From the NCBI GenBank assembly GCA_964598695.1, contig CAZRDB010000002.1, positions 30,857 to 94,856 of the forward strand: a stretch of DNA of 64,000 bases, given 5' to 3'. A model generated the notes under the pieces. It saw nothing but the letters and a program-made list of their open reading frames with translations, made no database searches and was not told the DNA's origin. The DNA comes from an uncultured Armatimonadia bacterium (GTDB lineage: Bacteria > Armatimonadota > Zipacnadia > UBA1398). The position numbers and the translations under genes were made by a program. Of this stretch, positions 1 to 64,000 are shown in pieces. Every line of letters starts with the position of its first letter. Positions within the stretch are counted from its first letter, which is position 1.

Positions 1-3000
1 TTCAACGAGGACGCCCGATTCAAGTTCTCCGACTTCGGGACCGCCTGCCGCGACTACGGCTGGCTGATCGCCGACCGGCTCCGGCTCCGCAAGGACGACA
101 CGCTACTCGACTGCATCAACACGGGCACGACGCGCTCGTGGGCGACCTACCTCCCCGGGGGGCCCTGCCTGGAAGCGGAGTGCGCCACGCTCGCCGGCTA
201 CGCGGGCGCCAGCTTCGTCTCGACCGGCGATCTCCGCCGCGCGACCGACACCGTGGGCGACACCGTCGAGCGGATGGACCTTGCCAACCTCGAGCGCCAG
301 ATGCGGGTTCTGGCCGCGGCGGTTCCCAATCTGCTGTGCGAGAAGCTCCCGGACTCCGACATCGGCATGTTCGGCGCCGATCCGGAGGATGGCTTCGCAC
401 TGGTGCACGGCGGCGTCTTCGAGTTCGGCAAGTCGATCAGCTTCTTCCCACAGGACCCGGTCCCCGGGGCGATCGCCTGCTGGGGCCGCGTCGCCAAGAC
501 GAGCTGCGGCGTCCGGCGCCAGATCATGGATCGCGTGGATGACGAGGGCCATTACGAACTGGTCGGCCTGCCGCTTCGCACGCGCAACTGGGGCGCCAAC
601 ACCGAGCTGACCGCGTTCCAGGTCGACGAGCGCACCGGCGAGGTCGTCTACGCGCCCGACCTCGGGGCGCAGGGCGCCAAGCGCCTCAACTTCAACGACT
701 TCGGCATCGAGACCAACGATACAACGAAGGACGTCGTCGTCTTCCAGGCGCGGCAGGTGTCGATCATCGACACGATCGACCCCGGCAACCTCGGGATCCT
801 CTCCGACGTGCGCGTGCTCGACCGCGCGACGAAGGCTCCGCCGTTCAAGTGGGGGATGATCCGTCCCTCGTGGATGGACTCGCGTCTGCCCGGCGACCCC
901 GAGCCGGCCGTCGTGGTCTTCGGCCAGCCGGGCGCGAAGCTGCTCCTGCTGCTCAAGCCCGGCTTCGCCGCCCCGCGCACGTTGCTGCTCAACGCCACGC
1001 CCGACGACCCTCTCGGACTCGGGATCGATGTCGATGAGGAGCCGGTCGTCGCCAACCTCGCCTACCGGGGCGCGCGGGATGTCTGGACCCTCGACGAGGC
1101 GCGGATCGAGGGCTTCAAGCGGTTCGGGATTGGCGACCGCCGGGCTCAGCGGCTGCACGAGCTGGCGGCGGGGACGCTGCAGGAGGCCGAGCAGGCCAAG
1201 GCCGACGGGGTGATCTCGCGCTACGTCGCGCTGTCACGCCGCGCCCTGGCCGTCGAGAACCGGGTCTACCCGCTCGTGGAGAAGACCGCGCGCGACGTGG
1301 TCCACGGCGTGATCTTCTACCTCGCGCTGCTGCTGCCGTTCTCGTTCCTCACCGAACGGCTGTTGCTCGCGGGGCGAACGATCGGCAAGCAGGCGGTGGG
1401 GACCATCGGCGTCTTCGCCGTCGTCTTCACGCTGCTCGCCCTCGTCCACCCCGCGTTCCGGATCACGACGACGCCGCTGATCGTCCTGTTGGCGTTCGTC
1501 CTGATGGTCCTCGCGGCGCTGGTCGCGACGGTGATCTTCCGGCACTTCGACCAGCAGATGGCCGAGTGGCGCCACCAGAGCATCGGCCAACATGACGCCG
1601 ACGTCGCGCGGCTCTCCTCGGCCTCGGCCGCGTTCGCGCTCGGCGTGGGCAACATGCGCCGGCGCGTGACCCGCACGGGCCTCACCTGCATCACGCTCGT
1701 GCTGCTCACCTTCACCGTCATCTCGTTCACCTCGGTGCGGACGGAGCAGAAGGTCCGTCGCCTCGGGATGGACTACCCGGCCGCGCGTGAGGGGATCCTG
1801 ATCCGCCAGCCCACCTACGGCGGCTTCTCGGAGTACACCTACTCCGTCCTGCGCAACGAGGTGGGCGGCGACTTCCCGATCGTGCCGCGCTCCTGGACGC
1901 TCTCCGAGGGATCGGCGCTCAAGTCGGCGATCCCGATCCGCTACCGGGGCCGGTCGTACGAGGCCGGCGCGCTGTTGGGTCTGAGCCCCGACGAGGGCCA
2001 GGTGAGCGGGCTGCCCACGACGCTCGCGGGCGGCGGCAGCCGGTGGTTCACCGACGACCCCAAGGACCTGATGACCTGCATCCTGCCGACCACGATCGCC
2101 GAGAGCCTCGGGGTCGACGCCGGCGAGATCGGCACCGCAGAGGTCGAGGTGCGCGGCGTCGCGCTCCGCGTTGTCGGCTTCTACGAGGGCTCCGCGGCCG
2201 ACGATGTGCTCGACCTCGACGGCGAGATGATGACGCCGATCGACGAGGTCGAGCAGAACAACCTGCGGCGCCAGGGCCAGCTCGGCCCACCGACGGCGGC
2301 CGCACAGGACCAGGCCACCACGACCCGCACGACGCCGCACATCAGCGCGACGCAGGTCGTGCTCGTCCCGCACGCGATGAACCTGCGGCTCGGCGGGGCC
2401 CTGCGCAGCATCGCCGCGAACCCGGGCGGCAGCGAGGAGGCGCGGAAGGCGCAGGCCGACCTCGTCGAACGCCTCGACATCGGCGTCTTCGCCGGCTCGA
2501 GCGGCAGAGTGGAGTTCTGCAGCGCCGTGGGCGGCAAGAGCCTGCAGGGGCTCGAGGGCACCCTGATCCCGATCCTCATCGCGGCGCTGATCGTGCTCAA
2601 CACGATGCTCGGCTCGGTCTACGAGCGCGTGAAGGAGATCGGGATCTACTCGAGTCTCGGCCTCTCGCCCGCGCACGTCGGCTTCCTGTTCCTCGCCGAG
2701 GCCTCGGTCTACGCCGTGCTGGGCGCGATCGTCGGCTACCTGATCGGCCAGGGCGTCGCCTGGTCGTCGATGGCCTTCGGCTGGGGCGCCGCGCTCGTCG
2801 AACTCAACTACTCGAGCCTCGCCGCCGTCGGCACCACCGTGCTCGTGATGGCCGTCGTGTACCTCTCGACGCTCTACCCCGCGCGGAAGGCCGCCGACCT
2901 CGCCGTCGCCGGCGTCGAGCGCAAGTGGCGCCTGCCCGACCCCGAAGACGACGTGCTCACCGTCGACCTGCCGTTCACGATGCAGGAGGACGAGAGCCTC

Positions 3001-3408
3001 GGCCTCCTCGCCTACCTCGCGGAGTACCTCGACGCGCACGCCGACTACTCGGTGGGCGACTTCTCGACCGACGGCGCGACGCTCCACCGGCTGGAGCCGG
3101 GCCGGGCCGACCGCGCCCACTACCGGATCCGCTTCACCGCGTGGCTCTCCCCGTACGATCTCGGCGTCTCGGAGGAGTGCGAGGTGCTCATCGTCGAGAC
3201 CGAGGAGCCCGGGGTGCTCGGCGCACGGGCCCGGATCTACCGCGTCAGCGGCGACTCCGGCGCCTGGATCCGCTGCACCCGCTCGTTCCTGAACCTCCTG
3301 CGGAGGCAGTTCCTGCTGTGGCGGACCTTCGTGCCGAGCGAGAAGGTCCGCTATCACCAGACCGGACAGGAGGTGGCGCTCCGTGGCGAATCGCGCTCGA
3401 CTGGGTGA
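1..3408 (+). CDS. Giant FtsX-domain ABC-transporter-permease-like membrane protein (5' partial; two 4-TM FtsX-type bundles separated by large periplasmic domains, C-terminal cytoplasmic domain)
   Basis: Frame 1 is open from nt 1 to the listed M at 253 (FNEDARFKFSDFGTACRDYGWLIADRL...), so the gene starts upstream of the window. The C-terminal bundle carries an FtsX-like signature ...LIPILIAALIVLNTMLGSVYERVKEIGIYSSLGLSPAHVGFLFLAEAS..., preceded by a MacB-like periplasmic stretch. A second hydrophobic bundle lies around GVIFYLALLLPFSFL...VIFRHF. Codon usage shows strong GC3 bias. Confidence 0.6.
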   Translation, partial: FNEDARFKFSDFGTACRDYGWLIADRLRLRKDDTLLDCINTGTTRSWATYLPGGPCLEAECATLAGYAGASFVSTGDLRRATDTVGDTVERMDLANLERQMRVLAAAVPNLLCEKLPDSDIGMFGADPEDGFALVHGGVFEFGKSISFFPQDPVPGAIACWGRVAKTSCGVRRQIMDRVDDEGHYELVGLPLRTRNWGANTELTAFQVDERTGEVVYAPDLGAQGAKRLNFNDFGIETNDTTKDVVVFQARQVSIIDTIDPGNLGILSDVRVLDRATKAPPFKWGMIRPSWMDSRLPGDPEPAVVVFGQPGAKLLLLLKPGFAAPRTLLLNATPDDPLGLGIDVDEEPVVANLAYRGARDVWTLDEARIEGFKRFGIGDRRAQRLHELAAGTLQEAEQAKADGVISRYVALSRRALAVENRVYPLVEKTARDVVHGVIFYLALLLPFSFLTERLLLAGRTIGKQAVGTIGVFAVVFTLLALVHPAFRITTTPLIVLLAFVLMVLAALVATVIFRHFDQQMAEWRHQSIGQHDADVARLSSASAAFALGVGNMRRRVTRTGLTCITLVLLTFTVISFTSVRTEQKVRRLGMDYPAAREGILIRQPTYGGFSEYTYSVLRNEVGGDFPIVPRSWTLSEGSALKSAIPIRYRGRSYEAGALLGLSPDEGQVSGLPTTLAGGGSRWFTDDPKDLMTCILPTTIAESLGVDAGEIGTAEVEVRGVALRVVGFYEGSAADDVLDLDGEMMTPIDEVEQNNLRRQGQLGPPTAAAQDQATTTRTTPHISATQVVLVPHAMNLRLGGALRSIAANPGGSEEARKAQADLVERLDIGVFAGSSGRVEFCSAVGGKSLQGLEGTLIPILIAALIVLNTMLGSVYERVKEIGIYSSLGLSPAHVGFLFLAEASVYAVLGAIVGYLIGQGVAWSSMAFGWGAALVELNYSSLAAVGTTVLVMAVVYLSTLYPARKAADLAVAGVERKWRLPDPEDDVLTVDLPFTMQEDESLGLLAYLAEYLDAHADYSVGDFSTDGATLHRLEPGRADRAHYRIRFTAWLSPYDLGVSEECEVLIVETEEPGVLGARARIYRVSGDSGAWIRCTRSFLNLLRRQFLLWRTFVPSEKVRYHQTGQEVALRGESRSTG

Positions 3409-5344
3409 GGATCTCGAGGAGTACAGACGGTTACTCGAGGTCCCCACGGAGTTCGAGGACGGCTTCAACCTCCGAACGGTTCTCGGAGCGCTCTTCGTCG
3501 GCTTCGTGATGATGCCGGCCTCGATCTACCTCTCGCTCGTCGCCGGCGCCAACCTCGGCGGCGCCGCGCAGTGGACCACGCTGATCCTCTTCGCCGAGGT
3601 CGCCAAACGCACGTACACCGTCCTGCGCAAGCAGGAGGTCTTCATCCTGTTCTACATGGCCGGCGGACTCGCAGCCGCGGGTGGCGGACCGTTCGGCGGC
3701 ATGATCTGGAACCAGTACCTGCGCTACTCGCCCGCCTCCGTCGGCTTCGGGATCGCCGACGCGATCCCCACCTGGGTCGTGCCGCGGGCCGATTCGATGG
3801 CCCTCGCCGAGCGCACGTTCTTCCACCCCGATTGGCTGATCCCCATCGGGATCTCGCTGCTGCTCACCGTCTTCGGCAAGATGCAGTGGCTCGGCCTCGG
3901 CTACGGGATGTTCCGGCTGACCTCGGATGTCGAGCGCCTGCCCTTCCCGATGGCGCCGGTCTCCGCGCTCGGGACCATCGCGCTCGCGGAATCGACCGGC
4001 AAGGAGCAGACCTGGCGCTGGCGCGTGCTCTCCACCGGCGCGATGCTCGGCATGGCCTACGGCTTCTTCTGGGTGGGGATCCCCGCGCTCAGCTCGACGG
4101 TCGCGACGACGCCGTTCCGGCTGATCCCGATCCCCTGGATCGACCTCACGCCGAACACGCAGAAGATCCTGCCGGCCGCCGCGACGGGCCTCTCGACCGA
4201 CCTGACGAACGTGCTGGTCGGCATGGTGGTCCCGTTCTGGTCGGTGATCGGCCAGGCGATCGCCGCCGCGATCAGCCTGTTCGTGAACCCCCTGCTCTAC
4301 CGGCGCGGGGTGTTGACCACGTGGCACGAGGGCATGGACACCGTGATGACCTCGTTCTCGGCCGACGTGGACTTCTGGATCAGCTTCCGCGTCGGGCTCG
4401 GCCTCTCGGTCTTCCTCTTCGGTGTGGCGCAGATCGCGATCGCCTACGCCCGCGCCCGCAAGGTCGGCGAGCGGCACGAGTCGTGGCGGCCGCCCAAGGG
4501 CCGGGGCGATATCCCCATCCCCGTGATGGTCGCCTTCTACCTGATCGCGACGATCGGGACGATCTGGCTCTGCCACCGGCTCGTTCCCAGCTTCAGCATC
4601 TGGTATCTCATCCTCTTCGGCTTCGTGGTCACGCCGGCCGAGTCGTTCATCAGCGCCCAGGTGCGCGGCATGGTCGGCCAGTGGGTCGGGATCCCCATGC
4701 TCCGCGAGGGCACGTTCATCCTGAGCGGCTACAAGGGCGTTGACATCTGGTTCGCCCCCCTGCCGCTCTCCGACCAGGGCGGCACGGCCGAGTACTTCCG
4801 CACCGTCGAGCTGACCGGCACCAAGCTGTGGTCGATCATCAAGGCCGACCTGCTCGTGACGCCGATCGTGATCATCTGCGGCTTCATCTTCTGGCAGTTC
4901 GCCTGGAGGCTGGCGCCGATCCCCTCGTCCCAGTACCCCGACGCCGACGTCAACTGGCCCCTGCGCTCGCTGACCCAGTGCTTCTGGATGACCGCGACGC
5001 GCGAGGGCGATAGCCCGTTCCTCCGGGCCTTCAGCTGGCCGAAGGCCGCGATCGGCCTCGGCACCGGCCTCACCTCGCTCACCGGCATGGCGGTGCTGCA
5101 CCTGCCGGTCACGCTCGTCTACGGCTTCGTCTATGGCATCGGCGCGCTGCCACACGGGATCATCCCGACCCTGGCCGGCGCCCTTCTGTCGCGCTTCTAC
5201 TTCGAGCGGCGCTTCGGCCGCGAGCGCTGGCGCCCCTACGCCGTCGTGCTGCTCGCCGGCTACGGCTGCGGGCTCGGCCTGGTCGCCCTGGCGGCCTCGG
5301 CGCTCTCGATGGTCACGACCTCGGTCTCGAACCTGCCCTACTGA
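3383..5344 (+). CDS. Uncharacterised polytopic inner-membrane protein (~12-14 TM), paralog A
   Basis: GTG start at 3383 preceded by ggacaggagg at 9-nt spacing; overlaps the upstream gene by 26 nt. Long hydrophobic segments run throughout, with an amphipathic motif RLPFPMAPVSALGTIALAES. No catalytic motif was recognised. Confidence 0.55.
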   Translation: MANRARLGEDLEEYRRLLEVPTEFEDGFNLRTVLGALFVGFVMMPASIYLSLVAGANLGGAAQWTTLILFAEVAKRTYTVLRKQEVFILFYMAGGLAAAGGGPFGGMIWNQYLRYSPASVGFGIADAIPTWVVPRADSMALAERTFFHPDWLIPIGISLLLTVFGKMQWLGLGYGMFRLTSDVERLPFPMAPVSALGTIALAESTGKEQTWRWRVLSTGAMLGMAYGFFWVGIPALSSTVATTPFRLIPIPWIDLTPNTQKILPAAATGLSTDLTNVLVGMVVPFWSVIGQAIAAAISLFVNPLLYRRGVLTTWHEGMDTVMTSFSADVDFWISFRVGLGLSVFLFGVAQIAIAYARARKVGERHESWRPPKGRGDIPIPVMVAFYLIATIGTIWLCHRLVPSFSIWYLILFGFVVTPAESFISAQVRGMVGQWVGIPMLREGTFILSGYKGVDIWFAPLPLSDQGGTAEYFRTVELTGTKLWSIIKADLLVTPIVIICGFIFWQFAWRLAPIPSSQYPDADVNWPLRSLTQCFWMTATREGDSPFLRAFSWPKAAIGLGTGLTSLTGMAVLHLPVTLVYGFVYGIGALPHGIIPTLAGALLSRFYFERRFGRERWRPYAVVLLAGYGCGLGLVALAASALSMVTTSVSNLPY

Positions 5345-5365
5345 GGCGGAAGGCTCGGTACTCGG

Positions 5366-7357
5366 ATGGTGGAGGAGCACGGACAACTGGTGGAGGCTGG
5401 CGAGGCGTCGGCGATGCCGCGCGCGCGGCTGACGCTGCGCGCGCTTGTGCTCGGCCTGGCGCTCTCCATCTTCAACTGCTACTGGGTGGCGGTGATGGAG
5501 GTCCGGTGGTACGTCCTCGACGGGACGTGCCTACCGCTGTTCGTCACGCCGATCTTCGCACTGCTGCTGCTGGCGTTCGTCAACCGCGGCTTGAGCCGGA
5601 TCCTGCCGCGGCTCGCCCTCCGACCGGCCGAGCTGCTCGTCGTCTACGTGATGATGGTCGTCTCGTGCGCGATGTGCGGCCACGACACCATCGCCAATCT
5701 GATCGGCACCGTCGGTCACCTCACCCAGCACACCACGCACGAGAACCAGTGGGGCACGCTGTTCGGCGGCCTCTTCCCCGACTGGATGTGGGTCGACGAC
5801 AAGCGCGCCCTGCTGCGCTTCTACGAGGGCGGCAAGCGGATGCCGTTCTTCGACTTCTTCGCCCCCGGCGTGGTGATGCCGTGGATGCCGAGCCTCGGCA
5901 TCTGGCTCGGCTTCTTCGCGATCGCCTGCTTCACGATGCTCGCCCTAGCCGTCGTGCTCCGCCGGTCGTGGATCGAGCATGAGCGCCTGAGCTTCCCGAT
6001 CGTCCAGCTCCCGCTCGCGGTCACCCGGCCGGCGCTCGAGAACGTCCTCGGCAACCGCGCGTTCTGGATCGGCTTCGCCATCGCGGCGTTCATCAGCCTC
6101 ATCAACGGCCTCTCGGTGCTCAACCCGCAGTGGCCCAAGTTCACGCGCGTGAAGCTCACGTACCTCAACACCTTCTTCACGACCCCGCCCTTCAACGCCG
6201 TCGACGCCCGGCTCGGGGCCTACCCGTTCGGGGTCGGGCTCGCCTACTTCCTGCCCACCGATCTGAGCTTCTCGTGCTGGTTCTTCTTCGTCGCTCGCAT
6301 GTTCCAGCAGGTCTGGCGCGCCAGCAGCGGGTGGATCAAGGCCGACTACTTCGGCGAGCAGTCGATGGGCGCGTGGCTCGTGATGGTCGCTCTCCTGCTG
6401 TGGGCGGGGCGCAAGCAGCTCCGCGGCCTCTCGCGGCGTGCCCTGGAGCAGGAGGCGATCCGAGAACCCCGCGAAGCGCTCCGACGCCGGCTCGCGATGG
6501 GCGTCGTCATCGCCGGCACCGCGCTGATGATCGGCTACGCCCACTTCGCCGGGCTCCGGTTGTCGTTCTCGATCCTGTTCTTCGTGCTCTACTTCGGCCT
6601 CGCCATCGCGATCACGCGCGTCCGGGCCGAGATGGGAGCGCCGCACGAGATCTACTTCGTCCAGCCGCGCGACCTGATCGTCACCCTCTTCGGCACGAGC
6701 TTCTTCACCAACGGGATGGGGCCGTTCCGCGGCGGCCACCAGAAGGACCTCGCGATCATGTGCTCCTTCTTCTGGCTCACCCGCGGCAACCGCAACCACC
6801 CGATGCCCAATTACCTCGAGGCGTTCAAGATCGCCCAGTCGGTCAACCTCCCCGTGGGCTCGATGACCTTCGTGCTGGTCCTCGGCACGATCGTCTCGAT
6901 CCTCGCCGCCACCTCGGCCAACCTGCACATCCCGTACCTCTACGGCGGCGTCTCGAAGATGAAGGGCTTCAAGACCTGGGTGGGCGCCGAGACCTTCCAG
7001 CGCCTCCAGGACTGGCTCGTCAACCCCCGCGCGCCGGACTCCGGCGGCCTCAAGGCCCTGCTGTTCGGCGGCGTCGTCGCGAGCCTGCTCTCGATGCTGC
7101 GCACCCGCTTCGTCGGCTTCCCGTTCCACCCCGCCGGCTACGCGCTCGCCACGAGCTTCGCGCTCGACTACTTCTGGTTCAGCTTCCTGGTCGGGTGGCT
7201 CGCCAAGGCCAGCATCCTCCGCTGGGGCGGGCAGAAGACCCACCGTGGCGCCGCGCCGTTCTTCCTCGGCCTGGTCGCCGGCGACTACTTCCTGGGTGCG
7301 TTCTGGTCCCTGTACGGGATGTTCAAGGACGTCCAGGTGTACCAGATGTACATCTAG
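5366..7357 (+). CDS. Uncharacterised polytopic inner-membrane protein, paralog B of 3383..5344
   Basis: Same length class (663 vs 653 aa) and the same architecture as paralog A, with a related motif RLSFPIVQLPLAVTRPALE. ATG at 5366 lies 22 nt after the previous stop; an alternative in-frame ATG at 5414 (MPRARLTL...) is possible. Confidence 0.55.
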   Translation: MVEEHGQLVEAGEASAMPRARLTLRALVLGLALSIFNCYWVAVMEVRWYVLDGTCLPLFVTPIFALLLLAFVNRGLSRILPRLALRPAELLVVYVMMVVSCAMCGHDTIANLIGTVGHLTQHTTHENQWGTLFGGLFPDWMWVDDKRALLRFYEGGKRMPFFDFFAPGVVMPWMPSLGIWLGFFAIACFTMLALAVVLRRSWIEHERLSFPIVQLPLAVTRPALENVLGNRAFWIGFAIAAFISLINGLSVLNPQWPKFTRVKLTYLNTFFTTPPFNAVDARLGAYPFGVGLAYFLPTDLSFSCWFFFVARMFQQVWRASSGWIKADYFGEQSMGAWLVMVALLLWAGRKQLRGLSRRALEQEAIREPREALRRRLAMGVVIAGTALMIGYAHFAGLRLSFSILFFVLYFGLAIAITRVRAEMGAPHEIYFVQPRDLIVTLFGTSFFTNGMGPFRGGHQKDLAIMCSFFWLTRGNRNHPMPNYLEAFKIAQSVNLPVGSMTFVLVLGTIVSILAATSANLHIPYLYGGVSKMKGFKTWVGAETFQRLQDWLVNPRAPDSGGLKALLFGGVVASLLSMLRTRFVGFPFHPAGYALATSFALDYFWFSFLVGWLAKASILRWGGQKTHRGAAPFFLGLVAGDYFLGAFWSLYGMFKDVQVYQMYI

Positions 7358-7392
7358 CGCCCGTCCGACCGGCGCCCCAAGGAGGTCACCCC

Positions 7393-10197
7393 ATGCGCTC
7401 CCTCGCGCCGTCGCTCGCGGCCGTCGCGCTGCTGCTCTCCGCCGCCTCGGCCGCTGCCGAGGCCGACGATGCGACCGTCGCCTTGATGGCCGTGGGCGGC
7501 TTCGGCGACGTCGGTCGTCTGGAGCCCGACCGAGCCGTGCTGTCGGCGAACAACACGCTCGGCGCCTCACTCCGGATCGTCTGGGAGGACCGCCCGGCCC
7601 CGCCCGCCTGGTGGAGCATCCGCATCGGCCTCCCGCGCGGCGCGAGCGACTACGACGCGCTCGAGTTCGATCTTCGCGTCGAGGAGACCGACGACCAGGC
7701 CCAGCTCTCCGTCTTCCTCGCCGAGTCGGACGACGATCGCTGGGTCTGCTACGGCGCGCGCCTCGCCGAGCTGCCCCGGGGCGAGTGGCTGCATGTGGTC
7801 GTCCCGCGCGATGCAATGGGGCCCTGGCTGATCGGCAACGGCGTGGCCGATTGGGACGCCCTCCGTGTCCTCGCCATCGAGCCGGGCGGGGGCAAGGCGA
7901 CCTTCCACCTCGACGGCCTCGCGCTCAGCCGAGCCGACGACGGCGCCCGACGGGCCATCCTCGACGGCGACGACGACGGCTACGAGCCGCTCGGACCGGC
8001 CGTCGCCCCTCAGCCCGAGCCCTCCGCGGGCCGCTGTTACTTCCCGTTCGACGGCGGCCGGCTCAGCGTCGAGGCCTACCTCCGCACGCCGGGGCGGCTC
8101 GGCGAGATCGTCGGCGCCGTCGGCACCCCGATCGCCGGCTACACCGCGAGCCTGCCCCGGGAGCGCGCCTCGTTGGCGGCAGAGGGGATCCCCTCGATCT
8201 ACTACTCCTCGTTCTCCTCGGGCTACGCGAAGTACCTGACGCGCCGTCAGGCCTGGGACGTCTGCGCCGACGGCCGCTCCCTCAACTTCGTGCACCCCAT
8301 GCAGACCACGTGGGACGGCCAGCACACGATCTCCTACGCCCATCCGGCCGTGACCGAGGCCCTGAGCCACAAGGCCGACGCCCTGCTCGCGGCCGGGCTC
8401 GGGACCTGGATGGTCGTCGACTACACCTTCCCGTGGTTCGATGGCTGGTGGGGCTACTCCGACGCGATGCGGGAGGCCTACCGAGCCGACCTCGCCGGCG
8501 CCGACGAGGGCCTCTTCCTGCGCGGGCGGGCGGAGCCGCTCCGCTTCGCCGAGTACTTCCGCTCCTACAACGGCTTCGCGCCCACCCCCGCCGACCTCGG
8601 CCTCTCGGCCTGGAGCGAGTTCGAGCCGCCGCGCTCGGACGAGCCCGACAGCCCGCGCCAGCGCGCCCGGGTCGCGACCTGGTTCACCCTCCGCTCCTAC
8701 GAGTGGCTCAAGCTGCCCGACCGCGTCGGGCGCCGGATGCGGGACGGCGGCGGCAATCCGCTGTGGATCGTCCCCAACCCCGAGGACTCCTACGGCTCGA
8801 GCGACTACGCCTACCTCGTGCGCAGCCAGGGGGTCGGCAACCTCTTCCCCGAGTGGTTCGGCTGCATCGGCTGGGCCGCCGAGGCTGGCTACGCCAGCCT
8901 GCCGCCGCTCCGCGAGACGGCCGATGAGGGTGGCTGCCGCCTGTCGATCATCCAGGAGACCGGCGCCGGCGGCCATGCCGCGCCCTACCTCGACTGGCGG
9001 GCGGCCTACTGCGGCGTCTACGCGCTCGCGGCTGCGGGCCGGCTCGACGACTTCGACAACGACTTCCTCGACCAGCAGCCCTTCGCGTCGATGAGCGATC
9101 CGGCCCAGGGCGCCGACGAGTTCGCCCGCTTCCGCGACGGCGTGGCGAAGGCCCTGGCCTTCCGTCAGGCTCGGGCGGAGACCGCCCGACGGCCCGCGAC
9201 CGACGTCCTGTGCGTCGCCGGCCGCCCGCCGGCCTACGGCGCCGGGAGCATCTACTTCGGGCTCGACCAGCCTCACTCGCTCGCGCCCGGCCTGTCGCGC
9301 GCCCACGTGCGGTTCGACTTGCGCGACAGCCTCGATCTCGAGCGGGTGCTCGACCGGTACCGGGTGGTCTTCTACAGCCCGCGCGCGCCGCGCAGGGGCG
9401 ACCTCGCCCGGCTGCGGGCGTGGCTCGAGGGCGGCGAGGGGAGGGTGCTCGTGACCCACAGCTTCGTCCCGACGCGCGATGCCGCGGAGTGGTGGCACTT
9501 CGACGGCGGGCCGGGGCTCGGTGGCGGGGACGGCCGCCTCCTCGGCCTCGGGTCGATCGGGCCGGCAGCCGGTGTCAGCGCGACGGTCACCGAGGCCACT
9601 GATCCCTGGGCCGCCGCGCTCCCGGTGGGCGCCACGCTTCGGGCGCGCGCTCCGCTGACGACCTGTGCCGAGGGCCGCGCGTTGATCGCGGGCGAGGCCG
9701 GCGCCCTGCTCACCGAGGCGCGAGTGGGCCGGGGCCGCGTGCTGTACCTCCACTGGTCCCCCGGCAGCCTCGATGGAGACGTGGAGTCGGATCTGTGGAC
9801 CGCCGCCGCCACGGAGCTGGGCCTGCCCGTGACCGGCTCGACGGATGCCGAATGCCCGGTGCAGGTGTTCGACGTGCCCGGCGGCCGCTCCGTGCTGGCG
9901 TGGGACGCCCCCGCGATGCGCGCCTGGAGCTTCGAGTACCGCCCCGGGATCGCGCCACTCGCCTTCGCCGCGCCCGACTCCGACCACACTGTAGCCCTGC
10001 CGGAGGCCGGCGCGGGGGCCGTCGTCTACGACTTCTGGCGCGATGAGATGGCCACCGGACCCGCGCTGCGGCTCGAGGGCGACCTCGCCGGCCTGTGGTA
10101 CGTGGGGCCGGACACGCCGGAGTTCCGCGCGACGCTCGAGGCCGCCCGTGCGCTACGGGCGAAGCTGCGCGATCTGGGGTTCGACGCGGCGCCGTGA
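7393..10197 (+). CDS. Secreted 934-aa protein with an N-terminal signal peptide (MRSLAPSLAAVALLLSAASAAAEA); possible carbohydrate-active or binding protein, family unknown
   Basis: ATG at 7393 is residue 422 of the 6130..10197 ORF, with ggagg 7 nt upstream. A classic Sec signal peptide is present. The upstream 421 codons of the track ORF overlap gene 5366..7357 in another frame and are Arg/Pro-rich GC artefact. Confidence 0.55.
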   Translation: MRSLAPSLAAVALLLSAASAAAEADDATVALMAVGGFGDVGRLEPDRAVLSANNTLGASLRIVWEDRPAPPAWWSIRIGLPRGASDYDALEFDLRVEETDDQAQLSVFLAESDDDRWVCYGARLAELPRGEWLHVVVPRDAMGPWLIGNGVADWDALRVLAIEPGGGKATFHLDGLALSRADDGARRAILDGDDDGYEPLGPAVAPQPEPSAGRCYFPFDGGRLSVEAYLRTPGRLGEIVGAVGTPIAGYTASLPRERASLAAEGIPSIYYSSFSSGYAKYLTRRQAWDVCADGRSLNFVHPMQTTWDGQHTISYAHPAVTEALSHKADALLAAGLGTWMVVDYTFPWFDGWWGYSDAMREAYRADLAGADEGLFLRGRAEPLRFAEYFRSYNGFAPTPADLGLSAWSEFEPPRSDEPDSPRQRARVATWFTLRSYEWLKLPDRVGRRMRDGGGNPLWIVPNPEDSYGSSDYAYLVRSQGVGNLFPEWFGCIGWAAEAGYASLPPLRETADEGGCRLSIIQETGAGGHAAPYLDWRAAYCGVYALAAAGRLDDFDNDFLDQQPFASMSDPAQGADEFARFRDGVAKALAFRQARAETARRPATDVLCVAGRPPAYGAGSIYFGLDQPHSLAPGLSRAHVRFDLRDSLDLERVLDRYRVVFYSPRAPRRGDLARLRAWLEGGEGRVLVTHSFVPTRDAAEWWHFDGGPGLGGGDGRLLGLGSIGPAAGVSATVTEATDPWAAALPVGATLRARAPLTTCAEGRALIAGEAGALLTEARVGRGRVLYLHWSPGSLDGDVESDLWTAAATELGLPVTGSTDAECPVQVFDVPGGRSVLAWDAPAMRAWSFEYRPGIAPLAFAAPDSDHTVALPEAGAGAVVYDFWRDEMATGPALRLEGDLAGLWYVGPDTPEFRATLEAARALRAKLRDLGFDAAP

Positions 10198-10204
10198 GTA
10201 CGTC

Positions 10205-11458
10205 CTACCCCTTCGGGTTCGTCACCCGCCCGAGGAACAGCACGAGTCCGGTCTTCGTGTCGCGGATGAGATACAGGAACGGGTGGTCGGCGAGGAAGCT
10301 CGCCTTGCACTTGCTGGCGGGCACCGGCCCGGCGGTCCCCGCGGACGCCTCGATCCCTCGCTCGTTCACCTTCAGCCATGTCGCGTGGTGGACATCGTCG
10401 ACCCAGAGCCCGCCACTCCCCGTCATGCCGCTCAGGTCGGCCGCGTCGAACGCGAGCGGCATCCCCATCGCCGACAGCACAGGCTTCAGCCTCGCGCTCG
10501 CTTCGAGCTCCCAGCGCGGGAGAGCCACCTCGACGAAGCAGGTCTCGGTCGGCGCGCCGGCAAGGGCGACGGCGTCCTCCCATGCGCCGCTCGCGAGGGG
10601 GATCGCGCCCTCTTGCGGCAGCAGGATCGCCATCTCCACGGTGGTCTGCCGGCAGGGAAGGTGCAGGACCTGGCACGGTACGCCCCCCACGGTCCCCTCC
10701 GCGTACTCCATGTGATCGTTGCGGTGCATCATCTGGGCCGTCACCGTGCGTCGCGGTGTGTGGAACGGACCGGGGCGCGTCAGCGCGAGGTTGAACTCGG
10801 TCTCCCACGGGGCGAGCAGGTACAGCGCGTTCGCGAGCACCAGTTGGGTGTTCCTGTCGGTCGCTCCCCGAGGCAGCAGCTCGGGGATGTGCCCGCCCGT
10901 GCGCTCGGAGACCCAGCGGTTGACCTCGGCCTGCCCGGGCTTCGGGTATGTGGTCTGGTGGATCGACCCGCCGAAGTCGCGCTCGATCGCCGCGCGGTAG
11001 TCTGCGAGCGGCGTGCAACCTTCGCCGAGCCACAGGCTGTTGGCGGGGCGCAGTGTGGCGCGGGCCGTGTTCGCCCGCAGGTCGAGGTCGAGCCGGTTGA
11101 GCGCCGGCCCGAGGCGGTCGTCGGGGAGGCCGAAGCCGCAGACGGTCCGGATCTGCTCGCGCGTCTCGCCTCGCGCCCCAAGGCAGACCATCCCGAGCGT
11201 CACCCCGAGGCTGTAGGGGGAGATGCAGAGGTTGTCCTCGTTGCCCTTCGCGAGTTCGGCCGCGAGCCGCAGGCCGAAGAGCGCGTTGCCCTCCGCGAGC
11301 TTGGCGGTCTCCTCCGGCGAGGCCTCGGGGTTCTGGTCGCGAGCCGCGGCGAGCGGCTCCGCGGGCACAGCGCGCTCGGGGCGCTCGCTCCGGCAGCCCG
11401 TGAGACCGAGGGCGACGACCAACCCCACTCCCAGAGCCACCGCGCGCCATCCCGCCAT
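10205..11458 (-). CDS. Serpin (serine protease inhibitor) family lipoprotein
   Basis: C-terminal serpin signature FLADHPFLYLIRDTKTGLVLFLGRVTNP. The hinge/RCL reads NERGIEASAGTAGPVPASKCK, with the GIEASAGTA hinge intact. The N-terminus MAGWRAVALGVGLVVALGLTGC carries a lipobox LTGC. Confidence 0.85.
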   Translation of the reverse strand: MAGWRAVALGVGLVVALGLTGCRSERPERAVPAEPLAAARDQNPEASPEETAKLAEGNALFGLRLAAELAKGNEDNLCISPYSLGVTLGMVCLGARGETREQIRTVCGFGLPDDRLGPALNRLDLDLRANTARATLRPANSLWLGEGCTPLADYRAAIERDFGGSIHQTTYPKPGQAEVNRWVSERTGGHIPELLPRGATDRNTQLVLANALYLLAPWETEFNLALTRPGPFHTPRRTVTAQMMHRNDHMEYAEGTVGGVPCQVLHLPCRQTTVEMAILLPQEGAIPLASGAWEDAVALAGAPTETCFVEVALPRWELEASARLKPVLSAMGMPLAFDAADLSGMTGSGGLWVDDVHHATWLKVNERGIEASAGTAGPVPASKCKASFLADHPFLYLIRDTKTGLVLFLGRVTNPKG

Positions 11459-11513
11459 GGAGCCCCATCCCCTCCGCCGTGCCCGCGCCGATCCAGGTCT
11501 GCACTCCTTAGTT

Positions 11514-11533
11514 GGCCCCGCGCCCCCGGGGCC
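11514..11533 (-). terminator. Candidate stem-loop (7-bp GC stem, 6-nt loop) between the DUF1559 gene and the serpin gene
   Basis: ggccccg cgcccc cggggcc lies about 90 nt downstream of the stop of 11624..12388 (minus strand). There is no U-tract, so this is weak. Confidence 0.25.
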
Positions 11534-11623
11534 GGACGCGAGGTTCGGTCCCGTACAGCGCTACGCCCGGGAGTCCTCGCGGGAGACCCGGGCGTTACGC
11601 GGCGGCGGAGTGGTTGGCAGGAG

Positions 11624-12388
11624 CTACCGATCGGGGTAGGGGATCGCCCCGTCGACGTGCGGCGGAGTGCCGTCCCACTCGATGCACCAGGGCGGCACGG
11701 CGTCGACCGCGCTGCTGGCGGCCTTGCCGAACGTCGCCACCTGCTTGAGCGGCAGGGGCTTGGCGTGGCCGTCGACGAAGGTGACATTGGTCATGCCGTT
11801 GTGGCGATTGCAGCCGGCCTTGCCCGAGTCCCAGTCCAGCCCGAGCGTGTTCATCAGGACCGCCCAGGTGTCGTCGCCCCAGGTCGCGCCGCCCACGTAG
11901 CCGTCGAGGATCGCGAACGTCTCCGCCGGGTAGCGGATCTCCGACACCAGGCACCGCGCGTCCCCGTTGTTGAGCCCGTAGCACAGGCCGTCGTAGTTGA
12001 CGATGTAGTTGCCGTAGTACACCCCGTCCGGGGGGAGGCCCGCCACGAGGTCGGAGTAGGCGCTGCCGACCTTCACCGGGCTCGTGGGGCACGCGAAGAT
12101 CTGGTTGTTCCTCACGTACGGGTACAGGAGCTGGCACCAGTTGGTGCCCCAGTTGAACGCCCAGGTGTCGTCGCCCGACCAGTAGGCCGGCGGGAACTTC
12201 TCGTCATAGTCCTGGGTGTACTGGTTGAGCGCCGTCCCGAGCTGGCGCAGGTTGCTCAGGCAGCTCGTCTGGCGCCCCTTCTCGCGAACCTTCGCGAACA
12301 CGGGGAACAGGATGGCCGCGAGGATCGCGATGATCGCGATCACGACCAGGAGTTCGATCAGGGTGAAGCCTCTGTGCCTTCGAAGCAT
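11624..12388 (-). CDS. DUF1559 / H-X9-DG protein with prepilin-type N-terminal cleavage-methylation domain (type II secretion pseudopilin-like)
   Basis: N-terminus [45 protein letters not shown] is the canonical PulG-like segment. C-terminus has the H-X9-DG motif [23 protein letters not shown] at 12388 with gggagg upstream. Confidence 0.85.
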
Positions 12389-12417
12389 GGTGTTCCTCCC
12401 GCCGTCGTGGGCATGCG

Positions 12418-12642
12418 CTAGGGAGCGCCGCTGCCGGCCTCGTTCGTCGCGCCGCCCTCGTAGGTCGCCGCTCCCTCGCGCGCGGCGGGAGGAGCGGAGC
12501 GCTCCGCCTGGGTCGCGGCGCGGGTGACCTGCTCCGTCTCGCCCGGGGGCTCCAGGGCGGGAGGCTTGCGACAGCCGGCGAGCAGGGCGGCGGCGAGGAG
12601 GGCGAGCAGGGCCGTGCGGCGGATGATCTGTTGTCTCAGCAT
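12418..12642 (-). CDS. Small lipoprotein (74 aa), function unknown
   Basis: [24 protein letters not shown] contains lipobox LAGC. AAGGAG lies upstream of the ATG at 12642. The gene sits between the two DUF1559 genes; the longer 12418..13593 track ORF overlaps the upstream gene and is rejected. Confidence 0.45.
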
Positions 12643-12671
12643 GGGATCTCCTTGGTCCGGTCGAGGCGGGC

Positions 12672-13463
12672 CTACATACCCGCGACGTACTTGGCGTACT
12701 TGGCCTTCCAGCCGGTGTCGTAGCTGTTGACGACGTACCAGTTCCACGGGGGCTTGTAGGCCGAGGCCAAGGCCGTCGCCTGGTCCATGCCGCAGAAGAA
12801 GCTGAAGCCCTGCGCCTTGGCGTGGCCGTCCCAGTAGCCCACGTTCGCCAGGCCGTTGTGGCGCAGGGCGCCCTCGCCGCGGGCGTCCCAGTCGAGGTCG
12901 AGGTCCTCGAGCGGTGGGTACTCGTTGCTGCCCTCGTTGAAGTAGGCGTCGCCCGCGTCGCAGAGGAAGACCACCTCGGCCGGGCTGTCGGTGAGCGTCA
13001 TCATGCAGTTCGCGACCGGCCGGTTGGCCATCGCGTCCCAGTTGATGCCGTAGTTGCCGTCGGTGCCCATGGTGTAGGTGCCGGTGGCCTCGTTGTACGA
13101 GCCGTAGGTGATCCCCGGATCGGGGCTCGACGGGCAGTCGAAGAGGTCGGCGCTCTTGACGTACGGGCCGACGTAGGCCGGGAACTCCACCCACGGGCGG
13201 AGCGACCGGCAGGGCGTCCCGAACGGGTTCATCATGGGGTTGTTGCCGGAGGTGGCCGCATTGGGGAAGGTCTCGTCGTAGTCCTGCGCGTACGCCAGTT
13301 CCGCGGTCATGATCTGGCGGACGTTCGACAAGCAACTGGTCTGGCGCGCCTTCTCCCGTGCCCTGCCGAAGACGGGGAACAGGACCGCGGCCAGGATGCA
13401 GATGATCGCGATGACGACGAGTAGCTCGATGAGCGTGAAGCCGGAGCGCGTGCGTGCGGGCAT
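12672..13463 (-). CDS. DUF1559 / H-X9-DG protein with prepilin-type N-terminal domain (second copy)
   Basis: [51 protein letters not shown] is the PulG-like N-terminus. H-X9-DG motif [20 protein letters not shown]. The start is residue 416 of the 678-aa track ORF, top coordinate 13463 (cat confirmed in sequence). Confidence 0.85.
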
Positions 13464-13718
13464 GGTGCTGGAACTCCCTTCGAGCGTGCGGGGGGAGACG
13501 GCCGCGACCGACGGAAGCAGCCGAGGAGACCCGGGCGATCGGGGGGCCCTCCCGATCTCGCCACGCCCCCCTGTATACGGCCCGTGCGGCCAAGAGCGCG
13601 CTAAGCGCGCCTTAAGCGCCCATGAAGGAGCGCGGCGCGTCGAGGTTGCCTCCGGCCGGGCGCGCGAGTACCCTGTCCTCGATTCGCTCGTACATGCCCA
13701 GGGAAGAGGTGCCCGGCT

Positions 13719-14474
13719 ATGGCTCACAGGATCGCTCGCTCCGTGGGGATCGTCCTTCTCTTCGCCGCGCTGCTCGCGCTCTGCGCGTGGGCCGTCGCCG
13801 CCCAGACGCAGGAGAAGCCCGACCGTCCCGACCCGATCGGCCCCTCGCCCACGCTGGGCTTGGCGCCGCCACCCGGCGCCTGGGCGCCGACCGACATGAC
13901 CGCATGGCACCGTCGCGACGGGGGGCCGGGGATCTGGAGGGTCGAGGATGGCGTGATGACGGCCGGCGGCGGCGACATTCTCAGCAACGAGCACTTCGAG
14001 GACGCCTACATCCACGTCGAGTTCCGCGAGCCCGACATGCCCGACGCCTCCGGCCAGGGCAAGGGCAACAGCGGCGTGGGGGTCCAGGGCCGGTACGAGG
14101 TGCAGGTGCTCGACAGCTACGGCCTCGCGCGTCCCGGTAAGGGCGACTGCGGCGCCGTGTACGACCAGTTCGCGGCCCTGCTGAACGCCTCGCGCCCCCC
14201 CGAGGAGTGGCAGACCTACGACATCGTGTTCCGCTCGGCGCGCCGCGACGCGCAGGGGCAGCTCGCGGAGAAGGCGCGGTTGACGGTTCTCCACAACGGG
14301 TATGTCATCCAGAACAACGTGGAGGTCCTGGGGCCGACCAACATCGCGCTCGATGCCGACGAGGGCACCCCTGGGCCGCTCCTGCTCCAGGATCACGGCT
14401 GCCCGGTGCAGTACCGCAACGTCTGGATCCTGCACCTGCCGGCCACCGCCAACGACCAGTACGCGGGCCAGTGA
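13719..14474 (+). CDS. DUF1080 (3-keto-disaccharide hydrolase-like / LamG-fold) secreted protein
   Basis: Signal peptide [29 protein letters not shown]. Conserved DUF1080 blocks [20 protein letters not shown] and [18 protein letters not shown]. Confidence 0.8.
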
Positions 14475-14635
14475 GGCGCCGGCGGCCTCTGAGCACCGAC
14501 CCACGGGGCAGGAGACGCCGACCGAGGCGGAGAAGCCCCTTGGCGTTCGGATGCGAGGGCTCGATCGGGCATACTCCCCATTGGGCGCGTGGTGTCGGGG
14601 TGGGAGTAGCCCGTTTGGCAGGAGGCGTCCTGGCA

Positions 14636-15004
14636 ATGCCGATCTTCTTTGCCATGGACAACGCGCAGTTGCGACTGGAGGAGGGGACGCTCCCGTCGGT
14701 CGGTGCATTGTCGCTCGATACCGAGGGTCTGACCTTCACGACCGGCGGGTTCGTCCACGGCGATATCCGCGTGCCGTACGAGAACATCGCCTCGATCGGG
14801 CGGCTGTACCGTTCGAAGGACACGATCCAGGTCACCACCGTGACCGGCGAGCGGTACCTGATCAGCGTCTACCAGGAGGGCACAGCCGACGGCGTCCGCG
14901 CGATCCTCCGCCTGCTGCAGGCCCGCGCCATCCACCAACGCCAAACCAAGCCGCCGTCCGACCCGGAGGATCCCGAGGCCGGCCCCGACGCGTCTTCCTC
15001 GTAG
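14636..15004 (+). CDS. Hypothetical protein (122 aa), possibly PH-like fold, acidic C-terminus
   Basis: ATG at 14636 is residue 144 of the 14207..15004 ORF, with ggaggcg about 10 nt upstream. GC3-biased codons. Sits immediately upstream of nuoA. Confidence 0.4.
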
Positions 15005-15070
15005 GGCCGCGCGCACGCGGAGGAGTTGCCCGCCCACGCGGCGAAGCTCCCCTGCCGGGAGAGAGCTTCG

Positions 15071-15469
15071 ATGCAGTTCCACCCGTACGCGCAGATCCTG
15101 ATCCTCGCCGTCGGCGGCATTGTCTTCATCGGTGGCGCGCTCGTCTTCGGTTGGCTGGTTCGGCCCCGCAAGCCGGCGGAGCCGAAGGAGACGACCTACG
15201 AGTGCGGCGAGTTGCCGATCGGGAGCGCCTGGTTCCAGTTCCCAGCCCAGTTCTACCTGATCGCCCTCCTCTTCGTCGTCTTCGAGGTCGAGGCGGTCTA
15301 CCTGTTGCCCTGGGCGCTCAAGCTGAGCAGCTTCCTCCACAACCCGGAGGGCGAGCTGGTTGGCTCGGCTTGGTTCGCAATCGTCGAGATGGGCATCTTC
15401 CTCTTCGTCCTGCTGCTCGGATGGGTCTACGCACTGCGGAAGGGAGCGCTCGAGTGGATCACCGAGTAG
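15071..15469 (+). CDS. nuoA: NADH-quinone oxidoreductase subunit A
   Basis: [30 protein letters not shown]...[41 protein letters not shown] is typical NuoA/ND3. RBS gggagagag upstream. Confidence 0.9.
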
Positions 15470-16056
15470 CGCTCCCGGGCTGCGAGGGCGATGGCCCCCC
15501 CGGGTCGGGCCGGATCGCCACTCCCGACGGCCTCGCCCCCTCGCCCGAGCTGGACGGACTCCGCTCGTCGGTCCTGGGCTCGCTCCCGGGCGCGGGTCGC
15601 GCGATCGACCTCGTCGACCGCTGGGTGTTCGCGCAGGCGCGGCTGCGCTCGCTGTGGCCCCTGTCGTTCGGCCTGGCCTGCTGCGCCATTGAGATGATGG
15701 CCGCGTTCGCCTCCCGCTTCGATATGGACCGCTTCGGCGTCTTCCCCCGCGCCACGCCGCGGCAGGCCGACGTGATGATCGTCGCGGGGACCGTGACCTA
15801 CAAGATGGCCGAGCGGCTTCGCCGGCTGTACGACCAGATGCCCGAGCCCAAGTACGTCATCGCCATGGGGAGCTGCGCCAACTGCGGCGGGCCGTTCCTG
15901 GACGGCTACCACGTCGTGCGCGGCGTCGATCTCATCGTGCCGGTCGACATCTACGTTCCCGGTTGCCCCCCGCGGCCCGAGGCCCTGATCGACGGCTTCT
16001 ACCGCCTGCGCGAGAAGATCGCGCGCGCCGAGGGCGCCGTCTCGCCCGTGAGGTAG
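15421..16056 (+). CDS. nuoB: NADH-quinone oxidoreductase subunit B (N2 cluster subunit)
   Basis: [18 protein letters not shown]...[10 protein letters not shown]...VPGCPPRPE are the NuoB Cys motifs. The only in-frame ATG is at 15421, giving a 49-nt overlap with nuoA and about 76 residues before LWP. An internal GTG/CTG start cannot be excluded. Confidence 0.75.
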
Positions 16057-16058
16057 CA

Positions 16059-16625
16059 GTGACACACGCGGAAGCGGCACAACGGATCCTGGAGGACCTC
16101 GCGGCGACTGGCGCCGAGGTCGAGCCCTGCGCCGAGTGGGTCGAGGTGCGCTGTGCCGCCCCTGCGCTCGCCGAGGTGGTACGCGGCCTGCGCGACGGCC
16201 GAGTGGGGTTCGACTACTTCACCTTCGTCACGGCCGTCGACTACCCGCCCGGCACGGAGCAGGGCGGCGCGCACGGACGCTTCGAGCTGTTCTACCACCT
16301 CCGGTCGCTCGGCAACGCCTGCGCCGCCGTCGTGCGAACCTGGCTCGAGCGCGACCGGGAGTCGATCCGCACCGTGAGCGACCTGTACGCCGGGGCGAAC
16401 TGGCATGAGCGCGAGTGTTACGACCTGTTCGGCGTGGTCTTCGCCGGCCACCCCGACCTGACGCGGATCCTGCTCCCCGACGACTGGCAGGGACATCCGC
16501 TCCGCAAGGACTACGTGGAACGCAACGAGCTGCCGTGGACCGTCTCGCAGCAGTGGCCGGCGATCGAGCCCGACCGCACGCCCGAGGCACCGCCCGCGAA
16601 GAAGCCGGCGAAGGAGAGCACCTGA
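16059..16625 (+). CDS. nuoC: NADH-quinone oxidoreductase subunit C
   Basis: GTG at 16059 lies 2 nt after the nuoB stop, with gtgagg upstream. Protein reads [15 protein letters not shown]...YHLRSL...[31 protein letters not shown]. Confidence 0.85.
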
Positions 16626-16626
16626 G

Positions 16627-17748
16627 GTGGAGAGCGTACCTCCCGTGCGCGAGGCGCACTACGAGGAGATGCTCATCAACATGGGGCCCCAGCACCCGTC
16701 GACCCACGGGGTGCTGCGGGTGCTCCTGCGCCTCCGGGGCGAGGTCATCGAGGACGCGCAGTTCGTCATCGGCTACCTCCACCGCAACCACGAGCGGATC
16801 TCGGAGCAGAAGGGCTGGATCCGCGCCCTCCCGCTCACCGACCGCGTCGACTACCTCTCGCCGATCACCTGCGAGTGGGCGATGGCGCTCGCCGCTGAGA
16901 AGCTCGCCGGCGTGGAGGTGCCCGAGCGCGCCGAGTGGCTCCGCGTCCTCTCCGCCGAGCTGTACCGCATCGCGAGCCACCTCGTCTTCATCGGCACCTT
17001 CGGCAACGACATCGGCGCGACGACGCTGTTCCTCTACGGCTTCCGCGAGCGCGAGCGGATCATGGACATCTTCGAGCGGCTCACCGGCCAGCGGATGACC
17101 TGCCACTACATCCGCGTCGGCGGCGTCGGCTGGGATCTCCCGGCCGGGCTCGACCGCGAGATCCTCGAGACCCTGCGCGTGATCGAGGAGCGCCTGCCGG
17201 AGTACAACGACCTCTTCACCAACAACCGCATCTTCCGCGCCCGGAGCGAGGGCGTGGGCGTCCTCACCGCCGAGCAGGCGAAGGCGTTCGGCGTGAGCGG
17301 GCCGAACCTGCGTGCCTCGGGTATCGACTTCGACTTGCGGCGCGACGTGCCGTACGGGGTCTACCCCAAGCTCTCGTTCGAAGTCCCCACCCGCCCGAAC
17401 GGCGACACCTTCGACCGGTACGCGCTGCGCGTGCTGGAGATCCCCCAGTCGGCCCGGCTCGTGCGGCAGGCGCTCGAGGGACTGCCGGCCGGGGAGATCC
17501 GCGCGAAGCTCAAGGCTCGGTTCCAGACCCCGGCGGGGGTCGCCTACGGGGCCGTCGAGGGCGCGCGGGGTGAGATCGGCTACTTCGCGGTGGGCGACGG
17601 GACCGAGGCGCCCTACCGGCTCAAGATCCGCTCGCCCTCGTTCTCGAGCCTCGCCTCGATCGAGAAGACGTTCATCGGATGGAAGGTCGCCGACGCGATC
17701 GCCATCCTCGGTGGGATCGACATCGTGCTCGGAGACGTAGACCGCTAG
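16627..17748 (+). CDS. nuoD: NADH-quinone oxidoreductase subunit D (49 kDa)
   Basis: MLINMGPQHPSTHGVLRVLLRLRGEVIED...; GTG start at 16627, 1 nt after the nuoC stop. Confidence 0.9.
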   Translation: MESVPPVREAHYEEMLINMGPQHPSTHGVLRVLLRLRGEVIEDAQFVIGYLHRNHERISEQKGWIRALPLTDRVDYLSPITCEWAMALAAEKLAGVEVPERAEWLRVLSAELYRIASHLVFIGTFGNDIGATTLFLYGFRERERIMDIFERLTGQRMTCHYIRVGGVGWDLPAGLDREILETLRVIEERLPEYNDLFTNNRIFRARSEGVGVLTAEQAKAFGVSGPNLRASGIDFDLRRDVPYGVYPKLSFEVPTRPNGDTFDRYALRVLEIPQSARLVRQALEGLPAGEIRAKLKARFQTPAGVAYGAVEGARGEIGYFAVGDGTEAPYRLKIRSPSFSSLASIEKTFIGWKVADAIAILGGIDIVLGDVDR

Positions 17749-17749
17749 C

Positions 17750-18871
17750 GTGTGGGATGGAGTCGGCATGGAGTCCGGCCGCGGCTGGATCGAGAACGGG
17801 ATCCACAACCTGGTCGCCCCCCTCTGGGAGCGGGTGCCGATCCTGCCTCTCTTCGTGCCGGTGGTCTGTATCCTCGCCGTGGTCGCGGTCTCGGCGCTCA
17901 TCCTGATCTGGCTCGAGCGGAAGGTCTCGGCCGACATCCAGTCCCGCGTCGGCCCGATCCACCATGGCCCCTTCGGCCTCCTGCAGACCGTCTGCGACGC
18001 GCTCAAGCTCATCCAGAAAGAGGACACCGTCCCGAAAGCGGCCGACCGGATCGTCTTCTGCGTCGCGCCCTTCATCGCGTTCGTCCCGGCGGTGCTGCTG
18101 TACTGCGTGATCCCCTTCGGCAAGGGCTGGATCGCCGCCGACCTCAACGTCGGCCTCTTCTACCTGCTCGCCGCCGGCTCGGTCGGCGTGGTCGGCGTGA
18201 TCGTCGCCGGCTGGGCGAGCAACAACAAGTGGTCGTTGCTCGGCGGGATGCGCGCCGCCGCACAGCTCATCACCTACGAGATCCCGGGCTTCCTCGCCCT
18301 CGTCGCCATCGTGATGATCTCCGGCACGCTGTCGATGAACGAGATCGTCCGCGGTCAGACCCGGATCGAGTGGTCGAGCTGGCCGCCGACCGCCCCCTTC
18401 ATGGGCTGGTACTGCTTCACCGTGCCGGGCGCGATCGCCGCGATCCTCTACCTCGTCGCGGCGCTCGCCGAGGTCAACCGCCAGCCCTTCGACCTCCCCG
18501 AGGCCGAGTCGGAGCTGGTCTCGGGCTTCAACACCGAGTACTCCGGCTTCCGCTTCGCGATCTTCTTCCTCGGCGAGTTCAGCAACCTGCTGGTCGTCTC
18601 CGCTGTCGCGACCACCCTGTTCTTCGGCGGGTGGGCCTCACCGCTCGGCGACCAGTTCGCCGGCGCGTTCGGCCTGCTCGGCGATGGCGTCCAGTGGTTC
18701 TTCGTCAAGGTCACGGTCCTGATCTACGGCATGATGTGGATCAAGTGGACCCTCCCCCGCGTCCGCATCGACCAGATGCTGCAGATCGCCTGGAAGGGCA
18801 TGATCCCCCTCGCGCTGATCAACATCGCGATTGCCACCGCGTGGGTTGCCCTGGTGGGGGGGAGCGGATGA
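17750..18871 (+). CDS. nuoH: NADH-quinone oxidoreductase subunit H
   Basis: ...LIWLERKVSADIQSRVGPIHHGPFGLLQTVCDALKLIQKED... is typical NuoH/ND1. It follows nuoD directly, with no nuoEFG between. GTG at 17750, or ATG at 17768. Confidence 0.9.
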   Translation: MWDGVGMESGRGWIENGIHNLVAPLWERVPILPLFVPVVCILAVVAVSALILIWLERKVSADIQSRVGPIHHGPFGLLQTVCDALKLIQKEDTVPKAADRIVFCVAPFIAFVPAVLLYCVIPFGKGWIAADLNVGLFYLLAAGSVGVVGVIVAGWASNNKWSLLGGMRAAAQLITYEIPGFLALVAIVMISGTLSMNEIVRGQTRIEWSSWPPTAPFMGWYCFTVPGAIAAILYLVAALAEVNRQPFDLPEAESELVSGFNTEYSGFRFAIFFLGEFSNLLVVSAVATTLFFGGWASPLGDQFAGAFGLLGDGVQWFFVKVTVLIYGMMWIKWTLPRVRIDQMLQIAWKGMIPLALINIAIATAWVALVGGSG

Positions 18872-19428
18872 GCCACCGCCCCCCGATCGAGATCCCGCCC
18901 GGCCAGGCGCTCTCGCCCAACGGCATCGTCGCCTTCTTCCAGCTTGTCGGCGCCGGGCTGTGGACCGCCGCGAAGGGCCTGCGCGTGACGGCGTACAACG
19001 GCCTCCGCCGGCCCCGAATCACCGTGGCCTATCCCTTCAAGACGCTCGACGTCGCGCCCCGCTGGCGGGGCCGCCACCGGATCCTGCGCACCGACGACGG
19101 CGCGCCCGCCTGCATCGCCTGCGGCGCGTGTGAGCGGATCTGCCCCGACCGCTGCATCGCGATTACCCGCACGAAGGTCACGGTCACCCAGCCGGACGGG
19201 ACCGAGAAGCAGGTGAGCCGGCCGGAGTCGTTCGTGATCGACCTCGCGCGCTGCATGTACTGCAACCTGTGCGCCGAGGTCTGCCCGGTGGACTGCCTGC
19301 ACCTGACGGCCGATTACGCCTACTCGTGCGGCGATGTCCGGACCATGAAGGTCGATCTGGAGGGCCTCCTGCGCGCCGAGCCGCTCTCGGAACACGAGCT
19401 GCGCCGCGACGCGGAGCCGGAGGCGTGA
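18868..19428 (+). CDS. nuoI: NADH-quinone oxidoreductase subunit I (2x[4Fe-4S] ferredoxin)
   Basis: CIACGACERICP and CMYCNLCAEVCP motifs. ATG at 18868 overlaps the nuoH stop (ATGA). Confidence 0.9.
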   Translation: MSHRPPIEIPPGQALSPNGIVAFFQLVGAGLWTAAKGLRVTAYNGLRRPRITVAYPFKTLDVAPRWRGRHRILRTDDGAPACIACGACERICPDRCIAITRTKVTVTQPDGTEKQVSRPESFVIDLARCMYCNLCAEVCPVDCLHLTADYAYSCGDVRTMKVDLEGLLRAEPLSEHELRRDAEPEA

Positions 19429-19455
19429 GTCCTCGCACCTCGAGGGAGCTGTGAG

Positions 19456-20103
19456 TTGGAGTCGGTAGTCTTCTACAGCCTGGCGGCGACGATCCTCTGC
19501 CTCGCGCTGGTGGTCGTCACCACGACGCGCATCCTGCGCGGCGTCGTCGCGCTGTTCCTGGCGCTCGCCGGCGTCTCCGGCCTGTTCTTCCTCCTTCGCG
19601 CCCCGATCCTCGGCGCGATGCAGCTCATGGTCTACGCCGGCGGGATCGCCGTGCTGTTCGCCTTCGCCGTCATGCTCGTGCGGAGCGTCACCGGCGCCTT
19701 CGTGCGCCACTCGACCGGCTACGCGGCCCCGGGGGCGATGCTGGCGGCGGCCTTTGTGCTGCTGGTGGCCGTGATCTGGGCCGCGCAGATCGGCTGGGGC
19801 CTCGACGAGAGCGCCCAGGCGCCCTCGCCGCTCGCGACCGACCTCGCCGCGCGCGTCATCGACACCCCGACCCCGCCGGAGGTCGACCCGAAAGAGGGCT
19901 TCAGCCCGCTGCTGCTCCGGGAGTACCTGATCCCGTTCGAGCTGGCCTCGGTGCTGCTGCTCGTGGCCATGGTCGGCGCGGTTCTCATCGCCCACCCCCT
20001 CGGACGGAGCCACCCCGGCGAGAAGACCGACGCCGCGCGCGAGGGTACCGATGCGGTGGTCGCCGCCGAGACGGCCGGGGAGGGGGCGGGCCACGATGCC
20101 TGA
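19456..20103 (+). CDS. nuoJ: NADH-quinone oxidoreductase subunit J
   Basis: TTG start preceded by gagggag. Hydrophobic NuoJ/ND6-like sequence. Confidence 0.8.
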
Positions 20104-20428
20104 GCTGCTGTTCCCGCAGACGGTGCCGCTCGGCCACTACCTCGTCTTCTCGCTGCTGCTCTTCGCGATCGGCCTCTACGGCGTCGTCGCCCGACGCAAC
20201 GCGATCGCGATGCTGCTCTCGATCGAGCTGATGCTCAACGCGGTGGCCGTCAACTTCGCGGCCTTCTCGCGAAGCGGGATCGCCCAGGCAGGCGAGGGCC
20301 AGATCTTCGTGGTCTTCCTCGTGACGGTGGCCGTCGCCGAGGCGGCCGTCGGCCTGGCGATCATCGTGGCGCTGTTCCGGATCCGGCGGACCACCAACGC
20401 CGATGAGATCAACCTGCTGAGAGGCTAG
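20096..20428 (+). CDS. nuoK: NADH-quinone oxidoreductase subunit K
   Basis: [59 protein letters not shown] is typical NuoK/ND4L. ATG at 20096, with an 8-nt overlap with nuoJ. Confidence 0.85.
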
Positions 20429-20430
20429 CG

Positions 20431-22566
20431 GTGACCGAGTTCCTCGCACAACATGCGTACATGATCGCGGTGCTGCCGGTCGTCGGCTTCGCCATCGTGA
20501 TCTTCTCCGGTCGCCGGACGCCGCTTCAGGGCGCGGCGATCCCGATCCTCTGCCTCGGGCTGTCGTTCCTGTGGTCCCTCGGCTGCCTCGGCTACCTCCT
20601 GGGCGGCGGAGAGCCGTTGCGCAGGAGCTTCGCGATCGCGCCGATGAGCGTACCGCTGGTCTTCTCGTTCACCGTCGACGCGCCCGCGGTCGCGATGCTC
20701 CTGATGGTCTCCTTCGTGGCGCTGCTGGTGACCATCTACTCGACCGGCTACATGCGCGGCGACGAGGACTACGGCCGCTTCTTCGCCTTCCTGAGCCTCT
20801 TCTCGGCCTCGATGCTCGGCCTCGTGCTGGCGAGCAACCTGATCTTCGTCTTCATGTCGTGGGAGCTGGTCGGCTTGATGAGCTACCTGCTCATCGGCTT
20901 CTGGTTCCACAAGCCCGAGGCGGCCCGCGCCTGCAAGAAGGCCTTCCTCACCACCCGGCTCGGCGACGTCGGCTTCACGGTCGCGCTCGTCGCGCTGTTC
21001 GTGCAGACCAGGACCCTCGACCTCAACGAGGTCTTCCGCATGGTCGCGGCCGACGCGATCCCGAAGCCGACCCTCTTCTTGATCAGCCTCGGCCTCTTCG
21101 CCGGCGCGGTCGGCAAGTCGGCCCAGTTCCCCCTGCACGTTTGGCTCCCCGACGCCATGGAGGGCCCGACTCCCGTCTCCGCGCTCATCCATGCCGCGAC
21201 AATGGTCGCCGCCGGCGTCTGGATGATCTTCCGCATGTCGCCGGTCATCCAGGCGACAGCCGGGACGGGGCTCTACGACGCAACCGTCTGGATCGCGGCG
21301 GTCGGAGGCTTCACCGCCCTCTTCGCCGCCACCATCGCCATCGCCCAGGACGACATCAAGCGCGTCCTCGCCTACTCCACGGTGAGCCAGCTCGGCTACA
21401 TGATGCTCGGACTCGGCGTGGGCGCGTACTTCGCCGGCTTCTTCCACCTGCTGACCCACGCGTTCTTCAAGGCTCTCCTCTTCCTCGGCTCCGGCTCCGT
21501 GATCATCGGCTGCCACCACGAGCAGGACATCAAGAAGATGGGCGGCCTCGCGCGGATCATGCCGATCACCTTCGCGACCTTCGCGCTCGGCACGCTCGCC
21601 CTGGCCGGTGTGGGGATCCCCGGCTGGTTTGGCTTCTCCGGCTTCCATAGCAAGGAGATGATCCTGGTCGAGACGTGGCTTCGGGCCAAGCCGCTGGCGA
21701 TCATGGGCCTCGCGGGCGCGTTCCTCACGCCCTTCTACATGACCCGCTGCGTCTGCCTGACCTTCCTCGGCGCCAAGCCGCGCGACCCCCACGTCGCCGA
21801 GCACGCCCATGAGACGCCGCCGAGCATGACCGTCCCGCTGATCCTGCTCGCCGTGCTCGCCGTGAGTGCCGGCTGGTGGGGACCGCAGTTCCGCGAGTGG
21901 CTCGGCCACGGCTACGGCTTCGACGGCGCCCTGACCTTCGCGACGGCCGAGGCCCATGCAGGCGGGCACCATGCCGCGCTCGAGGCCGAGCACCAGGCCG
22001 AGGTCACCGTCGGCTGGACCGCCTTCGCTTGCGTCGCGCTCGCGATCGCCCTCGGCTTCGCCCTGTGGGGGCGTGGCCCGGCGCTGGTCGACGGCTGGGT
22101 CGCGCGCTACGCGCCGCTGCGGTGGCTGCGCACGCTGCTCGCGCGGAAGTACTACATCGATGAGCTGTACCTGGGGATCGCGCGTTGCGCGATCCTCGGG
22201 ATGATCGTCTGCGCGTGGTTCGACCTCCACGTCATCGACCGCGTCTTCGTGCGCGGCTGGGCCTGGATGACGCTGCAGATCAAATCGGCGATGGGCTGGG
22301 TCGACCGGGTCATCGTCGACAAGATCCTCGTCCACGCGCTGCCGACCGCGATCTACGTCGGCGGCGCGCTGCTCCAGCTCGCGCAGACGGGCACGGTTCA
22401 GCTCTACATCCTGATCACCCTGGTGGGCGGCGTCGCGATGATCGGCGCCTCCCTCTTCGCGGAATCCGCGCTCCAGGTGTTCCTGATCGCGGGCGGCGCC
22501 ACGCTGCTGATGGGAGTCCTCGGCGGCTGTGTCGTCCGGGCGCGACGGAAGGCGGTGTCGCAGTGA
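20431..22566 (+). CDS. nuoL: NADH-quinone oxidoreductase subunit L
   Basis: 711-aa antiporter-like subunit. GTG start 3 nt after the nuoK stop. Confidence 0.9.
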   Translation: MTEFLAQHAYMIAVLPVVGFAIVIFSGRRTPLQGAAIPILCLGLSFLWSLGCLGYLLGGGEPLRRSFAIAPMSVPLVFSFTVDAPAVAMLLMVSFVALLVTIYSTGYMRGDEDYGRFFAFLSLFSASMLGLVLASNLIFVFMSWELVGLMSYLLIGFWFHKPEAARACKKAFLTTRLGDVGFTVALVALFVQTRTLDLNEVFRMVAADAIPKPTLFLISLGLFAGAVGKSAQFPLHVWLPDAMEGPTPVSALIHAATMVAAGVWMIFRMSPVIQATAGTGLYDATVWIAAVGGFTALFAATIAIAQDDIKRVLAYSTVSQLGYMMLGLGVGAYFAGFFHLLTHAFFKALLFLGSGSVIIGCHHEQDIKKMGGLARIMPITFATFALGTLALAGVGIPGWFGFSGFHSKEMILVETWLRAKPLAIMGLAGAFLTPFYMTRCVCLTFLGAKPRDPHVAEHAHETPPSMTVPLILLAVLAVSAGWWGPQFREWLGHGYGFDGALTFATAEAHAGGHHAALEAEHQAEVTVGWTAFACVALAIALGFALWGRGPALVDGWVARYAPLRWLRTLLARKYYIDELYLGIARCAILGMIVCAWFDLHVIDRVFVRGWAWMTLQIKSAMGWVDRVIVDKILVHALPTAIYVGGALLQLAQTGTVQLYILITLVGGVAMIGASLFAESALQVFLIAGGATLLMGVLGGCVVRARRKAVSQ

Positions 22567-22645
22567 GGGCGCAGCTTCGGCGCATGCGCCGGCAACGCGA
22601 GGGGATCCGGCGGGTCACCCCGGACCGGACGGGAGGGCGCGCCTG

Positions 22646-24184
22646 ATGGAGGGCTTCCCGATCCTCTCGGTGCTGACCTACCTCCCGCTGGTCGGGGGGC
22701 TCGTGATCCTGTTCATCCCGCGCGAGCGCCACGAGGCGATCAAGTCCGCGGCCGTCGCCACCTCGGCGATCTGCCTCGCGCTCAGCACGCTCGCCTGGTT
22801 CGTCTTCGACAAGACCGCGCCGGGAATGCAGTTCGAGGAGCGCGCCGAGTGGATCCCCATCCTCGGCGCCAGCTACCACATGGGCGCCGACGGCATCTCC
22901 ATGCCGATGATCTGGCTCACCGCGCTCGTGAGCTTCGTCGCCATCCTGTACTCGTGGATCATCCACGAGCGCGTGAAGGAGTACTTCGCCCTCTTCCTGC
23001 TCCTCCAGACCGCCATCAACGGCGTCTTCTGCGCGCTCGACTTCGTGCTGTTCTACATCTTCTGGGAGGTCAGCCTGGTGCCGATGTACTTCATCATCGG
23101 CGTCTGGGGCGGCCCGCGGCGCGAGTACGCCGCGATCAAGTTCTTCCTCTACACCCTGGTCGGCAGCCTGCTGATGCTGCTGGCGATCATCGTCGTCTAC
23201 TTCGCGAGCGGCGACCCCGGCAACCGCACCCTCGACATCATGGAGCTGATCCACCGGCAGCCGCTGACCAAGCTGCCGATGGGGGTGGGGCTGGCCGTCT
23301 TCTGGGGCTTCTTCATCGGCTTCGCGATCAAGGTGCCGTGCTTCCCCTTCCACACCTGGTTGCCCGACGCACACGTCGAGGCCCCGACGGCCGGCTCGGT
23401 CGTCCTGGCCGGACTGCTCCTCAAGATGGGCACCTACGGCCTGATCCGCGTGAGCCTGCCGCTCATGCCGCAGCAGTTCCTCCAGATGGACTACTGGATC
23501 GGGATCCTGGCGATCGTGAGCATCATCTACGGCTCGCTGGTCGCGATGGCCCAGTCCGATCTCAAGAAGCTCATCGCCTACTCGTCGATCGGCCACATGG
23601 GCTTCGTGACGCTCGGGATCGCCGCCATGAACCGCGACGGGATCAGCGGCGCCGTGCTCCAGATGTTCTCCCACGGCCTGATCACCTCGTGCCTGTTCCT
23701 TCTCGTCGGCGTGATCTACGAGCGGGCGCACATCCGCGAGATCAACGGCTTCGGGGGCCTCGGCAAGGTGATGCCCGCCTACTTCGGCGTCTTCGTCTTC
23801 GTCTCGATGGCCTCGCTGGGGCTGCCCTCGCTCTCCGGCTTCTGGGCGGAGTACTCGGTCCTCGTCGGCGCCTACGACTCCTCGAGCGCGGCCGCCAATC
23901 CGGCGATCCTCGCGCTGGGCTCGCCCTGGTTCGCCTGGTCGGCCATCATCGGAATCGTGCTCACCGCCGCCTACATGCTGTGGACCGTCCAGCGCGTCTT
24001 CATGGGCGTACGGAACGAGAAGTGGCTCTCGCTGCCCGATATCAACCCCCTCGAGCTGGCCTGCCTCGCGCCGCTGATGGCGCTCACGCTGCTCGTCGGG
24101 TGCTACCCGATGCCCCTGTGGGGCCCGATCGGGCAGTCGGCGCAGTTCCTGCAGGACCATATCGTGCGGATCGTCGGCGGCTAG
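22646..24184 (+). CDS. nuoM: NADH-quinone oxidoreductase subunit M
   Basis: MEGFPILSVLTYLPLVGGLVILFIPRE... with gggaggg 8 nt upstream. Confidence 0.9.
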   Translation: MEGFPILSVLTYLPLVGGLVILFIPRERHEAIKSAAVATSAICLALSTLAWFVFDKTAPGMQFEERAEWIPILGASYHMGADGISMPMIWLTALVSFVAILYSWIIHERVKEYFALFLLLQTAINGVFCALDFVLFYIFWEVSLVPMYFIIGVWGGPRREYAAIKFFLYTLVGSLLMLLAIIVVYFASGDPGNRTLDIMELIHRQPLTKLPMGVGLAVFWGFFIGFAIKVPCFPFHTWLPDAHVEAPTAGSVVLAGLLLKMGTYGLIRVSLPLMPQQFLQMDYWIGILAIVSIIYGSLVAMAQSDLKKLIAYSSIGHMGFVTLGIAAMNRDGISGAVLQMFSHGLITSCLFLLVGVIYERAHIREINGFGGLGKVMPAYFGVFVFVSMASLGLPSLSGFWAEYSVLVGAYDSSSAAANPAILALGSPWFAWSAIIGIVLTAAYMLWTVQRVFMGVRNEKWLSLPDINPLELACLAPLMALTLLVGCYPMPLWGPIGQSAQFLQDHIVRIVGG

Positions 24185-24205
24185 CCGGGAGAAGGGTCAA
24201 CGCGC

Positions 24206-25666
24206 GTGTTCTATCTGTTGCCCGAGATCTACCTCTGTGCGCTCGGATGCGCGGCCCTCATCGTGGCCTGCGTCCCGACCAAGCGGCGCATCGTCGGGCT
24301 GGCGATCTCCGGCGGGGTCGGCGCGCTGCTCGCCGCCGTGGCGACGGCCTTCCTCGCCGATGACGCCGCCAGCCTGCCCGCCTCCGAACTCACCGCCTCG
24401 CTGCCGATCTACCTCCGCACCACCTACGCGATCGACCCGTTCTCGCGCTACTTCGCCCTCCTCGCCGTGCTCGTCTGCGGGATCGCCTACCTCCTCAGCC
24501 TCGAGTACATCCGCGATCGGCTCGAGGACCACGAGCCCGAGTTCCTGAGCTTCCTCGCCTTCGCGAGCCTCGCGATGTGCTCGCTCGCGAGCGGTCGCGA
24601 CATCCTCACGGTCTGGTTCTCGATCGAGCTGCTCTCGGTCTCCGGCTACGTGATGGCCGCGTTCCTCCGCGCCGAGGAGCGCTCGATCGAGGCCGCGGTG
24701 AAGTACTTCCTCCTCGGCGCCGTCTCGAGCGCCCTGATGCTCTTCGGCCTCAGCTACCTCTACGGCATCACGGGACGGCTCGACCTCGCCGCGATCGGGC
24801 TCGCGCTGCAGGAGGGCACCGTCGGGCCGATCCTCCCGGCCGCGCTCCTGCTGATCCTCGTCGGCTTCGGCTTCAAGATCGCGATGGTCCCCTTCCACAT
24901 GTGGTGCCCGGACGTCTACGAGGGCGCGCCGACGCCGGTCACCGCGTTCCTCTCGGTCGGCCCCAAGCTCGCCGGCTTCGCGGCCCTCGCCCGCGTTCTC
25001 ACCGTCGCGTTCTCGGGCGTCGAGGCCCACCAGGCGTGGGTCGCGATCCTGAGCATCCTCGCCGTGGTCACCATGACCCTCGGCAATCTGGTCGCCCTGC
25101 GGCAACAGAACCTGAAGCGCCTGCTGGCCTACTCGAGCATCGCCCACGCCGGCTACCTGCTGGCCGCCATCGTCGTGCTCGGCCAGTCGGCGTTCGCCCT
25201 GCCGGGACTCGTCCTCTACGCCGCGGCCTACGTGTTCATGAACCTCGGCGCCTTCGCCGTCGTCCTCGGGGTCTCACACGGGACGGGCGACGACCGGCTG
25301 CAGGCGTACGAGGGTATGGCCGCCCGCTCCCCCTACCTGGCGGCCGCCTGGATCCTCTTCGCTCTCTCGCTGGTGGGGATCCCGCCGACCTCGGGCTTCT
25401 TCGGCAAGCTCTACGTGCTGGCCGCGACCGTCGACGCCAAGCTCTACTGGCTCGGTCTCGCGATCGTGCTCAACTCGATGGTCAGCTTGTACTACTACTT
25501 CGAGGTCGCCCGCCGCATGTACTTCCGCCCCGCGCGCAACCCGGCCCGCATCCCGGTCGGAGGCGGCGTTGGAACGGCCATCGGCATCGCGCTCGCGGGC
25601 ACCGTCGCGCTCGTGCTCTTCCTCGGCCCCATCGCCGACGCCCTCGGCGCCATCGCGGCGCTGTAG
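24206..25666 (+). CDS. nuoN: NADH-quinone oxidoreductase subunit N
   Basis: 486-aa antiporter-like subunit with GTG start. Last gene of the operon, convergent with the opp operon. Confidence 0.85.
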   Translation: MFYLLPEIYLCALGCAALIVACVPTKRRIVGLAISGGVGALLAAVATAFLADDAASLPASELTASLPIYLRTTYAIDPFSRYFALLAVLVCGIAYLLSLEYIRDRLEDHEPEFLSFLAFASLAMCSLASGRDILTVWFSIELLSVSGYVMAAFLRAEERSIEAAVKYFLLGAVSSALMLFGLSYLYGITGRLDLAAIGLALQEGTVGPILPAALLLILVGFGFKIAMVPFHMWCPDVYEGAPTPVTAFLSVGPKLAGFAALARVLTVAFSGVEAHQAWVAILSILAVVTMTLGNLVALRQQNLKRLLAYSSIAHAGYLLAAIVVLGQSAFALPGLVLYAAAYVFMNLGAFAVVLGVSHGTGDDRLQAYEGMAARSPYLAAAWILFALSLVGIPPTSGFFGKLYVLAATVDAKLYWLGLAIVLNSMVSLYYYFEVARRMYFRPARNPARIPVGGGVGTAIGIALAGTVALVLFLGPIADALGAIAAL

Positions 25667-25693
25667 GCCCGCGACCGCTGCCCCCGAAACCCC

Positions 25694-26659
25694 CTATACC
25701 TCGTGGCACGCCACCCAATGGTCGGGCCGCGCCTCGCGCCAGGCGGGTTCCTCGCGCCGGCAGCGGTCGGTCGCGAGCGTGCAGCGCGGCGCGAAGCGGC
25801 AGCCGGGCGGCGGGTTGATCGGGCTCGGGACGTCGCCCGGCAGGGGCAGCGGCTCGAGCGGGATCGTCGGATCCGGCTCCGGCGAGGCCGAGAGCAGCGC
25901 GCGCGTGTAGGGGTGGAGCGGCTCGTCGCAGACGCGGTCCTTCGGGGCCTCCTCGCACAGCTTGCCGAGGTACATCACGGCAATGCGATCACTGATGTGG
26001 CGGACGACGGCGAGGTCGTGCGCGACGAAGAGGTACGAGAGGCCGAACTCCCCCTGCAGGTCGCGCAGCAGCTCGATGATCTGCGCCTGGATCGAGACGT
26101 CGAGCGCGCTGACCGGCTCGTCGCAGATGATCAGCTCGGGCTGCACGGCGAGCGCTCGGGCGATCCCCACCCGTTGGCGCTGGCCGCCGCTGAACTCGTG
26201 CGGGTAGCGCGCGAGATCGTCGAGCGTCAGGCCCACCCGCTCGAGGTAACACCCGGCGGCCGCCATCGGTGAGAGACCGGACGCGAGCCGGTGGATGGCG
26301 ATGCCCTCGGCGACGATCGTGCCCGCCGTCATGCGCGGGTTGAGCGAGGAGTAGGGGTCCTGGAAGATGATCTGGACCCTGCGCCGGAAGTCGAGCAGCG
26401 CGCGGCCGCGCAGGCGCCGCGTGCCGTGGCCCCGGAAGAGCACCTCGCCCCGTGTCGGCTCGAGCAGCTTGACCCCCATACGGCCCAGCGTCGATTTGCC
26501 GCAGCCGCTCTCCCCCACCAGGCCGACGGTCTGGCCGCGCGGCACGACGAGCGAGACGTCATCGACCGCATGGACGTGGCCGACCGTGCGCTGGAAGACG
26601 CCGCCGGTGATCGGGAACCACTTGCGCACGCCCCGGAACTCGAGCAGGGGGGCGCTCAT
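25694..26659 (-). CDS. Oligopeptide/dipeptide ABC transporter ATP-binding protein (OppF/DppF-like)
   Basis: Walker A GESGCGKST and Opp-type C-terminal extension PGCRFAPRC...C. The start is MSAPLLEF (residue 51 of the track ORF), making a 4-nt ATGA overlap with the upstream ATPase. Confidence 0.85.
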   Translation of the reverse strand: MSAPLLEFRGVRKWFPITGGVFQRTVGHVHAVDDVSLVVPRGQTVGLVGESGCGKSTLGRMGVKLLEPTRGEVLFRGHGTRRLRGRALLDFRRRVQIIFQDPYSSLNPRMTAGTIVAEGIAIHRLASGLSPMAAAGCYLERVGLTLDDLARYPHEFSGGQRQRVGIARALAVQPELIICDEPVSALDVSIQAQIIELLRDLQGEFGLSYLFVAHDLAVVRHISDRIAVMYLGKLCEEAPKDRVCDEPLHPYTRALLSASPEPDPTIPLEPLPLPGDVPSPINPPPGCRFAPRCTLATDRCRREEPAWREARPDHWVACHEV

Positions 26660-27648
26660 GCCGCGCCCTCCTCTCGCACACGGTCGGAGAAGTGGCAGGC
26701 CACGGTATGGCCGTGCGCCACTTCGCGGACGGATGGGAACTCCCGCCGGCAGATCTCCTCGGCATAGCCGCAGCGCGGGTGGAACGGGCAGCCGGGGGGG
26801 ACCTCCCACAGCCCCGGGACCGTTCCCGGGATCGCCTCCAGGCGCTGGACCTCGCCCGAGGCGACACGGAGGCGGGGGACCGAACGCATCAGCCCGCGCG
26901 TGTACGGGTGACCGGGACGCGCGAACAGCGGCCGCACCGGCGCGCTCTCGACCATCCGGCCCGCGTACATCACGGTGACCCGGTCGCAGACCTGCGCGAC
27001 CACCCCGAGGTTGTGGGTGACGAGAAGCACCGCCGCCCGCGTCTCATCGCGCAGCCGCCGCATGAGCGTGAGAATCTGCGCCTGGACCGTCACGTCGAGC
27101 GCTGTTGTCGGCTCGTCGGCGATCAGCAGGCGCGGCTCGCAGACGAGTGCCATGGCGATCATCGCCCGCTGTCGCATCCCGCCGCTCAACTGGTGCGGAA
27201 ACTCGCGCACCCGGCGCGCCGGGTCGGGGATCCCGACCTGGCCAAGGACCTCGATCACCCGGCCCCGCGCCTGTGCCCACGACTGGCCGCGATGCAGCAC
27301 GAGCGGCTCCGAGAGCTGCTCACCGATGGTGATACACGGGTTGAGCGAGGTCATCGGCTCCTGGAAGATCATGCTGACCTTGTCGCCCCGGATCCGACGC
27401 ATCTCGCGCTCCGAGAGGGCCGTCAGGTCGACGCCGTCGAGGCGCAGAAGATCGGCGCGGACCCGGCCCGAGGGGTGGATCAGTCGCGGGATCGAGAGGC
27501 ATGTCTGGCTCTTGCCGCAGCCCGACTCGCCCACCAGGCCCACGATCTCGCCCGGCTCCACGGTCAGCTCGGCGCCGTGGACCGCGCGCAGCACGCCGTC
27601 GAGCGTTCGGAAGTCGATTGTCAGCCCCTTCATCTCGAGGAGCGGCAT
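26656..27648 (-). CDS. Oligopeptide/dipeptide ABC transporter ATP-binding protein (OppD/DppD-like)
   Basis: GESGCGKSQT, LSGGMRQR and a C-terminal PPGCPFHPRC extension. Confidence 0.85.
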   Translation of the reverse strand: MPLLEMKGLTIDFRTLDGVLRAVHGAELTVEPGEIVGLVGESGCGKSQTCLSIPRLIHPSGRVRADLLRLDGVDLTALSEREMRRIRGDKVSMIFQEPMTSLNPCITIGEQLSEPLVLHRGQSWAQARGRVIEVLGQVGIPDPARRVREFPHQLSGGMRQRAMIAMALVCEPRLLIADEPTTALDVTVQAQILTLMRRLRDETRAAVLLVTHNLGVVAQVCDRVTVMYAGRMVESAPVRPLFARPGHPYTRGLMRSVPRLRVASGEVQRLEAIPGTVPGLWEVPPGCPFHPRCGYAEEICRREFPSVREVAHGHTVACHFSDRVREEGAA

Positions 27649-27655
27649 GGCGGGG

Positions 27656-28555
27656 TCACACCGTTTCGTGCTTCGGGTCCATCGCGTCCCGTAGGCCGTC
27701 GGCCAACAGGTTGAACGCGAAGACCGCGAGCAGGGTCGAGACCGCGGGGCAGACGATCATCCACCACGCGGACTGCAGGTAGGAGCGGCCCTCGGAGACC
27801 ATCACGCCCCAGCTCGGGTTCGGGGGGGTGACGCCGAAGCCGAGGAAGCTGATGCCCGCCTCGGCCGCGATCGCGCCGGCGATCCCTCCGGCGATCGCGA
27901 CGACGACGAAGCCGATCATGTTGGGGAGCATGTGGCGGAAGATCGCGCGGAGAGGCCCTGCCCCGAGCGCCTTGGCCGCCAGCACGTACTCCTGCTCCCG
28001 GAACGAGCGGAACAGGTTGCGGGTGAGCCGACACATGCCCACCCACGAGGCGAGGCCGATCGCGAGGTACACCTTGAACAGCTTCGGCTCGCCCGCCGGG
28101 GGCAGGGCGTTCGTCAGCGCCAGGATGAACAGCAGCTCCGGGAACGTCGCGACGATGCTGTAGACGAAGATGATCGTCTGATCGACCGCTCCGCCGTAGT
28201 AACCCGCGATCCCGCCGAGCAGCAGGCCGATGGAGATCGCGACCGCCGTCGCGATGACCCCGACCATCAGCGCGATCCGGGATCCGTACAGCACCCGGCT
28301 CAGGATATCGCGGCCGTAGAGGTCGGTCCCGAACGGGTGGGCGAGGCTCGGTGCGACGCGGACGCTGGCGAGGTCCTGGACGATCGGGTCTTGGCGCGTG
28401 AGCAACGGCGCGCACAGCGCCGCGGCCACGAGGAGCACCACGTAGCACAGCGCGGCCATCGCGAGCCGGTTGCGGCGCAGCCGGGTCCAGACATCCCGCC
28501 AGTAGCCGCGCTTGCGGCGCGGGCGGACCCCGTTGTCGACGATCGCCTCGGCCAC
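27656..28555 (-). CDS. Oligopeptide/dipeptide ABC transporter permease (OppC/DppC-like)
   Basis: YWRDVWTRLRRNRLAMAALCYVVLL N-terminus typical of OppC. GTG start at 28555 (cac confirmed in sequence). The track ORF's upstream extension is rejected. Confidence 0.8.
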   Translation of the reverse strand: MAEAIVDNGVRPRRKRGYWRDVWTRLRRNRLAMAALCYVVLLVAAALCAPLLTRQDPIVQDLASVRVAPSLAHPFGTDLYGRDILSRVLYGSRIALMVGVIATAVAISIGLLLGGIAGYYGGAVDQTIIFVYSIVATFPELLFILALTNALPPAGEPKLFKVYLAIGLASWVGMCRLTRNLFRSFREQEYVLAAKALGAGPLRAIFRHMLPNMIGFVVVAIAGGIAGAIAAEAGISFLGFGVTPPNPSWGVMVSEGRSYLQSAWWMIVCPAVSTLLAVFAFNLLADGLRDAMDPKHETV

Positions 28556-28563
28556 GTCACCCC

Positions 28564-29505
28564 TCACTTCAGCGTCACCCGCGGGTCCACATAGGCGGTG
28601 AGCAGGTCGCCCGCGAGGTCGGCGAGCACGAAGAGGATCGCGCCGAACATCACGGTGCCCATGATCGTGGGGAAGTCGCGGTTGTTGATCGCGTCGACCG
28701 CCAGCAGCCCGACGCCCGGCCAGCCGAAGACCGTCTCGACGAAGAACGCCCCGGCCAGCGAGCCCGCCACCGCGATCGAGAGGTTGGTCACCAGCGGCAC
28801 CATGGCGTTGCGGAGCGCGTGGCGGACGACCACCACCAGCTCCGGGAGAACCATCGCCTTCGCGGTGAGGATGTAGTCCTGCGTGAGAACCTCGAGGATC
28901 GCCGTGCGGGTGAGGCGCGTGAGTCCCGCGAAGCTGCCGAGCGTGAGCACGAACAGCGGAAGGCACAGGTGCAGCCAGCCCCAGGGGCCGCTGATGTAGC
29001 CGGCGATCGGGAGGATCTTGAGCTTCTGGCCGAGGAACCACTGCAGGAAGATCGCGAGCAGGAAGAACGGGATCGAGACCAGCGCGAAGGTCAGGAAGCG
29101 GATGGTGTTGTCGACGGTCTTGTTGGCCCGCATCGCCGACCACAGCCCCGCTCCGATCCCCAGGAACGTGCCCAGCGTGAGCGCGGGGATCCCGAGCAGC
29201 GCCGTCGCGGGCAGGCGCTGGAGGATCGACTCGCGGACATCGCGCTTGGTGGTGAACGACTGGCCGAAGTCCAGCACCGCCACCCGCCGCAGGAACCGGG
29301 CGTACTGCACCGGCTTCGGCTGGTCGAGGCCCCACTGGTGCGCCATCGCCTCCTCCATCGCCGCGTCGCGGTGCTGGCCCATCAACAGGCGGGCCGGGTC
29401 GCCGGGGACGATGAAGAACAGCACGAACGTGACGGTGAACACGCCCCAGAGGATCGGGATCGTGAGCAGGAGCCGACGGGTGATGTACGCGACGTAGCCG
29501 CTCAT
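28564..29505 (-). CDS. Oligopeptide/dipeptide ABC transporter permease (OppB/DppB-like)
   Basis: Start MSGYVAYITRRLLLTIPILWGVFTVTF (residue 49 of the track ORF). ATGA overlap with the SBP gene. Opp permease EAA-like region present. Confidence 0.8.
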   Translation of the reverse strand: MSGYVAYITRRLLLTIPILWGVFTVTFVLFFIVPGDPARLLMGQHRDAAMEEAMAHQWGLDQPKPVQYARFLRRVAVLDFGQSFTTKRDVRESILQRLPATALLGIPALTLGTFLGIGAGLWSAMRANKTVDNTIRFLTFALVSIPFFLLAIFLQWFLGQKLKILPIAGYISGPWGWLHLCLPLFVLTLGSFAGLTRLTRTAILEVLTQDYILTAKAMVLPELVVVVRHALRNAMVPLVTNLSIAVAGSLAGAFFVETVFGWPGVGLLAVDAINNRDFPTIMGTVMFGAILFVLADLAGDLLTAYVDPRVTLK

Positions 29506-31298
29506 CGGGGGGCGCTCACCGCGCCCGACGCGCGCTCGAGCCGCACGTTCTTGTAGTAGAAGAGGCCGAGGGGGTTCACCGGGTAGTCCTTCACCCACGG
29601 CTGCTGGAGCTGGACCGTCTCGGCGTAGGTCGTGAACAGCCACGGGCAATCGTCGATGATGAGCGCCGCGGCCTCCCGGTAGATCTCCGCCCGCCGGTCG
29701 GAGTCCATCTCACCCATCGCGAGGTCGTACAGCCGGTCGACCTCCGGGTTCGCGTAGAAGGTGCTGTTGGGGCCGTCGGGCGCGAAGTTGCGCGAGACGA
29801 AGAGCGCGAGGAAGTTCTCGGCGTCCGGGTAGTCGGCGATCCACCCCAGCGTGAAGATGCGCGCCTCGTGGCGGTCGAGCGACTCCAGGTGCAGTGGCCA
29901 GGGCTGGAGCTTCAGCCGGACCTTGACCCCGATCCGCGCGAGCTGGTCCATCACCGTCACCGCCTCGCGGCTGGGCGCGTTGGCCGCCGACGAGACGTAG
30001 ATGACCTGCTCCGCGAGCCCCTCGCCGCCCGGGTAGCCGGCCTCGGCGAGGAGCTGCTTCGCGCGCTCCGGGTTGTACGCCCACCGGTGCTCCTCCGGGT
30101 CGTGGCCCGGCAGGCCGGGGGGGATCGGTCCGTACGCGGGACGCCCCACGCCCCGGTTGATCTCACGGATCATCGTCTCGCGGTCGATCGCGCAGTTCAG
30201 CGCCTGCCGCAGCTTCTTGTTGTCGCCGAACGGCGGGTTCTGCATGTCGAAGCCGTAGTAGGCCGTGTTGAGCGTGGGCGTGGTCTGCAGAACCGACCGG
30301 CTCGCGAACGGCTCCTTGAGCGTCCGGTCCGGGTTCATCACCCGATCCCAGTCCTGGTCGGGAACGCCGGTCACGTCGGAGCGGCCCTGCTCGAACTCCA
30401 TGAACGCCGTGTGCGGGTCGCGCCGGCTGATGTACCGCACACCGTCGATGTACGGGTACGGCCGCCCCTCGGCGTCGCGGCCCCAGTACTCGGGGTTGCG
30501 GCGGAGGATCAGCTCGATGTCCGGCTCCCACCGCTCCAGGACGAACGGCCCCGTCCCCACGGGGTGGCGGAAGAACGTGTCGGCCCCCGGCGGGTTGCCG
30601 ATCGCGCCGTAGGCCCGGATCGCCTCGGGAGGCGTGGCCCGGAAGTAGGCCATCGCCAGCACCTTGATGAACGGCGCGAACGGCTCGGCGAGGTGGATCC
30701 GGAACGTGCGGTCGTCCACGGCCTCGAAGCCCTCGATCCCGTCGGCCTCGAGGGTCGCGAGGTCGAGCTTCCAGAAGTCCGGGTTGTCCTCGAGCAGCTT
30801 CTGGCGCCGCTCCACGTACTCGGCGGCCCCCACGACGCGATCCTCGATCAGCCACGAGCCGAGGCTCATCGCGATCGGGTCGCAGACCCGGGTGAAGCTG
30901 TAGCGGAGGTCCTCCGCCGTCACCTCGCGCCCCTTGCCGTCCGGGAAGCACGGGTCGTCGACGAACCGGACGCCTCCGCGCAGGTGGAAGGTGTAGGTCC
31001 GGCCGTCGGGCGCGATCTCCCACCGCTCCGCGAGGCACGGCTCGACCTCCAGCGTCGTCTGGTTGTACGAGACGAGTCCCTCGTAGATCTGATCGCAGAT
31101 CGAGGTCGAGGAGGTGTCGCTCATCTGCACGGGGTCGAGCGAGCGCACCTGCACGGCGCTCGTCGCCAGGCTGAGCGTGTTGTCGGTGATCGCCGGCCCC
31201 CGCGTGGCGCGAGCCAGCCCGCCGACGATGGCGAACATCGCGATGTGAATGAGCACGACGGCCGCGAAGAACCGCGCCACACCCGCGTAGAGCCGCAT
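29502..31298 (-). CDS. ABC transporter substrate-binding protein, family 5 (OppA/DppA-like), N-terminal signal anchor
   Basis: 598 aa. N-terminal hydrophobic segment AAVVLIHIAMFAIVGGLA, then family-5 SBP sequence. First gene of the operon on the minus strand. Confidence 0.8.
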   Translation of the reverse strand: MRLYAGVARFFAAVVLIHIAMFAIVGGLARATRGPAITDNTLSLATSAVQVRSLDPVQMSDTSSTSICDQIYEGLVSYNQTTLEVEPCLAERWEIAPDGRTYTFHLRGGVRFVDDPCFPDGKGREVTAEDLRYSFTRVCDPIAMSLGSWLIEDRVVGAAEYVERRQKLLEDNPDFWKLDLATLEADGIEGFEAVDDRTFRIHLAEPFAPFIKVLAMAYFRATPPEAIRAYGAIGNPPGADTFFRHPVGTGPFVLERWEPDIELILRRNPEYWGRDAEGRPYPYIDGVRYISRRDPHTAFMEFEQGRSDVTGVPDQDWDRVMNPDRTLKEPFASRSVLQTTPTLNTAYYGFDMQNPPFGDNKKLRQALNCAIDRETMIREINRGVGRPAYGPIPPGLPGHDPEEHRWAYNPERAKQLLAEAGYPGGEGLAEQVIYVSSAANAPSREAVTVMDQLARIGVKVRLKLQPWPLHLESLDRHEARIFTLGWIADYPDAENFLALFVSRNFAPDGPNSTFYANPEVDRLYDLAMGEMDSDRRAEIYREAAALIIDDCPWLFTTYAETVQLQQPWVKDYPVNPLGLFYYKNVRLERASGAVSAPR

Positions 31299-31370
31299 GG
31301 ATCACCTCCCCCGTGGGGGCCGCCCGGGCGACGGCGCCTGGCCCCGCCCGGAGCGGCTGCTCACACTACT

Positions 31371-32474
31371 CTAGGGATCGAGCGTCCCCGGACGCAAGCC
31401 GAGAGGCAGCGCCGCCGGACGCTCGCAGGTGCTCTCGATCGGCAGCCACGCGCCCTGCTCCCACGCGTCGGTGAACGAGCACATCAGGTCGAGCACATGG
31501 TACGCGAGTTGTCCCGAGGCCCGGTGCTTGCGCCCCGAGCGCGCCGCGTAGGCGAGATCGGCGACGCCGATGCCGCGGTAGTTCTCGGAGTAACCGTGTG
31601 ACAGCGGCACCTCGCGCCAGCCGTCGGCGCCCGGACGCCAGATCTCGACCGGCCCGCCGAAGGTGTTCGGGTCGGGGACGCTCAGCGTGCCCTCCTCGCC
31701 GTAGATCTCGATCCGCGGTAGGCGGCCCGCCCAGACATCGAAGCTCGTGGTGATGGTGACCAGGGGGCCGCTCTCGAACTCCATGATCCCGTTCACGTGG
31801 GTGGGCACCTCGACGGCCACCCGCGTGCCATAGTGCGGCTGGCTGGTGATCAGGCGCTCGGGGAACGACTTCGTCGCCGACGCGGCCACGCGCTTGACCG
31901 GCCCCAACAGGTTGACCAGCGCGGTCAGGTAGTACGGGCCCATGTCGAACATCGGGCCGGCGCCGGGCTTGTAGAAGAACTCGGGATCGGGGTGCCAGCC
32001 CTCGGGGCCGCGGCTGAGCATGAACGCCATGCCGCCGATCGGACGGCCGATCCAACCGTCGTCGATCAGCTTGCGGCACGTCTGGAGCCCCCCGCCCAGG
32101 AACGTGTCCGGGGCGCATCCCACGCGGAGGCCCTGCTCGGCCGCCCTGGCGAGCACCGCCTTGCCGCCGGAGCGCTCCACCGCGAACGGCTTCTCGGCGT
32201 AGGCGTGCTTGCCGGCCTCGACCGTCGCCAGCGAGATCTCGGCGTGGACCTTCGGGATGGTCAGGTTGAGCACCACCTCGACCTCGGGGTCGGTCAGCAT
32301 CTCGTCGAGCGTCACCGCCCGCGCGATCGCGAACTCCTCGGCCTTCGCCTTCGCGCGCTCCATCACGAGGTCGCTGCATGCCACGACCTCCAGGTTCTCG
32401 AAGCGCTTCGCGGCCGCGAAGTACGCGCCGCAGATGTTGCCGCACCCCACCACTCCGACCTTCGTCTTCTCCAT
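31371..32474 (-). CDS. Gfo/Idh/MocA-family NAD(P)-dependent oxidoreductase
   Basis: Rossmann N-terminus MEKTKVGVVGCGNICGAYFAAA...EKP. ATG top coordinate 32474 with gaggagagg upstream. The 930-aa track ORF is a GC-artefact extension. Confidence 0.85.
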   Translation of the reverse strand: MEKTKVGVVGCGNICGAYFAAAKRFENLEVVACSDLVMERAKAKAEEFAIARAVTLDEMLTDPEVEVVLNLTIPKVHAEISLATVEAGKHAYAEKPFAVERSGGKAVLARAAEQGLRVGCAPDTFLGGGLQTCRKLIDDGWIGRPIGGMAFMLSRGPEGWHPDPEFFYKPGAGPMFDMGPYYLTALVNLLGPVKRVAASATKSFPERLITSQPHYGTRVAVEVPTHVNGIMEFESGPLVTITTSFDVWAGRLPRIEIYGEEGTLSVPDPNTFGGPVEIWRPGADGWREVPLSHGYSENYRGIGVADLAYAARSGRKHRASGQLAYHVLDLMCSFTDAWEQGAWLPIESTCERPAALPLGLRPGTLDP

Positions 32475-32633
32475 GCTGACCTCTCCTCGCCGCCGGCGGC
32501 CGCGCGCCCCTCCCGCGATCCCGCCGTCCGCTATTCGCTCCCCCCGGCCCGATGCACCTCCAGGCGCGCCCGCGCAGGTCCGCGCGCCCCGCGTGCGGAA
32601 GGACGCGATGCCCCCAGGGGCGGAAGGAGCTGG

Positions 32634-33548
32634 TTGCCCGTGCGTCGGGTCCGGATCGCCCTGCTCTGCCTCGTGGCACTGATGGTGCTGACCGCCGGCT
32701 GCCTGCCCAAGTGGGTCCAGCGCGCCCGCGGGCCCCAGACCGGAGCCTCCTCGTCCGACGCGCGGAACACCGAGCCGCCGGCCGCCGAGTCCACCCCTGC
32801 CAAGCCCCCCGCCGAGACGCCGGCCCGCACCACACGGCCGAGCGGCGCCAAGGGCGGCAAGCTGAGCGACCGGCTGAAGGGCGGCTCCTCCGAGGGCTCC
32901 GACGGCCCCGTCGATCTGCCGAACCTCGATCCGATGGAGTTCGCGGCCGAGGGCTACGAGCCGACCGCCACGGGCGAGGCCGACATCGACGACGACGGCG
33001 TCAGCGAGGGCCTGGTCGTCTACCAAGGCTTCGAGGTCGACTCGGTGGGGGAGCCCGTCCGACCCGCCTACATCTCGATCCTCCGCTCGGAGGGCTCGGG
33101 CTGGCAGGAGTGGACGAAGATCGTCGGCGAGAACGATGAGCGGTTCGCCGACAGCGACTCGCTCGTCCGCGCCGGCGACATCAACGGCGACGGCACGCCC
33201 GAGCTGATCCTGCGGTTCTTCGGCTTCGGCGTCTCCAGCCGGCCCGAGAACGTGTACGTCTACCAACTCCTCGACGACGGCTCCGTCACCCCCGTCATCG
33301 TCGGCGGATGCGTCGAGATGACCAGCAAGGACGGCTTCGTGGTGGCCGAGGTCGACTCCACGACGCCCGGCCCTGAGCTGATCTTCGCCCTCGTGCAGCC
33401 GAGCGACGGTCCGGAGTCCGACCCGCACCGCTTCGCCGTCGAGGCCTGGGGCTGGAACGGCTCGGAGTACGAGTACGTGAGCGGCGAGACGACCTCCACC
33501 ACCTACGCGAGCGGATCCGACGCCATCCAGGCCGTCTACGGCGTGTAG
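32634..33548 (+). CDS. Lipoprotein of unknown function (acidic, Thr/Ser-rich linker plus beta-rich C-terminal domain)
   Basis: LPVRRVRIALLCLVALMVLTAGC has lipobox LTAGC. TTG at 32634 (ggaagga 5 nt upstream) or GTG at 32640. Confidence 0.5.
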   Translation: MPVRRVRIALLCLVALMVLTAGCLPKWVQRARGPQTGASSSDARNTEPPAAESTPAKPPAETPARTTRPSGAKGGKLSDRLKGGSSEGSDGPVDLPNLDPMEFAAEGYEPTATGEADIDDDGVSEGLVVYQGFEVDSVGEPVRPAYISILRSEGSGWQEWTKIVGENDERFADSDSLVRAGDINGDGTPELILRFFGFGVSSRPENVYVYQLLDDGSVTPVIVGGCVEMTSKDGFVVAEVDSTTPGPELIFALVQPSDGPESDPHRFAVEAWGWNGSEYEYVSGETTSTTYASGSDAIQAVYGV

Positions 33549-33573
33549 CTCGCCCTTTCCCCCCCCGATCTCC

Positions 33574-33599
33574 CGCGGAGGCCCGGCCGGGCCTCCGCG
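33574..33599 (+). terminator. Perfect 26-nt GC palindrome (about 11-13 bp stem) after the lipoprotein gene
   Basis: cgcggaggcccggccgggcctccgcg equals its own reverse complement. Lies 26 nt after the stop at 33548. Confidence 0.6.
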
Positions 33600-33630
33600 C
33601 ACGCCTGTGCAGGATTCGGTACGATCCGAC

Positions 33631-33680
33631 ATGTATAGTATGCATGATCGGTATGCATAGGCGGTGATCGCACAATGCAT
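33631..33680 (+). promoter_or_regulatory. AT-rich island with three ATGCAT palindromic hexamers (putative promoter/operator of the AbrB-like gene)
   Basis: About 80 bp of roughly 45% GC in a roughly 70% GC genome: ...atgtatagTATGCATgatcggTATGCATaggcggtgatcgcacaATGCATgac. The third hexamer contains the start codon and no Shine-Dalgarno is obvious. Confidence 0.45.
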
Positions 33681-33959
33681 GACAAAGCAGACCCCGAACC
33701 CGAGGGCGCGTGGAGCGACGAGAGCTACTGCGGCTTCGTGACGGTCGGTGAGCGGGGCCAGGTCGTTATCCCGGCCGCCCTGCGACGCGACTGCGCGATC
33801 AACCCGGGCGATCGCCTCCTCGCGGCCCGCGCCCCGGTCGGGGGAGGGGTCGTCTTCGCCAAGATGGAGGTCCTCCGCGATCTGCTCGCGCGCATGGGTC
33901 TGCCGACCGGACCGCCCGACCGCCCTGAGCGGCCCAAGGCCAAGGGAGGCGGGAAGTGA
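33675..33959 (+). CDS. AbrB/MazE/SpoVT-family (swapped-hairpin) DNA-binding protein
   Basis: GFVTVGERGQVVIPAALRRDCAINPGDRL matches the AbrB/MazE N-terminal domain pattern. 94 aa; the stop overlaps the TolC start (GTGA). Confidence 0.7.
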   Translation: MHDKADPEPEGAWSDESYCGFVTVGERGQVVIPAALRRDCAINPGDRLLAARAPVGGGVVFAKMEVLRDLLARMGLPTGPPDRPERPKAKGGGK

Positions 33960-35320
33960 TCCTCTCACGGCACGCCGCGCTCGCCTGTGTCCTGCTCGCG
34001 CCGCTGGCCCGTGCGGCGGCGGGGCAGGAGGCGCCCCTCGCCGCGCAGGCCCCGGAGCCCTGGGGCCTCGCCGACTGCATTCGGTACGCGGTGGAGCACT
34101 CGCCCCGGCTGCACGCCGAACGTCACCGGCTGCGGGCCGCGCGCGAAGCCGTGGCTGAGGCACGGGCCGGCGACGACGCCCGGACCGTCGTGCAGGGAAC
34201 GGGCGCGGCCCAGGCCCCCGAGCTGAGCATTACCCTCCCCGAGGACCGCGTCGTCCGCGTCAGCCCGGCCACCCAGGCCTCACTGTCGATCTCGACGGTG
34301 CTGCCGCTCGACGTCTCCCACTACTGGCGCTATCGCCGCGACGGCGCCACGGAATCAGCCAGCGCCCAGGCCGAGCAGCTCCGACAGGCGGCCGAGCAGC
34401 TCGTGCTCGACACGATCACCGGCTACTACCGCGTGCTCATGGCCGCGGCCGGGCTCGATGCCGCGCGCGAGGCCGTGGGCGTGGCCGAGGCCGAACTGGC
34501 TCGGACGCGGGCCCGCCTCGCGGCCGGCGTCGCGACTCCCGCCCTGCTCGCGGTCGCCGAGTCCGCTCTCACCGACGCCCGCACCAAGCTGACCGCGCTG
34601 GAGCTGGCCTTCGCCGACGCCAACGCGTTCCTGGCCACGACCCTCGGCCTTCCCACCGAGCAGGCGCCCCCGCTGCTCGACGCCCCCCTCGAGCTGGACA
34701 CCTCGACGCCGTGGGAGGAAGCCCGCGATCTCGCGCTCCAGGAGCGCCCTGAGCTTGCCGGGCTCGTCCACTCGGCCGCCGCGCTCGGAGCCACCGCCCA
34801 GGCGATCCGCGCCAGCACGAAGCCGAGCCTCAGCCTCAGCGCCGGTGGAGGGCTCAACACGCCGGGCAGCCTCGCGAGCCCGACACGGAGCCTCCGTGCC
34901 GGCCTCGCCTTCTCCTGGCCCCTCGGCGGCAATGGATCGGCCCGCGCACAGGCCCGCAGCGCCGAGGAGCGTCGCGAGGCCGTGCTGCAGGATCTCGAGC
35001 AGACCCGGCTGCTCGTCGAGACGAAGGTCTACACCGCGATCAGCCGCCTCGAGGAGGTCGCCGCGACGCTCGAGGCCGACCGGTCGGCTCTCGCCGAGGC
35101 GGAGGCACTCGCCCTGCAGACACGGCTGCGCCACGAGGCCGGCGTCGCGACCGCCCAGGAGGTCGCCGCGCGGGCCTGCGCCGTGAGTGCCGCGCGGGCA
35201 CGGCTCCATGCCGACGAGTGCGACCAGTCGCTCGCCCGAGCTGAGTGGGCGCGGGCCCTGGGCATCCTGAGCCGTCTGGCGTTCGGTCCGCCGGCGCACA
35301 CGCGGGAGGTACAGCCATGA
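33956..35320 (+). CDS. TolC-family outer-membrane efflux protein
   Basis: Signal peptide MILSRHAALACVLLAPLARAAAGQ. Two OEP repeats with ...DTITGYYRVLMAAAGLDAAREAV... GTG start with agggagg upstream. Confidence 0.8.
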   Translation: MILSRHAALACVLLAPLARAAAGQEAPLAAQAPEPWGLADCIRYAVEHSPRLHAERHRLRAAREAVAEARAGDDARTVVQGTGAAQAPELSITLPEDRVVRVSPATQASLSISTVLPLDVSHYWRYRRDGATESASAQAEQLRQAAEQLVLDTITGYYRVLMAAAGLDAAREAVGVAEAELARTRARLAAGVATPALLAVAESALTDARTKLTALELAFADANAFLATTLGLPTEQAPPLLDAPLELDTSTPWEEARDLALQERPELAGLVHSAAALGATAQAIRASTKPSLSLSAGGGLNTPGSLASPTRSLRAGLAFSWPLGGNGSARAQARSAEERREAVLQDLEQTRLLVETKVYTAISRLEEVAATLEADRSALAEAEALALQTRLRHEAGVATAQEVAARACAVSAARARLHADECDQSLARAEWARALGILSRLAFGPPAHTREVQP

Positions 35321-37167
35321 AGTCACGACTGCGCATCGTGGTGCCCGTCTTGCTGCTCGCGGCCGCGGCCGTGGGGCTCGCCTACGCCCGCCACGCCCGC
35401 ACCGTCGCCGACGCCGAGGGTGCCGTCTCCGGCAGCGGGACGGTCGAGGCGACCGAGGTCGCCGTCTCGGCCGAGGCCAACGGGCGCATCACGGTCCTGC
35501 GGGTCGAGGAGGGGCAGGCCGTCGAGGAGGGCGCGGTCATCGCCGAGCTGGCGCACAGCGTGCTCGACGCCCAGCAGAAGCAGGCCGAGGCCGCCGCGTA
35601 TGCCGCCCGCATGCAGCTCGCCGAGGTCGCGCGGGGCGCCCGCTCCGAGGAAGTCCGCGCCCGCGCCGCCACGTTGAAGGAAGCGAGTGCCTCGCTGCTC
35701 GGCGCGCAGACCCAGCGCAACATCGCCCGCGAGTCGCTGGAGCATCCCACCGACCTGCAGGCGGCCGTCGACAGCGCCCAGACCCAGATCGCCCTTGCCG
35801 AGGCGCAGCTCGCCGCCTCCTCGGCGCTGCGCGACGAGGCGGTCAGCGGCCCCCGGGCCGAGGAGATCGCCTCAGCGCGCGCCGCGCTCGCCCAAGCCGA
35901 TGCCGCCGTGAGCGGAGCCGTCGCCGAGTGCGCTGAAGCCGAGCGGGCCTGCGCCGCCCGCGAGGCGGCCCGCACGCCGATTACCAAGGCCGAGACCGAA
36001 CTCGCGATGGGGGAGGCGGCCCGTGCCGCCGCCGAAGCGCGCCGCCAGCAGGTGGAGAACCCGCCCCGGCCCGCGAAGCGCGAGCAGGTGACGCACCAGA
36101 TCGCCGCCGCGCGCTCGGCCTACTCCCTGGCGGAGCAGAACGCCTCCCGCGTGCAGCGCCTGCGCGAGGCCGATGCGGCGACCGATCAGGAACTCGACTC
36201 GGCGGTTACCGCCCGCGACCAGGCGCTCGCGAGCCTCAACACGGCCGAGGCCGCCCTGGCCGACCTCGACGCCGGCGCCCGCGAGGCCGAACGACGGGAG
36301 GCCGCCGCGGGCGTCGCCCAGGCCACCGCCGGTGTCCAGGGCGCGCGCGCGCAGATCGCGAACGCGGGCCACGAGCAGGAGGCCCAGGTCGCCCAGGCCC
36401 GCCAGCAGCTTGCCCGCGCCCGGTCGGCCGTCGAGCAGGCCCGCGAGGTTCGCGCGCAGGCGGCCTCCCGCCTCGCGCTGCTGGAGGTCGGCACCCGGCC
36501 GGAGCAGCTCCGCCAGGCCGAGGCCCAGCTTACGGGGTCCGACGCCGGGCTTCTCGGCGCGCGCACGGCTCTCGCCAACGCCAGCACCGCCCACGCTCAG
36601 CGGTTCGCCCAGCGCCAGCAGGTTGCGGCCACCGAGCAGGCGGTCGGCGTCGCCGAAGCAAAGGTCCAGGCGGCCCGTGCCCAGCTCGATCTCGCCCTCG
36701 CGGGCAACACCGACGAGCTGGTTCAGGTCGCGCAGGGCAAGGCGATGGAGGCCGACGCGGCCGTCGAGGTCGTGAAGGCCCGCGTCAACGACTGCTACAT
36801 CCGGGCCCCGCGCGCCGGCACCATCAGCGAGATCGTGTTGCGCGAGGGCGAGATGGTCTCGCCCGGAGCCACGATCGTCCGGATGCTCGACCTCTCGAGT
36901 CTGTGGGTGCGGGTCTACCTGCCGGTCAAGCAGTTCGGCAAGGTCCGGCTCGGAACGACGGCCCAGGTTCGGACGGACGCCGACCCGAGCAAGGCCTACC
37001 CGGGCCAGGTCGTCGCCGTCAGCGACGAATCGGAGTTCACGCCCCGCAACACGCAGACCGTCGAGGAGCGCGTGAAGCAGGTGTTCTGGGTGAAGGTCGG
37101 CGTTGGCGACGGCCAGGGCGAACTGAAGCCCGGCATGCCCGCCGACGTCGCACTGGCCGAGCGCTAG
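35317..37167 (+). CDS. HlyD-family periplasmic adaptor (membrane fusion protein) with an exceptionally long coiled-coil hairpin
   Basis: N-terminal TM anchor MKSRLRIVVPVLLLAAAAVGLAY, barrel-sandwich start GTVEATEVAVSAEANGRITVLRVEEGQAVEEGAVIAEL, then roughly 450 aa of A/E/R/Q-rich heptad sequence, and a C-terminal beta-barrel IRAPRAGTISEIVLREGEMVSPGATIVRMLD. ATGA overlap with the TolC gene. Confidence 0.8.
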   Translation: MKSRLRIVVPVLLLAAAAVGLAYARHARTVADAEGAVSGSGTVEATEVAVSAEANGRITVLRVEEGQAVEEGAVIAELAHSVLDAQQKQAEAAAYAARMQLAEVARGARSEEVRARAATLKEASASLLGAQTQRNIARESLEHPTDLQAAVDSAQTQIALAEAQLAASSALRDEAVSGPRAEEIASARAALAQADAAVSGAVAECAEAERACAAREAARTPITKAETELAMGEAARAAAEARRQQVENPPRPAKREQVTHQIAAARSAYSLAEQNASRVQRLREADAATDQELDSAVTARDQALASLNTAEAALADLDAGAREAERREAAAGVAQATAGVQGARAQIANAGHEQEAQVAQARQQLARARSAVEQAREVRAQAASRLALLEVGTRPEQLRQAEAQLTGSDAGLLGARTALANASTAHAQRFAQRQQVAATEQAVGVAEAKVQAARAQLDLALAGNTDELVQVAQGKAMEADAAVEVVKARVNDCYIRAPRAGTISEIVLREGEMVSPGATIVRMLDLSSLWVRVYLPVKQFGKVRLGTTAQVRTDADPSKAYPGQVVAVSDESEFTPRNTQTVEERVKQVFWVKVGVGDGQGELKPGMPADVALAER

Positions 37168-37206
37168 AGCAGTTCTCGAAAGCTCCCGCGCGCAAGAGCG
37201 AAGAGC

Positions 37207-37291
37207 GACAACCTGCGGAGGGTTGCCCCTCCGCACCACCCTAGGCGGTTGCCGTCGGGGCCAAAGCCCGCGAGCCCCGACGACAACCGCT
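37207..37291 (+). repeat. REP-like palindromic element, copy A (9-bp-stem hairpin tgcggaggg-ttgc-ccctccgca plus a second 18-bp imperfect hairpin)
   Basis: gacaacctgcggagggttgcccctccgcaccaccctaggcggttgccgtcggggcc, then aaagcccgcga, then gccccgacgacaaccgct. The 16-nt arm (37210-37225) and 19-nt arm (37244-37262) are identical to the reverse complement of copy B at 43061-43076 and 43025-43043. Confidence 0.7.
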
Positions 37292-37402
37292 CAGGTCGAG
37301 CAGAAGGACGAGCACTCGACAGACCGCCTCTCGCCGCTGGTACCTGCAGGGACTTTCGGGAACCACTCGAGCGAGCCGCGGGACGGGAAGGACAGGGGAG
37401 TC

Positions 37403-38824
37403 GTGGAGGCGCCGCTCTGGCACAAGGTCGCCGCCGGTGTGATCTTCGCCGCCGCCTATGTGCTGATCGCGACCGACCGCTTCGACAAGACCAAGGTGGC
37501 GTTGCTCGGCGCCGTCGCCATGCTGCTGCTCGGCGTCGTCTCCCAGCACGATGCCTTCGGCGTGCATGAGCGAAGCCTCAGCGTGGTCGAGCACGTCGCC
37601 GCCGCCGAGCCCTCGCTCGGGGAGGAGGGCGTGGTCGAGGACCTCGAGCGGGCCGGGCTCCGCGACGTGCCCGGCGTGGACTGGAACACGATCGTCCTGC
37701 TGCTCGGCATGATGATCTACGTGGGGGTTCTCGGCCGCACCGGCGCGCTCCAGTGGGTCGCAGTCCGGTGCGCGAAGCTCGCGCGCGGGGAGCCCGTCGT
37801 CATCATGGTGCTCCTCGCGAGCGTGACCGGCATCGTCTCGGCCGCGCTCGACAACGTCACGACGATCCTTCTCATCGCGCCGGTCACGCTGCTGCTGTGT
37901 GAGGCCTTGGGCGTCAGCCCGATCCCCATGCTCATCGCCGAGGTGCTCGCGTCGAATATCGGCGGGACGGCGACGCTGGTGGGCGATCCGCCGAACATCA
38001 TCATCGCCTCGGCGGCCGGGTTCGGGTTCACGGAGTTCCTGATCCACCTCGCGCCCGTGGTCGTGGTCCTGCTGGTCGCCTTCGGTCCCTACGCCATCCT
38101 CATCTGGGGCCCGGAGCTGCGGGCCTCGCCCGAGCGCAAGCGCGCCGTGCTCGCGCTCGACGAACGCAAGGCGATCCGCGACCCGCGCTTGCTGCGGAAG
38201 TGCCTCTGGATCGGCGGGCTCATCCTCGCCGGGTTCCTGGTGCAGGGGCCGCTCGGCTGGGGTCCCGCGACCGTTGCGCTCGCCGGCGCCGTGCTGCTTC
38301 TGGCGATCGCGCGGCTGCCGCTCGAGGACGGCCTGCGCGGCGTCGAGTGGGCCACGCTGTTCTTCTTCATCGGCCTGTTCATCATGGTCGGCGGGTTGGT
38401 GAAGGTCGGCCTCGTCCAGGCCGCGAGCCAGTGGATCCTCGTGCGCTTCGGCGGCAACACGCTCGTGCTGGCCCTCGTCATCCTGTGGTTCAGCGCGATC
38501 GCCAGCGCGGTGGTCGACAACATCCCCTACGTCGCGACCATGTGTCCGCTGATCAACAGCCTCGCGCGGGCGATCACCGACCTCCCGGCCGCCGAGGCCG
38601 CGCACGACCCGAGGATCCTGCCGCTGTGGTGGGCGCTCGCCCTCGGAGCCTGCCTGGGTGGGAACGGGACTCTGGTCGGCGCGTCGGCCAACGTCGTCGC
38701 CGCGGGACTGGCCGAGAAGGCAGGATCGCGGATCACCTTCCGCGAGTTCACCCGGCACGGGGCGCCGGTGGCGCTCTCGACCGTCGGCGTCTCCACGATC
38801 TACCTGCTGATCCGCTATCTGTAG
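37403..38824 (+). CDS. ArsB/NhaD-superfamily (CitMHS-like) anion/cation permease
   Basis: LWHKVAAGVIFAAAYVLIATDRFDKTKVALLGAVAMLLLGV and a duplicated permease repeat, about 12 TM. Proposed GTG start at 37403 (gggaagga upstream). The track ORF's TTG start at 37223 lies inside the REP hairpin and is rejected. Confidence 0.65.
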   Translation: MEAPLWHKVAAGVIFAAAYVLIATDRFDKTKVALLGAVAMLLLGVVSQHDAFGVHERSLSVVEHVAAAEPSLGEEGVVEDLERAGLRDVPGVDWNTIVLLLGMMIYVGVLGRTGALQWVAVRCAKLARGEPVVIMVLLASVTGIVSAALDNVTTILLIAPVTLLLCEALGVSPIPMLIAEVLASNIGGTATLVGDPPNIIIASAAGFGFTEFLIHLAPVVVVLLVAFGPYAILIWGPELRASPERKRAVLALDERKAIRDPRLLRKCLWIGGLILAGFLVQGPLGWGPATVALAGAVLLLAIARLPLEDGLRGVEWATLFFFIGLFIMVGGLVKVGLVQAASQWILVRFGGNTLVLALVILWFSAIASAVVDNIPYVATMCPLINSLARAITDLPAAEAAHDPRILPLWWALALGACLGGNGTLVGASANVVAAGLAEKAGSRITFREFTRHGAPVALSTVGVSTIYLLIRYL

Positions 38825-38841
38825 AAGAGGAGCGCGGCGCG

Positions 38842-39792
38842 GTGAGCGACTCCGCCCCCCGACAACACGCGGTCGAGACGACGGGGCTCTCGAAGCTCTT
38901 CGGGAGCGTCCGCGCCGTGGACGGCGTCGATCTGTCGGTGCGCGCTGGCGAGGTCTTCGGCCTGATCGGCGCCGACGGCGCCGGCAAGACCACGCTGCTC
39001 CGCATGTTGTGCGGTGTGCTGAGCCCGGACGGCGGCGAAGCGCGCGTGGCCGGCCGCGACGTGCTCCGGGAGCCTGAAGCCGTCAAGCGTCGCATCGGCT
39101 ACCTCTCCCAGGCGTTCAGCCTCTACGCCGATCTCACGGTCGAAGAGAACGTCGACTTCTGCGCCGACCTGTACTGCACGCCCCGGACGGAGGTGAAGCG
39201 GCTGAAGGACGACATGCTCACGATGACCAACCTCGCGCCCTTCCGCCGCCGCCTCGCGGGCCGTCTGTCGGGCGGCATGAAGCAGAAGCTGGGGCTGATC
39301 TGCGCCCTGATCCATCGGCCTGAGGTGCTGATCCTCGACGAGCCCACGACGGGTGTCGACCCCATCTCGCGCCGCGACTTCTGGCAGATCCTCGCCGACC
39401 TGCCCGCCCAGGGCGTCACCGTGCTGCTCAGCTCCCCGTACATGGATGAGGCCTCCCGTTGCCACCGCCTCGCGGTCATGCACCGGGGCAAGGTGCTCGC
39501 GACCGGCACGACCGAGGAGCTGCAGCGGGCCGTCGAGGGCGCCGTGCTCGAGATCGTGACCACCGAGGTCCGCCCGGCCCTCGATGCCCTCGCCGGCCTC
39601 GAGGGCCTCCTCAGCCTCACCCCCTTCGGCGATGCGCTCCATGCGCGCGTCCGTTCCGAGCAGGGGGCCATCGAGCGAGCGGGGGCGGCGCTGGCCGCGG
39701 CAGGCGTTCCCTGCGCGAGCATCGCCGTCGTGGAGGCGAGCCTCGAGGATGCCTTCCTCGAGGCCGTCGGCCGGGCGGGTGCGAGCCGATGA
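38842..39792 (+). CDS. ABC transporter ATP-binding protein (ABC-2/YbhF-type, first of two)
   Basis: Walker A GADGAGKTT, signature LSGGMKQK, Walker B LILDEPT. GTG at 38842 with gaagaggag upstream. Confidence 0.85.
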   Translation: MSDSAPRQHAVETTGLSKLFGSVRAVDGVDLSVRAGEVFGLIGADGAGKTTLLRMLCGVLSPDGGEARVAGRDVLREPEAVKRRIGYLSQAFSLYADLTVEENVDFCADLYCTPRTEVKRLKDDMLTMTNLAPFRRRLAGRLSGGMKQKLGLICALIHRPEVLILDEPTTGVDPISRRDFWQILADLPAQGVTVLLSSPYMDEASRCHRLAVMHRGKVLATGTTEELQRAVEGAVLEIVTTEVRPALDALAGLEGLLSLTPFGDALHARVRSEQGAIERAGAALAAAGVPCASIAVVEASLEDAFLEAVGRAGASR

Positions 39793-40739
39793 GCGCGCCT
39801 CTCGCGATCGACATCCGCGACCTGACCAAGCGCTTCGGCGGCTTCACCGCCGTCGACCAGGTGAGCCTGACCGTCGAGCCCGGGGAGGTCTTCGGCTTCC
39901 TGGGCCCCAACGGGTGCGGCAAGTCGACCACCATCCGCATGCTGTGCGGCTTGCTGCGCCCCTCCAGCGGGCACGCCAGCGTCGCCGGGCTCGACGTCGC
40001 GCGGCAGTCGGAGGCCGTCCGGCGGCGGATCGGCTACGTCGCCCAGTTCTTCTACCTCTACGGCGATCTCACCGTCGCGGAGAACATGGACCTCTACGGG
40101 GGGATCTACGGCGTTTCCGACGCGATCCTCCGCGAGAGGATCGGCCACTGGCTCGACCGGCTCGACCTCGCCGAGATCCGCGACGTGCCGGCCGACGCCC
40201 TCTCGACCGGCGTCCAGCGACGGCTCTCGCTGGCCTGTGCCGTCCTGCACGAGCCCCCCGTCCTGCTGCTCGACGAACCTACGAGCGGGGTCGACCCGGC
40301 CGCGCGGCGCGAGTTCTTCGCGGTGATCGGGGAGCTGGCCGAGCGCGGCGCCGCGATCCTGGTCACGACGCACGTGATGGACGAGGCCGAGCGCTGCAAC
40401 CGGCTCGCGCTGATGAACCGGGGACGCATCCGGGCGCTCGGCACGCCGGCCGAGATCAAGCAGAGCTGCCCGGGCGCCTTCTATGCGCTGCGCGTGGCCG
40501 AGGTCAAACGCACCGTCGAGCGCGCGCGCGAGCACCCCGCCGTCTGGCACGCCCATCCCTTCGGCGTCGAGGTCCAGCTCCAACTCACGGAGGCCAACCC
40601 GGCCGTCGCCGAGGAGGTCTGCCGCTGGCTCCGCGAGCAGGGGATCGACTGCGGTCCGCCGCGGCCGGTCCGCGCGACGATCGAGCACACCTTCCTCAGC
40701 CTGCTGGGGCAGGACGCGGACGAAGGGGTGGGAGCGTGA
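39789..40739 (+). CDS. ABC transporter ATP-binding protein (second of two)
   Basis: GPNGCGKST, LSTGVQRR, LLLDEPT. ATGA overlap with the previous ATPase. Confidence 0.85.
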   Translation: MSAPLAIDIRDLTKRFGGFTAVDQVSLTVEPGEVFGFLGPNGCGKSTTIRMLCGLLRPSSGHASVAGLDVARQSEAVRRRIGYVAQFFYLYGDLTVAENMDLYGGIYGVSDAILRERIGHWLDRLDLAEIRDVPADALSTGVQRRLSLACAVLHEPPVLLLDEPTSGVDPAARREFFAVIGELAERGAAILVTTHVMDEAERCNRLALMNRGRIRALGTPAEIKQSCPGAFYALRVAEVKRTVERAREHPAVWHAHPFGVEVQLQLTEANPAVAEEVCRWLREQGIDCGPPRPVRATIEHTFLSLLGQDADEGVGA

Positions 40740-41860
40740 GGCGCCTCTGGGCCGTGGCCCGCAAGGAGTTCGTTCACCTCAGGCGCGACCCCCGCAGCCT
40801 GATCGCGGCCGTGATCCTCCCCGTCACCCTGCTGCTGCTGTACGGATTCGCCGTCGACTTCGACCTGAAGTACCTGCCCTTCGCGGTGGTCGACCACGAC
40901 CACACGCAGGCCTCGCGGCGCGCGATCGAGGCGGTCTCCACGATCCATGGCTTCCACAACATCGGGCCCCTCGAGAGCGCCGACGAGGCCGAGGAGGTCT
41001 TCGCGCGCCGGCGGGCGATGGCCGTCGTGGTGATCCCGGCCGGCTTCGAGTCCGACCTGATCGGCCGTCGACCGGCCTCGCTCCAGATCCTCATCGACGG
41101 CGCCAACAGCACGATGGCCTCGACGGCGGTCGCCTACCTGAACGGCGCGGCGGAGGCGATCGGGGCCCGGCTCGTGGTCCAGACGCTCTCGACGACGGCC
41201 TTCCGGATGCCTCGCTCGTCGGTGGAGGCGCGCGTCCGGGTGCTGTACAACCCGAACCTGAGAAGCCGGGTCTTCCTCGTCCCCGGCCTCATCGCCATCA
41301 TCCTCATGCTCATGGCGGCGCTGCTCACCTCCGGGACCGTGGTCCGCGAGCGCGAGCGGGGGAGCTTCGAGCTGCTCGCGGCCAGCCCGCTCAGCCCGCT
41401 CGAGATGCTGCTCGGCAAGCTGCTGCCCTACTGGATCCTCTCGGCCCTCGACGTGGTCCTCGTGGTCGCGACGGGCTGGATCGTCTTCGGCGTCGCGCCC
41501 AAAGGCAATCTGCTCCTGTTGTTCGCCGTCTCGACCGTCTTCGTCGCCTCGGCCCTCTCGCTCGGGCTGCTGTTCTCCTGCATCATGCGCACGCAGCAGC
41601 TCGCGTTCCTCATCTCGTTCATCACGACGGTCCTGCCCACCATGCTGCTCTCGGGCTTCGCCTTCCCCGTCCGCAACATGCCGCGGCCGCTGCAATTGCT
41701 GGCGCAGATCTTCCCCGCCACCCACTACATCCCGGTCGTCCGCGCCGTGATCCTCAAGGGCTCCGGCTGGGACGTCATCCGGATCCGCGTCGCCGTGCTC
41801 ACCCTGATCGCGACGATCCTCGTCTGGATCGCGCTCCGGAGCTTCCGCAAGACCCTGTGA
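40736..41860 (+). CDS. ABC-2 family transporter permease (YbhS/YbhR-like)
   Basis: GTGA overlap with the ATPase gene. N-terminus VRRLWAVARKEFVHLRRDPRSLIAAVILP typical of ABC-2 permeases; 6 TM. Confidence 0.8.
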   Translation: MRRLWAVARKEFVHLRRDPRSLIAAVILPVTLLLLYGFAVDFDLKYLPFAVVDHDHTQASRRAIEAVSTIHGFHNIGPLESADEAEEVFARRRAMAVVVIPAGFESDLIGRRPASLQILIDGANSTMASTAVAYLNGAAEAIGARLVVQTLSTTAFRMPRSSVEARVRVLYNPNLRSRVFLVPGLIAIILMLMAALLTSGTVVRERERGSFELLAASPLSPLEMLLGKLLPYWILSALDVVLVVATGWIVFGVAPKGNLLLLFAVSTVFVASALSLGLLFSCIMRTQQLAFLISFITTVLPTMLLSGFAFPVRNMPRPLQLLAQIFPATHYIPVVRAVILKGSGWDVIRIRVAVLTLIATILVWIALRSFRKTL

Positions 41861-41879
41861 GAGGAAGGGAGGTCGGCCG

Positions 41880-43001
41880 ATGCGTTTCCGCAAGCTGCTG
41901 AAGAAGGAGGTCCGCCAGTTCGTGCGCAACACCTACATGCTGCGCATGGCGATCCTCATGCCGATCTTCCAGACCCTGCTGCTCTCCTTCGCCGCGAACA
42001 CCGACGTCGTTCATGTCCCCGTTGTGGTCTACGACGAGGACGCCTCGCGCCACAGCCGCGAGTTCGCGGCCAAGATCGACTCGACCGTCACCTTCGACGT
42101 CACCCGCTACGTGCTGAGCCCCGCCGCGGTCGAGCGTCAGCTCGAGACCGGCGCGGCCGAGGTCGGCCTGGTCATCCCCCGCGGCTTCGACCGCGACCTC
42201 GAGCGCGGCGGCGCGACCGCCCAGGTGCTCGTCAACGGCGCCGACTCGACCACCGCGCTGGCCGCGGGTAGCTACCTCGGCCAGGTTGCGGCCGGCTACA
42301 ACACCGCCGTGCGCACCGAGCTGGCCGAGCGGCGCGGACCGTTGCCGCAGTTGCCCTCGATCCGCGCCGAGACCCGCGTTCTCTACAACCCCGACCTGCG
42401 AAGCCTGTGGTTCATGGCCCCCGGCGTCATGGCGATGGTCCTGCTGATCCTCATGCAGAACTTCAGCGCTCTGACCGTGGCCCGCGAACGCGAGCTGGGG
42501 ACCTTCGAGCAACTCGTCATCACCCCGGTCCGGTCGTGGGAGGTGCTGCTCGCGAAGCTCGTACCCCTCGCAGCGGTCGGGATCCTCGGCGGCGTGGTCG
42601 TCTGTCTGCTGGTCGTGTTTCTGCTCGGGGTCCCCCTGCGCGGCTCCATCCCCGCCCTCGCGGCCGCGACGCTGTCCTTCGTGGCCGCGAGCCTGGGTCT
42701 CGGCCTGCTGGTCTCCACGGTCTCCGCCAACCAGCAGCAGGCGCAGATGATGAACTTCTTCCTGATCTTCCCCTCGGTGCTGCTCTCGGGCTTCATCTTC
42801 CCGGTGGAGAACCTCCCTGTGCCGCTGTGGTGGGTGAGCCGGTTCGTGCCGCTCACCTACTACCTGGAGGTCATCCGTGGCGTGTTCCTGCGGGGCGCGG
42901 GGGTCGGTGCTCTCCTGACCCCGCAGATCCTCCCCCTCGCCGGGCTCGCCCTGGCCTTCTTCGCGCTCGGCGCCGTCCGTTTCCGCAAGCGCCTCGACTA
43001 G
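41880..43001 (+). CDS. ABC-2 family transporter permease (second copy)
   Basis: MRFRKLLKKEVRQFVRNTYMLRMAILMPIFQTLLL is an ABC-2 N-terminus. gaagggagg RBS. Confidence 0.8.
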   Translation: MRFRKLLKKEVRQFVRNTYMLRMAILMPIFQTLLLSFAANTDVVHVPVVVYDEDASRHSREFAAKIDSTVTFDVTRYVLSPAAVERQLETGAAEVGLVIPRGFDRDLERGGATAQVLVNGADSTTALAAGSYLGQVAAGYNTAVRTELAERRGPLPQLPSIRAETRVLYNPDLRSLWFMAPGVMAMVLLILMQNFSALTVARERELGTFEQLVITPVRSWEVLLAKLVPLAAVGILGGVVVCLLVVFLLGVPLRGSIPALAAATLSFVAASLGLGLLVSTVSANQQQAQMMNFFLIFPSVLLSGFIFPVENLPVPLWWVSRFVPLTYYLEVIRGVFLRGAGVGALLTPQILPLAGLALAFFALGAVRFRKRLD

Positions 43002-43120
43002 AGCGGCTCCCGGAAGTCGCTGCAGGCCCCGACGGCAACCGCCTCGGGTGGTGGGTGGGCCAACCCTCCGCAGGTTGCCGCTCGTCGCGCGTGCGCGCGG
43101 GAACTCGCGAGAGCCGCTCT
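43000..43120 (-). repeat. REP-like palindromic element, copy B (inverted relative to copy A), itself flanked by a 10-bp inverted repeat
   Basis: Core 43025-43079 is ggccccgacggcaaccgcctcgggtggtgggtgggccaaccctccgcaggttgcc. Its reverse complement matches copy A across two perfect blocks. Flanking 10-bp IR: agagcggctc (43000-43009) and gagccgctct (43111-43120). Confidence 0.65.
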
Positions 43121-43266
43121 CGAGCCGCCCGCCATCCGCCTCCGCCCTTGACGCCTCCCGGCCGCGCGCAGCAGGATACTGGTCAGACGCTGCGAAGCTC
43201 TAAGCTCGGACCGGCGGGTCGGGACTCCCGCCCCCCCGGAGAGCGGACTCGCGGAGGAGCACACAC

Positions 43267-43662
43267 ATGGCCAAGGAGAAGGTCCTGGTCGTCGATGACG
43301 AACGCGCGGTCGTCATGGTCATCGAGACCAACCTGCGGATCGCCGGCTACCAGGTCGTGACGGCCTACAACGGCCGCGAGGCCCTGGAGAAGATCCGCGC
43401 CGAGCATCCGGCGTGCGTGCTGCTCGACGTGATGATGCCCGAGATGAACGGCTGGGACGTGCTGCGCGAGATCCGCGCCGACGCGACGATCGAGCGTACG
43501 CAGGTCATCATGCTCACCGCGATGGCCGAGGACTCCGATATCACCAAGGGCTATGAACTCGGCGTCGACCACTACCTCACGAAGCCGTTCGAGCCGGAGG
43601 AACTCCTCGAGTTCGTCGAGCGCGTCATCGAGATGGGCAAGGACGAGGAGTTGATCGACTAG
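43267..43662 (+). CDS. Stand-alone response-regulator receiver domain (CheY-like)
   Basis: VLVVDDE...LLDVMMPEMNGWDVL...LTAM...LTKPF shows the conserved Asp pocket (DD, D, T, K). ggaggagcacacac upstream of the ATG. Confidence 0.85.
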   Translation: MAKEKVLVVDDERAVVMVIETNLRIAGYQVVTAYNGREALEKIRAEHPACVLLDVMMPEMNGWDVLREIRADATIERTQVIMLTAMAEDSDITKGYELGVDHYLTKPFEPEELLEFVERVIEMGKDEELID

Positions 43663-43697
43663 GACCCGGCCGCTCGCGTCGTGTCCGCTCCCTCGCC

Positions 43698-45716
43698 ATG
43701 AGCCAGTCCCCCCTCCCTCGTCCCCTCGTGCTGGGGATCGACACCGGCGGCACCTACACCGACGCGGCGCTCCTCGAACGGGCGACCGGCCGGGTCCTGG
43801 CCAGCGCCAAGGCGCTCACGTCCTACCCAGACCCCTCGGCCGGGATCCTGGGCTCCGCCCGTGCCCTCGGCGTCCCCCTCGACCGCGTCGCCCGCGTCTG
43901 CCTCTCCACCACGCTCGCGACCAACGCCCTCGTCGAGGGTCTCGGGGCGCGCGTGGGGCTCCTGCTCCTGGGCTTCAGCCCCGACCTCTTCGCGCGGCCC
44001 GAGTACGCCTGCCGGCTGCCCGACGGTCCGCGCGCCTTCCTCGGAGGGGCGATGACCGCCGCGGGAGCCGAGCTGGCGCCGCTCGACGAGGCCGCCGTCG
44101 CCCGAACCCTCACCGAGTGGCGCGGCCGTGTCGACGCACTCGCCGTCTGCGGGATCTTCGCGACCCGGAACCCGGAGCATGAGCTGCGTGTGCAGGCCCT
44201 GGCGGCCGAGACCATGGCCGTACCCCTGGTCCTGAGCCACGCGATCTCCGACCGACTCGACGCCGTCGCCCGCGCCGCGACCTGCGCCTTCAACGCCCGT
44301 CTGCTGCCGGTCGTACACCGGTTCCTCGACGCGCTGCGGCCAGCGCTGACCCCCCTCGGCCTTGCCGAGGATGTCCCGCTGTTCCTCGTCCGCGGCGACG
44401 GATGCCTGATGACCGAGGACCTCTCGCGGCGCAAGCCGCTCGAGACCTTCCTCTCCGGCCCGGCGGCCTCGGCGATGGGTGCGGCCTACCTCGCTGGGCG
44501 ACAGCGCGCCGTCGTCGTCGACGTGGGCGGCACCACGAGCGACGTGGCGCTCCTCGCCGGCGGCGAGGTGCTGCTCTCGCGCGAGGGAGCGGTCGTCGGC
44601 GGCCTGCAGACCCACATCCCCGGGCTACACGGCACCACTCTGGGGCTCGGCGGCGACAGCCACGTTCGGATCCTGCCCGACGGCTCCCTCGCCGTCGGCC
44701 CCCGCCGGGTCGTCCCCGTCTCACTCGCGACCCGTACGCTGGGCCTTCCGGCCGAGGCGGCCCGGAGCCGCACCGTCTGGCAGCGCGAGGGGTTGCCCGA
44801 CTACGTTGTCGGCACCGGCTGCGAGCTGCCGGACGCCACGCGACTCGAGCAGAGCCTGCTGGAGGCCGTGCGCGAGGGCCCGCTGCCCGTCGAGAAGCTC
44901 GCGAAGCGCCTCGGCCTCGCCTCACCGATCCTCCTGCCCCTCGCCCGCCTGCAGGCACAGCGGGCCGTGCTGCCCATTGGACCGACCCCCACCGACCTCC
45001 TGGCCGCTGTCGGAGAGATCACGCATGTGGACGGCGAGACCGCCCGGAGCGTTGCCGAGCGGCTGGCCGCCAGCCTGGAGGCCACCCCGGAGGAGCTGGC
45101 GGAGCGGCTCCGCGCGACGGTCGGCGCCACCCTCGCGGACGCCGTGGCGCGGACCTGCCTCGCGCGCTCCCACCCGGCCGCGATCTGGGACCGCGGGGCC
45201 GCCACGACGCTCGAGCCGCCGCGGCCCGAGGCCTTCCTCGCCCTGACCGCGCGCCTCGAGACCCCCCTCGTGGGCCTCGGCGCCCCGGCCGGTCGGCTCG
45301 TGCCCCGGGCGGCCGAGCTGCTGGGCACGGCGTGCATCGTCCCGACCGGCGCCGAGGTGGGCGGCGCCGTCGGCGCCGCCGTCGCGTCGGTGCGAGGCGT
45401 GGTCACGGTCACCGTGCGGGCGGCCTACGGGGCTGCCGGAATCAGCCACTACGTGGTACACTCCCGTCTCAAGCCGGAGTTCTTCGAGGAGCGCGAGCCG
45501 GCGCTCGAGCGCGCCCGCCGGATCGCCGAGCGACTCGCCCGCGAGGAGGCCCTCGCCGGCCCGAACGCCGAAGAGGTCACCGTGACCTTCGAGTCGGAGG
45601 AGTCGCTCGCACGCGACGCCGGCGGCTCGGCGCTCTGGCTGGAGTCCTCCATCCGCGCCACCGCTCGGATGGTCGAGCGCCTCGGCGAACCTGACCCGTC
45701 TGGGAGCACGCGATGA
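43698..45716 (+). CDS. Hydantoinase/oxoprolinase-A-like ASKHA-fold ATPase family protein
   Basis: LGIDTGGTYTDAAL and VVVDVGGTTSDVALL are the two ASKHA phosphate-binding motifs of the hydantoinase_A type. 672 aa; no HyuB-like partner nearby. Confidence 0.55.
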   Translation: MSQSPLPRPLVLGIDTGGTYTDAALLERATGRVLASAKALTSYPDPSAGILGSARALGVPLDRVARVCLSTTLATNALVEGLGARVGLLLLGFSPDLFARPEYACRLPDGPRAFLGGAMTAAGAELAPLDEAAVARTLTEWRGRVDALAVCGIFATRNPEHELRVQALAAETMAVPLVLSHAISDRLDAVARAATCAFNARLLPVVHRFLDALRPALTPLGLAEDVPLFLVRGDGCLMTEDLSRRKPLETFLSGPAASAMGAAYLAGRQRAVVVDVGGTTSDVALLAGGEVLLSREGAVVGGLQTHIPGLHGTTLGLGGDSHVRILPDGSLAVGPRRVVPVSLATRTLGLPAEAARSRTVWQREGLPDYVVGTGCELPDATRLEQSLLEAVREGPLPVEKLAKRLGLASPILLPLARLQAQRAVLPIGPTPTDLLAAVGEITHVDGETARSVAERLAASLEATPEELAERLRATVGATLADAVARTCLARSHPAAIWDRGAATTLEPPRPEAFLALTARLETPLVGLGAPAGRLVPRAAELLGTACIVPTGAEVGGAVGAAVASVRGVVTVTVRAAYGAAGISHYVVHSRLKPEFFEEREPALERARRIAERLAREEALAGPNAEEVTVTFESEESLARDAGGSALWLESSIRATARMVERLGEPDPSGSTR

Positions 45717-46423
45717 GCAGCCACGGGAGCCTCGAGTCTCCATCGCCGGCGCCGCCGGGCCAGAGGGCCGGCGACGTCGTTACCGGCCTGTTCGTCGCCG
45801 CGCTGCTCGTCTCCAACGTCATCACCGTCAAGCCGCTCAGCTTGTTCGGCTGGCCGATCGACGCCGGCACCATGCTCTTCCCGATCACCTACATCTTCGG
45901 CGACATTCTCACCGAGGTCTACGGCTACGCCCGGGCCCGGCGGACGATCTGGATCGGGCTCGCCGCCAACCTGCTCCTCGCCCTGTGCTGCCAGATCGCG
46001 GTCGCCCTGCCCGCGGCCGCCGACTGGACCGACCAGGCCGCCTACGCGGCGATCCTCGGCCCCACCAAGCGGATCGTCCTCGCGAGCCTCGCGGCCTACT
46101 GGTGCGGCGAGTTCGCCAACAGCCTCATCCTGGCCAAGCTCAAGGTCGCGACCCGGGGCCGCCATCTGTGGCTCCGCACTATCGGGAGCACGATCGTCGG
46201 GCAGTCGATCGACTCCTTCGTGTTCGTCTTCGGGGCCTTCTGGCACGACTGGCCCGACGGTGTGGTCCGCCAGGTCTTCCTCGCGAATGTCGTGCTCAAG
46301 ACCCTCTACGAGGCCTGTGCGACACCGCTGACCTACGCCGCGGTCGCCTACCTCAAGCGCCTCGAGGGCATCGACGTCTACGATCGCCGCACCCGCTTCT
46401 CGCCCTTCCGGTTCTCGGCCTAG
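45713..46423 (+). CDS. yhhQ: Queuosine-precursor transporter YhhQ/DUF165 (VUT family)
   Basis: VSNVITVKPLSLFGWPIDAGTMLFPITYIFGDILTEVYGY is the hallmark YhhQ segment. ATGA overlap with the upstream gene. Confidence 0.7.
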   Translation: MSSHGSLESPSPAPPGQRAGDVVTGLFVAALLVSNVITVKPLSLFGWPIDAGTMLFPITYIFGDILTEVYGYARARRTIWIGLAANLLLALCCQIAVALPAAADWTDQAAYAAILGPTKRIVLASLAAYWCGEFANSLILAKLKVATRGRHLWLRTIGSTIVGQSIDSFVFVFGAFWHDWPDGVVRQVFLANVVLKTLYEACATPLTYAAVAYLKRLEGIDVYDRRTRFSPFRFSA

Positions 46424-46488
46424 AGGCATCGGCGGGCGCCCGCGGAACCTTCTCCGCAACTCATCCCGCACCGCGATGGAGGTGTCCC

Positions 46489-47037
46489 ATGCCCCTGGCC
46501 GGCCCGGAACGGTCCGCGCTGCTCGTCATCGACATCCAGGAGCGCTTCGCGCCACACATCCACGAGTACGAGCGGGTTCTGGCTCGAAGTGCCCGGATGA
46601 TCCACGCGGCGCAGGAGCTGGGCGTGCCCATCGTCGTCACCGAGCAGTACCCGAGGGGATTGGGGGCCACCGTGCTCGAGATCCGCTCGGCGCTGCCCGA
46701 GTACTGCACCCCGATCGAGAAGACCTCGTTCAGTTGCTTCGGCGCGCCCGCGTTTGCCGAGCGCCTCGAGGCCACCGCGATCGACACGTTGTTCCTCGTG
46801 GGCATCGAGTGCCATGTCTGCGTGCTGCAGACCGCCATCGAGGCACTCGACCGCGGCCTGGCCGTCCACGTGCTGCGGGACGCGGTCGGCGCGCGCCACA
46901 TCGAGAACGCCGACGCCGGCTTCGACCGCATGGCGCGGGCCGGTGCGGTGCTCAGCACCACCGAGATGGCGATCTTCGAACTCCTGCGCGACTCCGGGCA
47001 TCCCGCGTTCCGGAGCGCACAGGCGCTCGTCAAGTAG
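46489..47037 (+). CDS. Isochorismatase-family (cysteine hydrolase) protein
   Basis: ALLVIDIQERF...VVTEQYP...LFLVGIECHVCVLQTA carries the catalytic Cys. ATG at 46489 (residue 169 of the track ORF) with ggaggtg upstream. Confidence 0.7.
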   Translation: MPLAGPERSALLVIDIQERFAPHIHEYERVLARSARMIHAAQELGVPIVVTEQYPRGLGATVLEIRSALPEYCTPIEKTSFSCFGAPAFAERLEATAIDTLFLVGIECHVCVLQTAIEALDRGLAVHVLRDAVGARHIENADAGFDRMARAGAVLSTTEMAIFELLRDSGHPAFRSAQALVK

Positions 47038-47082
47038 GCTCATGGCCCGCACGGGCTGCCCATCGAGAGAGGAAGAGGCTCC

Positions 47083-50061
47083 ATGACCTTCCGCCGATCG
47101 CGTCGCGCGATCCCGCTGCTCGTCCTGCTGCTACTCGGCCCCGTTGCCGCCTGCGTCCACGCCGCTCCGCTGCGAGCCCTGCTGCTCTCCGGGCAGAACA
47201 ACCATGACTGGCGCTCGACGACGCCTTTCCTCGAGCAGCAGCTCGAGGCGACTGGCCGGTTCGACGTCGACGTCACCAACGAGCCCGGGACGCTGACCCT
47301 CGCCGACTTCCGCCGTTACGACGTGTTGGTCAGCAACTACAACGGCGACGCCTGGAGCGAGACAACCAACGCGGCCTTCCTGCAGTACCTCACGGAAGGA
47401 GGCGGCCTGGTCGTCATCCACGCCGCCGACAACGCCTTCCCGGGCTGGGCGGAGTGGGAGAGCCTCATCGGTTGCGCCTGGCGGGCGGGCACGGGCCACG
47501 GCGCCCAGCATCGCTATGTCGTGGCCCTCACCCGACCCGACCACCCGATCCTCCGCGGCATCCCGCACTACCTCCACGCGCAGGACGAGCTGTACCACAA
47601 ACTCCTGTGGGCGCCCGACTCGCAAGCCGAGGTCATCGGGGAGGCCTACTCGCGGCCCGATACCGGCGGCACCGGCGCCTACGAGCCCATGCTGATCGTC
47701 AACACCTGGGGCCGAGGCCGGATGTTCCACACCGCCATGGGCCACGACAATGCCTCCCTCGGCGACCCGCGCGATGCGCTGATCCTCGCCCGTGGCGCCG
47801 AGTGGGCCGCTACCGGCCGCGTCACCATCCCGGTGCCGCCCGACCTGCCCCGGGACGTGCAGACGGGCGGGGCGACCGCCGACGAGACCGCGGCAAGCTG
47901 GCAGGCACTCGGCCTCGATGCCGCCCTCGCGGAGCGGATCGCCTCCGCCGCCACCCCCGCCGAGACCGCAAAGGCCCTCGCCGACGCGATCGCCGCGGGC
48001 GACGGTGCGGCCCGGGTCGCCGCCCGCCAGCAGATCGTCGGCCTGGGCCTCGACGCGTTGGCGCCGCTGCTCGCTCTGTACCGCGAGCGGCAGGAGCTGC
48101 GCATGGCGGCCGGAGCCGACCTCCAGGTCGTGGCCGGCCTTGCCTCCCGAGACCGTGAGGCCGCCAAGGCCGTCGCCGCATGGGCCGGCCCGCTGCTCTT
48201 CGCCGGCGCCGAGACCGGCCTGCCCCAGGTCATCACCCGCATGCTCGGCCTCGCGGGCTCGCCCGTCGCCATCGACGCGCTGAAGGCAACACTCGCCGAT
48301 CGCCCGCTCACCGATGAGGAACTCCAGGCGGTCGTCGCCTTCGCCGGCGGCGAGCAGTCGCGGCAGGAGGTCCTCGCGGGGCTCGCGGCGGTGGACTCCG
48401 GGGAAGCCCTGGAGGCCCTGGGCCGGATCCCCGGCTCGATGGCGACGGCGGCGCTCGTGCAGTATCTCCGTGAGGCGCCCGCGGCGAGCCAGCCGAAGGT
48501 GCTGGAGGTTCTTGCCGAGCGGGGCGACGTCACCGCCGTGAAGCGGATCGCCGAGGCCGCCCGCAGCCAGGATGTCGGCGTTGCCGCGGCCGCCGTGCGC
48601 GCCCTGGGCGCGCTGACGGGCGAGGAGGCCATCGAGGCCTTGGCGGATGCGCTCCACCACGAGCAGCCGCTGGTGAAGGCCTGTGCCGCGATCTCCCTGC
48701 TCGAGCAGGCGCGTGCCCTGGCCGAGGCCGGTACGCCGGAGGCGGCCCTCGTCGCCGTGCGGGCCGTCCTGGCCGCGAGCCCGAGCGATGCCGACGCCTC
48801 CGCCGCCGCCCGTGTGCTGGGCGCCGTGAACACCACCGAGGCGTTCTCGCTCCTCCGCGACCTTGCGGAGTCGGGCGCGCCGTCCGTCCGCATCGCGGCT
48901 GCCGAGGCGCTCGGCGCGATCACCGCGACCGACCCGGAGCCGACGCTTCTGGTGCTCACCGCCGCCCCGTCCGAGGACCTCGTCCGTGCCGTGCTGCCCG
49001 TCCTCGGCGACCGGGGCACCGCCGCCGCGATCGACCGTCTCTCGGCGATCTGCCACGACGAGCGACGGAGCATGGAGGTCCGCGCCGCCGCCGCGACCGC
49101 GATCGGCCGCGCGCCGAACAAGATGGCCGTCAACGCGCTCCTGAAGCTGGTTGACGCATGGAGCCCCGACGCCGTGCACGCGGCGGCCTTCGCCGCCCTG
49201 CTGGGCGTCGGTCGGTCGCTCGCCGCCACCGATCCCGCCGCCGCCTGCGACAGCGCCCGGTGGCTGTGCTACACCGCCCGCACGAGTAGCCAGAAGGCCC
49301 AGGGGCTGCACCTGGCCGGCGACGCCTACTGCGACCGGACCGTAGGCCTCTTCCACACCGTGGTCCGCAACGCGCTCACCGAGCTGACCGGCGACGACCT
49401 CGCCGGCGCGGCCCATGCGGCCGTAGCCGTCGCGACCGGCCTCCTGGAAGAGGGCAAGACCGCCGACCTCGAGAGCCTCTGCCTCCTGGTGCTCGGGAAG
49501 GCGCCGGGAGAGCCCTACGCGCGACAGATCGCCGAGAAGCTCGCCCAGTCGGGCAGCACGGTCAGCGTCGCGGCCCTCCAGGGCTTCGTGACCCGCTGGC
49601 AGATCATCGGCCCCTTCGCGAACGACAACGGCGACGCGTTCGAGACGGCGTACCCGCCCGAGGAGAGGATCGACCTCGGCGCGACGCTCGTCTCCGATGG
49701 CCGCGAGCTGACCTGGAAGGCCTTCGAGAGCGCCGATGCGCTTGGACGGGTGAACCTGCGCGAGGTGGTCGCCCCCCGGGACAACGTCGTCGCCTACGCC
49801 TTCGCTGAGATCACGGCCCCGGCGGCGATGGACGCGCTCGTGAAGCTGGGCTCCGACGATGGAATCGTCGCCTGGGTCAACGGCGAGAAGGTCCACGCCC
49901 TCGACGCCGCGCGGCCCGTTACGGTCGACCAGGACGTGGTGCGCGTCCACCTCGAGCCCGGCGCCAACGCGCTGCTGCTCAAGATCCTCCAGGGCTCCGG
50001 CGATTGGGGCTTCTGCTGCCGCGTGACCGACACCGACGGCCACCCGCTCCGGGCCGAGTAG
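47083..50061 (+). CDS. Secreted multidomain protein: N-terminal ThuA-like (class-I glutamine-amidotransferase-like) domain, central HEAT/PBS-lyase repeats, C-terminal beta-sandwich
   Basis: Signal peptide MTFRRSRRAIPLLVLLLLGPVAACVHA. ThuA-like RALLLSGQNNHDW...YDVLVSNYNGDAW...GGGLVVIHAADNAF. Repeated ...AL(G/A)xLxxxEAxEAL... HEAT-like units. C-terminus ends GDWGFCCRVTDTDGHPL. Confidence 0.6.
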   Translation: MTFRRSRRAIPLLVLLLLGPVAACVHAAPLRALLLSGQNNHDWRSTTPFLEQQLEATGRFDVDVTNEPGTLTLADFRRYDVLVSNYNGDAWSETTNAAFLQYLTEGGGLVVIHAADNAFPGWAEWESLIGCAWRAGTGHGAQHRYVVALTRPDHPILRGIPHYLHAQDELYHKLLWAPDSQAEVIGEAYSRPDTGGTGAYEPMLIVNTWGRGRMFHTAMGHDNASLGDPRDALILARGAEWAATGRVTIPVPPDLPRDVQTGGATADETAASWQALGLDAALAERIASAATPAETAKALADAIAAGDGAARVAARQQIVGLGLDALAPLLALYRERQELRMAAGADLQVVAGLASRDREAAKAVAAWAGPLLFAGAETGLPQVITRMLGLAGSPVAIDALKATLADRPLTDEELQAVVAFAGGEQSRQEVLAGLAAVDSGEALEALGRIPGSMATAALVQYLREAPAASQPKVLEVLAERGDVTAVKRIAEAARSQDVGVAAAAVRALGALTGEEAIEALADALHHEQPLVKACAAISLLEQARALAEAGTPEAALVAVRAVLAASPSDADASAAARVLGAVNTTEAFSLLRDLAESGAPSVRIAAAEALGAITATDPEPTLLVLTAAPSEDLVRAVLPVLGDRGTAAAIDRLSAICHDERRSMEVRAAAATAIGRAPNKMAVNALLKLVDAWSPDAVHAAAFAALLGVGRSLAATDPAAACDSARWLCYTARTSSQKAQGLHLAGDAYCDRTVGLFHTVVRNALTELTGDDLAGAAHAAVAVATGLLEEGKTADLESLCLLVLGKAPGEPYARQIAEKLAQSGSTVSVAALQGFVTRWQIIGPFANDNGDAFETAYPPEERIDLGATLVSDGRELTWKAFESADALGRVNLREVVAPRDNVVAYAFAEITAPAAMDALVKLGSDDGIVAWVNGEKVHALDAARPVTVDQDVVRVHLEPGANALLLKILQGSGDWGFCCRVTDTDGHPLRAE

Positions 50062-50091
50062 GCGACAGCCCGAAGCAACGCGGGCGTCGTA

Positions 50092-50122
50092 CGGGCGGGC
50101 CGCCGCGAGGCGTTCCCGCCCG
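50092..50122 (+). terminator. GC-rich stem-loop (8-bp stem cgggcggg/cccgcccg) between convergent genes
   Basis: Located in the 68-nt gap between the 50061 stop and the Xer stop at 50130. There is no U-tract, and a second weak hairpin lies at 50064-50088. Confidence 0.35.
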
Positions 50123-50129
50123 TCGCGCC

Positions 50130-51029
50130 CTACCGAGCCCGCGGGTGGCTGAGGTCGTACTGCTCGCGCAGGAACTCCGTGGTCACGTGGGTGTAGATCT
50201 CGGTCGTCGCGAGGCTCGCGTGGCCGAGCATCTCCTGGATCTCCCGCAGCCCGGCCCCGCCTTCGAGCAGGTGCACGGCGAAGCTGTGCCGCAGCGTGTG
50301 CGGGCTCACGGCGCGCGGGTCGAGCCGGGCGTCCTGCGCGGCGCGCTTGACCAGCCGGAAGACGCCGCTGCGGGAGTAGCGGCAGCCCTTGCCGGAGAGG
50401 AACAGCGCCGGCTCCTCCCTGCTGCGGCAGAAGTGCGGCCGCGCCCGCTCGAGATACGCGGCGCAGCGCTCGAGCGCGACGCGACCGAGCGGTACCCACC
50501 GCTCCTTGTCTCCCTTGCCGAAGCAGCGGAGGAAGCCGCTCCGGAAGTCCACGTCCGCGAGGTCGAGGCCGCACAGCTCCGAGACGCGCGTCCCACTCGC
50601 GTAGAGGAACGTGAGCAGCGCGCGGTCCCGCACGAGCGGCGGCGTCTCGCCTTCGCGGCTCGCGAGCAGGGCCTTCACCTCGTCGATGCTCAGGAAGCCG
50701 GGGAGCCGCTTGCCCCGGCGCGGCAGCGGGATCTCGGCCGAGGGATCCTCGTCGGCGATCCCCTCGCGCACGAGGTGACGGAACAGGCCGCGGACCGCCG
50801 CCAGCCGGCGCACCACCGTCGCGGTCGCCTCGCCCCTCTCGGCCAGCTCCGCCACGAAGGCCTGGAGGGCCGAGGGGCTCACCTCGCTCGGTCGTGTCGT
50901 GCCGCGCTCCTCGAGCCACCCCACCAGCAGGGCAAGGTCGCCGCCGTACGCGGCGAGGGTGTGCGCCGAGAAGCCGCGCTCCACCGCGAGGGTGTCGAGG
51001 TAGACCTGTACCGAGTCGTCGAGCAGCAT
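50130..51029 (-). CDS. Tyrosine site-specific recombinase, XerC/XerD family
   Basis: MLLDDSVQVYLDTLAVERGFSAHTLAAYGGDL is an Xer-type N-terminus. C-terminal catalytic motifs are ARVSELCGL (R), HTLRHSFAVHLLEGG (H-x-x-R), LGHASLATTEIYTHV (H...Y). Start chosen at M32 of the track ORF; M25 at 51050 is an alternative. Confidence 0.8.
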   Translation of the reverse strand: MLLDDSVQVYLDTLAVERGFSAHTLAAYGGDLALLVGWLEERGTTRPSEVSPSALQAFVAELAERGEATATVVRRLAAVRGLFRHLVREGIADEDPSAEIPLPRRGKRLPGFLSIDEVKALLASREGETPPLVRDRALLTFLYASGTRVSELCGLDLADVDFRSGFLRCFGKGDKERWVPLGRVALERCAAYLERARPHFCRSREEPALFLSGKGCRYSRSGVFRLVKRAAQDARLDPRAVSPHTLRHSFAVHLLEGGAGLREIQEMLGHASLATTEIYTHVTTEFLREQYDLSHPRAR

Positions 51030-51124
51030 GGCCGCGTTCGCTCCCGCCATGGTAACGGCGCGTGTGCGGGGCGGGATCGAAGGAGATCCATGCCGCGCGG
51101 AGGAAAGTGCATGCGGGTGCAACT

Positions 51125-51969
51125 ATGTTCGGTGTTTCGGGGCTGCCCTGTCCGGCAGGGTTCGAAGTGGTCCCGCCCGAGCGTCAGCGGGGCACGGAGA
51201 GTCTCGTCCTCCGCTCGGGGCCACCGTGCGTTGTTCCCGAGGTCTGGTTCCTGCGGCGCGGGCGGTGCGCGGTCGCGGTCTCCCTGCGCGAGACCCCCGC
51301 GGCGATCCTGCTCGAGCCCCTCGGCCCCAAGGTGACGCTCGCTCTCCACGGGCGCCCCGAGTCGCGGGGCGTCTGGGAGTTCCTGCAGCAGGTCGATGAG
51401 GGCGTCGGCTTCGTCGTGCCCTGCGAGCTGGAGGCTCTCGTCGGAGCCGTGCGGCGCAGTCCCGGGATCTTGCGGATGCGCGTTCTCTCGGGTAGCCTGC
51501 TCCGGCCCGGGCCCGCTCCGAGCGCCCCCGGGCGGCGGGTCCCGCTCGGGCCGGCCGATCTCGACGCGTTGGCCGCAGTCCCGGCAGAGGGACTCGGGTA
51601 TCTCGAGTGCTACGAATCGCTCGAGCGGTTCCTGGCGGAGCCCTTCCCGGGCGTCGCGAGCTGGCTCGGCGATGAGATCGTCGGCTTCGCCGTCGTCTAC
51701 GCGCGCGCGGAGCCGTGGGTGGAAGTGGCCGTCTACACCCGGCCGGACCACCGGCGGCAGGGCCATGCCACCGCGGCATCGGCTGCCTGTCTGCAGGAGG
51801 TCGTCCGGCGTGGCGGGGACCCGGTCTGGACCGCGGTCGACGAGGAGTCGCGCCGCATGGGCCTGCGGCTTGGGCTGATGCCGGCCGGCGAGAGACTGTA
51901 TGTGGAGTTCGACCGTCCGTCACGAGTGCGGCGGGAGCCGATGGCGGGCACGATGGGAGAGGCGGAGCC

Positions 51970-51973
<4 letters not shown>
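51125..51973 (+). CDS. Hypothetical protein with C-terminal GNAT-like acetyltransferase fold
   Basis: C-terminal ...[52 protein letters not shown] resembles a GNAT motif A/B arrangement. Start uncertain: ATG at 51125, or the track ORF start at 51062. Confidence 0.45.
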
Positions 51974-52557
<584 letters not shown>

Positions 52558-52568
52558 AGAGGCCTCCG

Positions 52569-53441
52569 ATGGCACTCGCGCGCGCCATCACCGTGGCCGG
52601 ACTCCTCCTGTGCCTCGCGGGGGCATGGGTGCTGGGCGACGGCGCGTGGGGCGCCCTCGGCAGCCTTCTCCTCGCCGCGACAGGCGTCTCGCTCGTCGCC
52701 CTCGCCCTGCCCGTCGTGCTGATCGGGTGCCGGACGCGCCGGCTGTCGCGAGGCGAGGTTCTGCTGCGCTGCGAGCACCCGCTCCCCGAGGAGGCGGCGC
52801 GCGAGCTGTTCCGCCTCGTCGATCTGGTCCGCGGCCGTCTGGCCGCAACCCTCGGCGGCCTCGACGAGGGCCGGTGCGAGGTGTGGATCTGCGCCGGCGA
52901 GGGTGCGGCCGAGGCCGTCCTGCGGGCTCGAGCGGTCGGAGTGGGGCGCCTCGGCGCCGCCATTTGCCCGATCCCGGAGGCCTGCCTCGCGCGCCCGCAC
53001 GAACTTCCGTTCCGGCTCAGCGAGCCGCTCGCGCGCAACGCCGCCCAGGGCCTCCGTGGACGCCTACGCGGCTGCCTGCTCGAGGGCATGGTCGAGTGGC
53101 TTGCCGTGGTTGGCGCGATGCCCAGTGGGGTGCGGCGGAGAGTGGCGCTTCACGCCGAGGCTGCCCGCCTCTCGCTCAGTGGCCCCGCCGCCGAGCGCTG
53201 GTGCGACGCGGCGAGCCGGAGGGAGTTGCCCGCCGAGGAGCGCCGGGCGCTCTCCCGGAGCTTCACGGGCTTCCTGGTCCAACGCTATGGGATCGGAGCC
53301 TACCTGCGGTTCCTCGCGGAGGCCGACCGCAACCCACCGCATGTCGCTCTGCTGCTCGCCTACCGGCGTACGCCGCGCGAGCTGGAGCTGCGGTGGCGGG
53401 CGTTCCTCGAGGCCGGCTCGGGCCGGGTCGCGCGGCCGTAG
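52569..53441 (+). CDS. Hypothetical membrane-anchored protein (two N-terminal TM helices, Arg/Leu-rich soluble domain)
   Basis: 290-aa ORF, 11 nt after the previous stop. TM helices AITVAGLLLCLAGAWVL and LLLAATGVSLVALALPVVLI. GC3-biased codons. Confidence 0.45.
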   Translation: MALARAITVAGLLLCLAGAWVLGDGAWGALGSLLLAATGVSLVALALPVVLIGCRTRRLSRGEVLLRCEHPLPEEAARELFRLVDLVRGRLAATLGGLDEGRCEVWICAGEGAAEAVLRARAVGVGRLGAAICPIPEACLARPHELPFRLSEPLARNAAQGLRGRLRGCLLEGMVEWLAVVGAMPSGVRRRVALHAEAARLSLSGPAAERWCDAASRRELPAEERRALSRSFTGFLVQRYGIGAYLRFLAEADRNPPHVALLLAYRRTPRELELRWRAFLEAGSGRVARP

Positions 53442-53462
53442 GCCGGGGAGGGGCTGGGAGCA

Positions 53463-54386
53463 GTGGCCGGCAAAGCGAAGTGGTGGGCGCTCACGAGCAT
53501 CGCGCGGGTCGGGCCGAAGGCCGTTCACCGGCTTCTCGCGGCGTTCGGCTCGCTCGATGAGGCTCTCGAAGCCCCCCCCGAGGAGATCCTCGCGAGCGGG
53601 GCTCTCCGTCCCGACCAGCTCAAGCAGCTCCTGAAGCGCCTCGCGCGCCTCGAGGAGTGGGAGGCGGCGGTCGACGATCTGAGCATGGAGAGCGTCGACC
53701 TTCTGACGCTGGAGTCCGAGGACTACCCCCCTCTCCTGCGCGTGATGCCGGCGCCGCCGCCCGTGCTGTTCGCGCGTGGCTCCGGCCGCGAAGCGTTGCA
53801 GATGCCCGCCGTGGCCATCGTCGGCGCGCGGGAGGCCAGCGAGGAGGGGTGCGCGTTCGCCGAGAGCCTCGCGCGGAGCTTGGCCGCGTCCGGCGCCGTC
53901 GTGGTGAGCGGGATGGCCGTTGGGATCGACCAGGCGGCCCACCTCGGGACCCTGGCAGGCGGCGGGCTGACGGTCGGCGTGCTCGGCTGCGGCCTGCTGA
54001 GTCCTCGGGCGCCCGACCCGGAGCTGTGCGAGGATGTCTGCCGCGCGGGCGTGCTGCTCTCCGAGCTGCAGCCCACCGCCCCGCCCACGGTCGCCAACCT
54101 GATGGCCCGGAACCGGATCGTCGCCGCACTCTCCCGCGTGATGATCGTGGCGGAGTTCGGCGCCACGACGGGATCGGTGAACGCCGCCTCGGCCGCACGA
54201 GCCCTCGGCCGGCCGGTCTTCCTGGGGCCGATCGCCGCGAGCCAACCCGCCGGCGAGGCGGCGCTGGCGGCCGGGGCCGAGCTGCTGGGCGACCCCGGAG
54301 CCGTCGAGCCCGTTCAGGAGGCACTCCGGCGCCCCGTCGGGCCGCCTCCCATGGACCCGAACGGGCAGCTCTCGCTCCCCCTGTAG
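53463..54386 (+). CDS. dprA: DNA-processing protein A (DprA/Smf)
   Basis: AVAIVGAREASEEG...AVVVSGMAVGIDQAAH...NRIVAALSRVMIVAEF is the DprA Rossmann-like core. GTG start. Confidence 0.8.
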   Translation: MAGKAKWWALTSIARVGPKAVHRLLAAFGSLDEALEAPPEEILASGALRPDQLKQLLKRLARLEEWEAAVDDLSMESVDLLTLESEDYPPLLRVMPAPPPVLFARGSGREALQMPAVAIVGAREASEEGCAFAESLARSLAASGAVVVSGMAVGIDQAAHLGTLAGGGLTVGVLGCGLLSPRAPDPELCEDVCRAGVLLSELQPTAPPTVANLMARNRIVAALSRVMIVAEFGATTGSVNAASAARALGRPVFLGPIAASQPAGEAALAAGAELLGDPGAVEPVQEALRRPVGPPPMDPNGQLSLPL

Positions 54387-54430
54387 CCGGCCGCGACAAC
54401 ATCCCGCCATCCCCGAGCGTCCAAGGGGAC

Positions 54431-55582
54431 GTGGGAACCGACGGCGTACGCGGGAGCAGGCGCGTGGGCGCAGGGCGGGCGGCCCGGCAGGGGCGGCCCC
54501 GCTGGCGCACGCTCACGGCACTCGCGCTGCTGGCTCTCCCGCTGCTGCTGCGCGAGAACCCCGGCCCGCAACCGCCCCCGACGCCCGTGCACATGCGGGT
54601 CTCCTTCGAGGCGGGGGGGAAGCAGAGACGCCTGGACTCGGCCGGCCCGCTCGCCGTGATCCTCGGGCCCGGCGCGCGCCTGACCTTCGCCGTCGAGGCG
54701 CGGCCTCAGGCCTCGTCCGAGTGGCATGTGGTCAGCCGGAGGATTCATCTGACCCTCCCCGACGGGTCGGCCCGCGCGGGCGAGGGCGCCGTGGCGGGGG
54801 CCATCCAGGCCCCCGTGGCCCCCGGCACCTACGCGGTGACCGCCGAGCTGCGCTCGCGGTTCGCCTCAACCCACGGTGCAGGCCGGGCCTGGCGGGCCGA
54901 GCGCGAGACGACAACGACCGAGAAGCTCTACCTGTGCGTGCCGGTACCCGGGAGCGAGATCCGGGGCGAGCACCTCCGAGGCTATCGGGTCGGCGACTAC
55001 TCCGGGCGAGGGGAGGTCCCCGAGTGGTTCATCGAGATCCCCGAGGAGGCCCTCGCCGCCCGCCTCTCGGAGCACCTCACACTGGGCACGTTCGTCTCGC
55101 GAGATCCCCCGACAACCCCGAGCGGCTGGCCCCGCTACGCGCCCATCCCCTGGGCCCTCGTCGACAAGGTCGAGGCACTCAACGCCGCCCTGCGCAAGCG
55201 CGGGATCGTGCGGGAGTCGGTCGACTGCTACAGCGGCTACCGCACCCCGCACTACAACCGGCTTGTCGACGGCGCCAGCCGGTCGCAACACATGCAGGGC
55301 CAGGCGATGGACTTCCGGGTCGACGAGAACGGCGACAGCCTGATGGACGACGTGGATGGCAACGGAGTCGTCAACATCCGAGACGCGATCGCGGTGGGCG
55401 AGGTGATCCGGTCACTCGAGCACTCGGGGGCGGTGGTGATCGGCGGGACAGGCGTCTACGAGACCGCTGGGGCGCCCGCCATGGGCGTCGGGCTGCACCT
55501 GGACATCCGGGGCACGAGGGCGAGCTGGGGTCGCCACTACCCGCACCCGGGCGCCACCACGTACCGGGAGATCCCTTGGTAG
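54431..55582 (+). CDS. DUF882 / peptidase M15A-family (YcbK-like, zinc D-Ala-D-Ala carboxypeptidase fold) protein with Tat-like signal
   Basis: C-terminal YSGYRTPHYNRLVDGASRSQHMQGQAMDF matches the DUF882 core (SGYR...N...S.H..G.A.D). The N-terminus has RR followed by ALALLALPLLL. Start uncertain: GTG at 54431 or 54464. Confidence 0.6.
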   Translation: MGTDGVRGSRRVGAGRAARQGRPRWRTLTALALLALPLLLRENPGPQPPPTPVHMRVSFEAGGKQRRLDSAGPLAVILGPGARLTFAVEARPQASSEWHVVSRRIHLTLPDGSARAGEGAVAGAIQAPVAPGTYAVTAELRSRFASTHGAGRAWRAERETTTTEKLYLCVPVPGSEIRGEHLRGYRVGDYSGRGEVPEWFIEIPEEALAARLSEHLTLGTFVSRDPPTTPSGWPRYAPIPWALVDKVEALNAALRKRGIVRESVDCYSGYRTPHYNRLVDGASRSQHMQGQAMDFRVDENGDSLMDDVDGNGVVNIRDAIAVGEVIRSLEHSGAVVIGGTGVYETAGAPAMGVGLHLDIRGTRASWGRHYPHPGATTYREIPW

Positions 55583-55774
55583 GGTTTCGCAGAAGAAGCT
55601 GAACGGAATTGGTGAACCCTTCGGGTACCTGGCCGGTTCCTGAGGCAGAGACCTCAGCCCGACGCCGGAGGAGCGACCCGAGATGACGAACCGTACGCGC
55701 CTTGCCGCACCCGGAAGCCCGGCGCCGCCTGGATCGAGAATGGCGACGAGGCGGCGCTGATCGCGGCGAACGTC

Positions 55775-56005
55775 ATGAGCGCGCTCGAGCACGAGCCGTC
55801 GGCGTTGGCCGTGACACTCCCCGACGGACGCCAGATCGTCGCGCAGGCGGCAGCCGTCTCGATCCGTTTCGAGCGGGCCGAGGGCGGCTGGGTGCCGATC
55901 CTGCTCCAGGGGATCCGGGTCCGCTCCGTGAGCCTCGACGGCGCCACGCTCTTCCGGGCGACCGATCTCACCGACGAGACCGTGCAGTTCCTGCCCGCCT
56001 GGTAG
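55775..56005 (+). CDS. Small hypothetical protein (76 aa)
   Basis: Strong GC3 bias across 76 codons, followed 28 nt later by a strong terminator. Nothing recognisable, and no clear RBS. Confidence 0.35.
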   Translation: MSALEHEPSALAVTLPDGRQIVAQAAAVSIRFERAEGGWVPILLQGIRVRSVSLDGATLFRATDLTDETVQFLPAW

Positions 56006-56032
56006 GCCGACGACCAGACCCTCTCGACGTGA

Positions 56033-56069
56033 ACAGAGCCCCGCCCGGGCTTCCCGGGCGGGGCTCTGT
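56033..56069 (+). terminator. Bidirectional intrinsic terminator (16-bp perfect stem, 4-nt loop) between convergent genes
   Basis: acagagccccgcccggg cttc ccgggcggggctctgt, followed by gtcatctcgtgtgtc. Confidence 0.75.
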
Positions 56070-56093
56070 GTCATCTCGTGTGTCGTCGGGCCG

Positions 56094-58154
56094 TTAGCGC
56101 TTGATGACCCACAGGTAGTCGATCCCGATCCCGTCGCCCGCGCTGGCCTCGTTGCGGCCCGCCGACTGAAGCGTGATCGTGTGCTCGCCCGCGGCGAGGT
56201 CGAGCGTTGCGAAGAAGTAGTTGCGCTCCACCTCATGGTAGGGGCTGAACAGGTCGATCGCGTGGTCGGTCGGCTTGCCATCGTCGATCGCGAGACGGAA
56301 CCGGCCGTTGCTCGGCGCGAGCGCCGCGGTCAGCGCGATCTGGTAGCGCCCCGCCGCCGGCACGTCCACCCGGAAGCGAAGCTGCTCGCCCTCGGCCTTG
56401 GGGCTCCAGAGCAGCGACTTGGCGCCGGCGAAGAGAGCCCCCTCCAGCACGCGCGTGTTGTCCTGCCCGGGGGCGAGGGCCGTCTCCGCGTCGAAGAACG
56501 TCGCGCCGGTCGCGCCGCCGGCGGCCATGGGCTCCCAGCCGTAGGCCAGCGTCAGGCCCTGGTGGACGTCGGCCTCGGTGATCGGCACACGCCGGTCGCG
56601 GACTCGCTCGTCGGCATAGAAGTAGGCCGAGCGCGCATAGGTGAAGCCCGGCACGCGCGTGTGGCAGAACAGCTCGAGGTAGAAGCCGATCTCGCGCGAG
56701 AACGGGATCGCGTCGAGGATGTGCCAGCGGTTGTTCGCGACGAGCCCGCGGGTGCCGGGGCCCGTGTTCAACGGCTGGGCGCAGTAGGCATGCCAGAAGT
56801 GGTCGGGACGGCTCCAGGCGTAGTTGAAGTAGTCCTCCGAGCCCGTGCCGAACAGCGAGGGGAAGGTGTCGTCGTCGACGTAGACCTTCTCATCGCCCTC
56901 GCCCCACCAGTTGCCGCCCTCGGTCGGGATCGGGGCCGGGTTGTTGAGCTGCACCGCGACGCCCACGAAGTGGCCGCGGCCGTGGGCGTTGAGGATCGGC
57001 ACATCGAAGACGTCGTGGCCGCCCTGGGCCACGAGATCGTGGTCGACCTCCCAGATGCAGTGGAACTGCAGTGAATCGTCGGTCCATGCGCGCGGCCGCA
57101 CCTGGGCGGTGCCGGTCACGGTCACGGGCTGCTCCCCGAGGTTCTCGAGGACGATCCGGGCGCTCCGGGCGAAGGGCATCCGGAAGCGGCAGACCATCGA
57201 CCCATCCGGCTTGACCGAGAAGGGGAGCGACTCGTAGGGATTGACCCCCACGCCGGCGCCGAAGAAGTCGCCCACGGGCGCCTCGACCTGCGGCTGCGCC
57301 GAGCCGTCGAAGTGGATCCGCAGGATCGTCTGCCGGAGCGCGGCGGTCCGATCGCGCGCGTCCGCCCTGAGCGTCAGCTCGGCGATCTCCGCGGCGCCCT
57401 CCACGAGCAGCGCCTCGGCACGGGTCTTCGGCTCCACCGTGAGGCCGATCTCCCGCGCCTCGGCCCCCTCAGGCGCCGGCCACGGCGTTCCCAGGAGCGA
57501 GGCGGCGGCCCGATCGTACTCGGCGGCGTACGTCTCGAGGTCGGCGGGCGCGAAGGTCTGCACCTCGGTGCCCTCGGGGTAGATCCGCGCCTCGATGTGG
57601 TAGAAGTGGATGTCTTCCTTCTTGCCGATCCACTCGATCCGCATCCCGCGCGCGAAGGGCATCGGCAGGTAGCAGGCCATGTTCTGGTGGAAGCCGTCGT
57701 CGTCGGGGGCGGGCAGGCCGAGCTGCTCGCGGAAGTGCTTCGAGGTCCAGATCAGGAAGCGCTCGGCCGGGCCGTCGTAGAGCGGCGTCGTGGAGCCGTC
57801 GAGGTAGAGCCGGATGCTGCCGGCGTGAGCGGCCGACCAGGTGCGCACGAGCGCGCCGGGGCCGTCGACCTCGGCCATGAGGTAGCGGCCGACGCCCTCG
57901 GCGTTCGGCTCCTCGAGGGTCGCGAGGAAGTTCGGGATCGGCTCCCCGCCGAAGCCGTCGCTGTTCTCGTACCAGTCCGGCGCGTAGGGCGCCACGCTGC
58001 GGCGGTCGTAGCTCGAGAACTGAACGAGCTTGTGGGCGGGTGCGGTCACCGTGGTGAGCCGGTCGAGGTCGTACGTCTCACCAAGGAGCGTTCCGGTGGT
58101 GATCGGCGCGCCGATCGCGGCGGAGCAGGCGAGCAGGGGCGTCCATAACATCAT
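56094..58154 (-). CDS. DUF2961 / glycoside hydrolase family 172-like secreted protein
   Basis: Signal peptide MMLWTPLLACSAAIGAP. Block NWWGEGDEKVYVDDDTFPSLFGTGSEDYFNYAW matches the DUF2961 (GH172) signature as I recall it. C-terminal extra beta domain. Confidence 0.6.
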   Translation of the reverse strand: MMLWTPLLACSAAIGAPITTGTLLGETYDLDRLTTVTAPAHKLVQFSSYDRRSVAPYAPDWYENSDGFGGEPIPNFLATLEEPNAEGVGRYLMAEVDGPGALVRTWSAAHAGSIRLYLDGSTTPLYDGPAERFLIWTSKHFREQLGLPAPDDDGFHQNMACYLPMPFARGMRIEWIGKKEDIHFYHIEARIYPEGTEVQTFAPADLETYAAEYDRAAASLLGTPWPAPEGAEAREIGLTVEPKTRAEALLVEGAAEIAELTLRADARDRTAALRQTILRIHFDGSAQPQVEAPVGDFFGAGVGVNPYESLPFSVKPDGSMVCRFRMPFARSARIVLENLGEQPVTVTGTAQVRPRAWTDDSLQFHCIWEVDHDLVAQGGHDVFDVPILNAHGRGHFVGVAVQLNNPAPIPTEGGNWWGEGDEKVYVDDDTFPSLFGTGSEDYFNYAWSRPDHFWHAYCAQPLNTGPGTRGLVANNRWHILDAIPFSREIGFYLELFCHTRVPGFTYARSAYFYADERVRDRRVPITEADVHQGLTLAYGWEPMAAGGATGATFFDAETALAPGQDNTRVLEGALFAGAKSLLWSPKAEGEQLRFRVDVPAAGRYQIALTAALAPSNGRFRLAIDDGKPTDHAIDLFSPYHEVERNYFFATLDLAAGEHTITLQSAGRNEASAGDGIGIDYLWVIKR

Positions 58155-58193
58155 GCGGGGTCTTCCCTTTCCGTGTGCGCCGAGCCCGTGGCG

Positions 58194-59915
58194 CTAGTCG
58201 GCCTTGCCGAGGACATCGCGGGCCCAGGCCTCCAGGTCCCCATACTGGGGCACCCATGTCGTGTACATCGCGCCAATCACGTTCGGCACGCCGGCCTCTC
58301 TGGCCTGCGCGAACCACTCCCCGTTGTAGAGGTTGGGGTCGTCGTAGTACCCGCACAGGATCTGGCGGTGGCCACGCTCGGCGAACCACCGCATGGTCTC
58401 CAGCCCGCCTCCGTGGTGCCAGTTGGCGATCCCGATCTCGGGCCTGAGACCCTCCCACGAGCCCTCCCAGGAGCCGTTGACCATGTAGTAGTCGCCGTGG
58501 GCGTTGTGGCCGGGGTCGAACATGTCGGACCACACCCAGATCTCCGCCCCGGGCGAGACCTCATGGACCAGCTCGATGCACCGGCGGAAGTTGTCGGCGA
58601 GGAGCCCGCCCGGCGTGAGACCCCGCGATTGGCAGGCCTCACACCAGTTCGCGACGCGGATCTCGTCGTGGTTGAGGAACCAGGTCTTCGGGTGGAGCAG
58701 GTCCTCGACGTACCGGAACTGCTCCCGAAGATACTCGTAGACCTCGGGTTCCGAGAGGCAGCACATCGTCTGGTCGCCCAGGACCCGCGCGGCGTGGTAG
58801 AAGCTCACGCGGAGGCGGGCTCCCTCGGCGATCCGACTGCCCTCGGTGAGCCGGATCGGGATCTCCTCCGGCCACTCGCCGCCCGGCCACCAGGTCGAGA
58901 TCCCCTCCCGCATCCCGGGCAGGGGCTCGAAGTCGCGTCCCTCCTCATAGACCGTCCCGTCCTCCCCCCGCACGGTCACCGGGCAGCCGCCGCGCCGGAG
59001 CAGGTTGACCAGACCGGCTTCGCGGATCTCGAGATCGTCCCACCAGATCGAGCCCGTCGTGCCGCCCCAGGTGCCGAGGTAGACGCGGATCTCCTCGGCC
59101 GCCAGGCTGTTGAAGATGATCGTGTGTCGGGTCCAATCCTGAGTCGACTCCAGGGCGAGGTTGCCGAATGAGCGTGCTGTCCCGTTCATGTCTGCGATGT
59201 AGATGCGGGATGCGGGTCGCGTGTCCAGGTCCCGCGTCTTCACCCAAACGCTCGCGCGGTAGTAGCGGAAGGGCGAGACCCGGAAGCTCTGGCAGATCCG
59301 CCCGTGGCCGTGCGTCGGGTCGGCCGTGCCGATGTCGGTGAAGCGGAGGCTGGAGGCTCCGCCGTGCTTCACCTCGCGATCGGCGAAGCTCCCGGTGCCG
59401 GGGTAGTCCTGGAACGCCCACGAGTCGAACGTGTCGCCGTCCGGCTGCTCGAAGCCCGGATCCCGCAGCACGGGCTCCGGGTCCGGCTCGAGCCGCGCCT
59501 CGCCGCCCCGCGCCACGAACAGCGCGTCGCGCACGGGAAGCCCCTCGTCGAGATTCGGGTTGCGCCCGAGGATCGAGCCCGCGTAGCCGATCGAGGCCAC
59601 GCCGGGCACGAGATCGATCCCCAACTCGTCGCAGAGGGCCTTCACCTGCGCGAGGTTGTCGCGATAGCCCTCCGGGGTGCGGTCGGGCCGCTCGAGCCAG
59701 TAGTCGGCCAGGAGAGCCCGCGTCACCCCTGCCTCCCGCGCGCGAGGGAGCACCTCCCGGGCGCGCGCGAGGCCCTCAGGCGTCGAGACCGAGAAGAACA
59801 AGTGGACCCACAGCTCCGGCCGCCCCGGCGCCGCCTGCCGGCTGCGCGCGGGCGGGGCGGCGACCAGGGCGACAACGAACCCGAGACCGAGAACAGCGGC
59901 GATCGCGCGCGACAT
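58194..59915 (-). CDS. Secreted putative glycoside hydrolase (N-terminal beta-sandwich/CBM-like region plus C-terminal TIM-barrel-like region; family not assignable)
   Basis: Start MSRAIAAVLGLGFVVALVAAPPARS (residue 94 of the track ORF; GGAGG 7 nt upstream; top coordinate 59915 confirmed). C-terminus ...IWVWSDMFDP...NWHHGGG...CGYYDD...AMYTTWVPQYGDLEAW resembles a GH TIM barrel. Confidence 0.45.
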   Translation of the reverse strand: MSRAIAAVLGLGFVVALVAAPPARSRQAAPGRPELWVHLFFSVSTPEGLARAREVLPRAREAGVTRALLADYWLERPDRTPEGYRDNLAQVKALCDELGIDLVPGVASIGYAGSILGRNPNLDEGLPVRDALFVARGGEARLEPDPEPVLRDPGFEQPDGDTFDSWAFQDYPGTGSFADREVKHGGASSLRFTDIGTADPTHGHGRICQSFRVSPFRYYRASVWVKTRDLDTRPASRIYIADMNGTARSFGNLALESTQDWTRHTIIFNSLAAEEIRVYLGTWGGTTGSIWWDDLEIREAGLVNLLRRGGCPVTVRGEDGTVYEEGRDFEPLPGMREGISTWWPGGEWPEEIPIRLTEGSRIAEGARLRVSFYHAARVLGDQTMCCLSEPEVYEYLREQFRYVEDLLHPKTWFLNHDEIRVANWCEACQSRGLTPGGLLADNFRRCIELVHEVSPGAEIWVWSDMFDPGHNAHGDYYMVNGSWEGSWEGLRPEIGIANWHHGGGLETMRWFAERGHRQILCGYYDDPNLYNGEWFAQAREAGVPNVIGAMYTTWVPQYGDLEAWARDVLGKAD

Positions 59916-60087
59916 CGGACACCTCCGTGTCTGCCGGAGCCTCGCGTCCCCCGAGCCCTTCCGCCGGTTCGCCCTGCAGGCGGGTTGGCCTCCACACGGG
60001 GGGAGGGTGGGGCTCCCCGGGGCTCGAACCTCCGAGGCGACAGGGTGTCCAATCGCGGGCGGCAGGACAAGGAGCCGATCGGGACCG

Positions 60088-61266
60088 ATGGCCATGCGCG
60101 GTCTGAGTGGATTGCTGTGCGCGGTCGCGCTCGCGGCGGCGGCCTCGGCCGGCTGGGCCGCGGAGGAGGCCATCGGCCCCGACCCGCCACCCACCTACCC
60201 CAAGACGAAGCGCGTGTTCAGCGCGACCCCCAGCCGAGGCGAGATCAAGCTGCTGCAGTATCTGTTCGTGCGCGGCAAGGGCCTCCGGCGGATCATCAAG
60301 TACGTCGCCTCCACCCCGGGCCAGCCCAGGGTGCAGGTCTTCAAGTACCGCGAGGAACCCGCCCCCACACCGGAGCAGGTCCATGCCTTCTACACGGAGT
60401 GGGCGCGACAGGCAGGCTTCCGGCCCCTCGTCGCGGTGCGGATGGGCCGTCCGCCGATCGACCCGATGCTGGACGACTGGGACCGGCCCTACCGCCCGGA
60501 GCCCGAGCGTCCGCCCGCGCCGTGGGAGGAAGAGGAGTACACCTGGGTCGACGCCTTCCACCGGCCGGGCGACGCCGGTGGCGTGTTCATCAGCGTGTGG
60601 ACCAAGTTCCAGCATGTCTGGGTCTGGAAGCCGGGCCACTGCCCGGTCGCCCCGATCCTCGGGGAGTGGCTCGGCCTGCCGCGCGTCGAGGCGGACATGA
60701 CCCCGCCCGCCGAGGTGCTCCCGTTCCCCGAGCCGCCGGGCTTCCCGCCCGTGGCCGAGACCGGGTTCTACGTCCGTGCCCAGGTGGGCAAGTGGGAGAT
60801 CGATTCGCTCTCGCGGGACCTCCAGGCGCGCGTCCTGAGCAAGCAGGAGCGCCGGGGCCCCCTCGACGCCCTGTTCTCCGTCGCGCCGGCGACGTTCGGC
60901 CCCGTCCGCCACGCCTGGCTCGTCAACTTCCGCGACTTCCCCCCGGCCCGCGAGGCGTGCGTGCAGCCATGGGTCGAGTGGGCCACGCGCCGCGGCTGGG
61001 CCCCGCTGCCGATCACCGCCTCGGGCCCGGCCCGGGTTCGGGCCTGGTACTCCCCTGGCGCGACGGGCGGCGCGATGGTGCTGTTCGACGTGCGGGACAC
61101 GACGAATGTGCTGGTCTTCGACGGGCCGCCGAATCTGATCGCCCTGCTGCCCGTCCTCGACCAGTTCCAGCAGCCGATCGAGGAGCCGCGCCCGCACGCG
61201 GAGGTCGCCGCGCCGACGCGCTCGGTCGAGGAGGCCGGCCATGTCGGCGCCGCGCTCGCGCGCTAG
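60088..61266 (+). CDS. Secreted hypothetical protein (392 aa), Pro/Trp-rich
   Basis: MAMRGLSGLLCAVALAAAASAGWAAEEA is a signal peptide, with aaggag upstream. No recognisable domain. Confidence 0.45.
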   Translation: MAMRGLSGLLCAVALAAAASAGWAAEEAIGPDPPPTYPKTKRVFSATPSRGEIKLLQYLFVRGKGLRRIIKYVASTPGQPRVQVFKYREEPAPTPEQVHAFYTEWARQAGFRPLVAVRMGRPPIDPMLDDWDRPYRPEPERPPAPWEEEEYTWVDAFHRPGDAGGVFISVWTKFQHVWVWKPGHCPVAPILGEWLGLPRVEADMTPPAEVLPFPEPPGFPPVAETGFYVRAQVGKWEIDSLSRDLQARVLSKQERRGPLDALFSVAPATFGPVRHAWLVNFRDFPPAREACVQPWVEWATRRGWAPLPITASGPARVRAWYSPGATGGAMVLFDVRDTTNVLVFDGPPNLIALLPVLDQFQQPIEEPRPHAEVAAPTRSVEEAGHVGAALAR

Positions 61267-61293
61267 ACGAAGGGAGCCGAGTGGCTCACGCGC

Positions 61294-62694
61294 CTAGCCG
61301 CCGAGTTCGTGCTCCATCGCCTCACAGGTCTCCATGAGGATCTCGGCCAGGGTCGGGTGGGCGTGGACCGTTCGCGAGACGTTCGCGACCGTCGCGCCCA
61401 GCGAGAGCGCGAGCCCGGCCTCGGCGACGAGGTCGGTCGCGTGGGGGCCCACGATGTGGACGCCGAGCAGCCTGCCCGTGGGCTTCTCGGCCACGACCTT
61501 GCAGAAGCCCTCGAACTCGCCGAGGGCGATCGCCTTGCCGATCGCGCGGAACGTCAGGCGGCCGACCAGGATCTCCTTGCCCGCCTCGCGCGCCTGCGCC
61601 TCGGTCCACCCGATCGAACCGACCTCCGGGATGCAGTAGGTGCCCCGCGGAACAAGCTTGTAGTCGAGCGGAGCGGGGTTCCTGCCGAGGATCGCGTCCA
61701 CCGCGATCCGGCCCTCCATCGAGGCGGTGTGTGCGAGTGGGAGCCGTCCGACGATATCGCCGATCGCGTAGACCTTCGGGTTCGCGGTCCGCATCGCGCC
61801 ATCGCACGGGACGTAGCCGCGGTCCAGTTCGACGCCGTTCTCCTCGAACCCGAGCCCCTCGGTGAGCGGCCTCCGGCCGACCGCGACGAGCAGCGTCTCA
61901 GCCTCGTAGGTCGTCGTGGCGCCGCTTGCGCCTGCGGCCGTAACGCGCACGCCGTCGGCCCCGACCTCCGCGCCGGCAACGCGAACCCCGCACTCGATCT
62001 TGCAGAGGTTGCGGTAGAGCCGCTGGATCTCCTTGCTCGCGTCCTCCTCCTCGAGCGGCAACACGCGCGGGAGCAGCTCGAGGACGGTGACCTTCGCGCC
62101 GAATGTGCTGAGGATGTACGCGAACTCCATCCCGATGGCGCCGGCGCCGAGGATGATGACCGAGTCCGGGACCCGATCGAGCGAGAGCGCGTGATCGGAG
62201 GAGATCACCCGTTCGCCGTCGATCGCGATCCCGGGCAGGCTGCGCGGGGCGGAGCCCGTCGCGACGATCACGTGGCGCGAGGGGAGGACGGTCTCCGCGC
62301 CCTCAGCGGTCACGACGACGTTGGCGTCGGCGCCGAGCCGCCCCTCGCCCTGGATGACCTCGACCCCGGCGGTCTTGAGCATGCTCTTGACGCCCTTGGT
62401 CAGGCGATCGACGACCTTGCCCTTGTTCGTGAGCGCGGTCGCCATGTCGAACGAGACCTCGCCCGTGAGCCCCACACCGTAGGCTGCCATGGCGCGCGTC
62501 TGGTGGAGCAACTCGGCCGAGCGGATGAAGGTCTTCGAGGGGATGCAGCCTCGATGGAGGCAGACGCCGCCGACGGTGTCGCGCTCGACGCACGCGACGG
62601 AGAGCCCCCTGCGGGCCGCGTAGGCCGCCGCCACATACCCCCCCGGGCCCCCACCGAGAACCACGAGATCACGAACATCGCTCACCGAGACCAC
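61294..62694 (-). CDS. lpdA: Dihydrolipoyl dehydrogenase (E3)
   Basis: VVLGGGPGGYVAAAYAA...GGVCLHRGCIPSK (redox-active disulfide) ...VIVATGSAP...IILGAGAIGMEFA...AIGDIVG...HAHPTLAE (His-Glu dyad). GTG start. Confidence 0.9.
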   Translation of the reverse strand: MVSVSDVRDLVVLGGGPGGYVAAAYAARRGLSVACVERDTVGGVCLHRGCIPSKTFIRSAELLHQTRAMAAYGVGLTGEVSFDMATALTNKGKVVDRLTKGVKSMLKTAGVEVIQGEGRLGADANVVVTAEGAETVLPSRHVIVATGSAPRSLPGIAIDGERVISSDHALSLDRVPDSVIILGAGAIGMEFAYILSTFGAKVTVLELLPRVLPLEEEDASKEIQRLYRNLCKIECGVRVAGAEVGADGVRVTAAGASGATTTYEAETLLVAVGRRPLTEGLGFEENGVELDRGYVPCDGAMRTANPKVYAIGDIVGRLPLAHTASMEGRIAVDAILGRNPAPLDYKLVPRGTYCIPEVGSIGWTEAQAREAGKEILVGRLTFRAIGKAIALGEFEGFCKVVAEKPTGRLLGVHIVGPHATDLVAEAGLALSLGATVANVSRTVHAHPTLAEILMETCEAMEHELGG

Positions 62695-62730
62695 GATCCC
62701 TTCCGTGTGCCGAACGGCGCTATTGTGCCC

Positions 62731-63846
62731 CTACGCGCCGCTGTCCGCAAACGGCAGGAGGCCCTGCTCGAGTTCGTGCTCGCAGTAGGCGCAGCGCGGC
62801 ACCTTGGGGCTCCAGTCGGTCACGACGGGCCGCTGTGGCAGGGCCGGCTCCTGGACGGTGATGCAGCGCTCGTTGAGGCAGTGGGCCCACTCCTTGGGCC
62901 GCTCGACGGGCCGGAACGGCCGCTCGGCGCAGCAGAAGCCCTCCTGCTCGAGCAGCAGATCGAGCAGCGCCATGCGGACGAAGACGCCCGCCGCGGCCTG
63001 CTCGAAGTAGCGCGCGCGAGGGTCGGCGTCGACCTCGTACGCGATCTCGTCGACACGGGGCAGGGGATGGAGGATCAGCGTGTCGGGCCGCATCTTGTCG
63101 AGCAGGGCCTGGTCGATGCGCGGGATGTCGATCGCGGCGAGCTCGTCGGGCAGACGCTCGCGCTGGAGCCGGGTCATGTAGATCGTGTCGACCTCGGGGA
63201 GGCAGTCCTCGAGGCGGTCGACATAGTTCACCACACCGCGGTAGCGCTTGTGGATCTCGTCGAGCACGTACGGGGGCATCCCCAGCTTGCTCGGCGCGAC
63301 GCAGACCACGCGGGCCCCGAAGCGGACGAGCGCGGTCGCGAGCGAGTGGACCGTCCGGCCCGCGAGGAGGTCGCCGCACAGCGCCACGGTGAGGCCCTCG
63401 ATCCGCCCCTTGGTCCGGCGGAGGTAGTACAGGTCGGTGAGCGTCTGCGTGGGGTGGAGGTGGGAGCCGTCGCCGCCGCTGACGATCGGCACACCGCTCA
63501 GGTCGGCGCAGACCTGGGCCGAGCCCTCGGCCGGGTGGCGGATGACGACCGCGTCCACGTACGAGGCGACGATGCGAATGGTGTCGGCCAGCGTCTCGCC
63601 CTTGGTGACCGACGACGAGCGGATGTCGGAGAAGCCCATCGTGCTGCCGCCGAGCCGCATGAAGGCGGTCTCGAACGAGAGTCGCGTGCGGGTGCTGGGC
63701 TCGTAGAACAGCACGGCCATCAGTTGGCCACGGAGGCGGTCGTTGGCACGCTCGCGGACACGCTCGAAGACGTCCGCGCGGTCGAAGAGCCCCGAGACGT
63801 CCGAGTCGGTCAGGTTGTCGAGTGAGACGAGGTGGCCCACGGGCAT
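62731..63846 (-). CDS. pyrB: Aspartate carbamoyltransferase catalytic chain fused to a C-terminal PyrI-type zinc-binding domain
   Basis: STRTRLSFE (carbamoyl-phosphate binding), ...HPLPRVDEI (ATCase HPLP motif). The C-terminal tail CLNERC then 23 residues then CAYC reproduces the PyrI Zn-domain spacing (C-x4-C...C-x2-C). Confidence 0.8.
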   Translation of the reverse strand: MPVGHLVSLDNLTDSDVSGLFDRADVFERVRERANDRLRGQLMAVLFYEPSTRTRLSFETAFMRLGGSTMGFSDIRSSSVTKGETLADTIRIVASYVDAVVIRHPAEGSAQVCADLSGVPIVSGGDGSHLHPTQTLTDLYYLRRTKGRIEGLTVALCGDLLAGRTVHSLATALVRFGARVVCVAPSKLGMPPYVLDEIHKRYRGVVNYVDRLEDCLPEVDTIYMTRLQRERLPDELAAIDIPRIDQALLDKMRPDTLILHPLPRVDEIAYEVDADPRARYFEQAAAGVFVRMALLDLLLEQEGFCCAERPFRPVERPKEWAHCLNERCITVQEPALPQRPVVTDWSPKVPRCAYCEHELEQGLLPFADSGA

Positions 63847-63928
63847 ACAAACCCTCCTTCGCTCCCCGACACTTCGGAGGACGAGGCGCGGGCTCCTGCG
63901 CTCGCGGGGCCTTGCCGCGCGACGCCTC

Positions 63929-64000
63929 CTACGCGCGCGCGACCTGGCGGAGGAGCGCGGCTCCGATCCGGGCGAGACGCTCGGGATCGCCGACCCGCGC
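63929..64000 (-). CDS. 3' end of an unidentified gene (runs off the window)
   Basis: Minus-strand frame reads ...ARVGDPERLARIGAALLRQVARA* with the stop at 63929-63931. Only 23 codons are visible. Confidence 0.3.
   Translation of the reverse strand, partial: ARVGDPERLARIGAALLRQVARA

Follow-up and report, generated by a model that had tools for sequence, protein, structure and literature searches.

The 64-kb stretch of DNA analyzed here (the window) opens with a run of four genes, g1 to g4, and the question it raises is what their products do together. A preliminary description had proposed an undescribed machine for envelope remodelling, surface-protein handling or export. The four same-strand, tightly coupled genes that it listed were all found as open reading frames where it had placed them, and a convergent gene closes the operon. 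The genes are as follows:

1..3408, + strand: g1, the 3' 1,135 codons; the 5' part lies beyond the window start
3383..5344, + strand: g2, 653 aa, predicted OPT/Yellow-Stripe-fold permease; 26-nt overlap with the end of g1
5366..7357, + strand: g3, 663 aa, DUF6785 and DUF6784, predicted OPT/Yellow-Stripe fold
7393..10197, + strand: g4, 934 aa, predicted secreted protein of a rare orphan family; signal peptide at about nt 7393-7461
10205..11458, minus strand: serpin gene, convergent

The 26-nt overlap of g1 and g2 was as described and is likely a sign of translational coupling. The later gaps are 21 and 35 nt, so that the 22 and 36 nt given before were each off by one. A GGAGG-type Shine-Dalgarno sequence stands ahead of both g2 and g4, no promoter-like site was found within the four-gene run, and a terminator search of the run returned one match (inside g2) against 2.7 expected, which is below chance. 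Database proteins 100% identical to g2 (P0121) and g4 (P0260) have the same lengths and starts as those called in the window.

Full-length orthologues of g1 have approximately 1,500 aa and are composed of a signal peptide, a pseudo-M28/PA ectodomain, three transmembrane (TM) helices, one FtsX unit and a tail of approximately 170 aa. The window protein corresponds to residues 379-1507 of one of them (L001:2888-7411; 69% identity over 1,129 aa), so that approximately 378 N-terminal residues, among them the signal peptide and the greater part of the M28/PA-like domain, are encoded before the window begins. The parts of g1 within the window are:

1..1290, + strand: middle domain (window residues 1-430; extracytoplasmic by topology; conserved in 26 orthologues)
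1297..1536, + strand: first 3-TM bundle (residues 433-451, 461-479 and 494-512; from a hydropathy scan)
1666..2895, + strand: FtsX unit (TM1 at 556-574, a periplasmic domain of ~280 aa, and the FtsX 3-TM domain at 858-965)
2896..3405, + strand: C-terminal cytoplasmic tail (~170 aa; conserved in the alignment)

Judged by its sequence, g1 is a member of the MacB/FtsX-type (type VII ABC) family. Its FtsX domain (PF02687, residues 858-965) scored 56.6 bits (E 3.4e-15) where the curated cut-off is 25.5 bits, and a g1-family profile matched MacB (5lil, E 3.4e-17), LolF, YtrF and LolC in the PDB. The topology fits the arrangement of TM1, ~280 aa and three TM helices, and the loop after the first FtsX-domain helix carries an ER..EIG motif whose E, R, E, I and G are invariant in 26 orthologues, this clade included. 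A match to MacB_PCD (PF12704) was weak (E 0.0017, below cut-off) in the L001 orthologue and absent from the window protein, and profile positions 340-1150 matched nothing in Pfam or among PDB sequences. Two details of the preliminary description had to be revised. Instead of two FtsX units, g1 has a single Pfam match, and the first 3-TM bundle aligned to the FtsX domain with an hhalign probability of 0.1%; a 4+4 TM topology is possible if the N-terminal signal sequence of the orthologues is an uncleaved anchor. The cytoplasmic tail, given as roughly 230 aa, measures about 170-180 aa; W, P, G, R, Q and L positions are invariant in its alignment, and it has no match in the PDB.

The head of g1, which lies ahead of the window start and was therefore characterized from the orthologues, is related to aminopeptidases. 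The N-terminal profile of the family matched 2ek8 (E 9e-26) and YwaD (6hc6, E 5e-20), aligning with PA-M28 aminopeptidases over about 300 residues, and it also matched the transferrin receptor (TfR), nicalin and nicastrin. The residue comparison covers the first His, the bridging Asp and the Glu-Glu pair, the two C-terminal ligands not being alignable. At the first zinc-ligand His, 17 of 23 family members have Y and one keeps H; the bridging Asp is replaced by Q, N, S or G in 20/23 and kept in 2/23; and the Glu-Glu pair reads G-H in most members (H in 22/23). As far as these alignments can be read, the head has lost the M28 zinc and catalytic residues, and the conserved replacements (Y, E and H) may form an alternative site. 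TfR, nicastrin and nicalin likewise have the M28/PA fold without its catalytic residues and use it as a ligand or substrate receptor. The g1 head shares with them both the fold and the loss of zinc and catalytic residues, and would thus be a bacterial parallel to these eukaryotic receptors; unlike them, and unlike the active 2ek8 and YwaD, it is fused to an FtsX permease.

The two polytopic membrane proteins, g2 and g3, had been reported to have no recognisable transporter motif, a statement that structural comparison overturns. The AF2 model of g2 (pLDDT 82, pTM 0.84) was matched by Foldseek to barley YS1 (7wst/7wsr) with E 2.5e-11, probability 1.0 and TM scores of 0.60-0.67, and both proteins are predicted to adopt the OPT/Yellow-Stripe transporter fold. 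YS1 is a homodimeric, proton-coupled, elevator-like importer (PMC9691689). Identity to this member of the OPT/YSL family (TC 2.A.67; HvYS1) is 12-15%. The Pfam OPT model PF03169 was matched by 2/25 relatives of g2 (best E 5e-9), some of which carry the NCBI name "peptide transporter"; it was matched by none of the 25 g3 relatives, nor by g2 or g3 of the window at E <= 0.1. Family profiles of g2 and g3 found no match among PDB sequences, YS1 included. Membership of a characterized transporter family, which the preliminary description had named as the outcome that would count against it, is thus found in the fold (OPT/YSL) and not in the sequences of the window proteins. Between g2 and g3 themselves, BLASTP gave no significant alignment and hhalign a probability of 0.5%, rising with larger profiles to 21% (E 1e-3), a weak colinear signal. 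The paralogy of the two therefore rests on their shared fold.

The suggestion that the paralogues might correspond to DUF6784 and DUF6785 was right for g3 but not in giving one family to each, as both domains are in g3 and g2 has neither. DUF6785 covers g3 residues 23-527 (nt 5432-6946; 463.6 bits, E 9e-139) and DUF6784 residues 564-661 (nt 7055-7348; 109.5 bits, E 1e-31). Both were present in 25/25 sampled g3 relatives, and g3 is a full-length member of this pair, for which Pfam states no function and the searchable literature holds no paper. The two families occur in at least 555 of the species-representative genomes scanned and can now be assigned, from the predicted fold, to the OPT/Yellow-Stripe group.

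Conservation of gene neighbourhood had been suggested as a check, and the pairing of g1 with g2 is indeed kept well outside this genome. Of the 51 loci with at least 5 kb of upstream sequence, 41 have g1 immediately before g2, mostly with gaps below 130 nt, and the adjacency is retained at 45-52% identity while neighbours change and gene order is reshuffled. This agrees with the earlier view of an FtsX-family protein wired to large polytopic membrane proteins. The remaining ten of these 51 loci have g2 without g1. The link to g3 is looser. A g3-like gene is found in 21/55 g1 loci, in the orders 3-1-2, 1-3-2 and 1-2-3, and the g3 family mostly occurs with neither g1 nor g2 within 10 kb (about 70 of 83 distinct loci examined), so g3 can clearly work alone. 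Among 80 loci anchored on g2, no peptidoglycan hydrolase, EnvC/PcsB/RipC-type activator, coiled-coil or lipoprotein-sorting partner recurred. Genes for GDPD, rhomboid, NUDIX, aminotransferase, DAHP synthase, DUF4190 and DUF2752 proteins were variable neighbours, not conserved ones, and those of DUF6785 in Poribacteria (SDR, GT2, MetH-like and nitrate-assimilation genes) were judged to reflect lineage synteny and not functional linkage. The system had been called undescribed, and the searchable literature holds no description of it; searches on PqqD with FtsX returned no paper, and those on FtsX, M28 and OPT nothing relevant.

Additional genes accompany g1 in other genomes. In 20/55 g1 loci there are genes for a LolD/MacB-class ATPase and a small FtsX protein; of the 12 loci whose flanks reach at least 3.5 kb to either side, 8 have them. 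This dedicated ATPase is closest to MJ0796, LolD and MacB and also resembles PsdA and BceA, the lantibiotic and bacitracin ATPases. A PqqD-like protein (PF05402, 51.5 bits), a type of domain that binds peptides, is encoded in 11/55 g1 loci, and in 11-14 loci its gene and that of a ~300-aa protein (c5), which has no match in the PDB, sit beside the ATPase and small FtsX genes. Both the PqqD-like and the c5 protein are presumably cytoplasmic. In 12 extended loci, no conserved small ORF resembling a RiPP precursor was found near the PqqD-like gene, and the clusters have no conserved radical-SAM, cyclase or protease-type maturation enzyme; the combination of RRE, precursor and modifying enzyme by which RiPP clusters are recognized was not found. 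The sole conserved small gene there, shared by four loci that are close relatives, resembled TatA on visual inspection.

None of these four accessory genes is in the 64-kb window or beside the closest relatives. The earlier statement that the window has no ABC ATPase is literally wrong, as Opp/Dpp-type ATPases (25.7-27.6 kb) and an ABC-2-type ATPase (about 38-40 kb) are present, but none is of the MacB/LolD class: their scores of about 100 bits fall far below those of orthologues of the dedicated ATPase, which reach at least 480 bits. The idea that a MacB/LolD ATPase might lie just upstream of g1 was not upheld in the closest relatives, which have nothing ATPase-like within 2.9-5.5 kb upstream.

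The 934-aa protein g4 has an N-terminal hydrophobic signal sequence, in agreement with the preliminary description. It has no relative in Pfam or the PDB, even with a 28-sequence profile, and its family amounts to only 240 representative clusters among 1.84 billion proteins. It had been counted as a component of the machine, but when 168 loci anchored on g2 or g3 were searched with a g4 HMM, none contained a homologue. Where relatives of g4 do occur, GH, CBM and pectate-lyase-like genes surround them; a DUF6785-DUF4838-g4 operon is present in L169/L170, and in L174 a g4 relative lies among glycan-degradation genes. In the Armatimonadota loci L005-L008, GH99, GH31 and GHL6-like genes follow the trio. 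We take g4 to be a lineage-specific addition, which tracks g3 and not g1-g2.

Our preferred reading, which we find plausible while stopping short of calling it probable, is that g1, a receptor-like mechanotransmitter of the FtsX type, is coupled to OPT-fold permeases and serves with them in the uptake of a peptide-like substrate, with g4 as an add-on. The domain and fold assignments, the loss of the M28 catalytic residues and the linkage of the genes are what the analysis establishes; the direction of transport, the class of substrate and any dependence on ATP in this genome are conclusions drawn from them. The operon would comprise two units, a core of g1 and g2 (frequently joined by g3) and the add-on g4, and we infer that the core proteins form a physical complex. 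The head of g1 would take hold of the substrate outside the cytoplasmic membrane, and the FtsX unit would relay conformational work, the substrate being presented or released to the OPT-fold permease(s). This work may be powered, in many relatives, by the LolD/MacB-class ATPase and its small FtsX partner; in the present genome their genes would be elsewhere or absent. The permease would then bring the substrate into the cell, g2 acting possibly as a homodimer or as a heterodimer with g3, by analogy with the YS1 homodimer. The secreted g4, probably glycan-active and tied to g3, would probably free fragments for uptake.

The OPT/YSL fold of g2 and g3 suggests that the system moves solutes and does not remodel the envelope or handle surface proteins. 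Those transporters of this fold that have been characterized work by a proton-coupled, elevator-type mechanism and import oligopeptides, glutathione and metal chelates. MacB/FtsX-type proteins are considered to perform mechanical work outside the membrane, not transport across it. Their conserved pairing here with a secondary-transporter fold, through genes that seem to be coupled in translation, suggests that such a mechanism may assist a permease. Several points count against this reading. MacB, LolCDE, FtsEX and BceAB are established to work at the outer face of the membrane, where they expel, extract or activate, and we know of no characterized type VII ABC system that drives import. The many loci in which g3 stands alone and the weak sequence similarity of g2 and g3 also speak against it. 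There is also no ATPase partner in the window or next to the closest relatives. The presumably cytoplasmic PqqD-like and c5 proteins, for their part, fit export or maturation at least as well.

The g1 system shares with MacB, LolCDE, FtsEX and BceAB the FtsX C-terminal domain, the TM1-periplasmic-TM2-4 topology, the ER..EIG loop and, in 20 related loci, a dedicated LolD-like ATPase. It differs from MacB-type systems in the size of g1 (~1,500 aa), with an extra N-terminal ectodomain of ~800 aa, an extra 3-TM bundle and the ~170-aa cytoplasmic tail; in being paired with an OPT-fold permease and not with adaptor, TolC, EnvC or lipoprotein partners; and, in this clade, in having no ATPase encoded nearby. 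To our knowledge, no OPT member is coupled to an FtsX/ABC module. The system might thus be a new hybrid in which a type VII ABC mechanotransmitter with a dead-aminopeptidase head is coupled to elevator-type OPT-fold permeases and the PqqD-like protein receives the peptide, a proposal that we regard as rather doubtful. If true, it would be a receptor-dependent, ABC-assisted importer in which ATP-powered capture or gating at the outer face feeds a secondary transporter, an arrangement without described precedent.

Of the other explanations, peptide export or maturation survives best, and we still consider it unlikely. Here the PqqD-like protein would bind a peptide in the cytoplasm, the ABC/FtsX proteins, with or without the OPT-fold protein, would export it, and the g1 head would hold or process it outside. 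The PqqD-family and c5 genes beside the ATPase and small FtsX genes in 11-14 loci fit this scheme, as does the resemblance of the ATPase to PsdA and BceA, and MacB-class systems are established exporters of peptides and toxins. However, neither a precursor ORF nor a maturation enzyme is conserved in the clusters, the head has lost the M28 catalytic residues, characterized OPT-fold transporters import, and the window and its own clade are without PqqD-like, c5 and ATPase genes.

It is less probable again, in our judgement, that there is no dedicated complex at all, and that operon inheritance is all that keeps together four independent functions, those of an orphan FtsX protein, of two separate secondary transporters and of an enzyme that is secreted. 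The stand-alone g3 of most genomes, the ten long-flank loci with g2 but no g1, the variable g4 and the lack of a nearby ATPase in this clade would all be expected. This explanation sits poorly with the g1-g2 adjacency, which outlasts divergence to the 45-52% level amid changing neighbours and reshuffled order, with the stop/start overlap and its suggestion of translational coupling, and with the conserved cytoplasmic tail of g1.

FtsEX-like envelope remodelling or surface-protein handling, in which ATP-driven movement of the ectodomain of g1 would switch on or position an enzyme outside the cytoplasm (here g4), and which draws on the large ectodomains of the g1 FtsX protein, the co-transcription of the secreted g4 in the window and the role of pseudo-M28 heads as substrate gatekeepers in gamma-secretase and the nicalin complex, is very unlikely given that g4 follows g3 and is missing from 168/168 related loci, outside the conserved system, that the near-constant partner g2 has a transporter fold, as does g3, and that hydrolase, coiled-coil activator and lipoprotein-sorting partners are not conserved.

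The carriers of this system are poorly studied, mostly uncultured Armatimonadota and their neighbours, and a dedicated machine for uptake would be relevant to polymer scavenging in these bacteria. The operon had been placed in the PVC lineage, an assignment that its nearest relatives do not support. The closest g2 proteins (72% identity) come from MAGs labelled mostly Armatimonadota, with one Acidobacteriota, and those of g3 from Armatimonadia MAGs at 76-79% identity; the host most likely belongs to the Armatimonadota.

The four genes at the start of the window lie on one strand and are arranged as follows:

1..3408 (+): g1, ORF for an FtsX-type giant; 5' end beyond the window start
3383..5344 (+): g2, ORF for a polytopic membrane protein
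5366..7357 (+): g3, ORF for a second polytopic membrane protein
7393..10197 (+): g4, ORF for a secreted protein

The four-gene anatomy drawn in a preliminary description of this DNA is real: the ORFs are co-directional, g1 and g2 overlap by 26 nt, and the intergenic gaps are short, at 21 nt (g2-g3) and 35 nt (g3-g4). GGAGG-type ribosome-binding sites lie 5' of g2 and g4, and the starts of these two genes are consistent with independent annotation because 100% identical database proteins have equal lengths. No promoter-like site was found inside the block, and the one terminator-like match, inside g2, falls below the chance expectation of 2.7. A convergent serpin gene (10205-11458, minus strand; PF00079, E 5.6e-80) closes the block, with 7 nt between it and g4. 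Its product, a full-length bacterial serpin, is a protease inhibitor whose gene adjoins a putative peptide-handling operon; no serpin gene was seen in the related loci.

The sole Pfam family matching g1 is FtsX (residues 858-965, 56.6 bits), and g1 belongs to that family by membership. At 69% identity, the window copy covers residues 379-1507 of the 1,507-aa orthologue in the related locus L001, so about 378 N-terminal residues lie outside the window. We searched PDB sequences with an alignment of 26 family members, using the whole and the N-terminal part separately. The head of the family is homologous to PA-domain M28 aminopeptidases (2ek8, E 9e-26; B. subtilis YwaD, E 5e-20), with further matches to transferrin receptor, nicalin, and nicastrin. 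For the C-terminal part the matches were MacB, LolF, YtrF, and LolC, and profile positions 340-1150 had no match among these sequences. When the M28 catalytic positions were read from the HMMER alignment, the first zinc-ligand His was Tyr in 17 of 23 sequences, the bridging Asp was replaced by Gln, Asn, Ser, or Gly (retained in only two of 23), and the Glu-Glu pair had become Gly-His (His in 22 of 23). Because these positions are replaced across the family, the M28-homologous head is, as judged from sequence, a predicted pseudo-peptidase by canonical criteria; since the substitutes are themselves conserved, there may be an alternative site. The "double FtsX" architecture of the preliminary description is plausible as topology, with 3 + 1 + 3 transmembrane helices in the window copy by hydropathy, but gains no support as homology, the first three-helix bundle being without profile similarity to the FtsX domain. 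The conserved cytoplasmic tail of about 170 aa has no relative in the PDB.

The g3 protein is a full-length DUF6785 + DUF6784 protein, while g2 has no Pfam match; neither DUF was mentioned in the literature searched. AlphaFold2 models built from 25-sequence alignments were confident for both proteins (pLDDT 83 and pTM 0.87 for g3; 82 and 0.84 for g2). The only solved structure that either model matched, and this over the whole length, was the barley Yellow Stripe 1 (YS1) Fe(III)-phytosiderophore transporter (Foldseek probability 1.0; E 7e-8 for g3 and 2.5e-11 for g2; TM 0.60-0.68). YS1, an OPT-family member, is described as an importer that is driven by proton coupling, forms a homodimer, and moves in an elevator-like manner (PMC9691689). 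Pfam OPT was reached by two of 25 g2 relatives (best E 5e-9), and several g2 relatives carry the NCBI name "peptide transporter". The models thus place g2 and g3 as predicted members of the OPT superfamily by fold, not of Pfam OPT by sequence, and the earlier view that they lack a recognisable transporter motif no longer holds. Their description as distantly related paralogues stands at the level of fold, but BLASTP and a first profile-profile comparison detected no similarity, and with larger profiles (88 and 109 sequences, hhalign) the two aligned colinearly but only weakly (536 columns, E 1e-3, probability 21%). Two to three adjacent DUF6785-type paralogues in Candidatus Fervidibacter MAGs (L065:3297-11959; L078:1123-6893; L088:7354-11989) suggest substrate diversification of this transporter family.

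A g3-anchored scan of species-representative genomes returned at least 555 loci. In the loci whose surroundings were examined, g1-g2 lie beside g3 only in the closest Armatimonadia clade; in Poribacteria and most other lineages the synteny of g3 is unrelated and lineage-specific. The closest g3 relatives are Armatimonadia MAGs (76-79% identity), and the closest named g2 relatives are mostly labelled Armatimonadota, with one Acidobacteriota. NCBI taxonomy places the phylum Armatimonadota in the kingdom Bacillati and not in the PVC group, to which the operon had been assigned. The g2-anchored set comprised the 80 best loci from metagenomes, whose identity to g2 was mostly 45-52%. Directly upstream of g2 was a full-length g1 homologue (1,468-2,153 aa) in 41 of the 51 loci with at least 5 kb of upstream sequence, usually with a small gap or an overlap. 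A g3-like gene occurred in 21 of 55 g1-containing loci, in the orders g3-g1-g2, g1-g3-g2, and g1-g2-g3. Because g1-g2 adjacency is retained amid this reshuffling, it argues for selection rather than inertia. The g2 protein is the obligate OPT-fold partner of g1, probably translationally coupled to it, and g3 is a facultative second one. In one clade (L138:9031-9888, L139, L140), two small membrane proteins (DUF4190 with GYF_2, and DUF2752) are encoded between g1 and g2, and a small gene after g2 looks TatA-like by eye (L138:11996-12211). The 78%-identical relative L001 has a 158-aa ORF without a family match between g2 and g3 (L001:9472-9948) and, downstream of g3 in place of g4, a PmbA/TldD-type metallopeptidase gene (L001:12136-13425), a further peptide-related neighbour.

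Four further orthogroups recur with the g1-g2 core on the same strand, upstream or downstream:

Accessory orthogroups and their occurrence among 55 g1-containing loci
ABC ATPase, about 250-300 aa; closest to MJ0796, LolD, MacB NBD, YbbA, YtrE, BceA, and FtsE; 20 of 55
Small FtsX protein, about 205-270 aa; PF02687, short ectoloop; 20 of 55
c5, conserved accessory protein, about 300 aa; no Pfam or PDB relative; 14 of 55
PqqD-like protein, about 130 aa; PF05402, 51.5 bits; 11 of 55

The gene order is c5, PqqD, small FtsX, ATPase, g3, g1, g2 in L131 and g1, g2, c5, PqqD, small FtsX, ATPase in L168, and the ATPase and small FtsX genes were present in eight of the 12 loci that extend 3.5 kb or more to both sides of the core. 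Module coordinates are L131:342-2953, L168:11931-14794, L109:12002-14107, and L025:14552-16792 (minus strand); c5 has two Cys pairs. None of the four was found in the 64-kb window or beside the closest relatives (L001-L011, L089-L091), whose genes upstream of g1 are unrelated. Two transporters account for the window's own ABC ATPases: an Opp/Dpp importer and, close to an HlyD-like gene, an ABC-2 transporter. All 26 aligned g1 sequences, those of the ATPase-less clade included, keep unchanged the ER..EIG residues of the loop that follows the first helix of the FtsX domain. In MacB the ATPase docks at this loop, so by analogy their invariance suggests that an ATPase still docks on g1 in that clade.

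The g4 protein has a signal peptide; neither Pfam nor the PDB yielded a relative, not even for a profile of 28 sequences. An exhaustive profile search of 1.84 billion proteins recovered only 240 representative clusters, and larger remote relatives carry extra SLH, Big_2, CHB_HEX_C, CarboxypepD_reg, and SGBP_B_XBD-type domains. None of the loci anchored on g2 or g3 contained a match to the g4 HMM. Of four contexts anchored on g4 itself, the first (L169/L170) is an operon in the order DUF6785-DUF4838-g4; in the second (L173), DUF6785 lies at a distance of 3 kb; and the remaining two lie among GH42, GxGYxYP, pectate-lyase-fold, GH99/GH71, and CBM genes. On this distribution, g4 is a lineage-specific addition tied to g3 and glycan degradation, outside the g1-g2 core. 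After the g1-g2-g3 trio, L005 (14106-21968) carries genes for an Ig_Rha78A_N protein, an aminotransferase, an amidohydrolase, and GH99, DUF6259/GHL6-like, and GH31 proteins; this glycan-utilisation context of Armatimonadota trio loci parallels g4 in the window.

The system is one FtsX/MacB-type unit with a receptor-like, dead M28/PA head, joined in many lineages by a dedicated type VII ATPase and small FtsX protein. Its components (type VII ABC/FtsX, OPT fold, M28/PA pseudo-enzyme) are of known kinds; their combination was not found in the literature searched, and we know of no described precedent. We propose that a peptide-like substrate would be bound by the g1 head outside the membrane and passed, through an FtsX-mediated conformational change, to the OPT-fold permease(s), which would import it. 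This handover would be ATP-driven where the ATPase is present, and g4 may supply fragments for g3. Against import, c5 and the PqqD-like protein, the latter of a peptide-binding type, are presumably cytoplasmic and not accounted for, and g3 clearly functions alone elsewhere; to our knowledge, no type VII ABC system assists import. The main rival, peptide export or maturation, is weakened because we found no conserved precursor ORF in 12 extended loci and no conserved modifying enzyme in the clusters. Two observations count against envelope remodelling, one of the roles suggested in the preliminary description: g4 lacks conservation, and the partner that g1 always keeps has a transporter fold.

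Elsewhere in the window, the plus-strand region 35245-41860 probably encodes an efflux system with no connection to the FtsX operon; its products are an HlyD-like membrane-fusion protein, a CitMHS-family transporter, and the ATPase and permease of an ABC-2-type transporter. Two proteins have long unexplained N-terminal regions: a 930-aa protein (31371-34163, minus strand) whose C-terminal third is a GFO/IDH/MocA oxidoreductase, and a 584-aa ORF (14302-16056, plus strand) that matches the NADH-quinone oxidoreductase 20-kDa subunit over its final ~110 residues. The window also holds a second system for peptide uptake, a conventional one of the classical Opp/Dpp type (25694-31298, minus strand), which comprises two oligo_HPY ATPases, an OppC-like permease, and a family-5 binding protein. 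Pilin-like DUF1559 genes with a prepilin N-methylation motif lie near the operon (11624-12388 and 12672-14708, both minus strand), as they do beside homologous clusters. In the 678-aa DUF1559 ORF this motif does not appear until residue 419, which points to a mis-called start or a fusion protein. DUF1559-like genes follow g2 in 11 related loci, but these phyla show a massive expansion of the family.

Follow-up and report, generated by a model that had tools for sequence, protein, structure and literature searches.

The question raised by this locus is whether a predicted membrane-anchored serpin, encoded behind a pair of prepilin-like DUF1559 genes, is linked to them in function or only in position. 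The window is the whole stretch of DNA analysed, 64 kb in length. A reading made from the letters alone (the sequence-only reading) had taken this placement to suggest that a protease of pilin processing or turnover is under serpin control; the pairing is not conserved in relatives, and the claim is not upheld. The locus is very probably an islet with two independently inherited envelope-protein units, a pilin-like cassette and a lipoprotein serpin, and their adjacency reflects gene turnover, not a shared pathway.

The layout given in the sequence-only reading, four minus-strand genes in this order with a 165-bp gap and a lipobox-bearing serpin, agrees with Table 1 throughout. The islet appears to lie in an Armatimonadota chromosome; the conserved nuo operon and a 3-keto-disaccharide-hydrolase-like gene border it at one end, a DUF6785 membrane-protein gene at the other. 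The closest named NuoD match belongs to an Armatimonadia bacterium (74% identity); named DUF1559 matches belong to Armatimonadetes, Abditibacteriota and Capsulimonadales. The host is therefore most likely a member of Armatimonadota (class Armatimonadia) instead of the PVC group assumed earlier. A pattern search of the window finds the prepilin motif in DUF1559 #1 and #2 only. Secretion or pilus assembly genes were not found in the window, and an Rfam scan of its whole length gave zero matches. The orphan protein p934, considered as a possible protease, has no match in Pfam, in a PDB sequence search or at any of the relative loci.

Table 1. Features of the islet and its flanks, in coordinates of the window.
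Feature	Coordinates	Strand	Remarks
DUF1559/prepilin-type H-X9-DG #1	12672..13463	-	263 aa; PF07963 + PF07596
Lipoprotein, 74 aa, middle gene of cassette	12418..12642	-	Lipobox LLAGC, Cys24; low-complexity tail
DUF1559/prepilin-type H-X9-DG #2	11624..12388	-	254 aa; PF07963 + PF07596; TIGR02532 36.9 bits
Spacer between DUF1559 #2 and serpin, exactly 165 bp	11459..11623	-	Two G+C-rich hairpins
Serpin gene, predicted lipoprotein, inhibitory type	10205..11458	-	417 aa; PF00079 E=5.6e-80
Serpin signal peptide and lipobox, residues 1-22	11393..11458	-	L-T-G-C, Cys22; low-confidence linker after it, to ~residue 47
Serpin reactive-centre loop, residues 366-387	10298..10363	-	E366=P17, G368=P15, I369=P14, S382=P1, K383=P1', C384=P2'
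Variable islet, 6.3 kb	7358..13630		Conserved flanks outside; p934, serpin and DUF1559 cassette inside
p934, orphan secreted protein	7393..10197	+	934 aa; signal peptide; convergent with serpin
Conserved flank, 3-keto-disaccharide hydrolase-like	13719..14474	+	251 aa; PF06439 E=1.3e-33; divergent from cassette; 79% identical to L003 orthologue
Conserved flank, DUF6785/DUF6784 membrane protein	5366..7357	+	663 aa; PF20581 + PF20580; 89% identical to L003 9223-11073

Synteny among close relatives, by which the earlier proposal was to be judged, is against it. In one syntenic relative (L003) the flanks are well conserved (NuoA 81.5% identical, a 121-aa protein 70%; two further genes in Table 1). 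At the nucleotide level (blastn) the window aligns with it over 15700..13631 at 74% and over 7355..5504 at 86%, and between these segments there are serpin-to-serpin matches only, at 64-80%. The slot so defined holds the cassette, one serpin and p934 in the window; in L003 it holds three tandem serpins, an Lcl_C (PF07603) gene and a sulfatase, and no DUF1559 gene. Serpins of the two slots are only 37-48% identical, against 70-89% for the flanking genes. A gene of the 3-keto-disaccharide hydrolase family adjoins the serpins in L003, L004, L005 and on a JGI contig (order: hydrolase, serpin, serpin). At two further loci the serpin follows a GH42-like gene (L006) or an ECF sigma factor and a 271-aa gene (L007). 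Only six database serpins reach 43% identity, so this comparison covers few lineages; among these six closest relatives, the number of DUF1559 neighbours is zero. Among the matches listed, a scan of assembled-genome contigs gave only serpins at 39% identity or less. A scan of metagenome contigs gave no relative above 38%. The window serpin is the local member of a lineage-specific family. In close relatives two or three tandem lipoprotein serpins stand as arrays at the same locus, with highly divergent reactive-centre loops.

The other unit also occurs by itself. DUF1559, small lipoprotein and DUF1559 form a recurring three-gene cassette. At locus L088 it comprises genes of 264, 74 (lipoprotein) and 268 aa, followed by P-II and Amt (glnB-amt), with no serpin. 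DUF1559 #1 is 55% identical to the first gene of that cassette and DUF1559 #2 is 56% identical to P0130 in the same locus; the two window proteins are 41% identical to each other. Small lipoproteins with two pilin-like genes occur at L090 and L091, and three DUF1559 genes in tandem at L089, again with no serpin. The 74-aa lipoprotein of the window has no match in Pfam or NCBIfam. It occupies the same position and has the same length as its L088 counterpart, and BLASTP detects no similarity between the two; they are equated only because position, length and lipobox agree. The composition of the cassette and its neighbours is uniform (GC and GC3, 0.89-0.97), with no sign of recent transfer in either measure. 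A search for repeats over 7000-14200, covering mobile-element ends and target duplications, returned only a 141-nt paralogous N-terminal segment of the DUF1559 pair.

Both proteins of the DUF1559 pair exceed the cut-offs of PF07963 (40.2 and 32.6 bits, cut-off 21.2), TIGR02532 (36.9 and 33 bits, cut-off 16.3) and PF07596 (42.2 and 32.4 bits, cut-off 23.3), the last over profile positions 2-65 and 2-43 of 268 only. The H-X9-DG motif was found in both by pattern search, which is motif-level evidence; no dedicated NCBIfam H-X9-DG model matched at E<=0.01. Residues H196, D206, H208 and K210 are invariant in an alignment of 29 DUF1559 sequences, and homologues bear the JGI name 'prepilin-type processing-associated H-X9-DG protein'. 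With the DUF1559 (PF07596) family of Planctomycetota, Verrucomicrobiota and Armatimonadota the pair shares the class-III signal G|FTLIELLVV, the segment REKARQxSCxSNLKQ and the C-terminal R-H-x4-N-x4-D-G-H-x-K; unlike that family at large, its members are short, match the first 43-65 Pfam positions and are paired with a small lipoprotein. With type IV pilins (PilA) and T2SS pseudopilins (GspG) it shares the class III signal and the alpha1 helix. Over the N-terminal 60-70 residues there are matches to GspG and to the pilins of Geobacter, Thermus and Myxococcus, whereas the scores against TIGR01710 GspG (37.7 and 33.6 bits) and NF041775 PilA (45.5 and 36.2 bits) lie far below the equivalog cut-offs of 88.85 and 400 and come from the N-terminal 55-60 residues only. 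The model of DUF1559 #2 shows an alpha1 helix at residues 10-60 and a head domain with no significant Foldseek match in the PDB, and assembly genes are absent from the window. A prepilin peptidase would cut the products at Gly|Phe, and their long N-terminal helix may anchor them to the inner membrane or build them into a structure like a type IV filament. More than 8000 matches to the family are obtained at E<1e-5, and 68 paralogues are reported in Planctopirus limnophila (PMC10632474). The literature found on DUF1559 mentions the family and gives a function in no case; a search for 'H-X9-DG' returned nothing relevant. The recurring cassette offers a small handle on this huge paralogous family.

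One alternative to the preferred reading is a loose four-gene operon, with one promoter and shared regulation in the absence of biochemical interaction, in which the serpin was captured when the cassette entered a former serpin-copy slot. The genes share one orientation, and a promoter and terminator scan of 9800-14000, the gap included, found no consensus element, which says little in a genome of 70% G+C. Further, the intergenic region between the 3-keto gene and the first cassette gene is partly kept in L003, where it stands before the serpin array; the alignment reaches position 13631, 88 bp past the start codon of the 3-keto gene. Against such an operon, the 165-bp gap before the serpin far exceeds the two 29-bp gaps inside the cassette and contains two G+C-rich hairpins, and the L088 cassette (internal gaps 37 and 78 bp) is likewise 255 bp from the next gene. 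The hairpins fold with z = -1.56, not significant against shuffled sequence, and do not count as a sign of a terminator. Read-through co-transcription is thus possible, given one strand, no consensus terminator or promoter in the gap and hairpins of this strength; the operon as a whole is rather unlikely.

Under the preferred reading the serpin is a unit in its own right, and its sequence supports a complete serpin that carries a lipobox, a hinge of inhibitory type and a reactive-centre loop of normal length. It matches PF00079 with 269.8 bits (cut-off 27) over profile positions 2-370 of 370, and its top match in a PDB phmmer search is serpinB1. The AF2 model (pLDDT 87) has the native serpin fold, with Foldseek TM-scores of 0.77-0.89 to native serpins, inhibitory ones including miropin among them. 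The hinge claimed by the sequence-only reading is present: GIEASAGTA occupies residues 368-376 (the region reads E-R-G-I-E-A-S-A-G-T), P15 Gly and P13 Glu are kept, and the small residues at P12-P9 (A371-S372-A373-G374) include neither proline nor a charged residue. The inhibitory hinge motif is given as ExGTEAAAA (PMC8233489). Five positions, E366, G368, A371, A373 and T375, do not vary in an alignment of 27 sequences. With the first of them, Glu366, as the start of a 17-residue count, P1 is Ser382 and P1' is Lys383, as the sequence-only reading had proposed. The structure prediction it had called for gave a serpin fold with an exposed loop; P1 follows from the count. Residues 365-385 are unstructured and exposed in the model, and 372-382 (pLDDT <50) form the loop between strands 356-364 and 386-389.

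A non-inhibitory serpin, of substrate type or otherwise repurposed, is improbable. In its favour is Ile369 at P14, which departs from the Thr/Ser of inhibitory serpins and is unique among the 27 aligned and 62 listed hinges (Thr or Ser in the other 26 and the other 61). Most of the closest relatives also have a longer loop, by 4-5 residues, with the extra length on the P' side. Against this, the rest of the hinge is kept as described, and a hydrophobic P14 can be buried upon loop insertion; C1-inhibitor has Val at P14, and a hydrophobic residue there is tolerated in some inhibitory serpins. Between P17 and the conserved DHPF the homologues show distances of 25-33 residues, and the value of 26 in the window serpin falls inside that range; the P17-P1 length is set by counting. 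Residues S80, S83, W218, H358 and E366, which we take to be the alpha1-antitrypsin shutter and breach residues S53, S56, W194, H334 and E342, are invariant across the 27 homologues. On the preferred reading the serpin is a suicide-substrate inhibitor: its exposed loop would be cut near Ser382-Lys383 by a serine (or papain-like cysteine) protease, upon which the cut loop would enter beta-sheet A and the protease would be trapped covalently. It probably protects envelope and secreted proteins against the cell's own or foreign proteases. The gap in identity between serpins and flanking genes, together with divergent loops, is the pattern expected from diversification of protease specificity.

The N-terminus (MAGWRAVALGVGLVVALGLTGC) consists of MAGWR, a hydrophobic stretch and the lipobox L-T-G-C with Cys22. 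The pattern [LVI][ASTVI][GAS]C after a signal peptide is found in the serpin and in the 74-aa protein (L-A-G-C24). The AF2 model of the serpin shows a helix at residues 4-18 and then pLDDT of ~55 to about residue 40. Sec export, lipidation of Cys22 and retention at the membrane by a flexible linker of ~25-30 residues would follow. The Cys column is common to the aligned relatives. A motif scan of the six closest finds the lipobox in all but P0002, whose W-G-C the scan does not match. The tether proposed earlier is retained as far as the lipobox goes. Tethering as such is not unusual: about 50 of 85 bacterial serpin homologues carry a lipobox-like motif, and Spence et al. 2021 (PMC8233489) already list 'membrane anchored' among their classes of prokaryotic serpin. 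Judged by these features it is an ordinary bacterial protease inhibitor, with predicted activity, lipidation and membrane localisation.

Serpins inhibit serine proteases and some cysteine proteases; aspartic proteases are not inhibited. This bears on the proposal of a functional coupling between serpin and DUF1559 proteins, in which the serpin regulates a protease, at the surface or in the periplasm, of their processing or turnover; such a coupling is highly improbable. Its attraction is positional: the genes lie on one strand and only 165 bp apart, with no clear terminator in the gap, the DUF1559 pair are the only prepilin-motif genes of the window, and all products are envelope proteins. However, beyond the six closest relatives, which lack a DUF1559 neighbour, a prepilin-motif gene occurs in the flanks of only one of 160 further serpin loci at greater distance (about 1.9 Mb in all), and the orthologous cassette stands beside glnB-amt. 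The survey comprised 1.3 Mb, including seven close-relative loci, and 0.58 Mb, and the motif search detects every control; the co-occurrence that the sequence-only reading had wanted checked is absent from it but for this single locus. The known processor of such N-termini falls outside the serpin targets: the prepilin peptidases PilD and GspO belong to the membrane aspartic proteases (PMC3584216). The window yielded no protease gene; none of about 40 ORFs matches a Pfam peptidase family. Since the two units are inherited separately in relatives, a functional link between serpin and cassette is unsupported. A still bolder version, in which the serpin was captured and co-transcribed with the cassette as a new envelope module of this lineage only, a tethered serpin protecting or tuning pilin-like proteins against a serine protease, is scarcely credible. 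Beyond annotation the locus is of little importance: a tempting link between serpin and pilin-like proteins is removed, and the PVC assignment is corrected to Armatimonadota.

Among known systems, the serpin shares its full fold, inhibitory hinge and N-terminal export signal with miropin of Tannerella forsythia, siropins and the Bifidobacterium serpin (Spence groups T/U). The proposed surface or periplasmic site and the presumed anti-protease role are also common to them (PMC4604654, PMC8233489), and the miropin structure 5ncs matches the model with Foldseek TM-scores of 0.78/0.86. Those hosts are host-associated bacteria, whereas the window belongs to an environmental Armatimonadia lineage; identity to solved serpins in the Foldseek alignments is only 24-31%, and P14 is Ile. 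The top solved-structure matches are human clade B serpins (serpinB1/leukocyte elastase inhibitor, PAI-2; phmmer E=3.7e-49, Foldseek E=9e-36), which fits the 'hub' similarity that PMC8233489 reports between prokaryotic serpins and this clade. Clade B members stay inside the cell and lack a signal peptide; the window serpin differs from them by its signal peptide, lipobox, linker and unrelated loop sequence.

Four genes follow one another on the minus strand: a DUF1559 gene, a small lipoprotein gene, a second DUF1559 gene and a serpin gene. The ORF list and family scans confirm this arrangement and the positions assigned to it by the sequence-only reading. Intergenic distances are 29 bp and 29 bp within the first three genes (the cassette), versus 165 bp ahead of the serpin. 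GC3 is even over the genes of the locus. Consensus promoters or terminators are not found in the locus scan, and the stability of the two hairpins in the 165-bp gap does not significantly exceed that of shuffled sequence; serpin and cassette may therefore be co-transcribed. An Rfam scan of the window has no hit.

Features of the locus and of its surroundings, in window positions
Feature	Position	Strand	Description
DUF6785/DUF6784 polytopic membrane protein	5366-7357	+	89% identical to L003 orthologue
p934, secreted orphan protein	7393-10197	+	934 aa, signal peptide; convergent with serpin, 7 bp between stop codons
Serpin	11458..10205	-	417 aa; PF00079, E=5.6e-80 across whole profile
Spacer, DUF1559 #2 to serpin	11623..11459		165 bp
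DUF1559 #2	12388..11624	-	254 aa
74-aa ORF	12642..12418	-	N-terminal signal peptide and lipobox
DUF1559 #1	13463..12672	-	263 aa
nuo operon	15026-25666	+	nuoA, B, C, D, H, I, J, K, L, M, N
Opp/Dpp-type peptide ABC transporter	25694-31301	-	two ATPases with oligo_HPY, at least one permease, SBP_bac_5 binding protein
MazE-like small ORF, TolC-like outer-membrane efflux protein (OEP), HlyD-family adaptor	33648-37167	+	in this order
Tyrosine recombinase	50130-51122	-	Phage_int_SAM_1 and Phage_integrase, XerC/D-like

By sequence and model, the serpin is predicted to be a canonical, exported protein of inhibitory type. Its N-terminus, MAGWRAVALGVGLVVALGLTGC, comprises a signal peptide and a lipobox, so that the protein is probably lipid-anchored. 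Solved structures closest by sequence are serpinB1, PAI-2 and conserpin (E=1e-46 to 1e-49). Residues S80, S83, W218, H358 and E366, which we take to be the alpha1-antitrypsin shutter and breach positions, are invariant in an alignment with 26 homologues. The hinge, E366-R-G-I-E-A-S-A-G-T375, has Glu at P17, Gly at P15 and small residues at P12-P9, without proline or charge, and is of the inhibitory type proposed earlier. Its sole deviation is Ile at P14; all 26 other sequences of the alignment, and 61 other listed homologue hinges, have Thr or Ser there. Counting 17 residues from P17 gives Ser382 as P1, Lys383 as P1' and Cys384 as P2', in agreement with the earlier Ser-Lys count. The P' side of the loop is 4-5 residues shorter than in most of the closest paralogues; the distance from P17 to the conserved DHPF is 26 residues, inside the family range (25-33 among homologues). 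The AlphaFold2 model (pLDDT 87, pTM 0.84) has the native serpin fold, with helix 4-18 followed by a low-confidence linker. Residues 372-382 form an exposed low-confidence loop between strands 356-364 and 386-389, within the reactive-centre loop. Foldseek matches the model to native inhibitory serpins, including miropin (TM 0.77-0.89). An inhibitory serpin is a reasonable reading of sequence and model; activity, target and localisation are predicted from these. The protein would probably protect envelope and secreted proteins against proteolysis by the standard suicide-substrate mechanism.

A lipoprotein serpin is not unusual. Only six serpins at 43-50% identity to that of the window are present in database searches; by motif scan, five of them have a lipobox in the corresponding place, and the sixth (P0002) has W-G-C, not matched by the scan. 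About 50 of 85 bacterial-type homologues carry a lipobox within the first 45 residues by a loose motif. Phyla with homologues, among the matches listed, include Chloroflexota, Planctomycetota, Acidobacteriota, Latescibacterota and Patescibacteria, besides archaea. Prokaryotic serpins are classed as intracellular, periplasmic or membrane anchored, and most have N-terminal transport peptides (Spence et al. 2021, PMC8233489). Cell-surface exposure of miropin was proposed by Ksiazek et al., as cited in PMC4604654.

Both larger cassette proteins are DUF1559-type and pilin-like, as first read: each scores above threshold for the prepilin N-methylation motif (PF07963, TIGR02532) and for PF07596, and has H-X9-DG by pattern search. 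They are the only prepilin-motif genes of the 64-kb window. R195, H196, N201, D206, H208 and K210 are invariant in a 29-sequence alignment. Against solved structures, the 29-homologue profile matches over the first 60-70 residues only, and likeness to type IV pilins (Geobacter, Thermus, Myxococcus) and to GspG is confined to this part. In a DUF1559 model (pLDDT 82), residues 10-60 form a helix, and the head domain is without significant PDB match in a structure search. The proteins are pilin-like in the N-terminal module and are not to be classed as T2SS pseudopilins. Scores for GspG and PilA equivalogs are far under the cut-offs. No function of DUF1559 is given in the literature; Planctopirus limnophila has 68 paralogues, two of them essential (PMC10632474).

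The cassette appears from its sequence relatives to be a unit of its own, apart from the serpin. The best homologue of DUF1559 #2 (P0130, 56% identity) belongs to a trio of 264, 74 and 268 aa in locus L088, the first gene of which is 55% identical to DUF1559 #1. In this trio the middle gene (1441-1665) codes for a lipoprotein, again of 74 aa (LLGC), whose low-complexity tail is Gly-rich and acidic; it has no BLAST similarity to the 74-aa protein of the window. After the trio, at 255 bp, come glnB (P-II) and amt; L088 has no serpin. In two further DUF1559 loci (L090, L091), a pair of pilin-like genes has small lipoproteins (LVGC, FVGC) at its flanks; another locus (L089) has three DUF1559 genes in tandem.

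Small lipoproteins of 58-92 aa adjoin DUF1559 genes in the window (12418-12642), L088, L090 (1248-1457 and 3163-3339) and L091 (2398-2676). In each, the lipobox precedes a tail of low complexity that is Gly-rich, acidic or Pro-rich. Sequence similarity among them is not detectable; position and architecture are common to all. This recurring pairing is a minor point worth keeping.

A conserved serpin-DUF1559 neighbourhood is not found: close relatives of the serpin lie beside other genes, and a DUF1559 gene is absent from all of L003-L007 and a JGI contig. In L003, L004 and L005, one strand carries nuoA, a 129-aa gene and a 3-keto-disaccharide hydrolase gene; the other carries three serpin genes in tandem (products of 452, 449 and 456 aa), together with an Lcl_C gene and a sulfatase gene; next comes a partial gene on the opposite strand. 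The JGI contig has the 3-keto hydrolase beside two serpins. L006 has a GH42-like gene, then a serpin.

L003 is syntenic with the window. By tblastn, NuoA is 81.5%, the small protein 70% and the 3-keto hydrolase 79% identical, and the partial gene proves to be the orthologue of the DUF6785 gene (89%). The three serpins of L003 share only 48, 45 and 37% identity with that of the window. DNA alignments end at window 13631 and 7355, and between these only serpin-to-serpin matches (64-80%) occur; 7358..13630 is therefore a variable islet. It holds three serpins, the Lcl_C gene and the sulfatase in L003, and the DUF1559 cassette, one serpin and p934 in the window. No counterpart of p934 occurs in any relative locus fetched; it is an orphan inside the islet. 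Mobile-element-like repeats bounding the islet are not found. More distant Armatimonadia (NuoD 74-76% identical) have yet other genes upstream of nuoA.

Serpins have no general association with prepilin-type genes across 160 surveyed loci. The prepilin-signature search detects all controls in L088-L091. It finds a motif gene at one of 80 genome-derived serpin loci (L027; loci among the matches listed; 10-kb flanks, 1.3 Mb, also covering the seven close-relative loci L001-L007) and at none of 80 metagenome-derived loci (0.58 Mb).

Serpins target serine proteases and some cysteine proteases. N-termini of the G|F(T/S)LxE type are processed by prepilin peptidase. This enzyme is a membrane aspartic protease (PMC3584216). 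Pfam scans detect no peptidase family among about 40 ORFs of the window. Since p934 matches no Pfam family and no PDB sequence, it might at the margin be a cryptic protease convergent with the serpin. Synteny, the decisive comparison, is lacking, the prepilin peptidase is aspartic and the window has no recognisable peptidase; the proposed regulation of a protease of pilin-like proteins is not supported, nor is any functional serpin-DUF1559 linkage.

Most likely, two independent units have met. One would be a lineage-specific, fast-diverging lipoprotein serpin family at the nuo/3-keto locus, with a single copy left in the window. The other would be the DUF1559-lipoprotein-DUF1559 cassette, inherited separately, which entered this variable islet or took the place of part of it. 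Parsimony would make the cassette the newcomer, because serpins stand directly beside the 3-keto gene in two related contigs.

The sequence-only reading implied a PVC origin; the window is most likely from Armatimonadota, judging by NuoD, whose best named match is 'Armatimonadia bacterium' (74% identity; other phyla next, about 50-56%), and by the named DUF1559 matches (Armatimonadetes, Abditibacteriota, Capsulimonadales, WS1). The TolC-like OEP and HlyD genes indicate a diderm envelope. The nuo operon lacks nuoE, F and G and thus encodes an 11-subunit complex-I-like enzyme without the NADH-oxidising module; nuoH starts 2 bp past nuoD, and gene order is the same in relatives L092-L094. The DUF6785/DUF6784 gene has the highest conservation of genes near the islet. 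Peptide uptake is indicated by the Opp/Dpp-type transporter, about 14 kb from the serpin, with no protease gene seen nearby. The tyrosine recombinase is distant from the islet; searches around the serpin locus find no mobile-element boundaries.

Two or three tandem lipoprotein serpins occur at the nuo/3-keto locus in L003 (2267-6398), L004, L005 and JGI 3300075153. Counted P1 residues among the closest relatives are Glu, Thr, Ser and Ala, and the loops are highly divergent. Relatives' serpins are 37-48% identical to that of the window, whereas flanking genes are 70-89% identical; with the divergent loops, this suggests rapid specificity diversification in the arrays. Such variable-loop arrays are a second minor point worth keeping.

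In L007 (6970-9898), an ECF sigma factor gene and a 271-aa gene lie directly upstream of serpin P0007; the 271-aa protein may be an anti-sigma factor. Three more distant matches (P0028, P0046, P0068; about 690 aa) have sigma-70 region domains fused with a serpin domain. Together, these hint that in some bacteria serpins are connected with ECF signalling.

Follow-up and report, generated by a model that had tools for sequence, protein, structure and literature searches.

A YbhGFSR-type ABC-2 efflux operon with an inserted secondary permease gene, an AbrB-like head gene and a MITE-like repeat

Genes and features of the locus

The locus lies in a window of 64,000 nucleotides (the whole stretch of DNA that was analysed) from a host organism that is GC-rich and Armatimonadota-like. 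Its eight genes are all on the + strand and are all real, with identities from Pfam, NCBIfam and BLASTP; they are accompanied by a conserved upstream region and by two copies of a repeat:

33600-33674, + strand: upstream region, with a block conserved in the related locus L003 and three ATGCAT hexamers
33675-33959, + strand: AbrB/SpoVT-type gene (AbrB/MazE-like, swapped-hairpin), 94 aa (PF04014, TIGR01439)
33956-35320, + strand: OEP/TolC-family outer-membrane factor gene, 454 aa (PF02321, E 5.5e-38, in two stretches)
35317-37167, + strand: HlyD/YbhG-family periplasmic adaptor gene, 616 aa (PF16576, PF13437, PRK03598)
37163-37372, + strand: repeat copy A, full-length, about 210 nt, MITE-like
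37403-38824, + strand: CitMHS/ArsB/NhaD-like secondary permease gene, 473 aa (PF03600, 287 bits)
38842-39792, + strand: ABC ATPase 1 gene (PF00005; matches the N-half of YbhF)
39789-40739, + strand: ABC ATPase 2 gene (PF00005; matches the C-half of YbhF)
40736-41860, + strand: ABC-2 membrane subunit a gene, YbhR/YbhS-like (PF12698, E 3e-53)
41880-43001, + strand: ABC-2 membrane subunit b gene, YbhR/YbhS-like (PF12698, E 4e-45)
42996-43127, - strand: repeat copy B, truncated and inverted

The eight-gene cluster and its four start/stop overlaps, as listed in the first-pass annotation, are all present in the sequence. The overlaps are of 4 nt each: GTGA at 33956, where the stop codon of the AbrB-like gene overlaps the start of the TolC gene, ATGA at 35317, ATGA at 39789 and GTGA at 40736. 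Elsewhere, the permease stop is separated from ATPase 1 by 17 nt containing an AGGAG ribosome-binding site, and the genes for ABC-2 subunits a and b are separated by 19 nt. A canonical terminator was searched for and none was detected. The locus probably constitutes a single co-directional and translationally coupled operon, which would be co-transcribed. For the permease, a start at TTG 37223 was rejected, the true start being GTG 37403 according to an identical 473-aa protein of NCBI source.

The same annotation had proposed an architecture of the YbhGFSR type with split ATPases, and BLASTP against E. coli K-12 bore this out, with identities of 27-49%. ATPase 1 aligned with residues 6-310 of YbhF (N-half, 39% identity) and ATPase 2 with residues 330-547 (C-half, 49%), both ABC-2 subunits matched YbhR/YbhS over nearly their full length at 30-32% (31% for subunit b), and the HlyD adaptor matched YbhG at both of its ends at 27-31%. 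The adaptor also scored 213 bits, in 3 stretches, against the NCBIfam model PRK03598 (named 'secretion protein HlyD'), which we take to be the YbhG model, and this score is under the equivalog cut-off of 393. The two barrel-sandwich halves of the adaptor are separated by a helical region of about 420 aa (residues 70-492 in an AF2 secondary structure of low confidence). By its gene content, an adjoining HlyD, two NBDs and two ABC-2 subunits, the locus is of the YbhGFSR type, except that the head gene is of the AbrB/SpoVT type in place of a TetR-family regulator (CecR). The operon includes its own OEP gene, and assembly of the pump with the outer-membrane factor is predicted, as is export.

The matches of the AbrB-like protein are marginal, 26.2 bits against PF04014 (cut-off 24.7) and 29.9 against TIGR01439 (cut-off 28.3), and they extend over no more than the first half of that model. 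Only 5 clusters of such proteins were found. Its gene overlaps the next one by 4 nt in all the contigs inspected, namely L002, L003 and those of P0242 and P0245, and wherever a Pfam match was recorded in these contigs that next gene encodes an OEP, a coupling thus kept within the clade. The protein is presumed to be a transcriptional regulator of the operon, and the region 33600-33674 is a presumed candidate promoter/operator. In the alignment with L003, the common block reads TGCAGGATTC..ACATGTAT.GTATGC, followed by GGTGATCG.ACA ahead of the start codon; a sigma-70 consensus or sigma-70-like promoter was sought and no match was obtained. The AbrB-like protein would autoregulate the operon, the conserved upstream block being what is observed in this respect.

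A repeat that starts at stop codons

Copy A starts at the stop codon of hlyD, between this gene and that of the permease, and copy B likewise starts at a stop codon, the one that ends the last ABC-2 gene. The first reading of the sequence had described REP-like elements on either side of the permease: the repeats are real, but they do not flank it, the permease being followed after 17 nt by ATPase 1 and the second copy lying beyond the last ABC-2 gene. From their positions, 37163-37372 and 42996-43127, the copies therefore bracket a five-gene block made of the permease and the ABC genes. They are 87-90% identical over a local alignment of about 80-97 nt, and no other copy was found in the 64-kb window. 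The metagenome contig L108 carries a third copy, of 79-87% identity, behind a methyltransferase gene that is unrelated, so that three copies are known, each of them beginning at a stop codon.

The element is non-coding. Copy A carries imperfect terminal inverted repeats matching at 16/22 positions, a score reached in only 8 of 2000 random pairs, and nhmmer aligned the element with its reverse complement at E 6e-16, the quasi-palindrome extending over its whole length. In the window, each of the copies has CTAGAG and CTCGAG at its ends; these hexamers may be part of the element, and L108 has other bases there. No clear target-site duplication was identified for the element. Judged from these features, it is MITE-like or REP-like: it occurs at several unrelated sites, has terminal inverted repeats and is missing from orthologous sites. 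With MITEs and REPIN- or Correia-like repeats it shares these properties together with its small size, the lack of coding sequence and the quasi-palindrome. It is, however, much longer (about 210 nt) than a classical REP unit of 20-40 nt, and it differs from the MITE/REP class in its three known copies only, all starting at a stop codon. Because all three sit exactly there, the repeat is a minor curiosity for mobile-element biology.

The initial suggestion that the cluster is a mosaic built by recombination at these repeats did not survive the comparison with relatives. In its fuller form, this explanation makes 37163-43127 a composite mobile or invertible unit, which by recombination or transposition would have brought in the permease and ABC genes together. 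Inverted copies, 87-90% identical where aligned, indeed bracket exactly five genes, their outer ends consist of one terminal repeat, present in opposite orientations, and the 64 kb hold no further copies. Nevertheless, L003 and L090, whose gene order is identical to that of the window, show the two sites without the element: in L003 the site of copy A is empty, hlyD being separated from the permease by just 29 nt, and in L090 the site of copy B behind the operon's final ABC-2 gene is empty too. The hlyD-permease-ATPase junctions and the operon end are thus the same where the element is absent, which largely refutes the composite unit. Moreover, the ABC genes are at their ancestral position, as in the 81 orthologous loci described below, and another assembly of the same organism (L001) has an identical copy B in the same orientation at its junction. 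We consider such a unit most unlikely. The empty sites in relatives with the same gene order, together with the third copy at an unrelated gene, indicate that the repeats are late arrivals and not mosaic builders. That independent random insertions should bracket the same five genes in a window with no other copy is itself unlikely (below 1% by a rough estimate), which counts against the explanation preferred below; the pairing may reflect local hopping, or selection may favor a function that the two copies have together.

The permease and its insertion between adaptor and ATPase genes

The permease scored 287 bits against PF03600 (CitMHS; gathering score 31.9) and 62 against PF02040 (ArsB; 22.2), and its sequence matches in the PDB were ArsB (E 2e-14) and carriers of the NadC/VcINDY type. 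It shares the CitMHS and ArsB Pfam domains with the ion-transporter superfamily (ArsB, NhaD, CitMHS, DASS/VcINDY, MamN). No NCBIfam equivalog or subfamily cut-off was reached (score/cut-off: MamN 201/500, ArsB 95/457, NhaD 36/577, citMHS 20/260), a difference from each of these four proteins, and the permease is assigned at the level of the superfamily. Its GC3 of 0.95 is that of the neighbouring genes. It has no added periplasmic domain, and no sequence feature sets the operon permeases apart from the stand-alone copies; a loop insertion is also found in stand-alone homologs and is missing in P0004.

In 80 orthologous genome loci and in L088, 81 in all, the order is [TetR or MarR]-[TolC]-HlyD-ATPase-ATPase-ABC2-ABC2, and neither the permease gene nor the AbrB gene is present. 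In L088, whose ABC2a is 67% identical, the order is MarR-OEP-HlyD-ATPase-ATPase-ABC2-ABC2. These loci uphold two points of the first-pass annotation, namely that the permease interrupts the usual succession of adaptor and ATPase genes and that an AbrB-like gene at the head is unusual. Gene order is flexible in the YbhGFSR-type operon family, the TolC gene being placed between the two ATPase genes in some phyla.

The permease and the AbrB-like head gene are confined to the small clade of the window. A permease 75% identical is found in an identical gene order in L002/L003 and in one JGI contig, the permease gene lying 29 nt from hlyD and 19 nt from the ATPase gene. A 66%-identical homolog is also tightly flanked by neighbours on the same strand. 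The operon permeases group as a single clade, and more remote homologs, at 55-62% identity, occur as single genes whose contexts are unrelated. These data support, on comparative sequence grounds, a lineage-specific insertion between the genes of the adaptor and the first ATPase. The opposite case, an ancestral permease universally present here and free of repeats, holds in one respect only: many orthologous loci have no permease here, but in the relatives that possess it no repeat is associated with it.

Two readings of the role of the permease compete with the one that we prefer. It may be a functionally unrelated hitchhiker: an operon that is well expressed would have offered an intergenic gap tolerant of insertion, and the gene would have been kept for its expression there, with no link to the substrate of the pump. 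The stand-alone nature and unrelated contexts of its closest kin outside the clade, the absence of any feature distinguishing it from them (the loop insertion being common to stand-alone homologs) and the flexible gene order of the family would all fit, and we regard this reading as possible though clearly the less probable. It is opposed by the packing of the permease: gaps of 13-29 nt are kept across lineages at 66-75% protein identity, which suggests that co-expression is under selection, even if packing does not prove a shared function.

Alternatively, the permease could be a second inner-membrane engine, driven by protons or sodium, which alone or beside the ABC-2 pump would use the same HlyD/TolC duct. 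Its gene directly follows that of the adaptor, a position kept in the clade, and the operon has its own TolC and an unusually long adaptor. On the other hand, no member of the ion-transporter superfamily is known to us as a partner of membrane-fusion proteins. The permease shares about 60% identity with its stand-alone homologs, no periplasmic domain having been added, and the complete ABC-2 pump by itself explains the adaptor, as in the 81 loci without permease. This second-engine role appears very improbable, and independent, co-expressed action of the permease is more likely than its use of the HlyD/TolC duct.

The explanation that we favor, with a probability of roughly 0.6 for the whole of it, single operon included, is that an ordinary YbhGFSR-type operon gained a permease and an AbrB gene in one sublineage and received the repeats later in this genome. 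The base state would be a conserved TolC-like OMF, a long-hairpin HlyD/YbhG adaptor, two half-size ATPases and two ABC-2 subunits. In the small sublineage, a permease of the CitMHS/ArsB/NhaD superfamily would have entered downstream of the adaptor gene and ahead of that for ATPase 1; it is closest to stand-alone permeases, and one of its nearest homologs outside the clade comes from a named Armatimonadia genome. There, too, a small DNA-binding protein of the AbrB type would have replaced the usual TetR or MarR head regulator. Finally, only in this genome among those examined, two MITE-like copies of the element of about 210 nt would have been inserted at stop codons. The ABC-2 pump, the adaptor and TolC would constitute the trans-envelope duct, and the permease, co-expressed but not docking to HlyD, would act alone in the inner membrane, its stress or class of substrate being that of the pump, such as an ion or a small anion. 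Copy A, which would form a hairpin, may attenuate or stabilize the transcript and thereby give the TolC/HlyD and permease/ABC parts different levels of expression.

Significance and comparison with known systems

An ordinary operon with a permease and an AbrB gene gained in a small lineage and repeats added later is thus a modest variant of an ordinary efflux operon and not a new kind of system. It provides a case in which a widely conserved ABC-2 efflux operon was remodelled in one lineage through a regulator swap, the insertion of a transporter and a later invasion by repeats. If the permease cooperates with the pump, the locus would be a natural combination of a single-component carrier and a trans-envelope pump on one transcript; docking to the adaptor would establish a new pump class. 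Were the second-engine reading true, this would be the first tripartite efflux system with a member of the ion-transporter superfamily, a dual engine run by ATP and an ion gradient. At present, the locus is useful as an annotation and, on a small scale, as a case study in evolution, and it opens no new question.

With the CecR-YbhGFSR operon of E. coli (PMC7190983; PMC12998191) the locus shares a HlyD adaptor followed by ATPase domains and two ABC-2 subunits in one operon, homology of all four proteins (27-49% identity) and a regulator gene at the operon head. The differences are several: the ATPase is fused in YbhF and split into two genes here, TolC is unlinked in E. coli and encoded within the operon here, the adaptor has 332 aa in E. 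coli versus 616 aa here, the regulator is TetR (CecR) in E. coli and of the AbrB type here, and the locus has one more gene, for a secondary permease, after that of the adaptor and before those of the ATPases. Among NCBIfam models, that of RbbA (YhiH), a fused NBD-NBD-ABC2 protein (NF033858), gave each ATPase and each ABC-2 subunit its top match, at 210-280 bits, but these scores are far under the equivalog cut-off of 1050 and the domains are separate proteins here. The orthologous operons of Armatimonadota (e.g., L088 and L008-L012) differ by having TetR or MarR instead of the AbrB gene and by lacking the permease and the repeat element; permease aside, they have in common with the locus the order [regulator]-[OEP]-HlyD-ATPase-ATPase-ABC2-ABC2, with HlyD adaptors of 610-680 aa and an ABC2a that is 53-67% identical.

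Gene content, coupling and YbhGFSR kinship of the operon

The locus comprises eight co-directional genes on the + strand, in a window with a GC content of 71%:

33675-33959, + strand: AbrB/MazE-type protein, 94 aa
33956-35320, + strand: OEP/TolC protein
35317-37167, + strand: HlyD-family adaptor, 616 aa
start GTG 37403 (MEAPLWH...), + strand: CitMHS/ArsB-superfamily permease, 473 aa
38842-39792, + strand: ABC ATPase 1
39789-40739, + strand: ABC ATPase 2
40736-41860, + strand: ABC-2 membrane protein a (ABC2a)
41880-43001, + strand: ABC-2 membrane protein b (ABC2b)

This list agrees with that of the first-pass annotation, and gene calls, family matches and the sequence itself showed its eight genes and four start/stop overlaps to be correct. 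The overlaps, each of 4 nt, are GTGA 33956, ATGA 35317, ATGA 39789 and GTGA 40736, and only 17 nt, with an AGGAG motif inside the spacer, lie between the permease stop and the ATPase 1 start. An Rfam scan of 33000-44000 (E up to 1) returned only a chance microRNA match, and the 235-nt hlyD-permease spacer therefore holds no known riboswitch or leader. A promoter consensus scan found no sigma-70 site, terminator-like sites occurred at chance level, and the RNA folding z-scores (-2.2 for the hlyD-permease spacer, -0.6 for the downstream repeat copy) are uninformative at 71% GC.

To place the pump, the E. coli K-12 cecR-ybhGFSR region was retrieved and its proteins compared with those of the locus by BLASTP. 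ATPase 1 is 39% identical to the N-terminal half of YbhF and ATPase 2 49% identical to its C-terminal half; both ABC-2 proteins are 30-32% identical to YbhR/YbhS along almost their entire length, and the adaptor is 27-31% identical to YbhG at both ends and has a further match, inside the protein, to the YbhG hairpin. These matches make the locus one of the YbhGFSR type, with split ATPases and its own TolC, and the earlier assignment to this family holds. In E. coli, YbhGFSR exports tetracycline and dyes, a Na+(Li+)/H+ activity having also been proposed for it (PMC7190983), and its operon is under the TetR protein CecR (PMC12998191).

The adaptor is much longer than its E. coli counterpart (616 aa versus 332 aa), and its orthologs in other Armatimonadota loci have 610-680 aa. 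It contains six 'G-x-R-x-E-E'-like helix-start motifs, and about 420 aa are predicted to be helical. E. coli YbhG has about two such motifs. The AlphaFold2 single-sequence model of the adaptor was of too low confidence (pLDDT 61, pTM 0.42) to serve in fold searches; the helical part may form one very long hairpin or several stacked hairpins. A search of the literature for efflux adaptors in Armatimonadetes yielded no relevant work.

The permease and the AbrB-type gene across relatives

A Pfam CitMHS match of 287 bits and PDB sequence matches to ArsB and VcINDY-type carriers place the permease in the ion-transporter superfamily. It falls below the NCBIfam equivalog cut-offs of MamN (201/500 bits), ArsB (95/457) and NhaD (36/577). 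The start at GTG 37403 is common to an identical 473-aa NCBI-source protein and all relatives, and the upstream TTG 37223 was rejected as the start of an over-extended ORF. The interval 37223-37402 is a spurious 60-codon N-terminal extension created by the repeat element described below, whose homologous copy on a metagenome contig (L108) carries a similar short ORF at 1047-1226; the extension is an annotation trap.

The nearest homologs of the ABC-2 subunit are found in Armatimonadota. We collected 80 genome loci, each an ABC2a ortholog (36-60% identity) with its 10-kb flanks, and placed all window proteins on them by tblastn. The ATPase genes lie directly 5' of ABC2a-ABC2b in all loci covering them, and in the closest Armatimonadota loci with an HlyD match this match precedes the first ATPase gene by 12-33 nt. 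None of the 80 loci had a CitMHS or an AbrB match by tblastn. A closer relative on an NCBI MAG contig (L088; ABC2a 67% identical) has the order MarR-OEP-HlyD(620 aa)-ATPase-ATPase-ABC2-ABC2, and the head genes read from ORF sequences elsewhere in Armatimonadota encode TetR (L010, L011, L030, L032) or a MarR-like protein (L008).

Permeases 75% identical to ours, on two Logan contigs (L002/L003) and a JGI contig, stand in the window order of FG-GAP, AbrB, OEP, HlyD(617 aa), permease and ATPase, with gaps of 29 nt between hlyD and permease and 19 nt between permease and ATPase. A 66%-identical permease likewise has close neighbours on the same strand. At 62, 58 and 55% identity the homologs, one of which belongs to a named Armatimonadia MAG, stand alone in unrelated surroundings. 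Neighbour joining groups the operon permeases into a single clade beside these stand-alone genes. The GC3 of the permease gene (0.95) is indistinguishable from that of its neighbours. The AbrB-like protein falls into only five clusters in a collection of 5.8 billion proteins, at the sensitivity of the search tool; its gene overlaps the next gene by 4 nt in every contig checked, and this next gene is the OEP wherever a Pfam match was recorded. Set against the tightly packed relatives, the orthologous loci without these genes identify the permease and the AbrB-type head gene as lineage-specific additions to a conserved operon, kept at operon-tight spacing across lineages about 66-75% identical in protein. 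The proposal of a lineage-specific permease insertion was thus borne out by the 80 loci and L088, which lack the gene, and by the 75%-identical relatives, which have it.

The upstream neighbours are:

within 31371-33548, - strand: Gfo/Idh/MocA oxidoreductase gene
within 31371-33548, + strand: FG-GAP-like lipoprotein gene

L002/L003 also have the FG-GAP gene, and the contig of another AbrB-like gene (that of protein P0242) has both; because of this synteny the whole neighbourhood, beyond the operon alone, is conserved in the clade. Three ATGCAT hexamers lie at 33630-33680, the least GC-rich stretch, just ahead of the abrB start codon and spanning it; this block is conserved only in part in L003. 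Past the downstream repeat copy, 43267-46423 carries on the + strand genes for a stand-alone response-regulator receiver (131 aa), a hydantoinase/oxoprolinase-like protein (672 aa) and a 236-aa membrane protein, YhhQ-like by eye. Further away, two direct-repeat pairs about 1 kb apart and 71-77% identical (12230-13442 and 26064-27585) are probably tandem paralogous genes.

In the four Ignavibacteriota, Aminicenantes or unclassified loci read at sequence level a gene of about 445 aa lies between the two ATPase genes (L039 7665-8993, L042 7642-8976, L054 5123-6490, L058 7642-8976) and looks, from its sequence, like a TolC/OEP outer-membrane factor. A similar 1.4-kb gap separates the ATPase genes in about 10 further loci, so gene order is flexible in this operon family.

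A mobile repeat inserted after assembly of the operon

The repeat search returned one inverted pair (37161-37262 versus 43025-43125), with local alignments of 87-90% identity over about 80-97 nt. The full extent of the element, about 210 nt, was set by aligning three copies:

37163-37372: copy A, full element
42996-43127: copy B, truncated and inverted
L108 988-1196: third copy

The 64-kb window has no further copy, and the other loci fetched (1.6 Mb) have none. Scanning metagenomes with the 17-nt core of the element gave 62 matches, 61 of them by chance, L108 alone being a real copy; it shares 87% identity with copy A over 124 nt (79% over 193 nt), directly follows the stop codon of an unrelated methyltransferase gene and has another gene downstream. 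The element aligns with its own reverse complement (nhmmer E 6e-16) and has imperfect terminal inverted repeats (GCTmGAG..GTTCyCGAAAG; 16/22 positions, a value reached by 8 of 2000 random pairs of window sequences).

The hlyD-permease interval is about 235 nt in the window versus 29 nt in L003, and in another relative (L090) the last ABC-2 stop codon runs straight into sequence aligning with the window only past ~43127; the elements are therefore insertions. We considered a cis-regulatory leader, since copy A and its L108 counterpart each precede transporter genes in the same orientation. This reading was dropped in favour of a mobile repeat on four grounds: nucleotide identity is 79-90%, copy B is inverted and truncated, the ends carry inverted repeats, and the sites are empty in relatives. 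The element is thus a small mobile repeat, MITE-like and quasi-palindromic. All three known copies begin at or overlap an upstream stop codon (37163-37166 cTAGag, 42999-43002 cTAGag, L108 988-991 cTGAag), which suggests that the element either favours stop-codon sequence as its target or brings the stop codon with it.

The first-pass annotation had placed REP-like elements on either side of the permease and suggested, as one of two readings, a mosaic built by recombination at them. The copies instead bracket the five-gene block of permease and ABC genes, and gene order is unchanged in the relatives that lack the element, so repeat recombination did not assemble the locus. Another assembly of the same organism (L001) has the same copy B junction, and there is thus no sign of inversion. 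That two copies bracket one five-gene block, with none elsewhere in the window, exceeds the expectation for independent random insertion. The most economical account is local hopping. The pair may also have a selected function, for example as hairpins that bound and stabilise the distal mRNA or as a long-range duplex between the inverted copies within one transcript.

Proposed working and comparison with known systems

We propose that the AbrB-type protein would repress its own operon from the conserved upstream block, and that TolC, the long adaptor and the heterodimeric ABC-2 pump would form a trans-envelope exporter. Lying between the TolC/HlyD and the permease/ABC parts of the transcript, copy A may partly attenuate it or stabilise it. 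The permease would be co-expressed and handle a related stress or substrate on its own in the inner membrane; that it is a pure hitchhiker is nearly as plausible. Physical use of the HlyD/TolC duct by the permease is possible but improbable; the permease has no extra domain relative to its stand-alone homologs, and the ABC-2 pump by itself accounts for the adaptor. No operon-specific permease feature emerged, the loop insertion being present in stand-alone homologs too.

Cooperation between single-component carriers and tripartite pumps is known, and an independently acting permease would resemble it. The locus belongs to a known kind of system, here with its ATPase divided into two genes, TolC encoded within the operon, an AbrB-type gene at the head and an ion-transporter-superfamily permease inserted among the pump genes.

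Follow-up and report, generated by a model that had tools for sequence, protein, structure and literature searches.

A palindromic, probably MITE-like repeat behind two stop codons of an efflux operon in an uncultured Armatimonadota-like bacterium

The efflux operon

The window, by which we mean the whole 64-kb stretch of DNA that was analyzed, comes from an uncultured Armatimonadota-like bacterium (~71% G+C). Both repeat copies described here lie within one tightly and translationally packed, conserved efflux operon on the forward strand. The first gene of this operon (33675 to 33959) encodes an AbrB/MazE-like regulator and is followed by genes for an outer-membrane efflux protein of the OEP/TolC-like type (33956 to 35320), for a HlyD-family periplasmic adaptor (35317 to 37167), and for a CitMHS / ArsB-NhaD family permease (37403 to 38824), the 473-amino-acid product of which is identical to database protein P0121. 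These are followed by two ABC ATPase genes (38842 to 39792 and 39789 to 40739, jointly 38842 to 40739) and two ABC-2 permease genes (40736 to 41860 and 41880 to 43001, jointly 40736 to 43001). A gene for a single-domain response regulator (43267 to 43662, also on the forward strand) is a conserved downstream neighbor.

Copy A is found 3' of the hlyD-like stop codon, inside the operon, and copy B is found 3' of the second ABC-2 stop codon, at the end of the operon. Since the two sites belong to one operon, the 5.8 kb between them is no module. The initial annotation proposed that the elements bracket a transporter module, a description that does not hold, as the intervening 5.8 kb is merely the distal portion of one conserved operon.

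Anatomy of the two copies

The exact inverted matches on which the initial annotation was based were all found at the positions given for them and are far above chance. The 16-mer AACCTGCGGAGGGTTG is present at 37210-37225 (plus strand) and 43061-43076 (minus strand), and the 19-mer GGCGGTTGCCGTCGGGGCC is present at 37244-37262 (plus) and 43025-43043 (minus), compared with chance expectations per window, allowing ≤3 mismatches, of 0.32 for the 16-mer and 0.21 for the 19-mer. The distances to the upstream stop codons (43 nt for A and 24 nt for B), the 9-bp stem and ~18-bp imperfect stem in A, and the 10-bp inverted repeat around B (43000-43009 and 43111-43120) were likewise correct. In contrast, the proposed unit size of ~55 bp was too small: the inverted homology extends over roughly double that length. 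It consists of a long block of 72 nt (37161-37232 versus 43054-43125; 82% identity) and a short block of 29 nt (37234-37262 versus 43025-43053; 97% identity). The copies are 90% identical over a core of 79 nt and, when an 80-nt segment found only in A is taken out, are identical in 107 of 134 columns from end to end; the longest unbroken identity is 20 nt. The repeat is a palindromic, noncoding unit of ~125 nt with terminal inverted repeats of ~20 nt in both copies, where they close a long stem. The copies have opposite orientations, and both start at the TA of a TAG stop codon.

Copy A occupies 207 nt (37166 to 37372, plus strand), is homologous to the reverse complement of B, and is equivalent to a B-type unit with the 80-nt segment added internally. 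Its first two nucleotides are the AG of the TAG stop codon of the hlyD-like gene (37165-37167), its end is at CTCGAG, and its predicted fold has an outer stem in which 37162-37190 pairs with about 37349-37377. The left terminal inverted repeat, GAGCAGTTCTCGAAAGCTCCC (37168 to 37188), aligns with the right end of B and pairs in the fold with 37349-37372, with which it matches (as reverse complement) at ~17 of 21 positions. Internal to it are a 17-nt block identical in A and B, CAACCTGCGGAGGGTTG (37209 to 37225), within which the 9-bp hairpin (37214-37235) starts, and a 20-nt identical block, AGGCGGTTGCCGTCGGGGCC (37243 to 37262). The A-only segment (37263 to 37342) contains an inverted copy of the 19-mer arm with 3 mismatches (37273-37291), which gives rise to the ~18-bp hairpin, and also has a second end-like motif, CCGCTCAGGTCGAG (37285-37298). 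The true right end of A, the terminal inverted repeat CCTGCAGGGACTTTCGGGAACCACTCGAG (37343 to 37372), which matches CCTGCAGCGACTTCCGGGAGCCGCTC of B, is therefore set off from the 19-mer arm by these 80 nt. An apparent third copy, an nhmmer match on the minus strand at 37368-37242, is an echo of the palindromy of the element and of the right end of A.

Copy B (43002 to 43124, minus strand) is an imperfect palindrome of ~123 nt, inverted relative to A, that directly follows the ABC-2 TAG stop codon (42999-43001). The left arm of its terminal inverted repeat, AGAGCGGCTC (43000 to 43009), overlaps the AG of this stop codon, and the right arm is GAGCCGCTCT (43111 to 43120). The core arms (GAGCGGCTC and GAGCCGCTC) match at 9 of 9 positions, and the repeat extends to about 20 nt. 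An independent Logan contig, L001, is 100% identical across copy B.

The dinucleotides flanking the element are TA and GA at copy A and TA and TC at copy B. Each pair is one substitution away from a TA duplication, and a clean target-site duplication is present at neither copy. TA makes up 1.04% of the dinucleotides, and the spacers reconstructed without the element contain no other TA site at A and two at B. The hexamer CTCGAG was rejected as a target site, since it occurs 97 times in the window.

Empty sites in relatives and searches for further copies

The nearest sampled relative, which has 75 to 78% protein identity, lacks the element at both sites, and the length differences correspond to the lengths of the elements. 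At site A, the HlyD and CitMHS genes are separated by 235 nt here and by 29 nt in two contigs with 75% CitMHS protein identity. The difference of 206 nt matches the 207-nt element, and removal of copy A leaves a spacer of 30 nt that retains a conserved Shine-Dalgarno block. At site B, the spacer between the ABC-2 gene and the response regulator gene is 265 nt here and 145 nt in the relative's contig (78% ABC-2 identity). The intergenic alignment at this site is by itself not significant, and the evidence that site B is empty consists of the spacer length and the lack of any element sequence. Conservation of the ABC-2 C terminus, RFRKRLD, indicates that the ABC-2 stop codon is native. The 84 nt past the stop codon of a Logan protein in the same 90% cluster contain nothing element-like, and more distant relatives are likewise without the element; protein-guided retrieval of orthologous loci from metagenomes yielded a single, distant locus (L126). 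The proposal that this is a discrete palindromic repeat of the MITE/REP-like type in an intergenic, post-stop position is thus borne out by the matching terminal inverted repeats of both copies and by the empty sites in the nearest relative.

No further copies are present in the other 58 kb of the window. The two-arm pattern had no match in JGI metagenomes or viral contigs, and the element had no match among plasmids by BLASTN in "distant" mode. A scan of reference genomes with an 18-mer arm gave at least 117 scattered matches, which we attribute to chance, as none among the matches listed is longer than 22 nt. A chimeric six-frame translation of A and B matched none of 5.8 billion predicted proteins. 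The window contains no transposase or matching insertion sequence, and no Y1-transposase domain of the RAYT type was found among the window open reading frames scanned. The sole recombinase gene in the window (50130-51122) is XerC/D-like and is separated from the element by 7 kb; a further 2.3 kb or so past it is a DprA gene. A hairpin at 33574-33599 had been thought to share the core of the element and to hint at a genome-wide family. The shared core is the 7-mer GCGGAGG, which occurs 46 times in the window, and a profile of the element does not match at that position; the likeness is a chance one and does not support a genome-wide family.

Origin of the repeat and comparison with known systems

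Four accounts of the pair can be weighed against these results. We consider it probable, with some reserve, that A and B are two insertions of a noncoding, nonautonomous palindromic element of the MITE/ERIC type. The traits of A and B fit what has been published on bacterial MITEs, namely, terminal inverted repeats, lengths of <200 bp, long RNA stem-loops, a frequent position at the 3' ends of genes, and cotranscription with them (PMC3184786), and so argue for this reading. In A and B we find terminal inverted repeats, small size (123 and 207 nt) without coding capacity, and sites that are empty in relatives. An unlikely alternative is a one-off local inverted duplication, in which a palindromic 3' flank of ~125 nt was copied once to a place 5.8 kb away, for example by template switching or hairpin-primed repair, with no mobile family or transposase involved. 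Such an event would agree with the facts that just two copies are known, 5.8 kb apart in one operon, that the searches for copies outside the window, in metagenomes, viral contigs, plasmids, and predicted proteins, were empty, that there is neither a clean target-site duplication nor a transposase nearby, and that a few bases past one end also match (CTCGAC/GTCGAG). However, these databases are distinct from the source genome, and two points ≤5.9 kb apart in a 64-kb window are not unusual (P of about 0.18 by simple arithmetic). Furthermore, neither copy is an arbitrary segment, as each comprises the whole unit with its two terminal inverted repeats. A and B also have opposite orientations, and each is placed exactly on the TA of a stop codon, at a site where the relative has no element.

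That the hairpins are a selected cis-acting RNA structure, which terminates transcription or protects the hlyD and ABC-2 mRNAs at their 3' ends, seems to us improbable. In its favor are the strength of the hairpins (−69 kcal/mol and z = −5.9 for the first 136 nt of A), the position of both copies directly after stop codons on the transcribed strand, and the known effect of REP and ERIC elements on mRNA stability (PMC3184786). On the mRNA strand, however, the fold of B is not better than those of shuffled sequences (z = −1.5), one sequence would have to serve the same function from either strand, and the relative has neither structure. No Rfam family matches the element at gathering scores, and a permissive search returned only hairpin matches of the miRNA and sRNA type that are far below threshold. 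The suggestion that the copies are terminators for the upstream genes is not supported: the sequences that follow the stems, CAGGTCGAG and CGAGCCGCC, have no T-run as expected of an intrinsic terminator, a consensus terminator scan detected no terminator-like site at 37160-37380 or 43000-43130, and A interrupts an operon in which the pump genes have to act together, lying between two presumably cotranscribed genes with a spacing of 29 nt in the relative. We give next to no credence to the remaining account, in which a 5.8-kb CitMHS-ABC segment with the inverted copies as its ends is invertible or mobile and is flipped by homologous recombination or by a nearby tyrosine recombinase. The repeats are indeed inverted and about 125 nt long, and there is the XerC/D-like gene, but this gene, with its distance from the element and with DprA beyond it, has the appearance of a housekeeping gene. 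In the relative, the genes of this conserved operon, of which the segment is the distal part, are in the same order without the repeats, and an inversion would cut the ATPases and permeases off from the upstream regulator, OEP, and HlyD genes. The initial annotation regarded the copies as substrates for inversion or excision. Segments between inverted repeats cannot be excised, and inversion is countered by the maximum perfect identity of 20 nt, by the damage to the operon, and by the same B junction in an independent read assembly. An inverton of the Xer/dif type was rejected for lack of a dif-like AT-rich core in the element, for the distance of the recombinase, and because the segment is not self-contained. 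A reversible switch, in which recombination between A and B would invert the segment from CitMHS to the permeases and toggle the pump between off and on states in the population, is highly improbable.

The insertion reading, in which the element is an ordinary bacterial repeat, most likely of the MITE kind, and not a gene-flipping switch, suggests the following history. The element would have inserted at two intergenic sites of the efflux operon after the split from the nearest sampled relative, copied by a transposase that acted in trans and was probably TA targeting. As TA accounts for only 1% of dinucleotides, stop codons are among the few available targets. Selection would then have kept the TA inside each stop codon, while the other flank may have drifted to TC or GA, and the extra 80 nt of A could be a later internal insertion or rearrangement. 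The element would be part of the operon transcript, in which its GC-rich hairpins may have an incidental influence on mRNA stability or on how strongly upstream genes are expressed relative to downstream genes; any such effect would be a side effect and not the reason why the element is present. A milder reading than that of a switch is a previously undescribed Armatimonadota MITE family that would home to stop-codon TA in a TA-poor genome. Should a family be confirmed, it would provide one of the early cases of MITE-like repeats from an uncultured phylum that has been little studied, and of a TA-poor genome that funnels TA-targeting elements onto stop codons and hence onto operon junctions. 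For annotation, the element accounts for a single odd gap of 235 nt among the otherwise closely spaced genes of the efflux operon and cautions against taking an inverted pair for a mobile cassette.

Among known systems, REP/BIME elements resemble A and B as GC-rich extragenic palindromes that follow stop codons, form inverted pairs, and can affect mRNA stability. A REP unit, however, is 20 to 40 nt long, has a conserved 5' head of the GTAG type, and is linked to a RAYT gene, while the unit described here is ~125 nt with long terminal inverted repeats and has no RAYT (Y1 transposase) in the window. MITEs such as Correia, RUP, Nezha, and Chunjie share with A and B the terminal inverted repeats, a length of <210 nt, the absence of coding capacity, the intergenic position, and the empty sites in the relative; compared with MITEs in general, A and B do not have an intact target-site duplication, and no parent insertion sequence with matching ends was found in the window. 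For ERIC (IRU, RU-1) of the Enterobacteriaceae the likeness is one of architecture only; the phylum differs, only two copies are known here, and there is no clean TA duplication. Wilson and Sharp, in 2006, are reported to have described longer ERIC variants in which about 70 bp is inserted internally; the extra 80-nt segment of copy A would be comparable to such an insertion. ERIC-type elements have TA flanks (PMC3184786), and PMC2759123 describes related repeats of enterobacteria with unit lengths of 103, 127, and 168 bp. Like A and B, ERIC is an imperfect palindrome, of about 127 bp, with terminal inverted repeats and a long RNA stem-loop, and is found in either orientation in transcribed intergenic regions or the 3' untranslated regions of operons.

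Extent and structure of the repeat

Copies A and B share two exact blocks, AACCTGCGGAGGGTTG at 37210-37225(+) and 43061-43076(-) and GGCGGTTGCCGTCGGGGCC at 37244-37262(+) and 43025-43043(-). A search of the window recovers both arms where the initial annotation had placed them, and shuffled windows yield on average 0.32 and 0.21 hits, respectively, with ≤3 mismatches. Its 9-bp stem and ~18-bp imperfect stem in copy A and its 10-bp inverted repeat around copy B are also confirmed. The unit, however, is larger than first proposed, as a repeat search extends the inverted homology to 37161-37232 versus 43054-43125 (72 nt, 82%) and 37234-37262 versus 43025-43053 (29 nt, 97%). Using a profile built from both copies, we found the other arm of copy B, CCTGCAGCGACTTCCGGGAGCCGCTC, again in copy A at 37343-37372 as CCTGCAGGGACTTTCGGGAACCACTCGAG, and copy A therefore spans 37166-37372. 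It is a B-type unit split by an 80-nt segment (37263-37342), which is the source of the inverted partner for the 19-mer arm. Once this segment is taken out, A aligns with the reverse complement of B over 134 columns, 107 of them identical, with 90% identity across the central 79 nt. In a fold of the whole A locus, the left end pairs with 37349-37377, which is the same closing stem as that formed by the terminal repeats of B. The unit is a discrete imperfect palindrome of ~125 nt (121 to 123 nt in B) with terminal inverted repeats of ~20 nt, present in two copies of opposite orientation. The first 136 nt of A fold at -69 kcal/mol (z = -5.9), and a 246-nt stretch with the whole A locus folds at -112 kcal/mol.

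The window holds other repeats and hairpins. The core that had been taken to link the hairpin at 33574-33599 to the repeat is a 7-mer with 46 occurrences in the window, and this family connection is not supported. A GC-rich hairpin at 56033-56069, with a perfect 17-bp stem and a loop of 3 nt, lies between convergent genes and is unrelated in sequence to the element. Two direct repeat pairs, each ~1 kb apart, have 71 to 77% identity: 26064-26203/27059-27198, in adjacent oligopeptide-type ABC ATPase genes, are tandem paralogues, and 12230-12370/13302-13442 are probably paralogous genes beside a 3-keto-disaccharide hydrolase gene.

The operon and the corresponding sites in relatives

The window has a G+C content of ~71%, and among named homologues the closest are MAG proteins with the label Armatimonadetes/Armatimonadota. 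The genes around both copies form one operon: an AbrB/MazE-like regulator (33675-33959), a TolC-like OEP (33956-35320), an HlyD-family adaptor (35317-37167), a CitMHS/ArsB-NhaD permease (37403-38824), two ABC ATPases (38842-39792 and 39789-40739), and two ABC-2 permeases (40736-41860 and 41880-43001); downstream are genes for a response regulator (43267-43662) and a hydantoinase. Except at copy A, which lies in a gap of 235 nt, adjacent genes share 4 nt or are separated by 17 to 19 nt. Given this packing, the 5.8-kb stretch from one copy to the other is the distal part of the operon rather than a bracketed transporter module. The pairing of transporter types is unusual, with a secondary transporter gene that separates the HlyD adaptor gene from the ATPase genes in a ybhGFSR-like tripartite ABC-2 efflux operon; the loci compared (L123/L124, L119/L120, and L130) include a relative with 75% CitMHS identity in which the placement is the same, with 29- and 19-nt spacers. 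An AT-rich stretch with repeated ATGCAT/TATGCAT motifs (33620-33665), directly upstream of the first gene, is the likely promoter and operator. Elsewhere in the window are a large FtsX-like ORF (1-3408), a 683-amino-acid ORF without a Pfam match (3293-5344), a DUF6785/DUF6784 protein gene (5345-7357), and a full-length serpin gene (10205-11560, minus strand; PF00079, E = 7e-80), a family that is uncommon in bacteria.

In the 75% relative (Logan contigs L123/L124), the AbrB-like, OEP, HlyD, CitMHS, and ATPase genes are in the same order and the HlyD-CitMHS gap is 29 nt, the same 29 nt being found in a JGI contig. This spacer is 206 nt longer in the window, as much as copy A accounts for; removing the element leaves 30 nt, and the Shine-Dalgarno block of this reduced spacer aligns with that of the relative (GGGAAGGACAGGGGA versus GGGAAGGGCAGAGGA). 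From the ABC-2 stop to the response regulator there are 265 nt in the window versus 145 nt in a contig of a relative with 78% ABC-2 identity, a difference of 120 nt against an element of 121 to 123 nt. Copy B begins right at the ABC-2 stop codon, which is native, since the C terminus RFRKRLD is conserved; no element-like sequence is present in the first 84 nt past this stop in Logan contigs that encode a protein of the same 90% cluster. Relatives at 60% identity also have no element, they lack CitMHS, and their HlyD and ATPase genes overlap; a 58% CitMHS homologue has an unrelated gene context. The empty sites A and B indicate that both copies entered once this lineage and its nearest sampled relative had diverged. 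All three of the relative's contigs (L127, 3097-3180; L128, 1752-1835; L129, 1721-1770) end 50 to 84 nt past the ABC-2 stop, two of them at one identical base; a repeat at this point in the relative, or heterogeneity among strains, may be the cause.

Alternative roles and origins

The MITE/REP-like part of the initial annotation stands, while its proposals of terminators and of an inversion or excision cassette are not supported. A primary function of the hairpins as terminators or mRNA stabilisers is disfavoured: neither copy has a T-run or a called terminator, B on the mRNA strand forms no better a fold than shuffled sequence does (z = -1.5), A sits within the operon, and neither structure is present in the relative. 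It is also unlikely that the copies are the ends of an invertible 5.8-kb segment. They are identical without interruption over at most 20 nt, an inversion would disrupt the operon, repeat-free loci keep the same gene order, and the B junction is reproduced in an independent assembly of ERR4539293 reads. The sole recombinase in the window lies 7 kb off, a XerC/D-like tyrosine recombinase (50130-51122, minus strand) with Phage_integrase and N-terminal SAM-like domains; a dprA gene (53442-54386, plus strand) is ~2.3 kb further. Both look like housekeeping genes, and we found no link between them and the repeats. A single local duplication is a less likely origin of the second copy, although only two copies are known and no further one was found in JGI metagenomes, viral contigs, plasmids, or the protein universe.

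Probable insertion and nature of the element

The repeat fits a MITE/ERIC-type element, small and non-autonomous: it is a palindromic ~125-nt unit with terminal inverted repeats, occurs as two opposite copies, has empty sites in a relative, and is non-coding (a six-frame protein search found no match). It matches no Rfam family. Both copies start at a TAG stop codon, on its TA (TA|GAGCAGTTC and TA|GAGCGGCTC); TA makes up only 1.04% of window dinucleotides, and 0 and 2 other TA sites, respectively, were available in the reconstructed spacers. No intact target duplication is seen at either copy, the opposite flanks being GA or TC. Insertion was probably targeted to TA, in which case selection would have preserved the TA within each stop codon and the other flank would have drifted. 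The extra 80 nt in A look as if they were inserted, or arose by rearrangement, inside the unit at a later time, and ERIC has long variants comparable to this copy. The element is presumably transcribed along with the operon, giving strong hairpins, and whatever influence these have on mRNA stability or the upstream/downstream expression ratio would be incidental.

Terminal-repeat palindromes without coding capacity are published hallmarks of bacterial MITEs, many of which are located at gene 3' ends and cotranscribed (PMC3184786). ERIC-type copies have TA flanks (PMC3184786), and both copies here start at a stop-codon TA.
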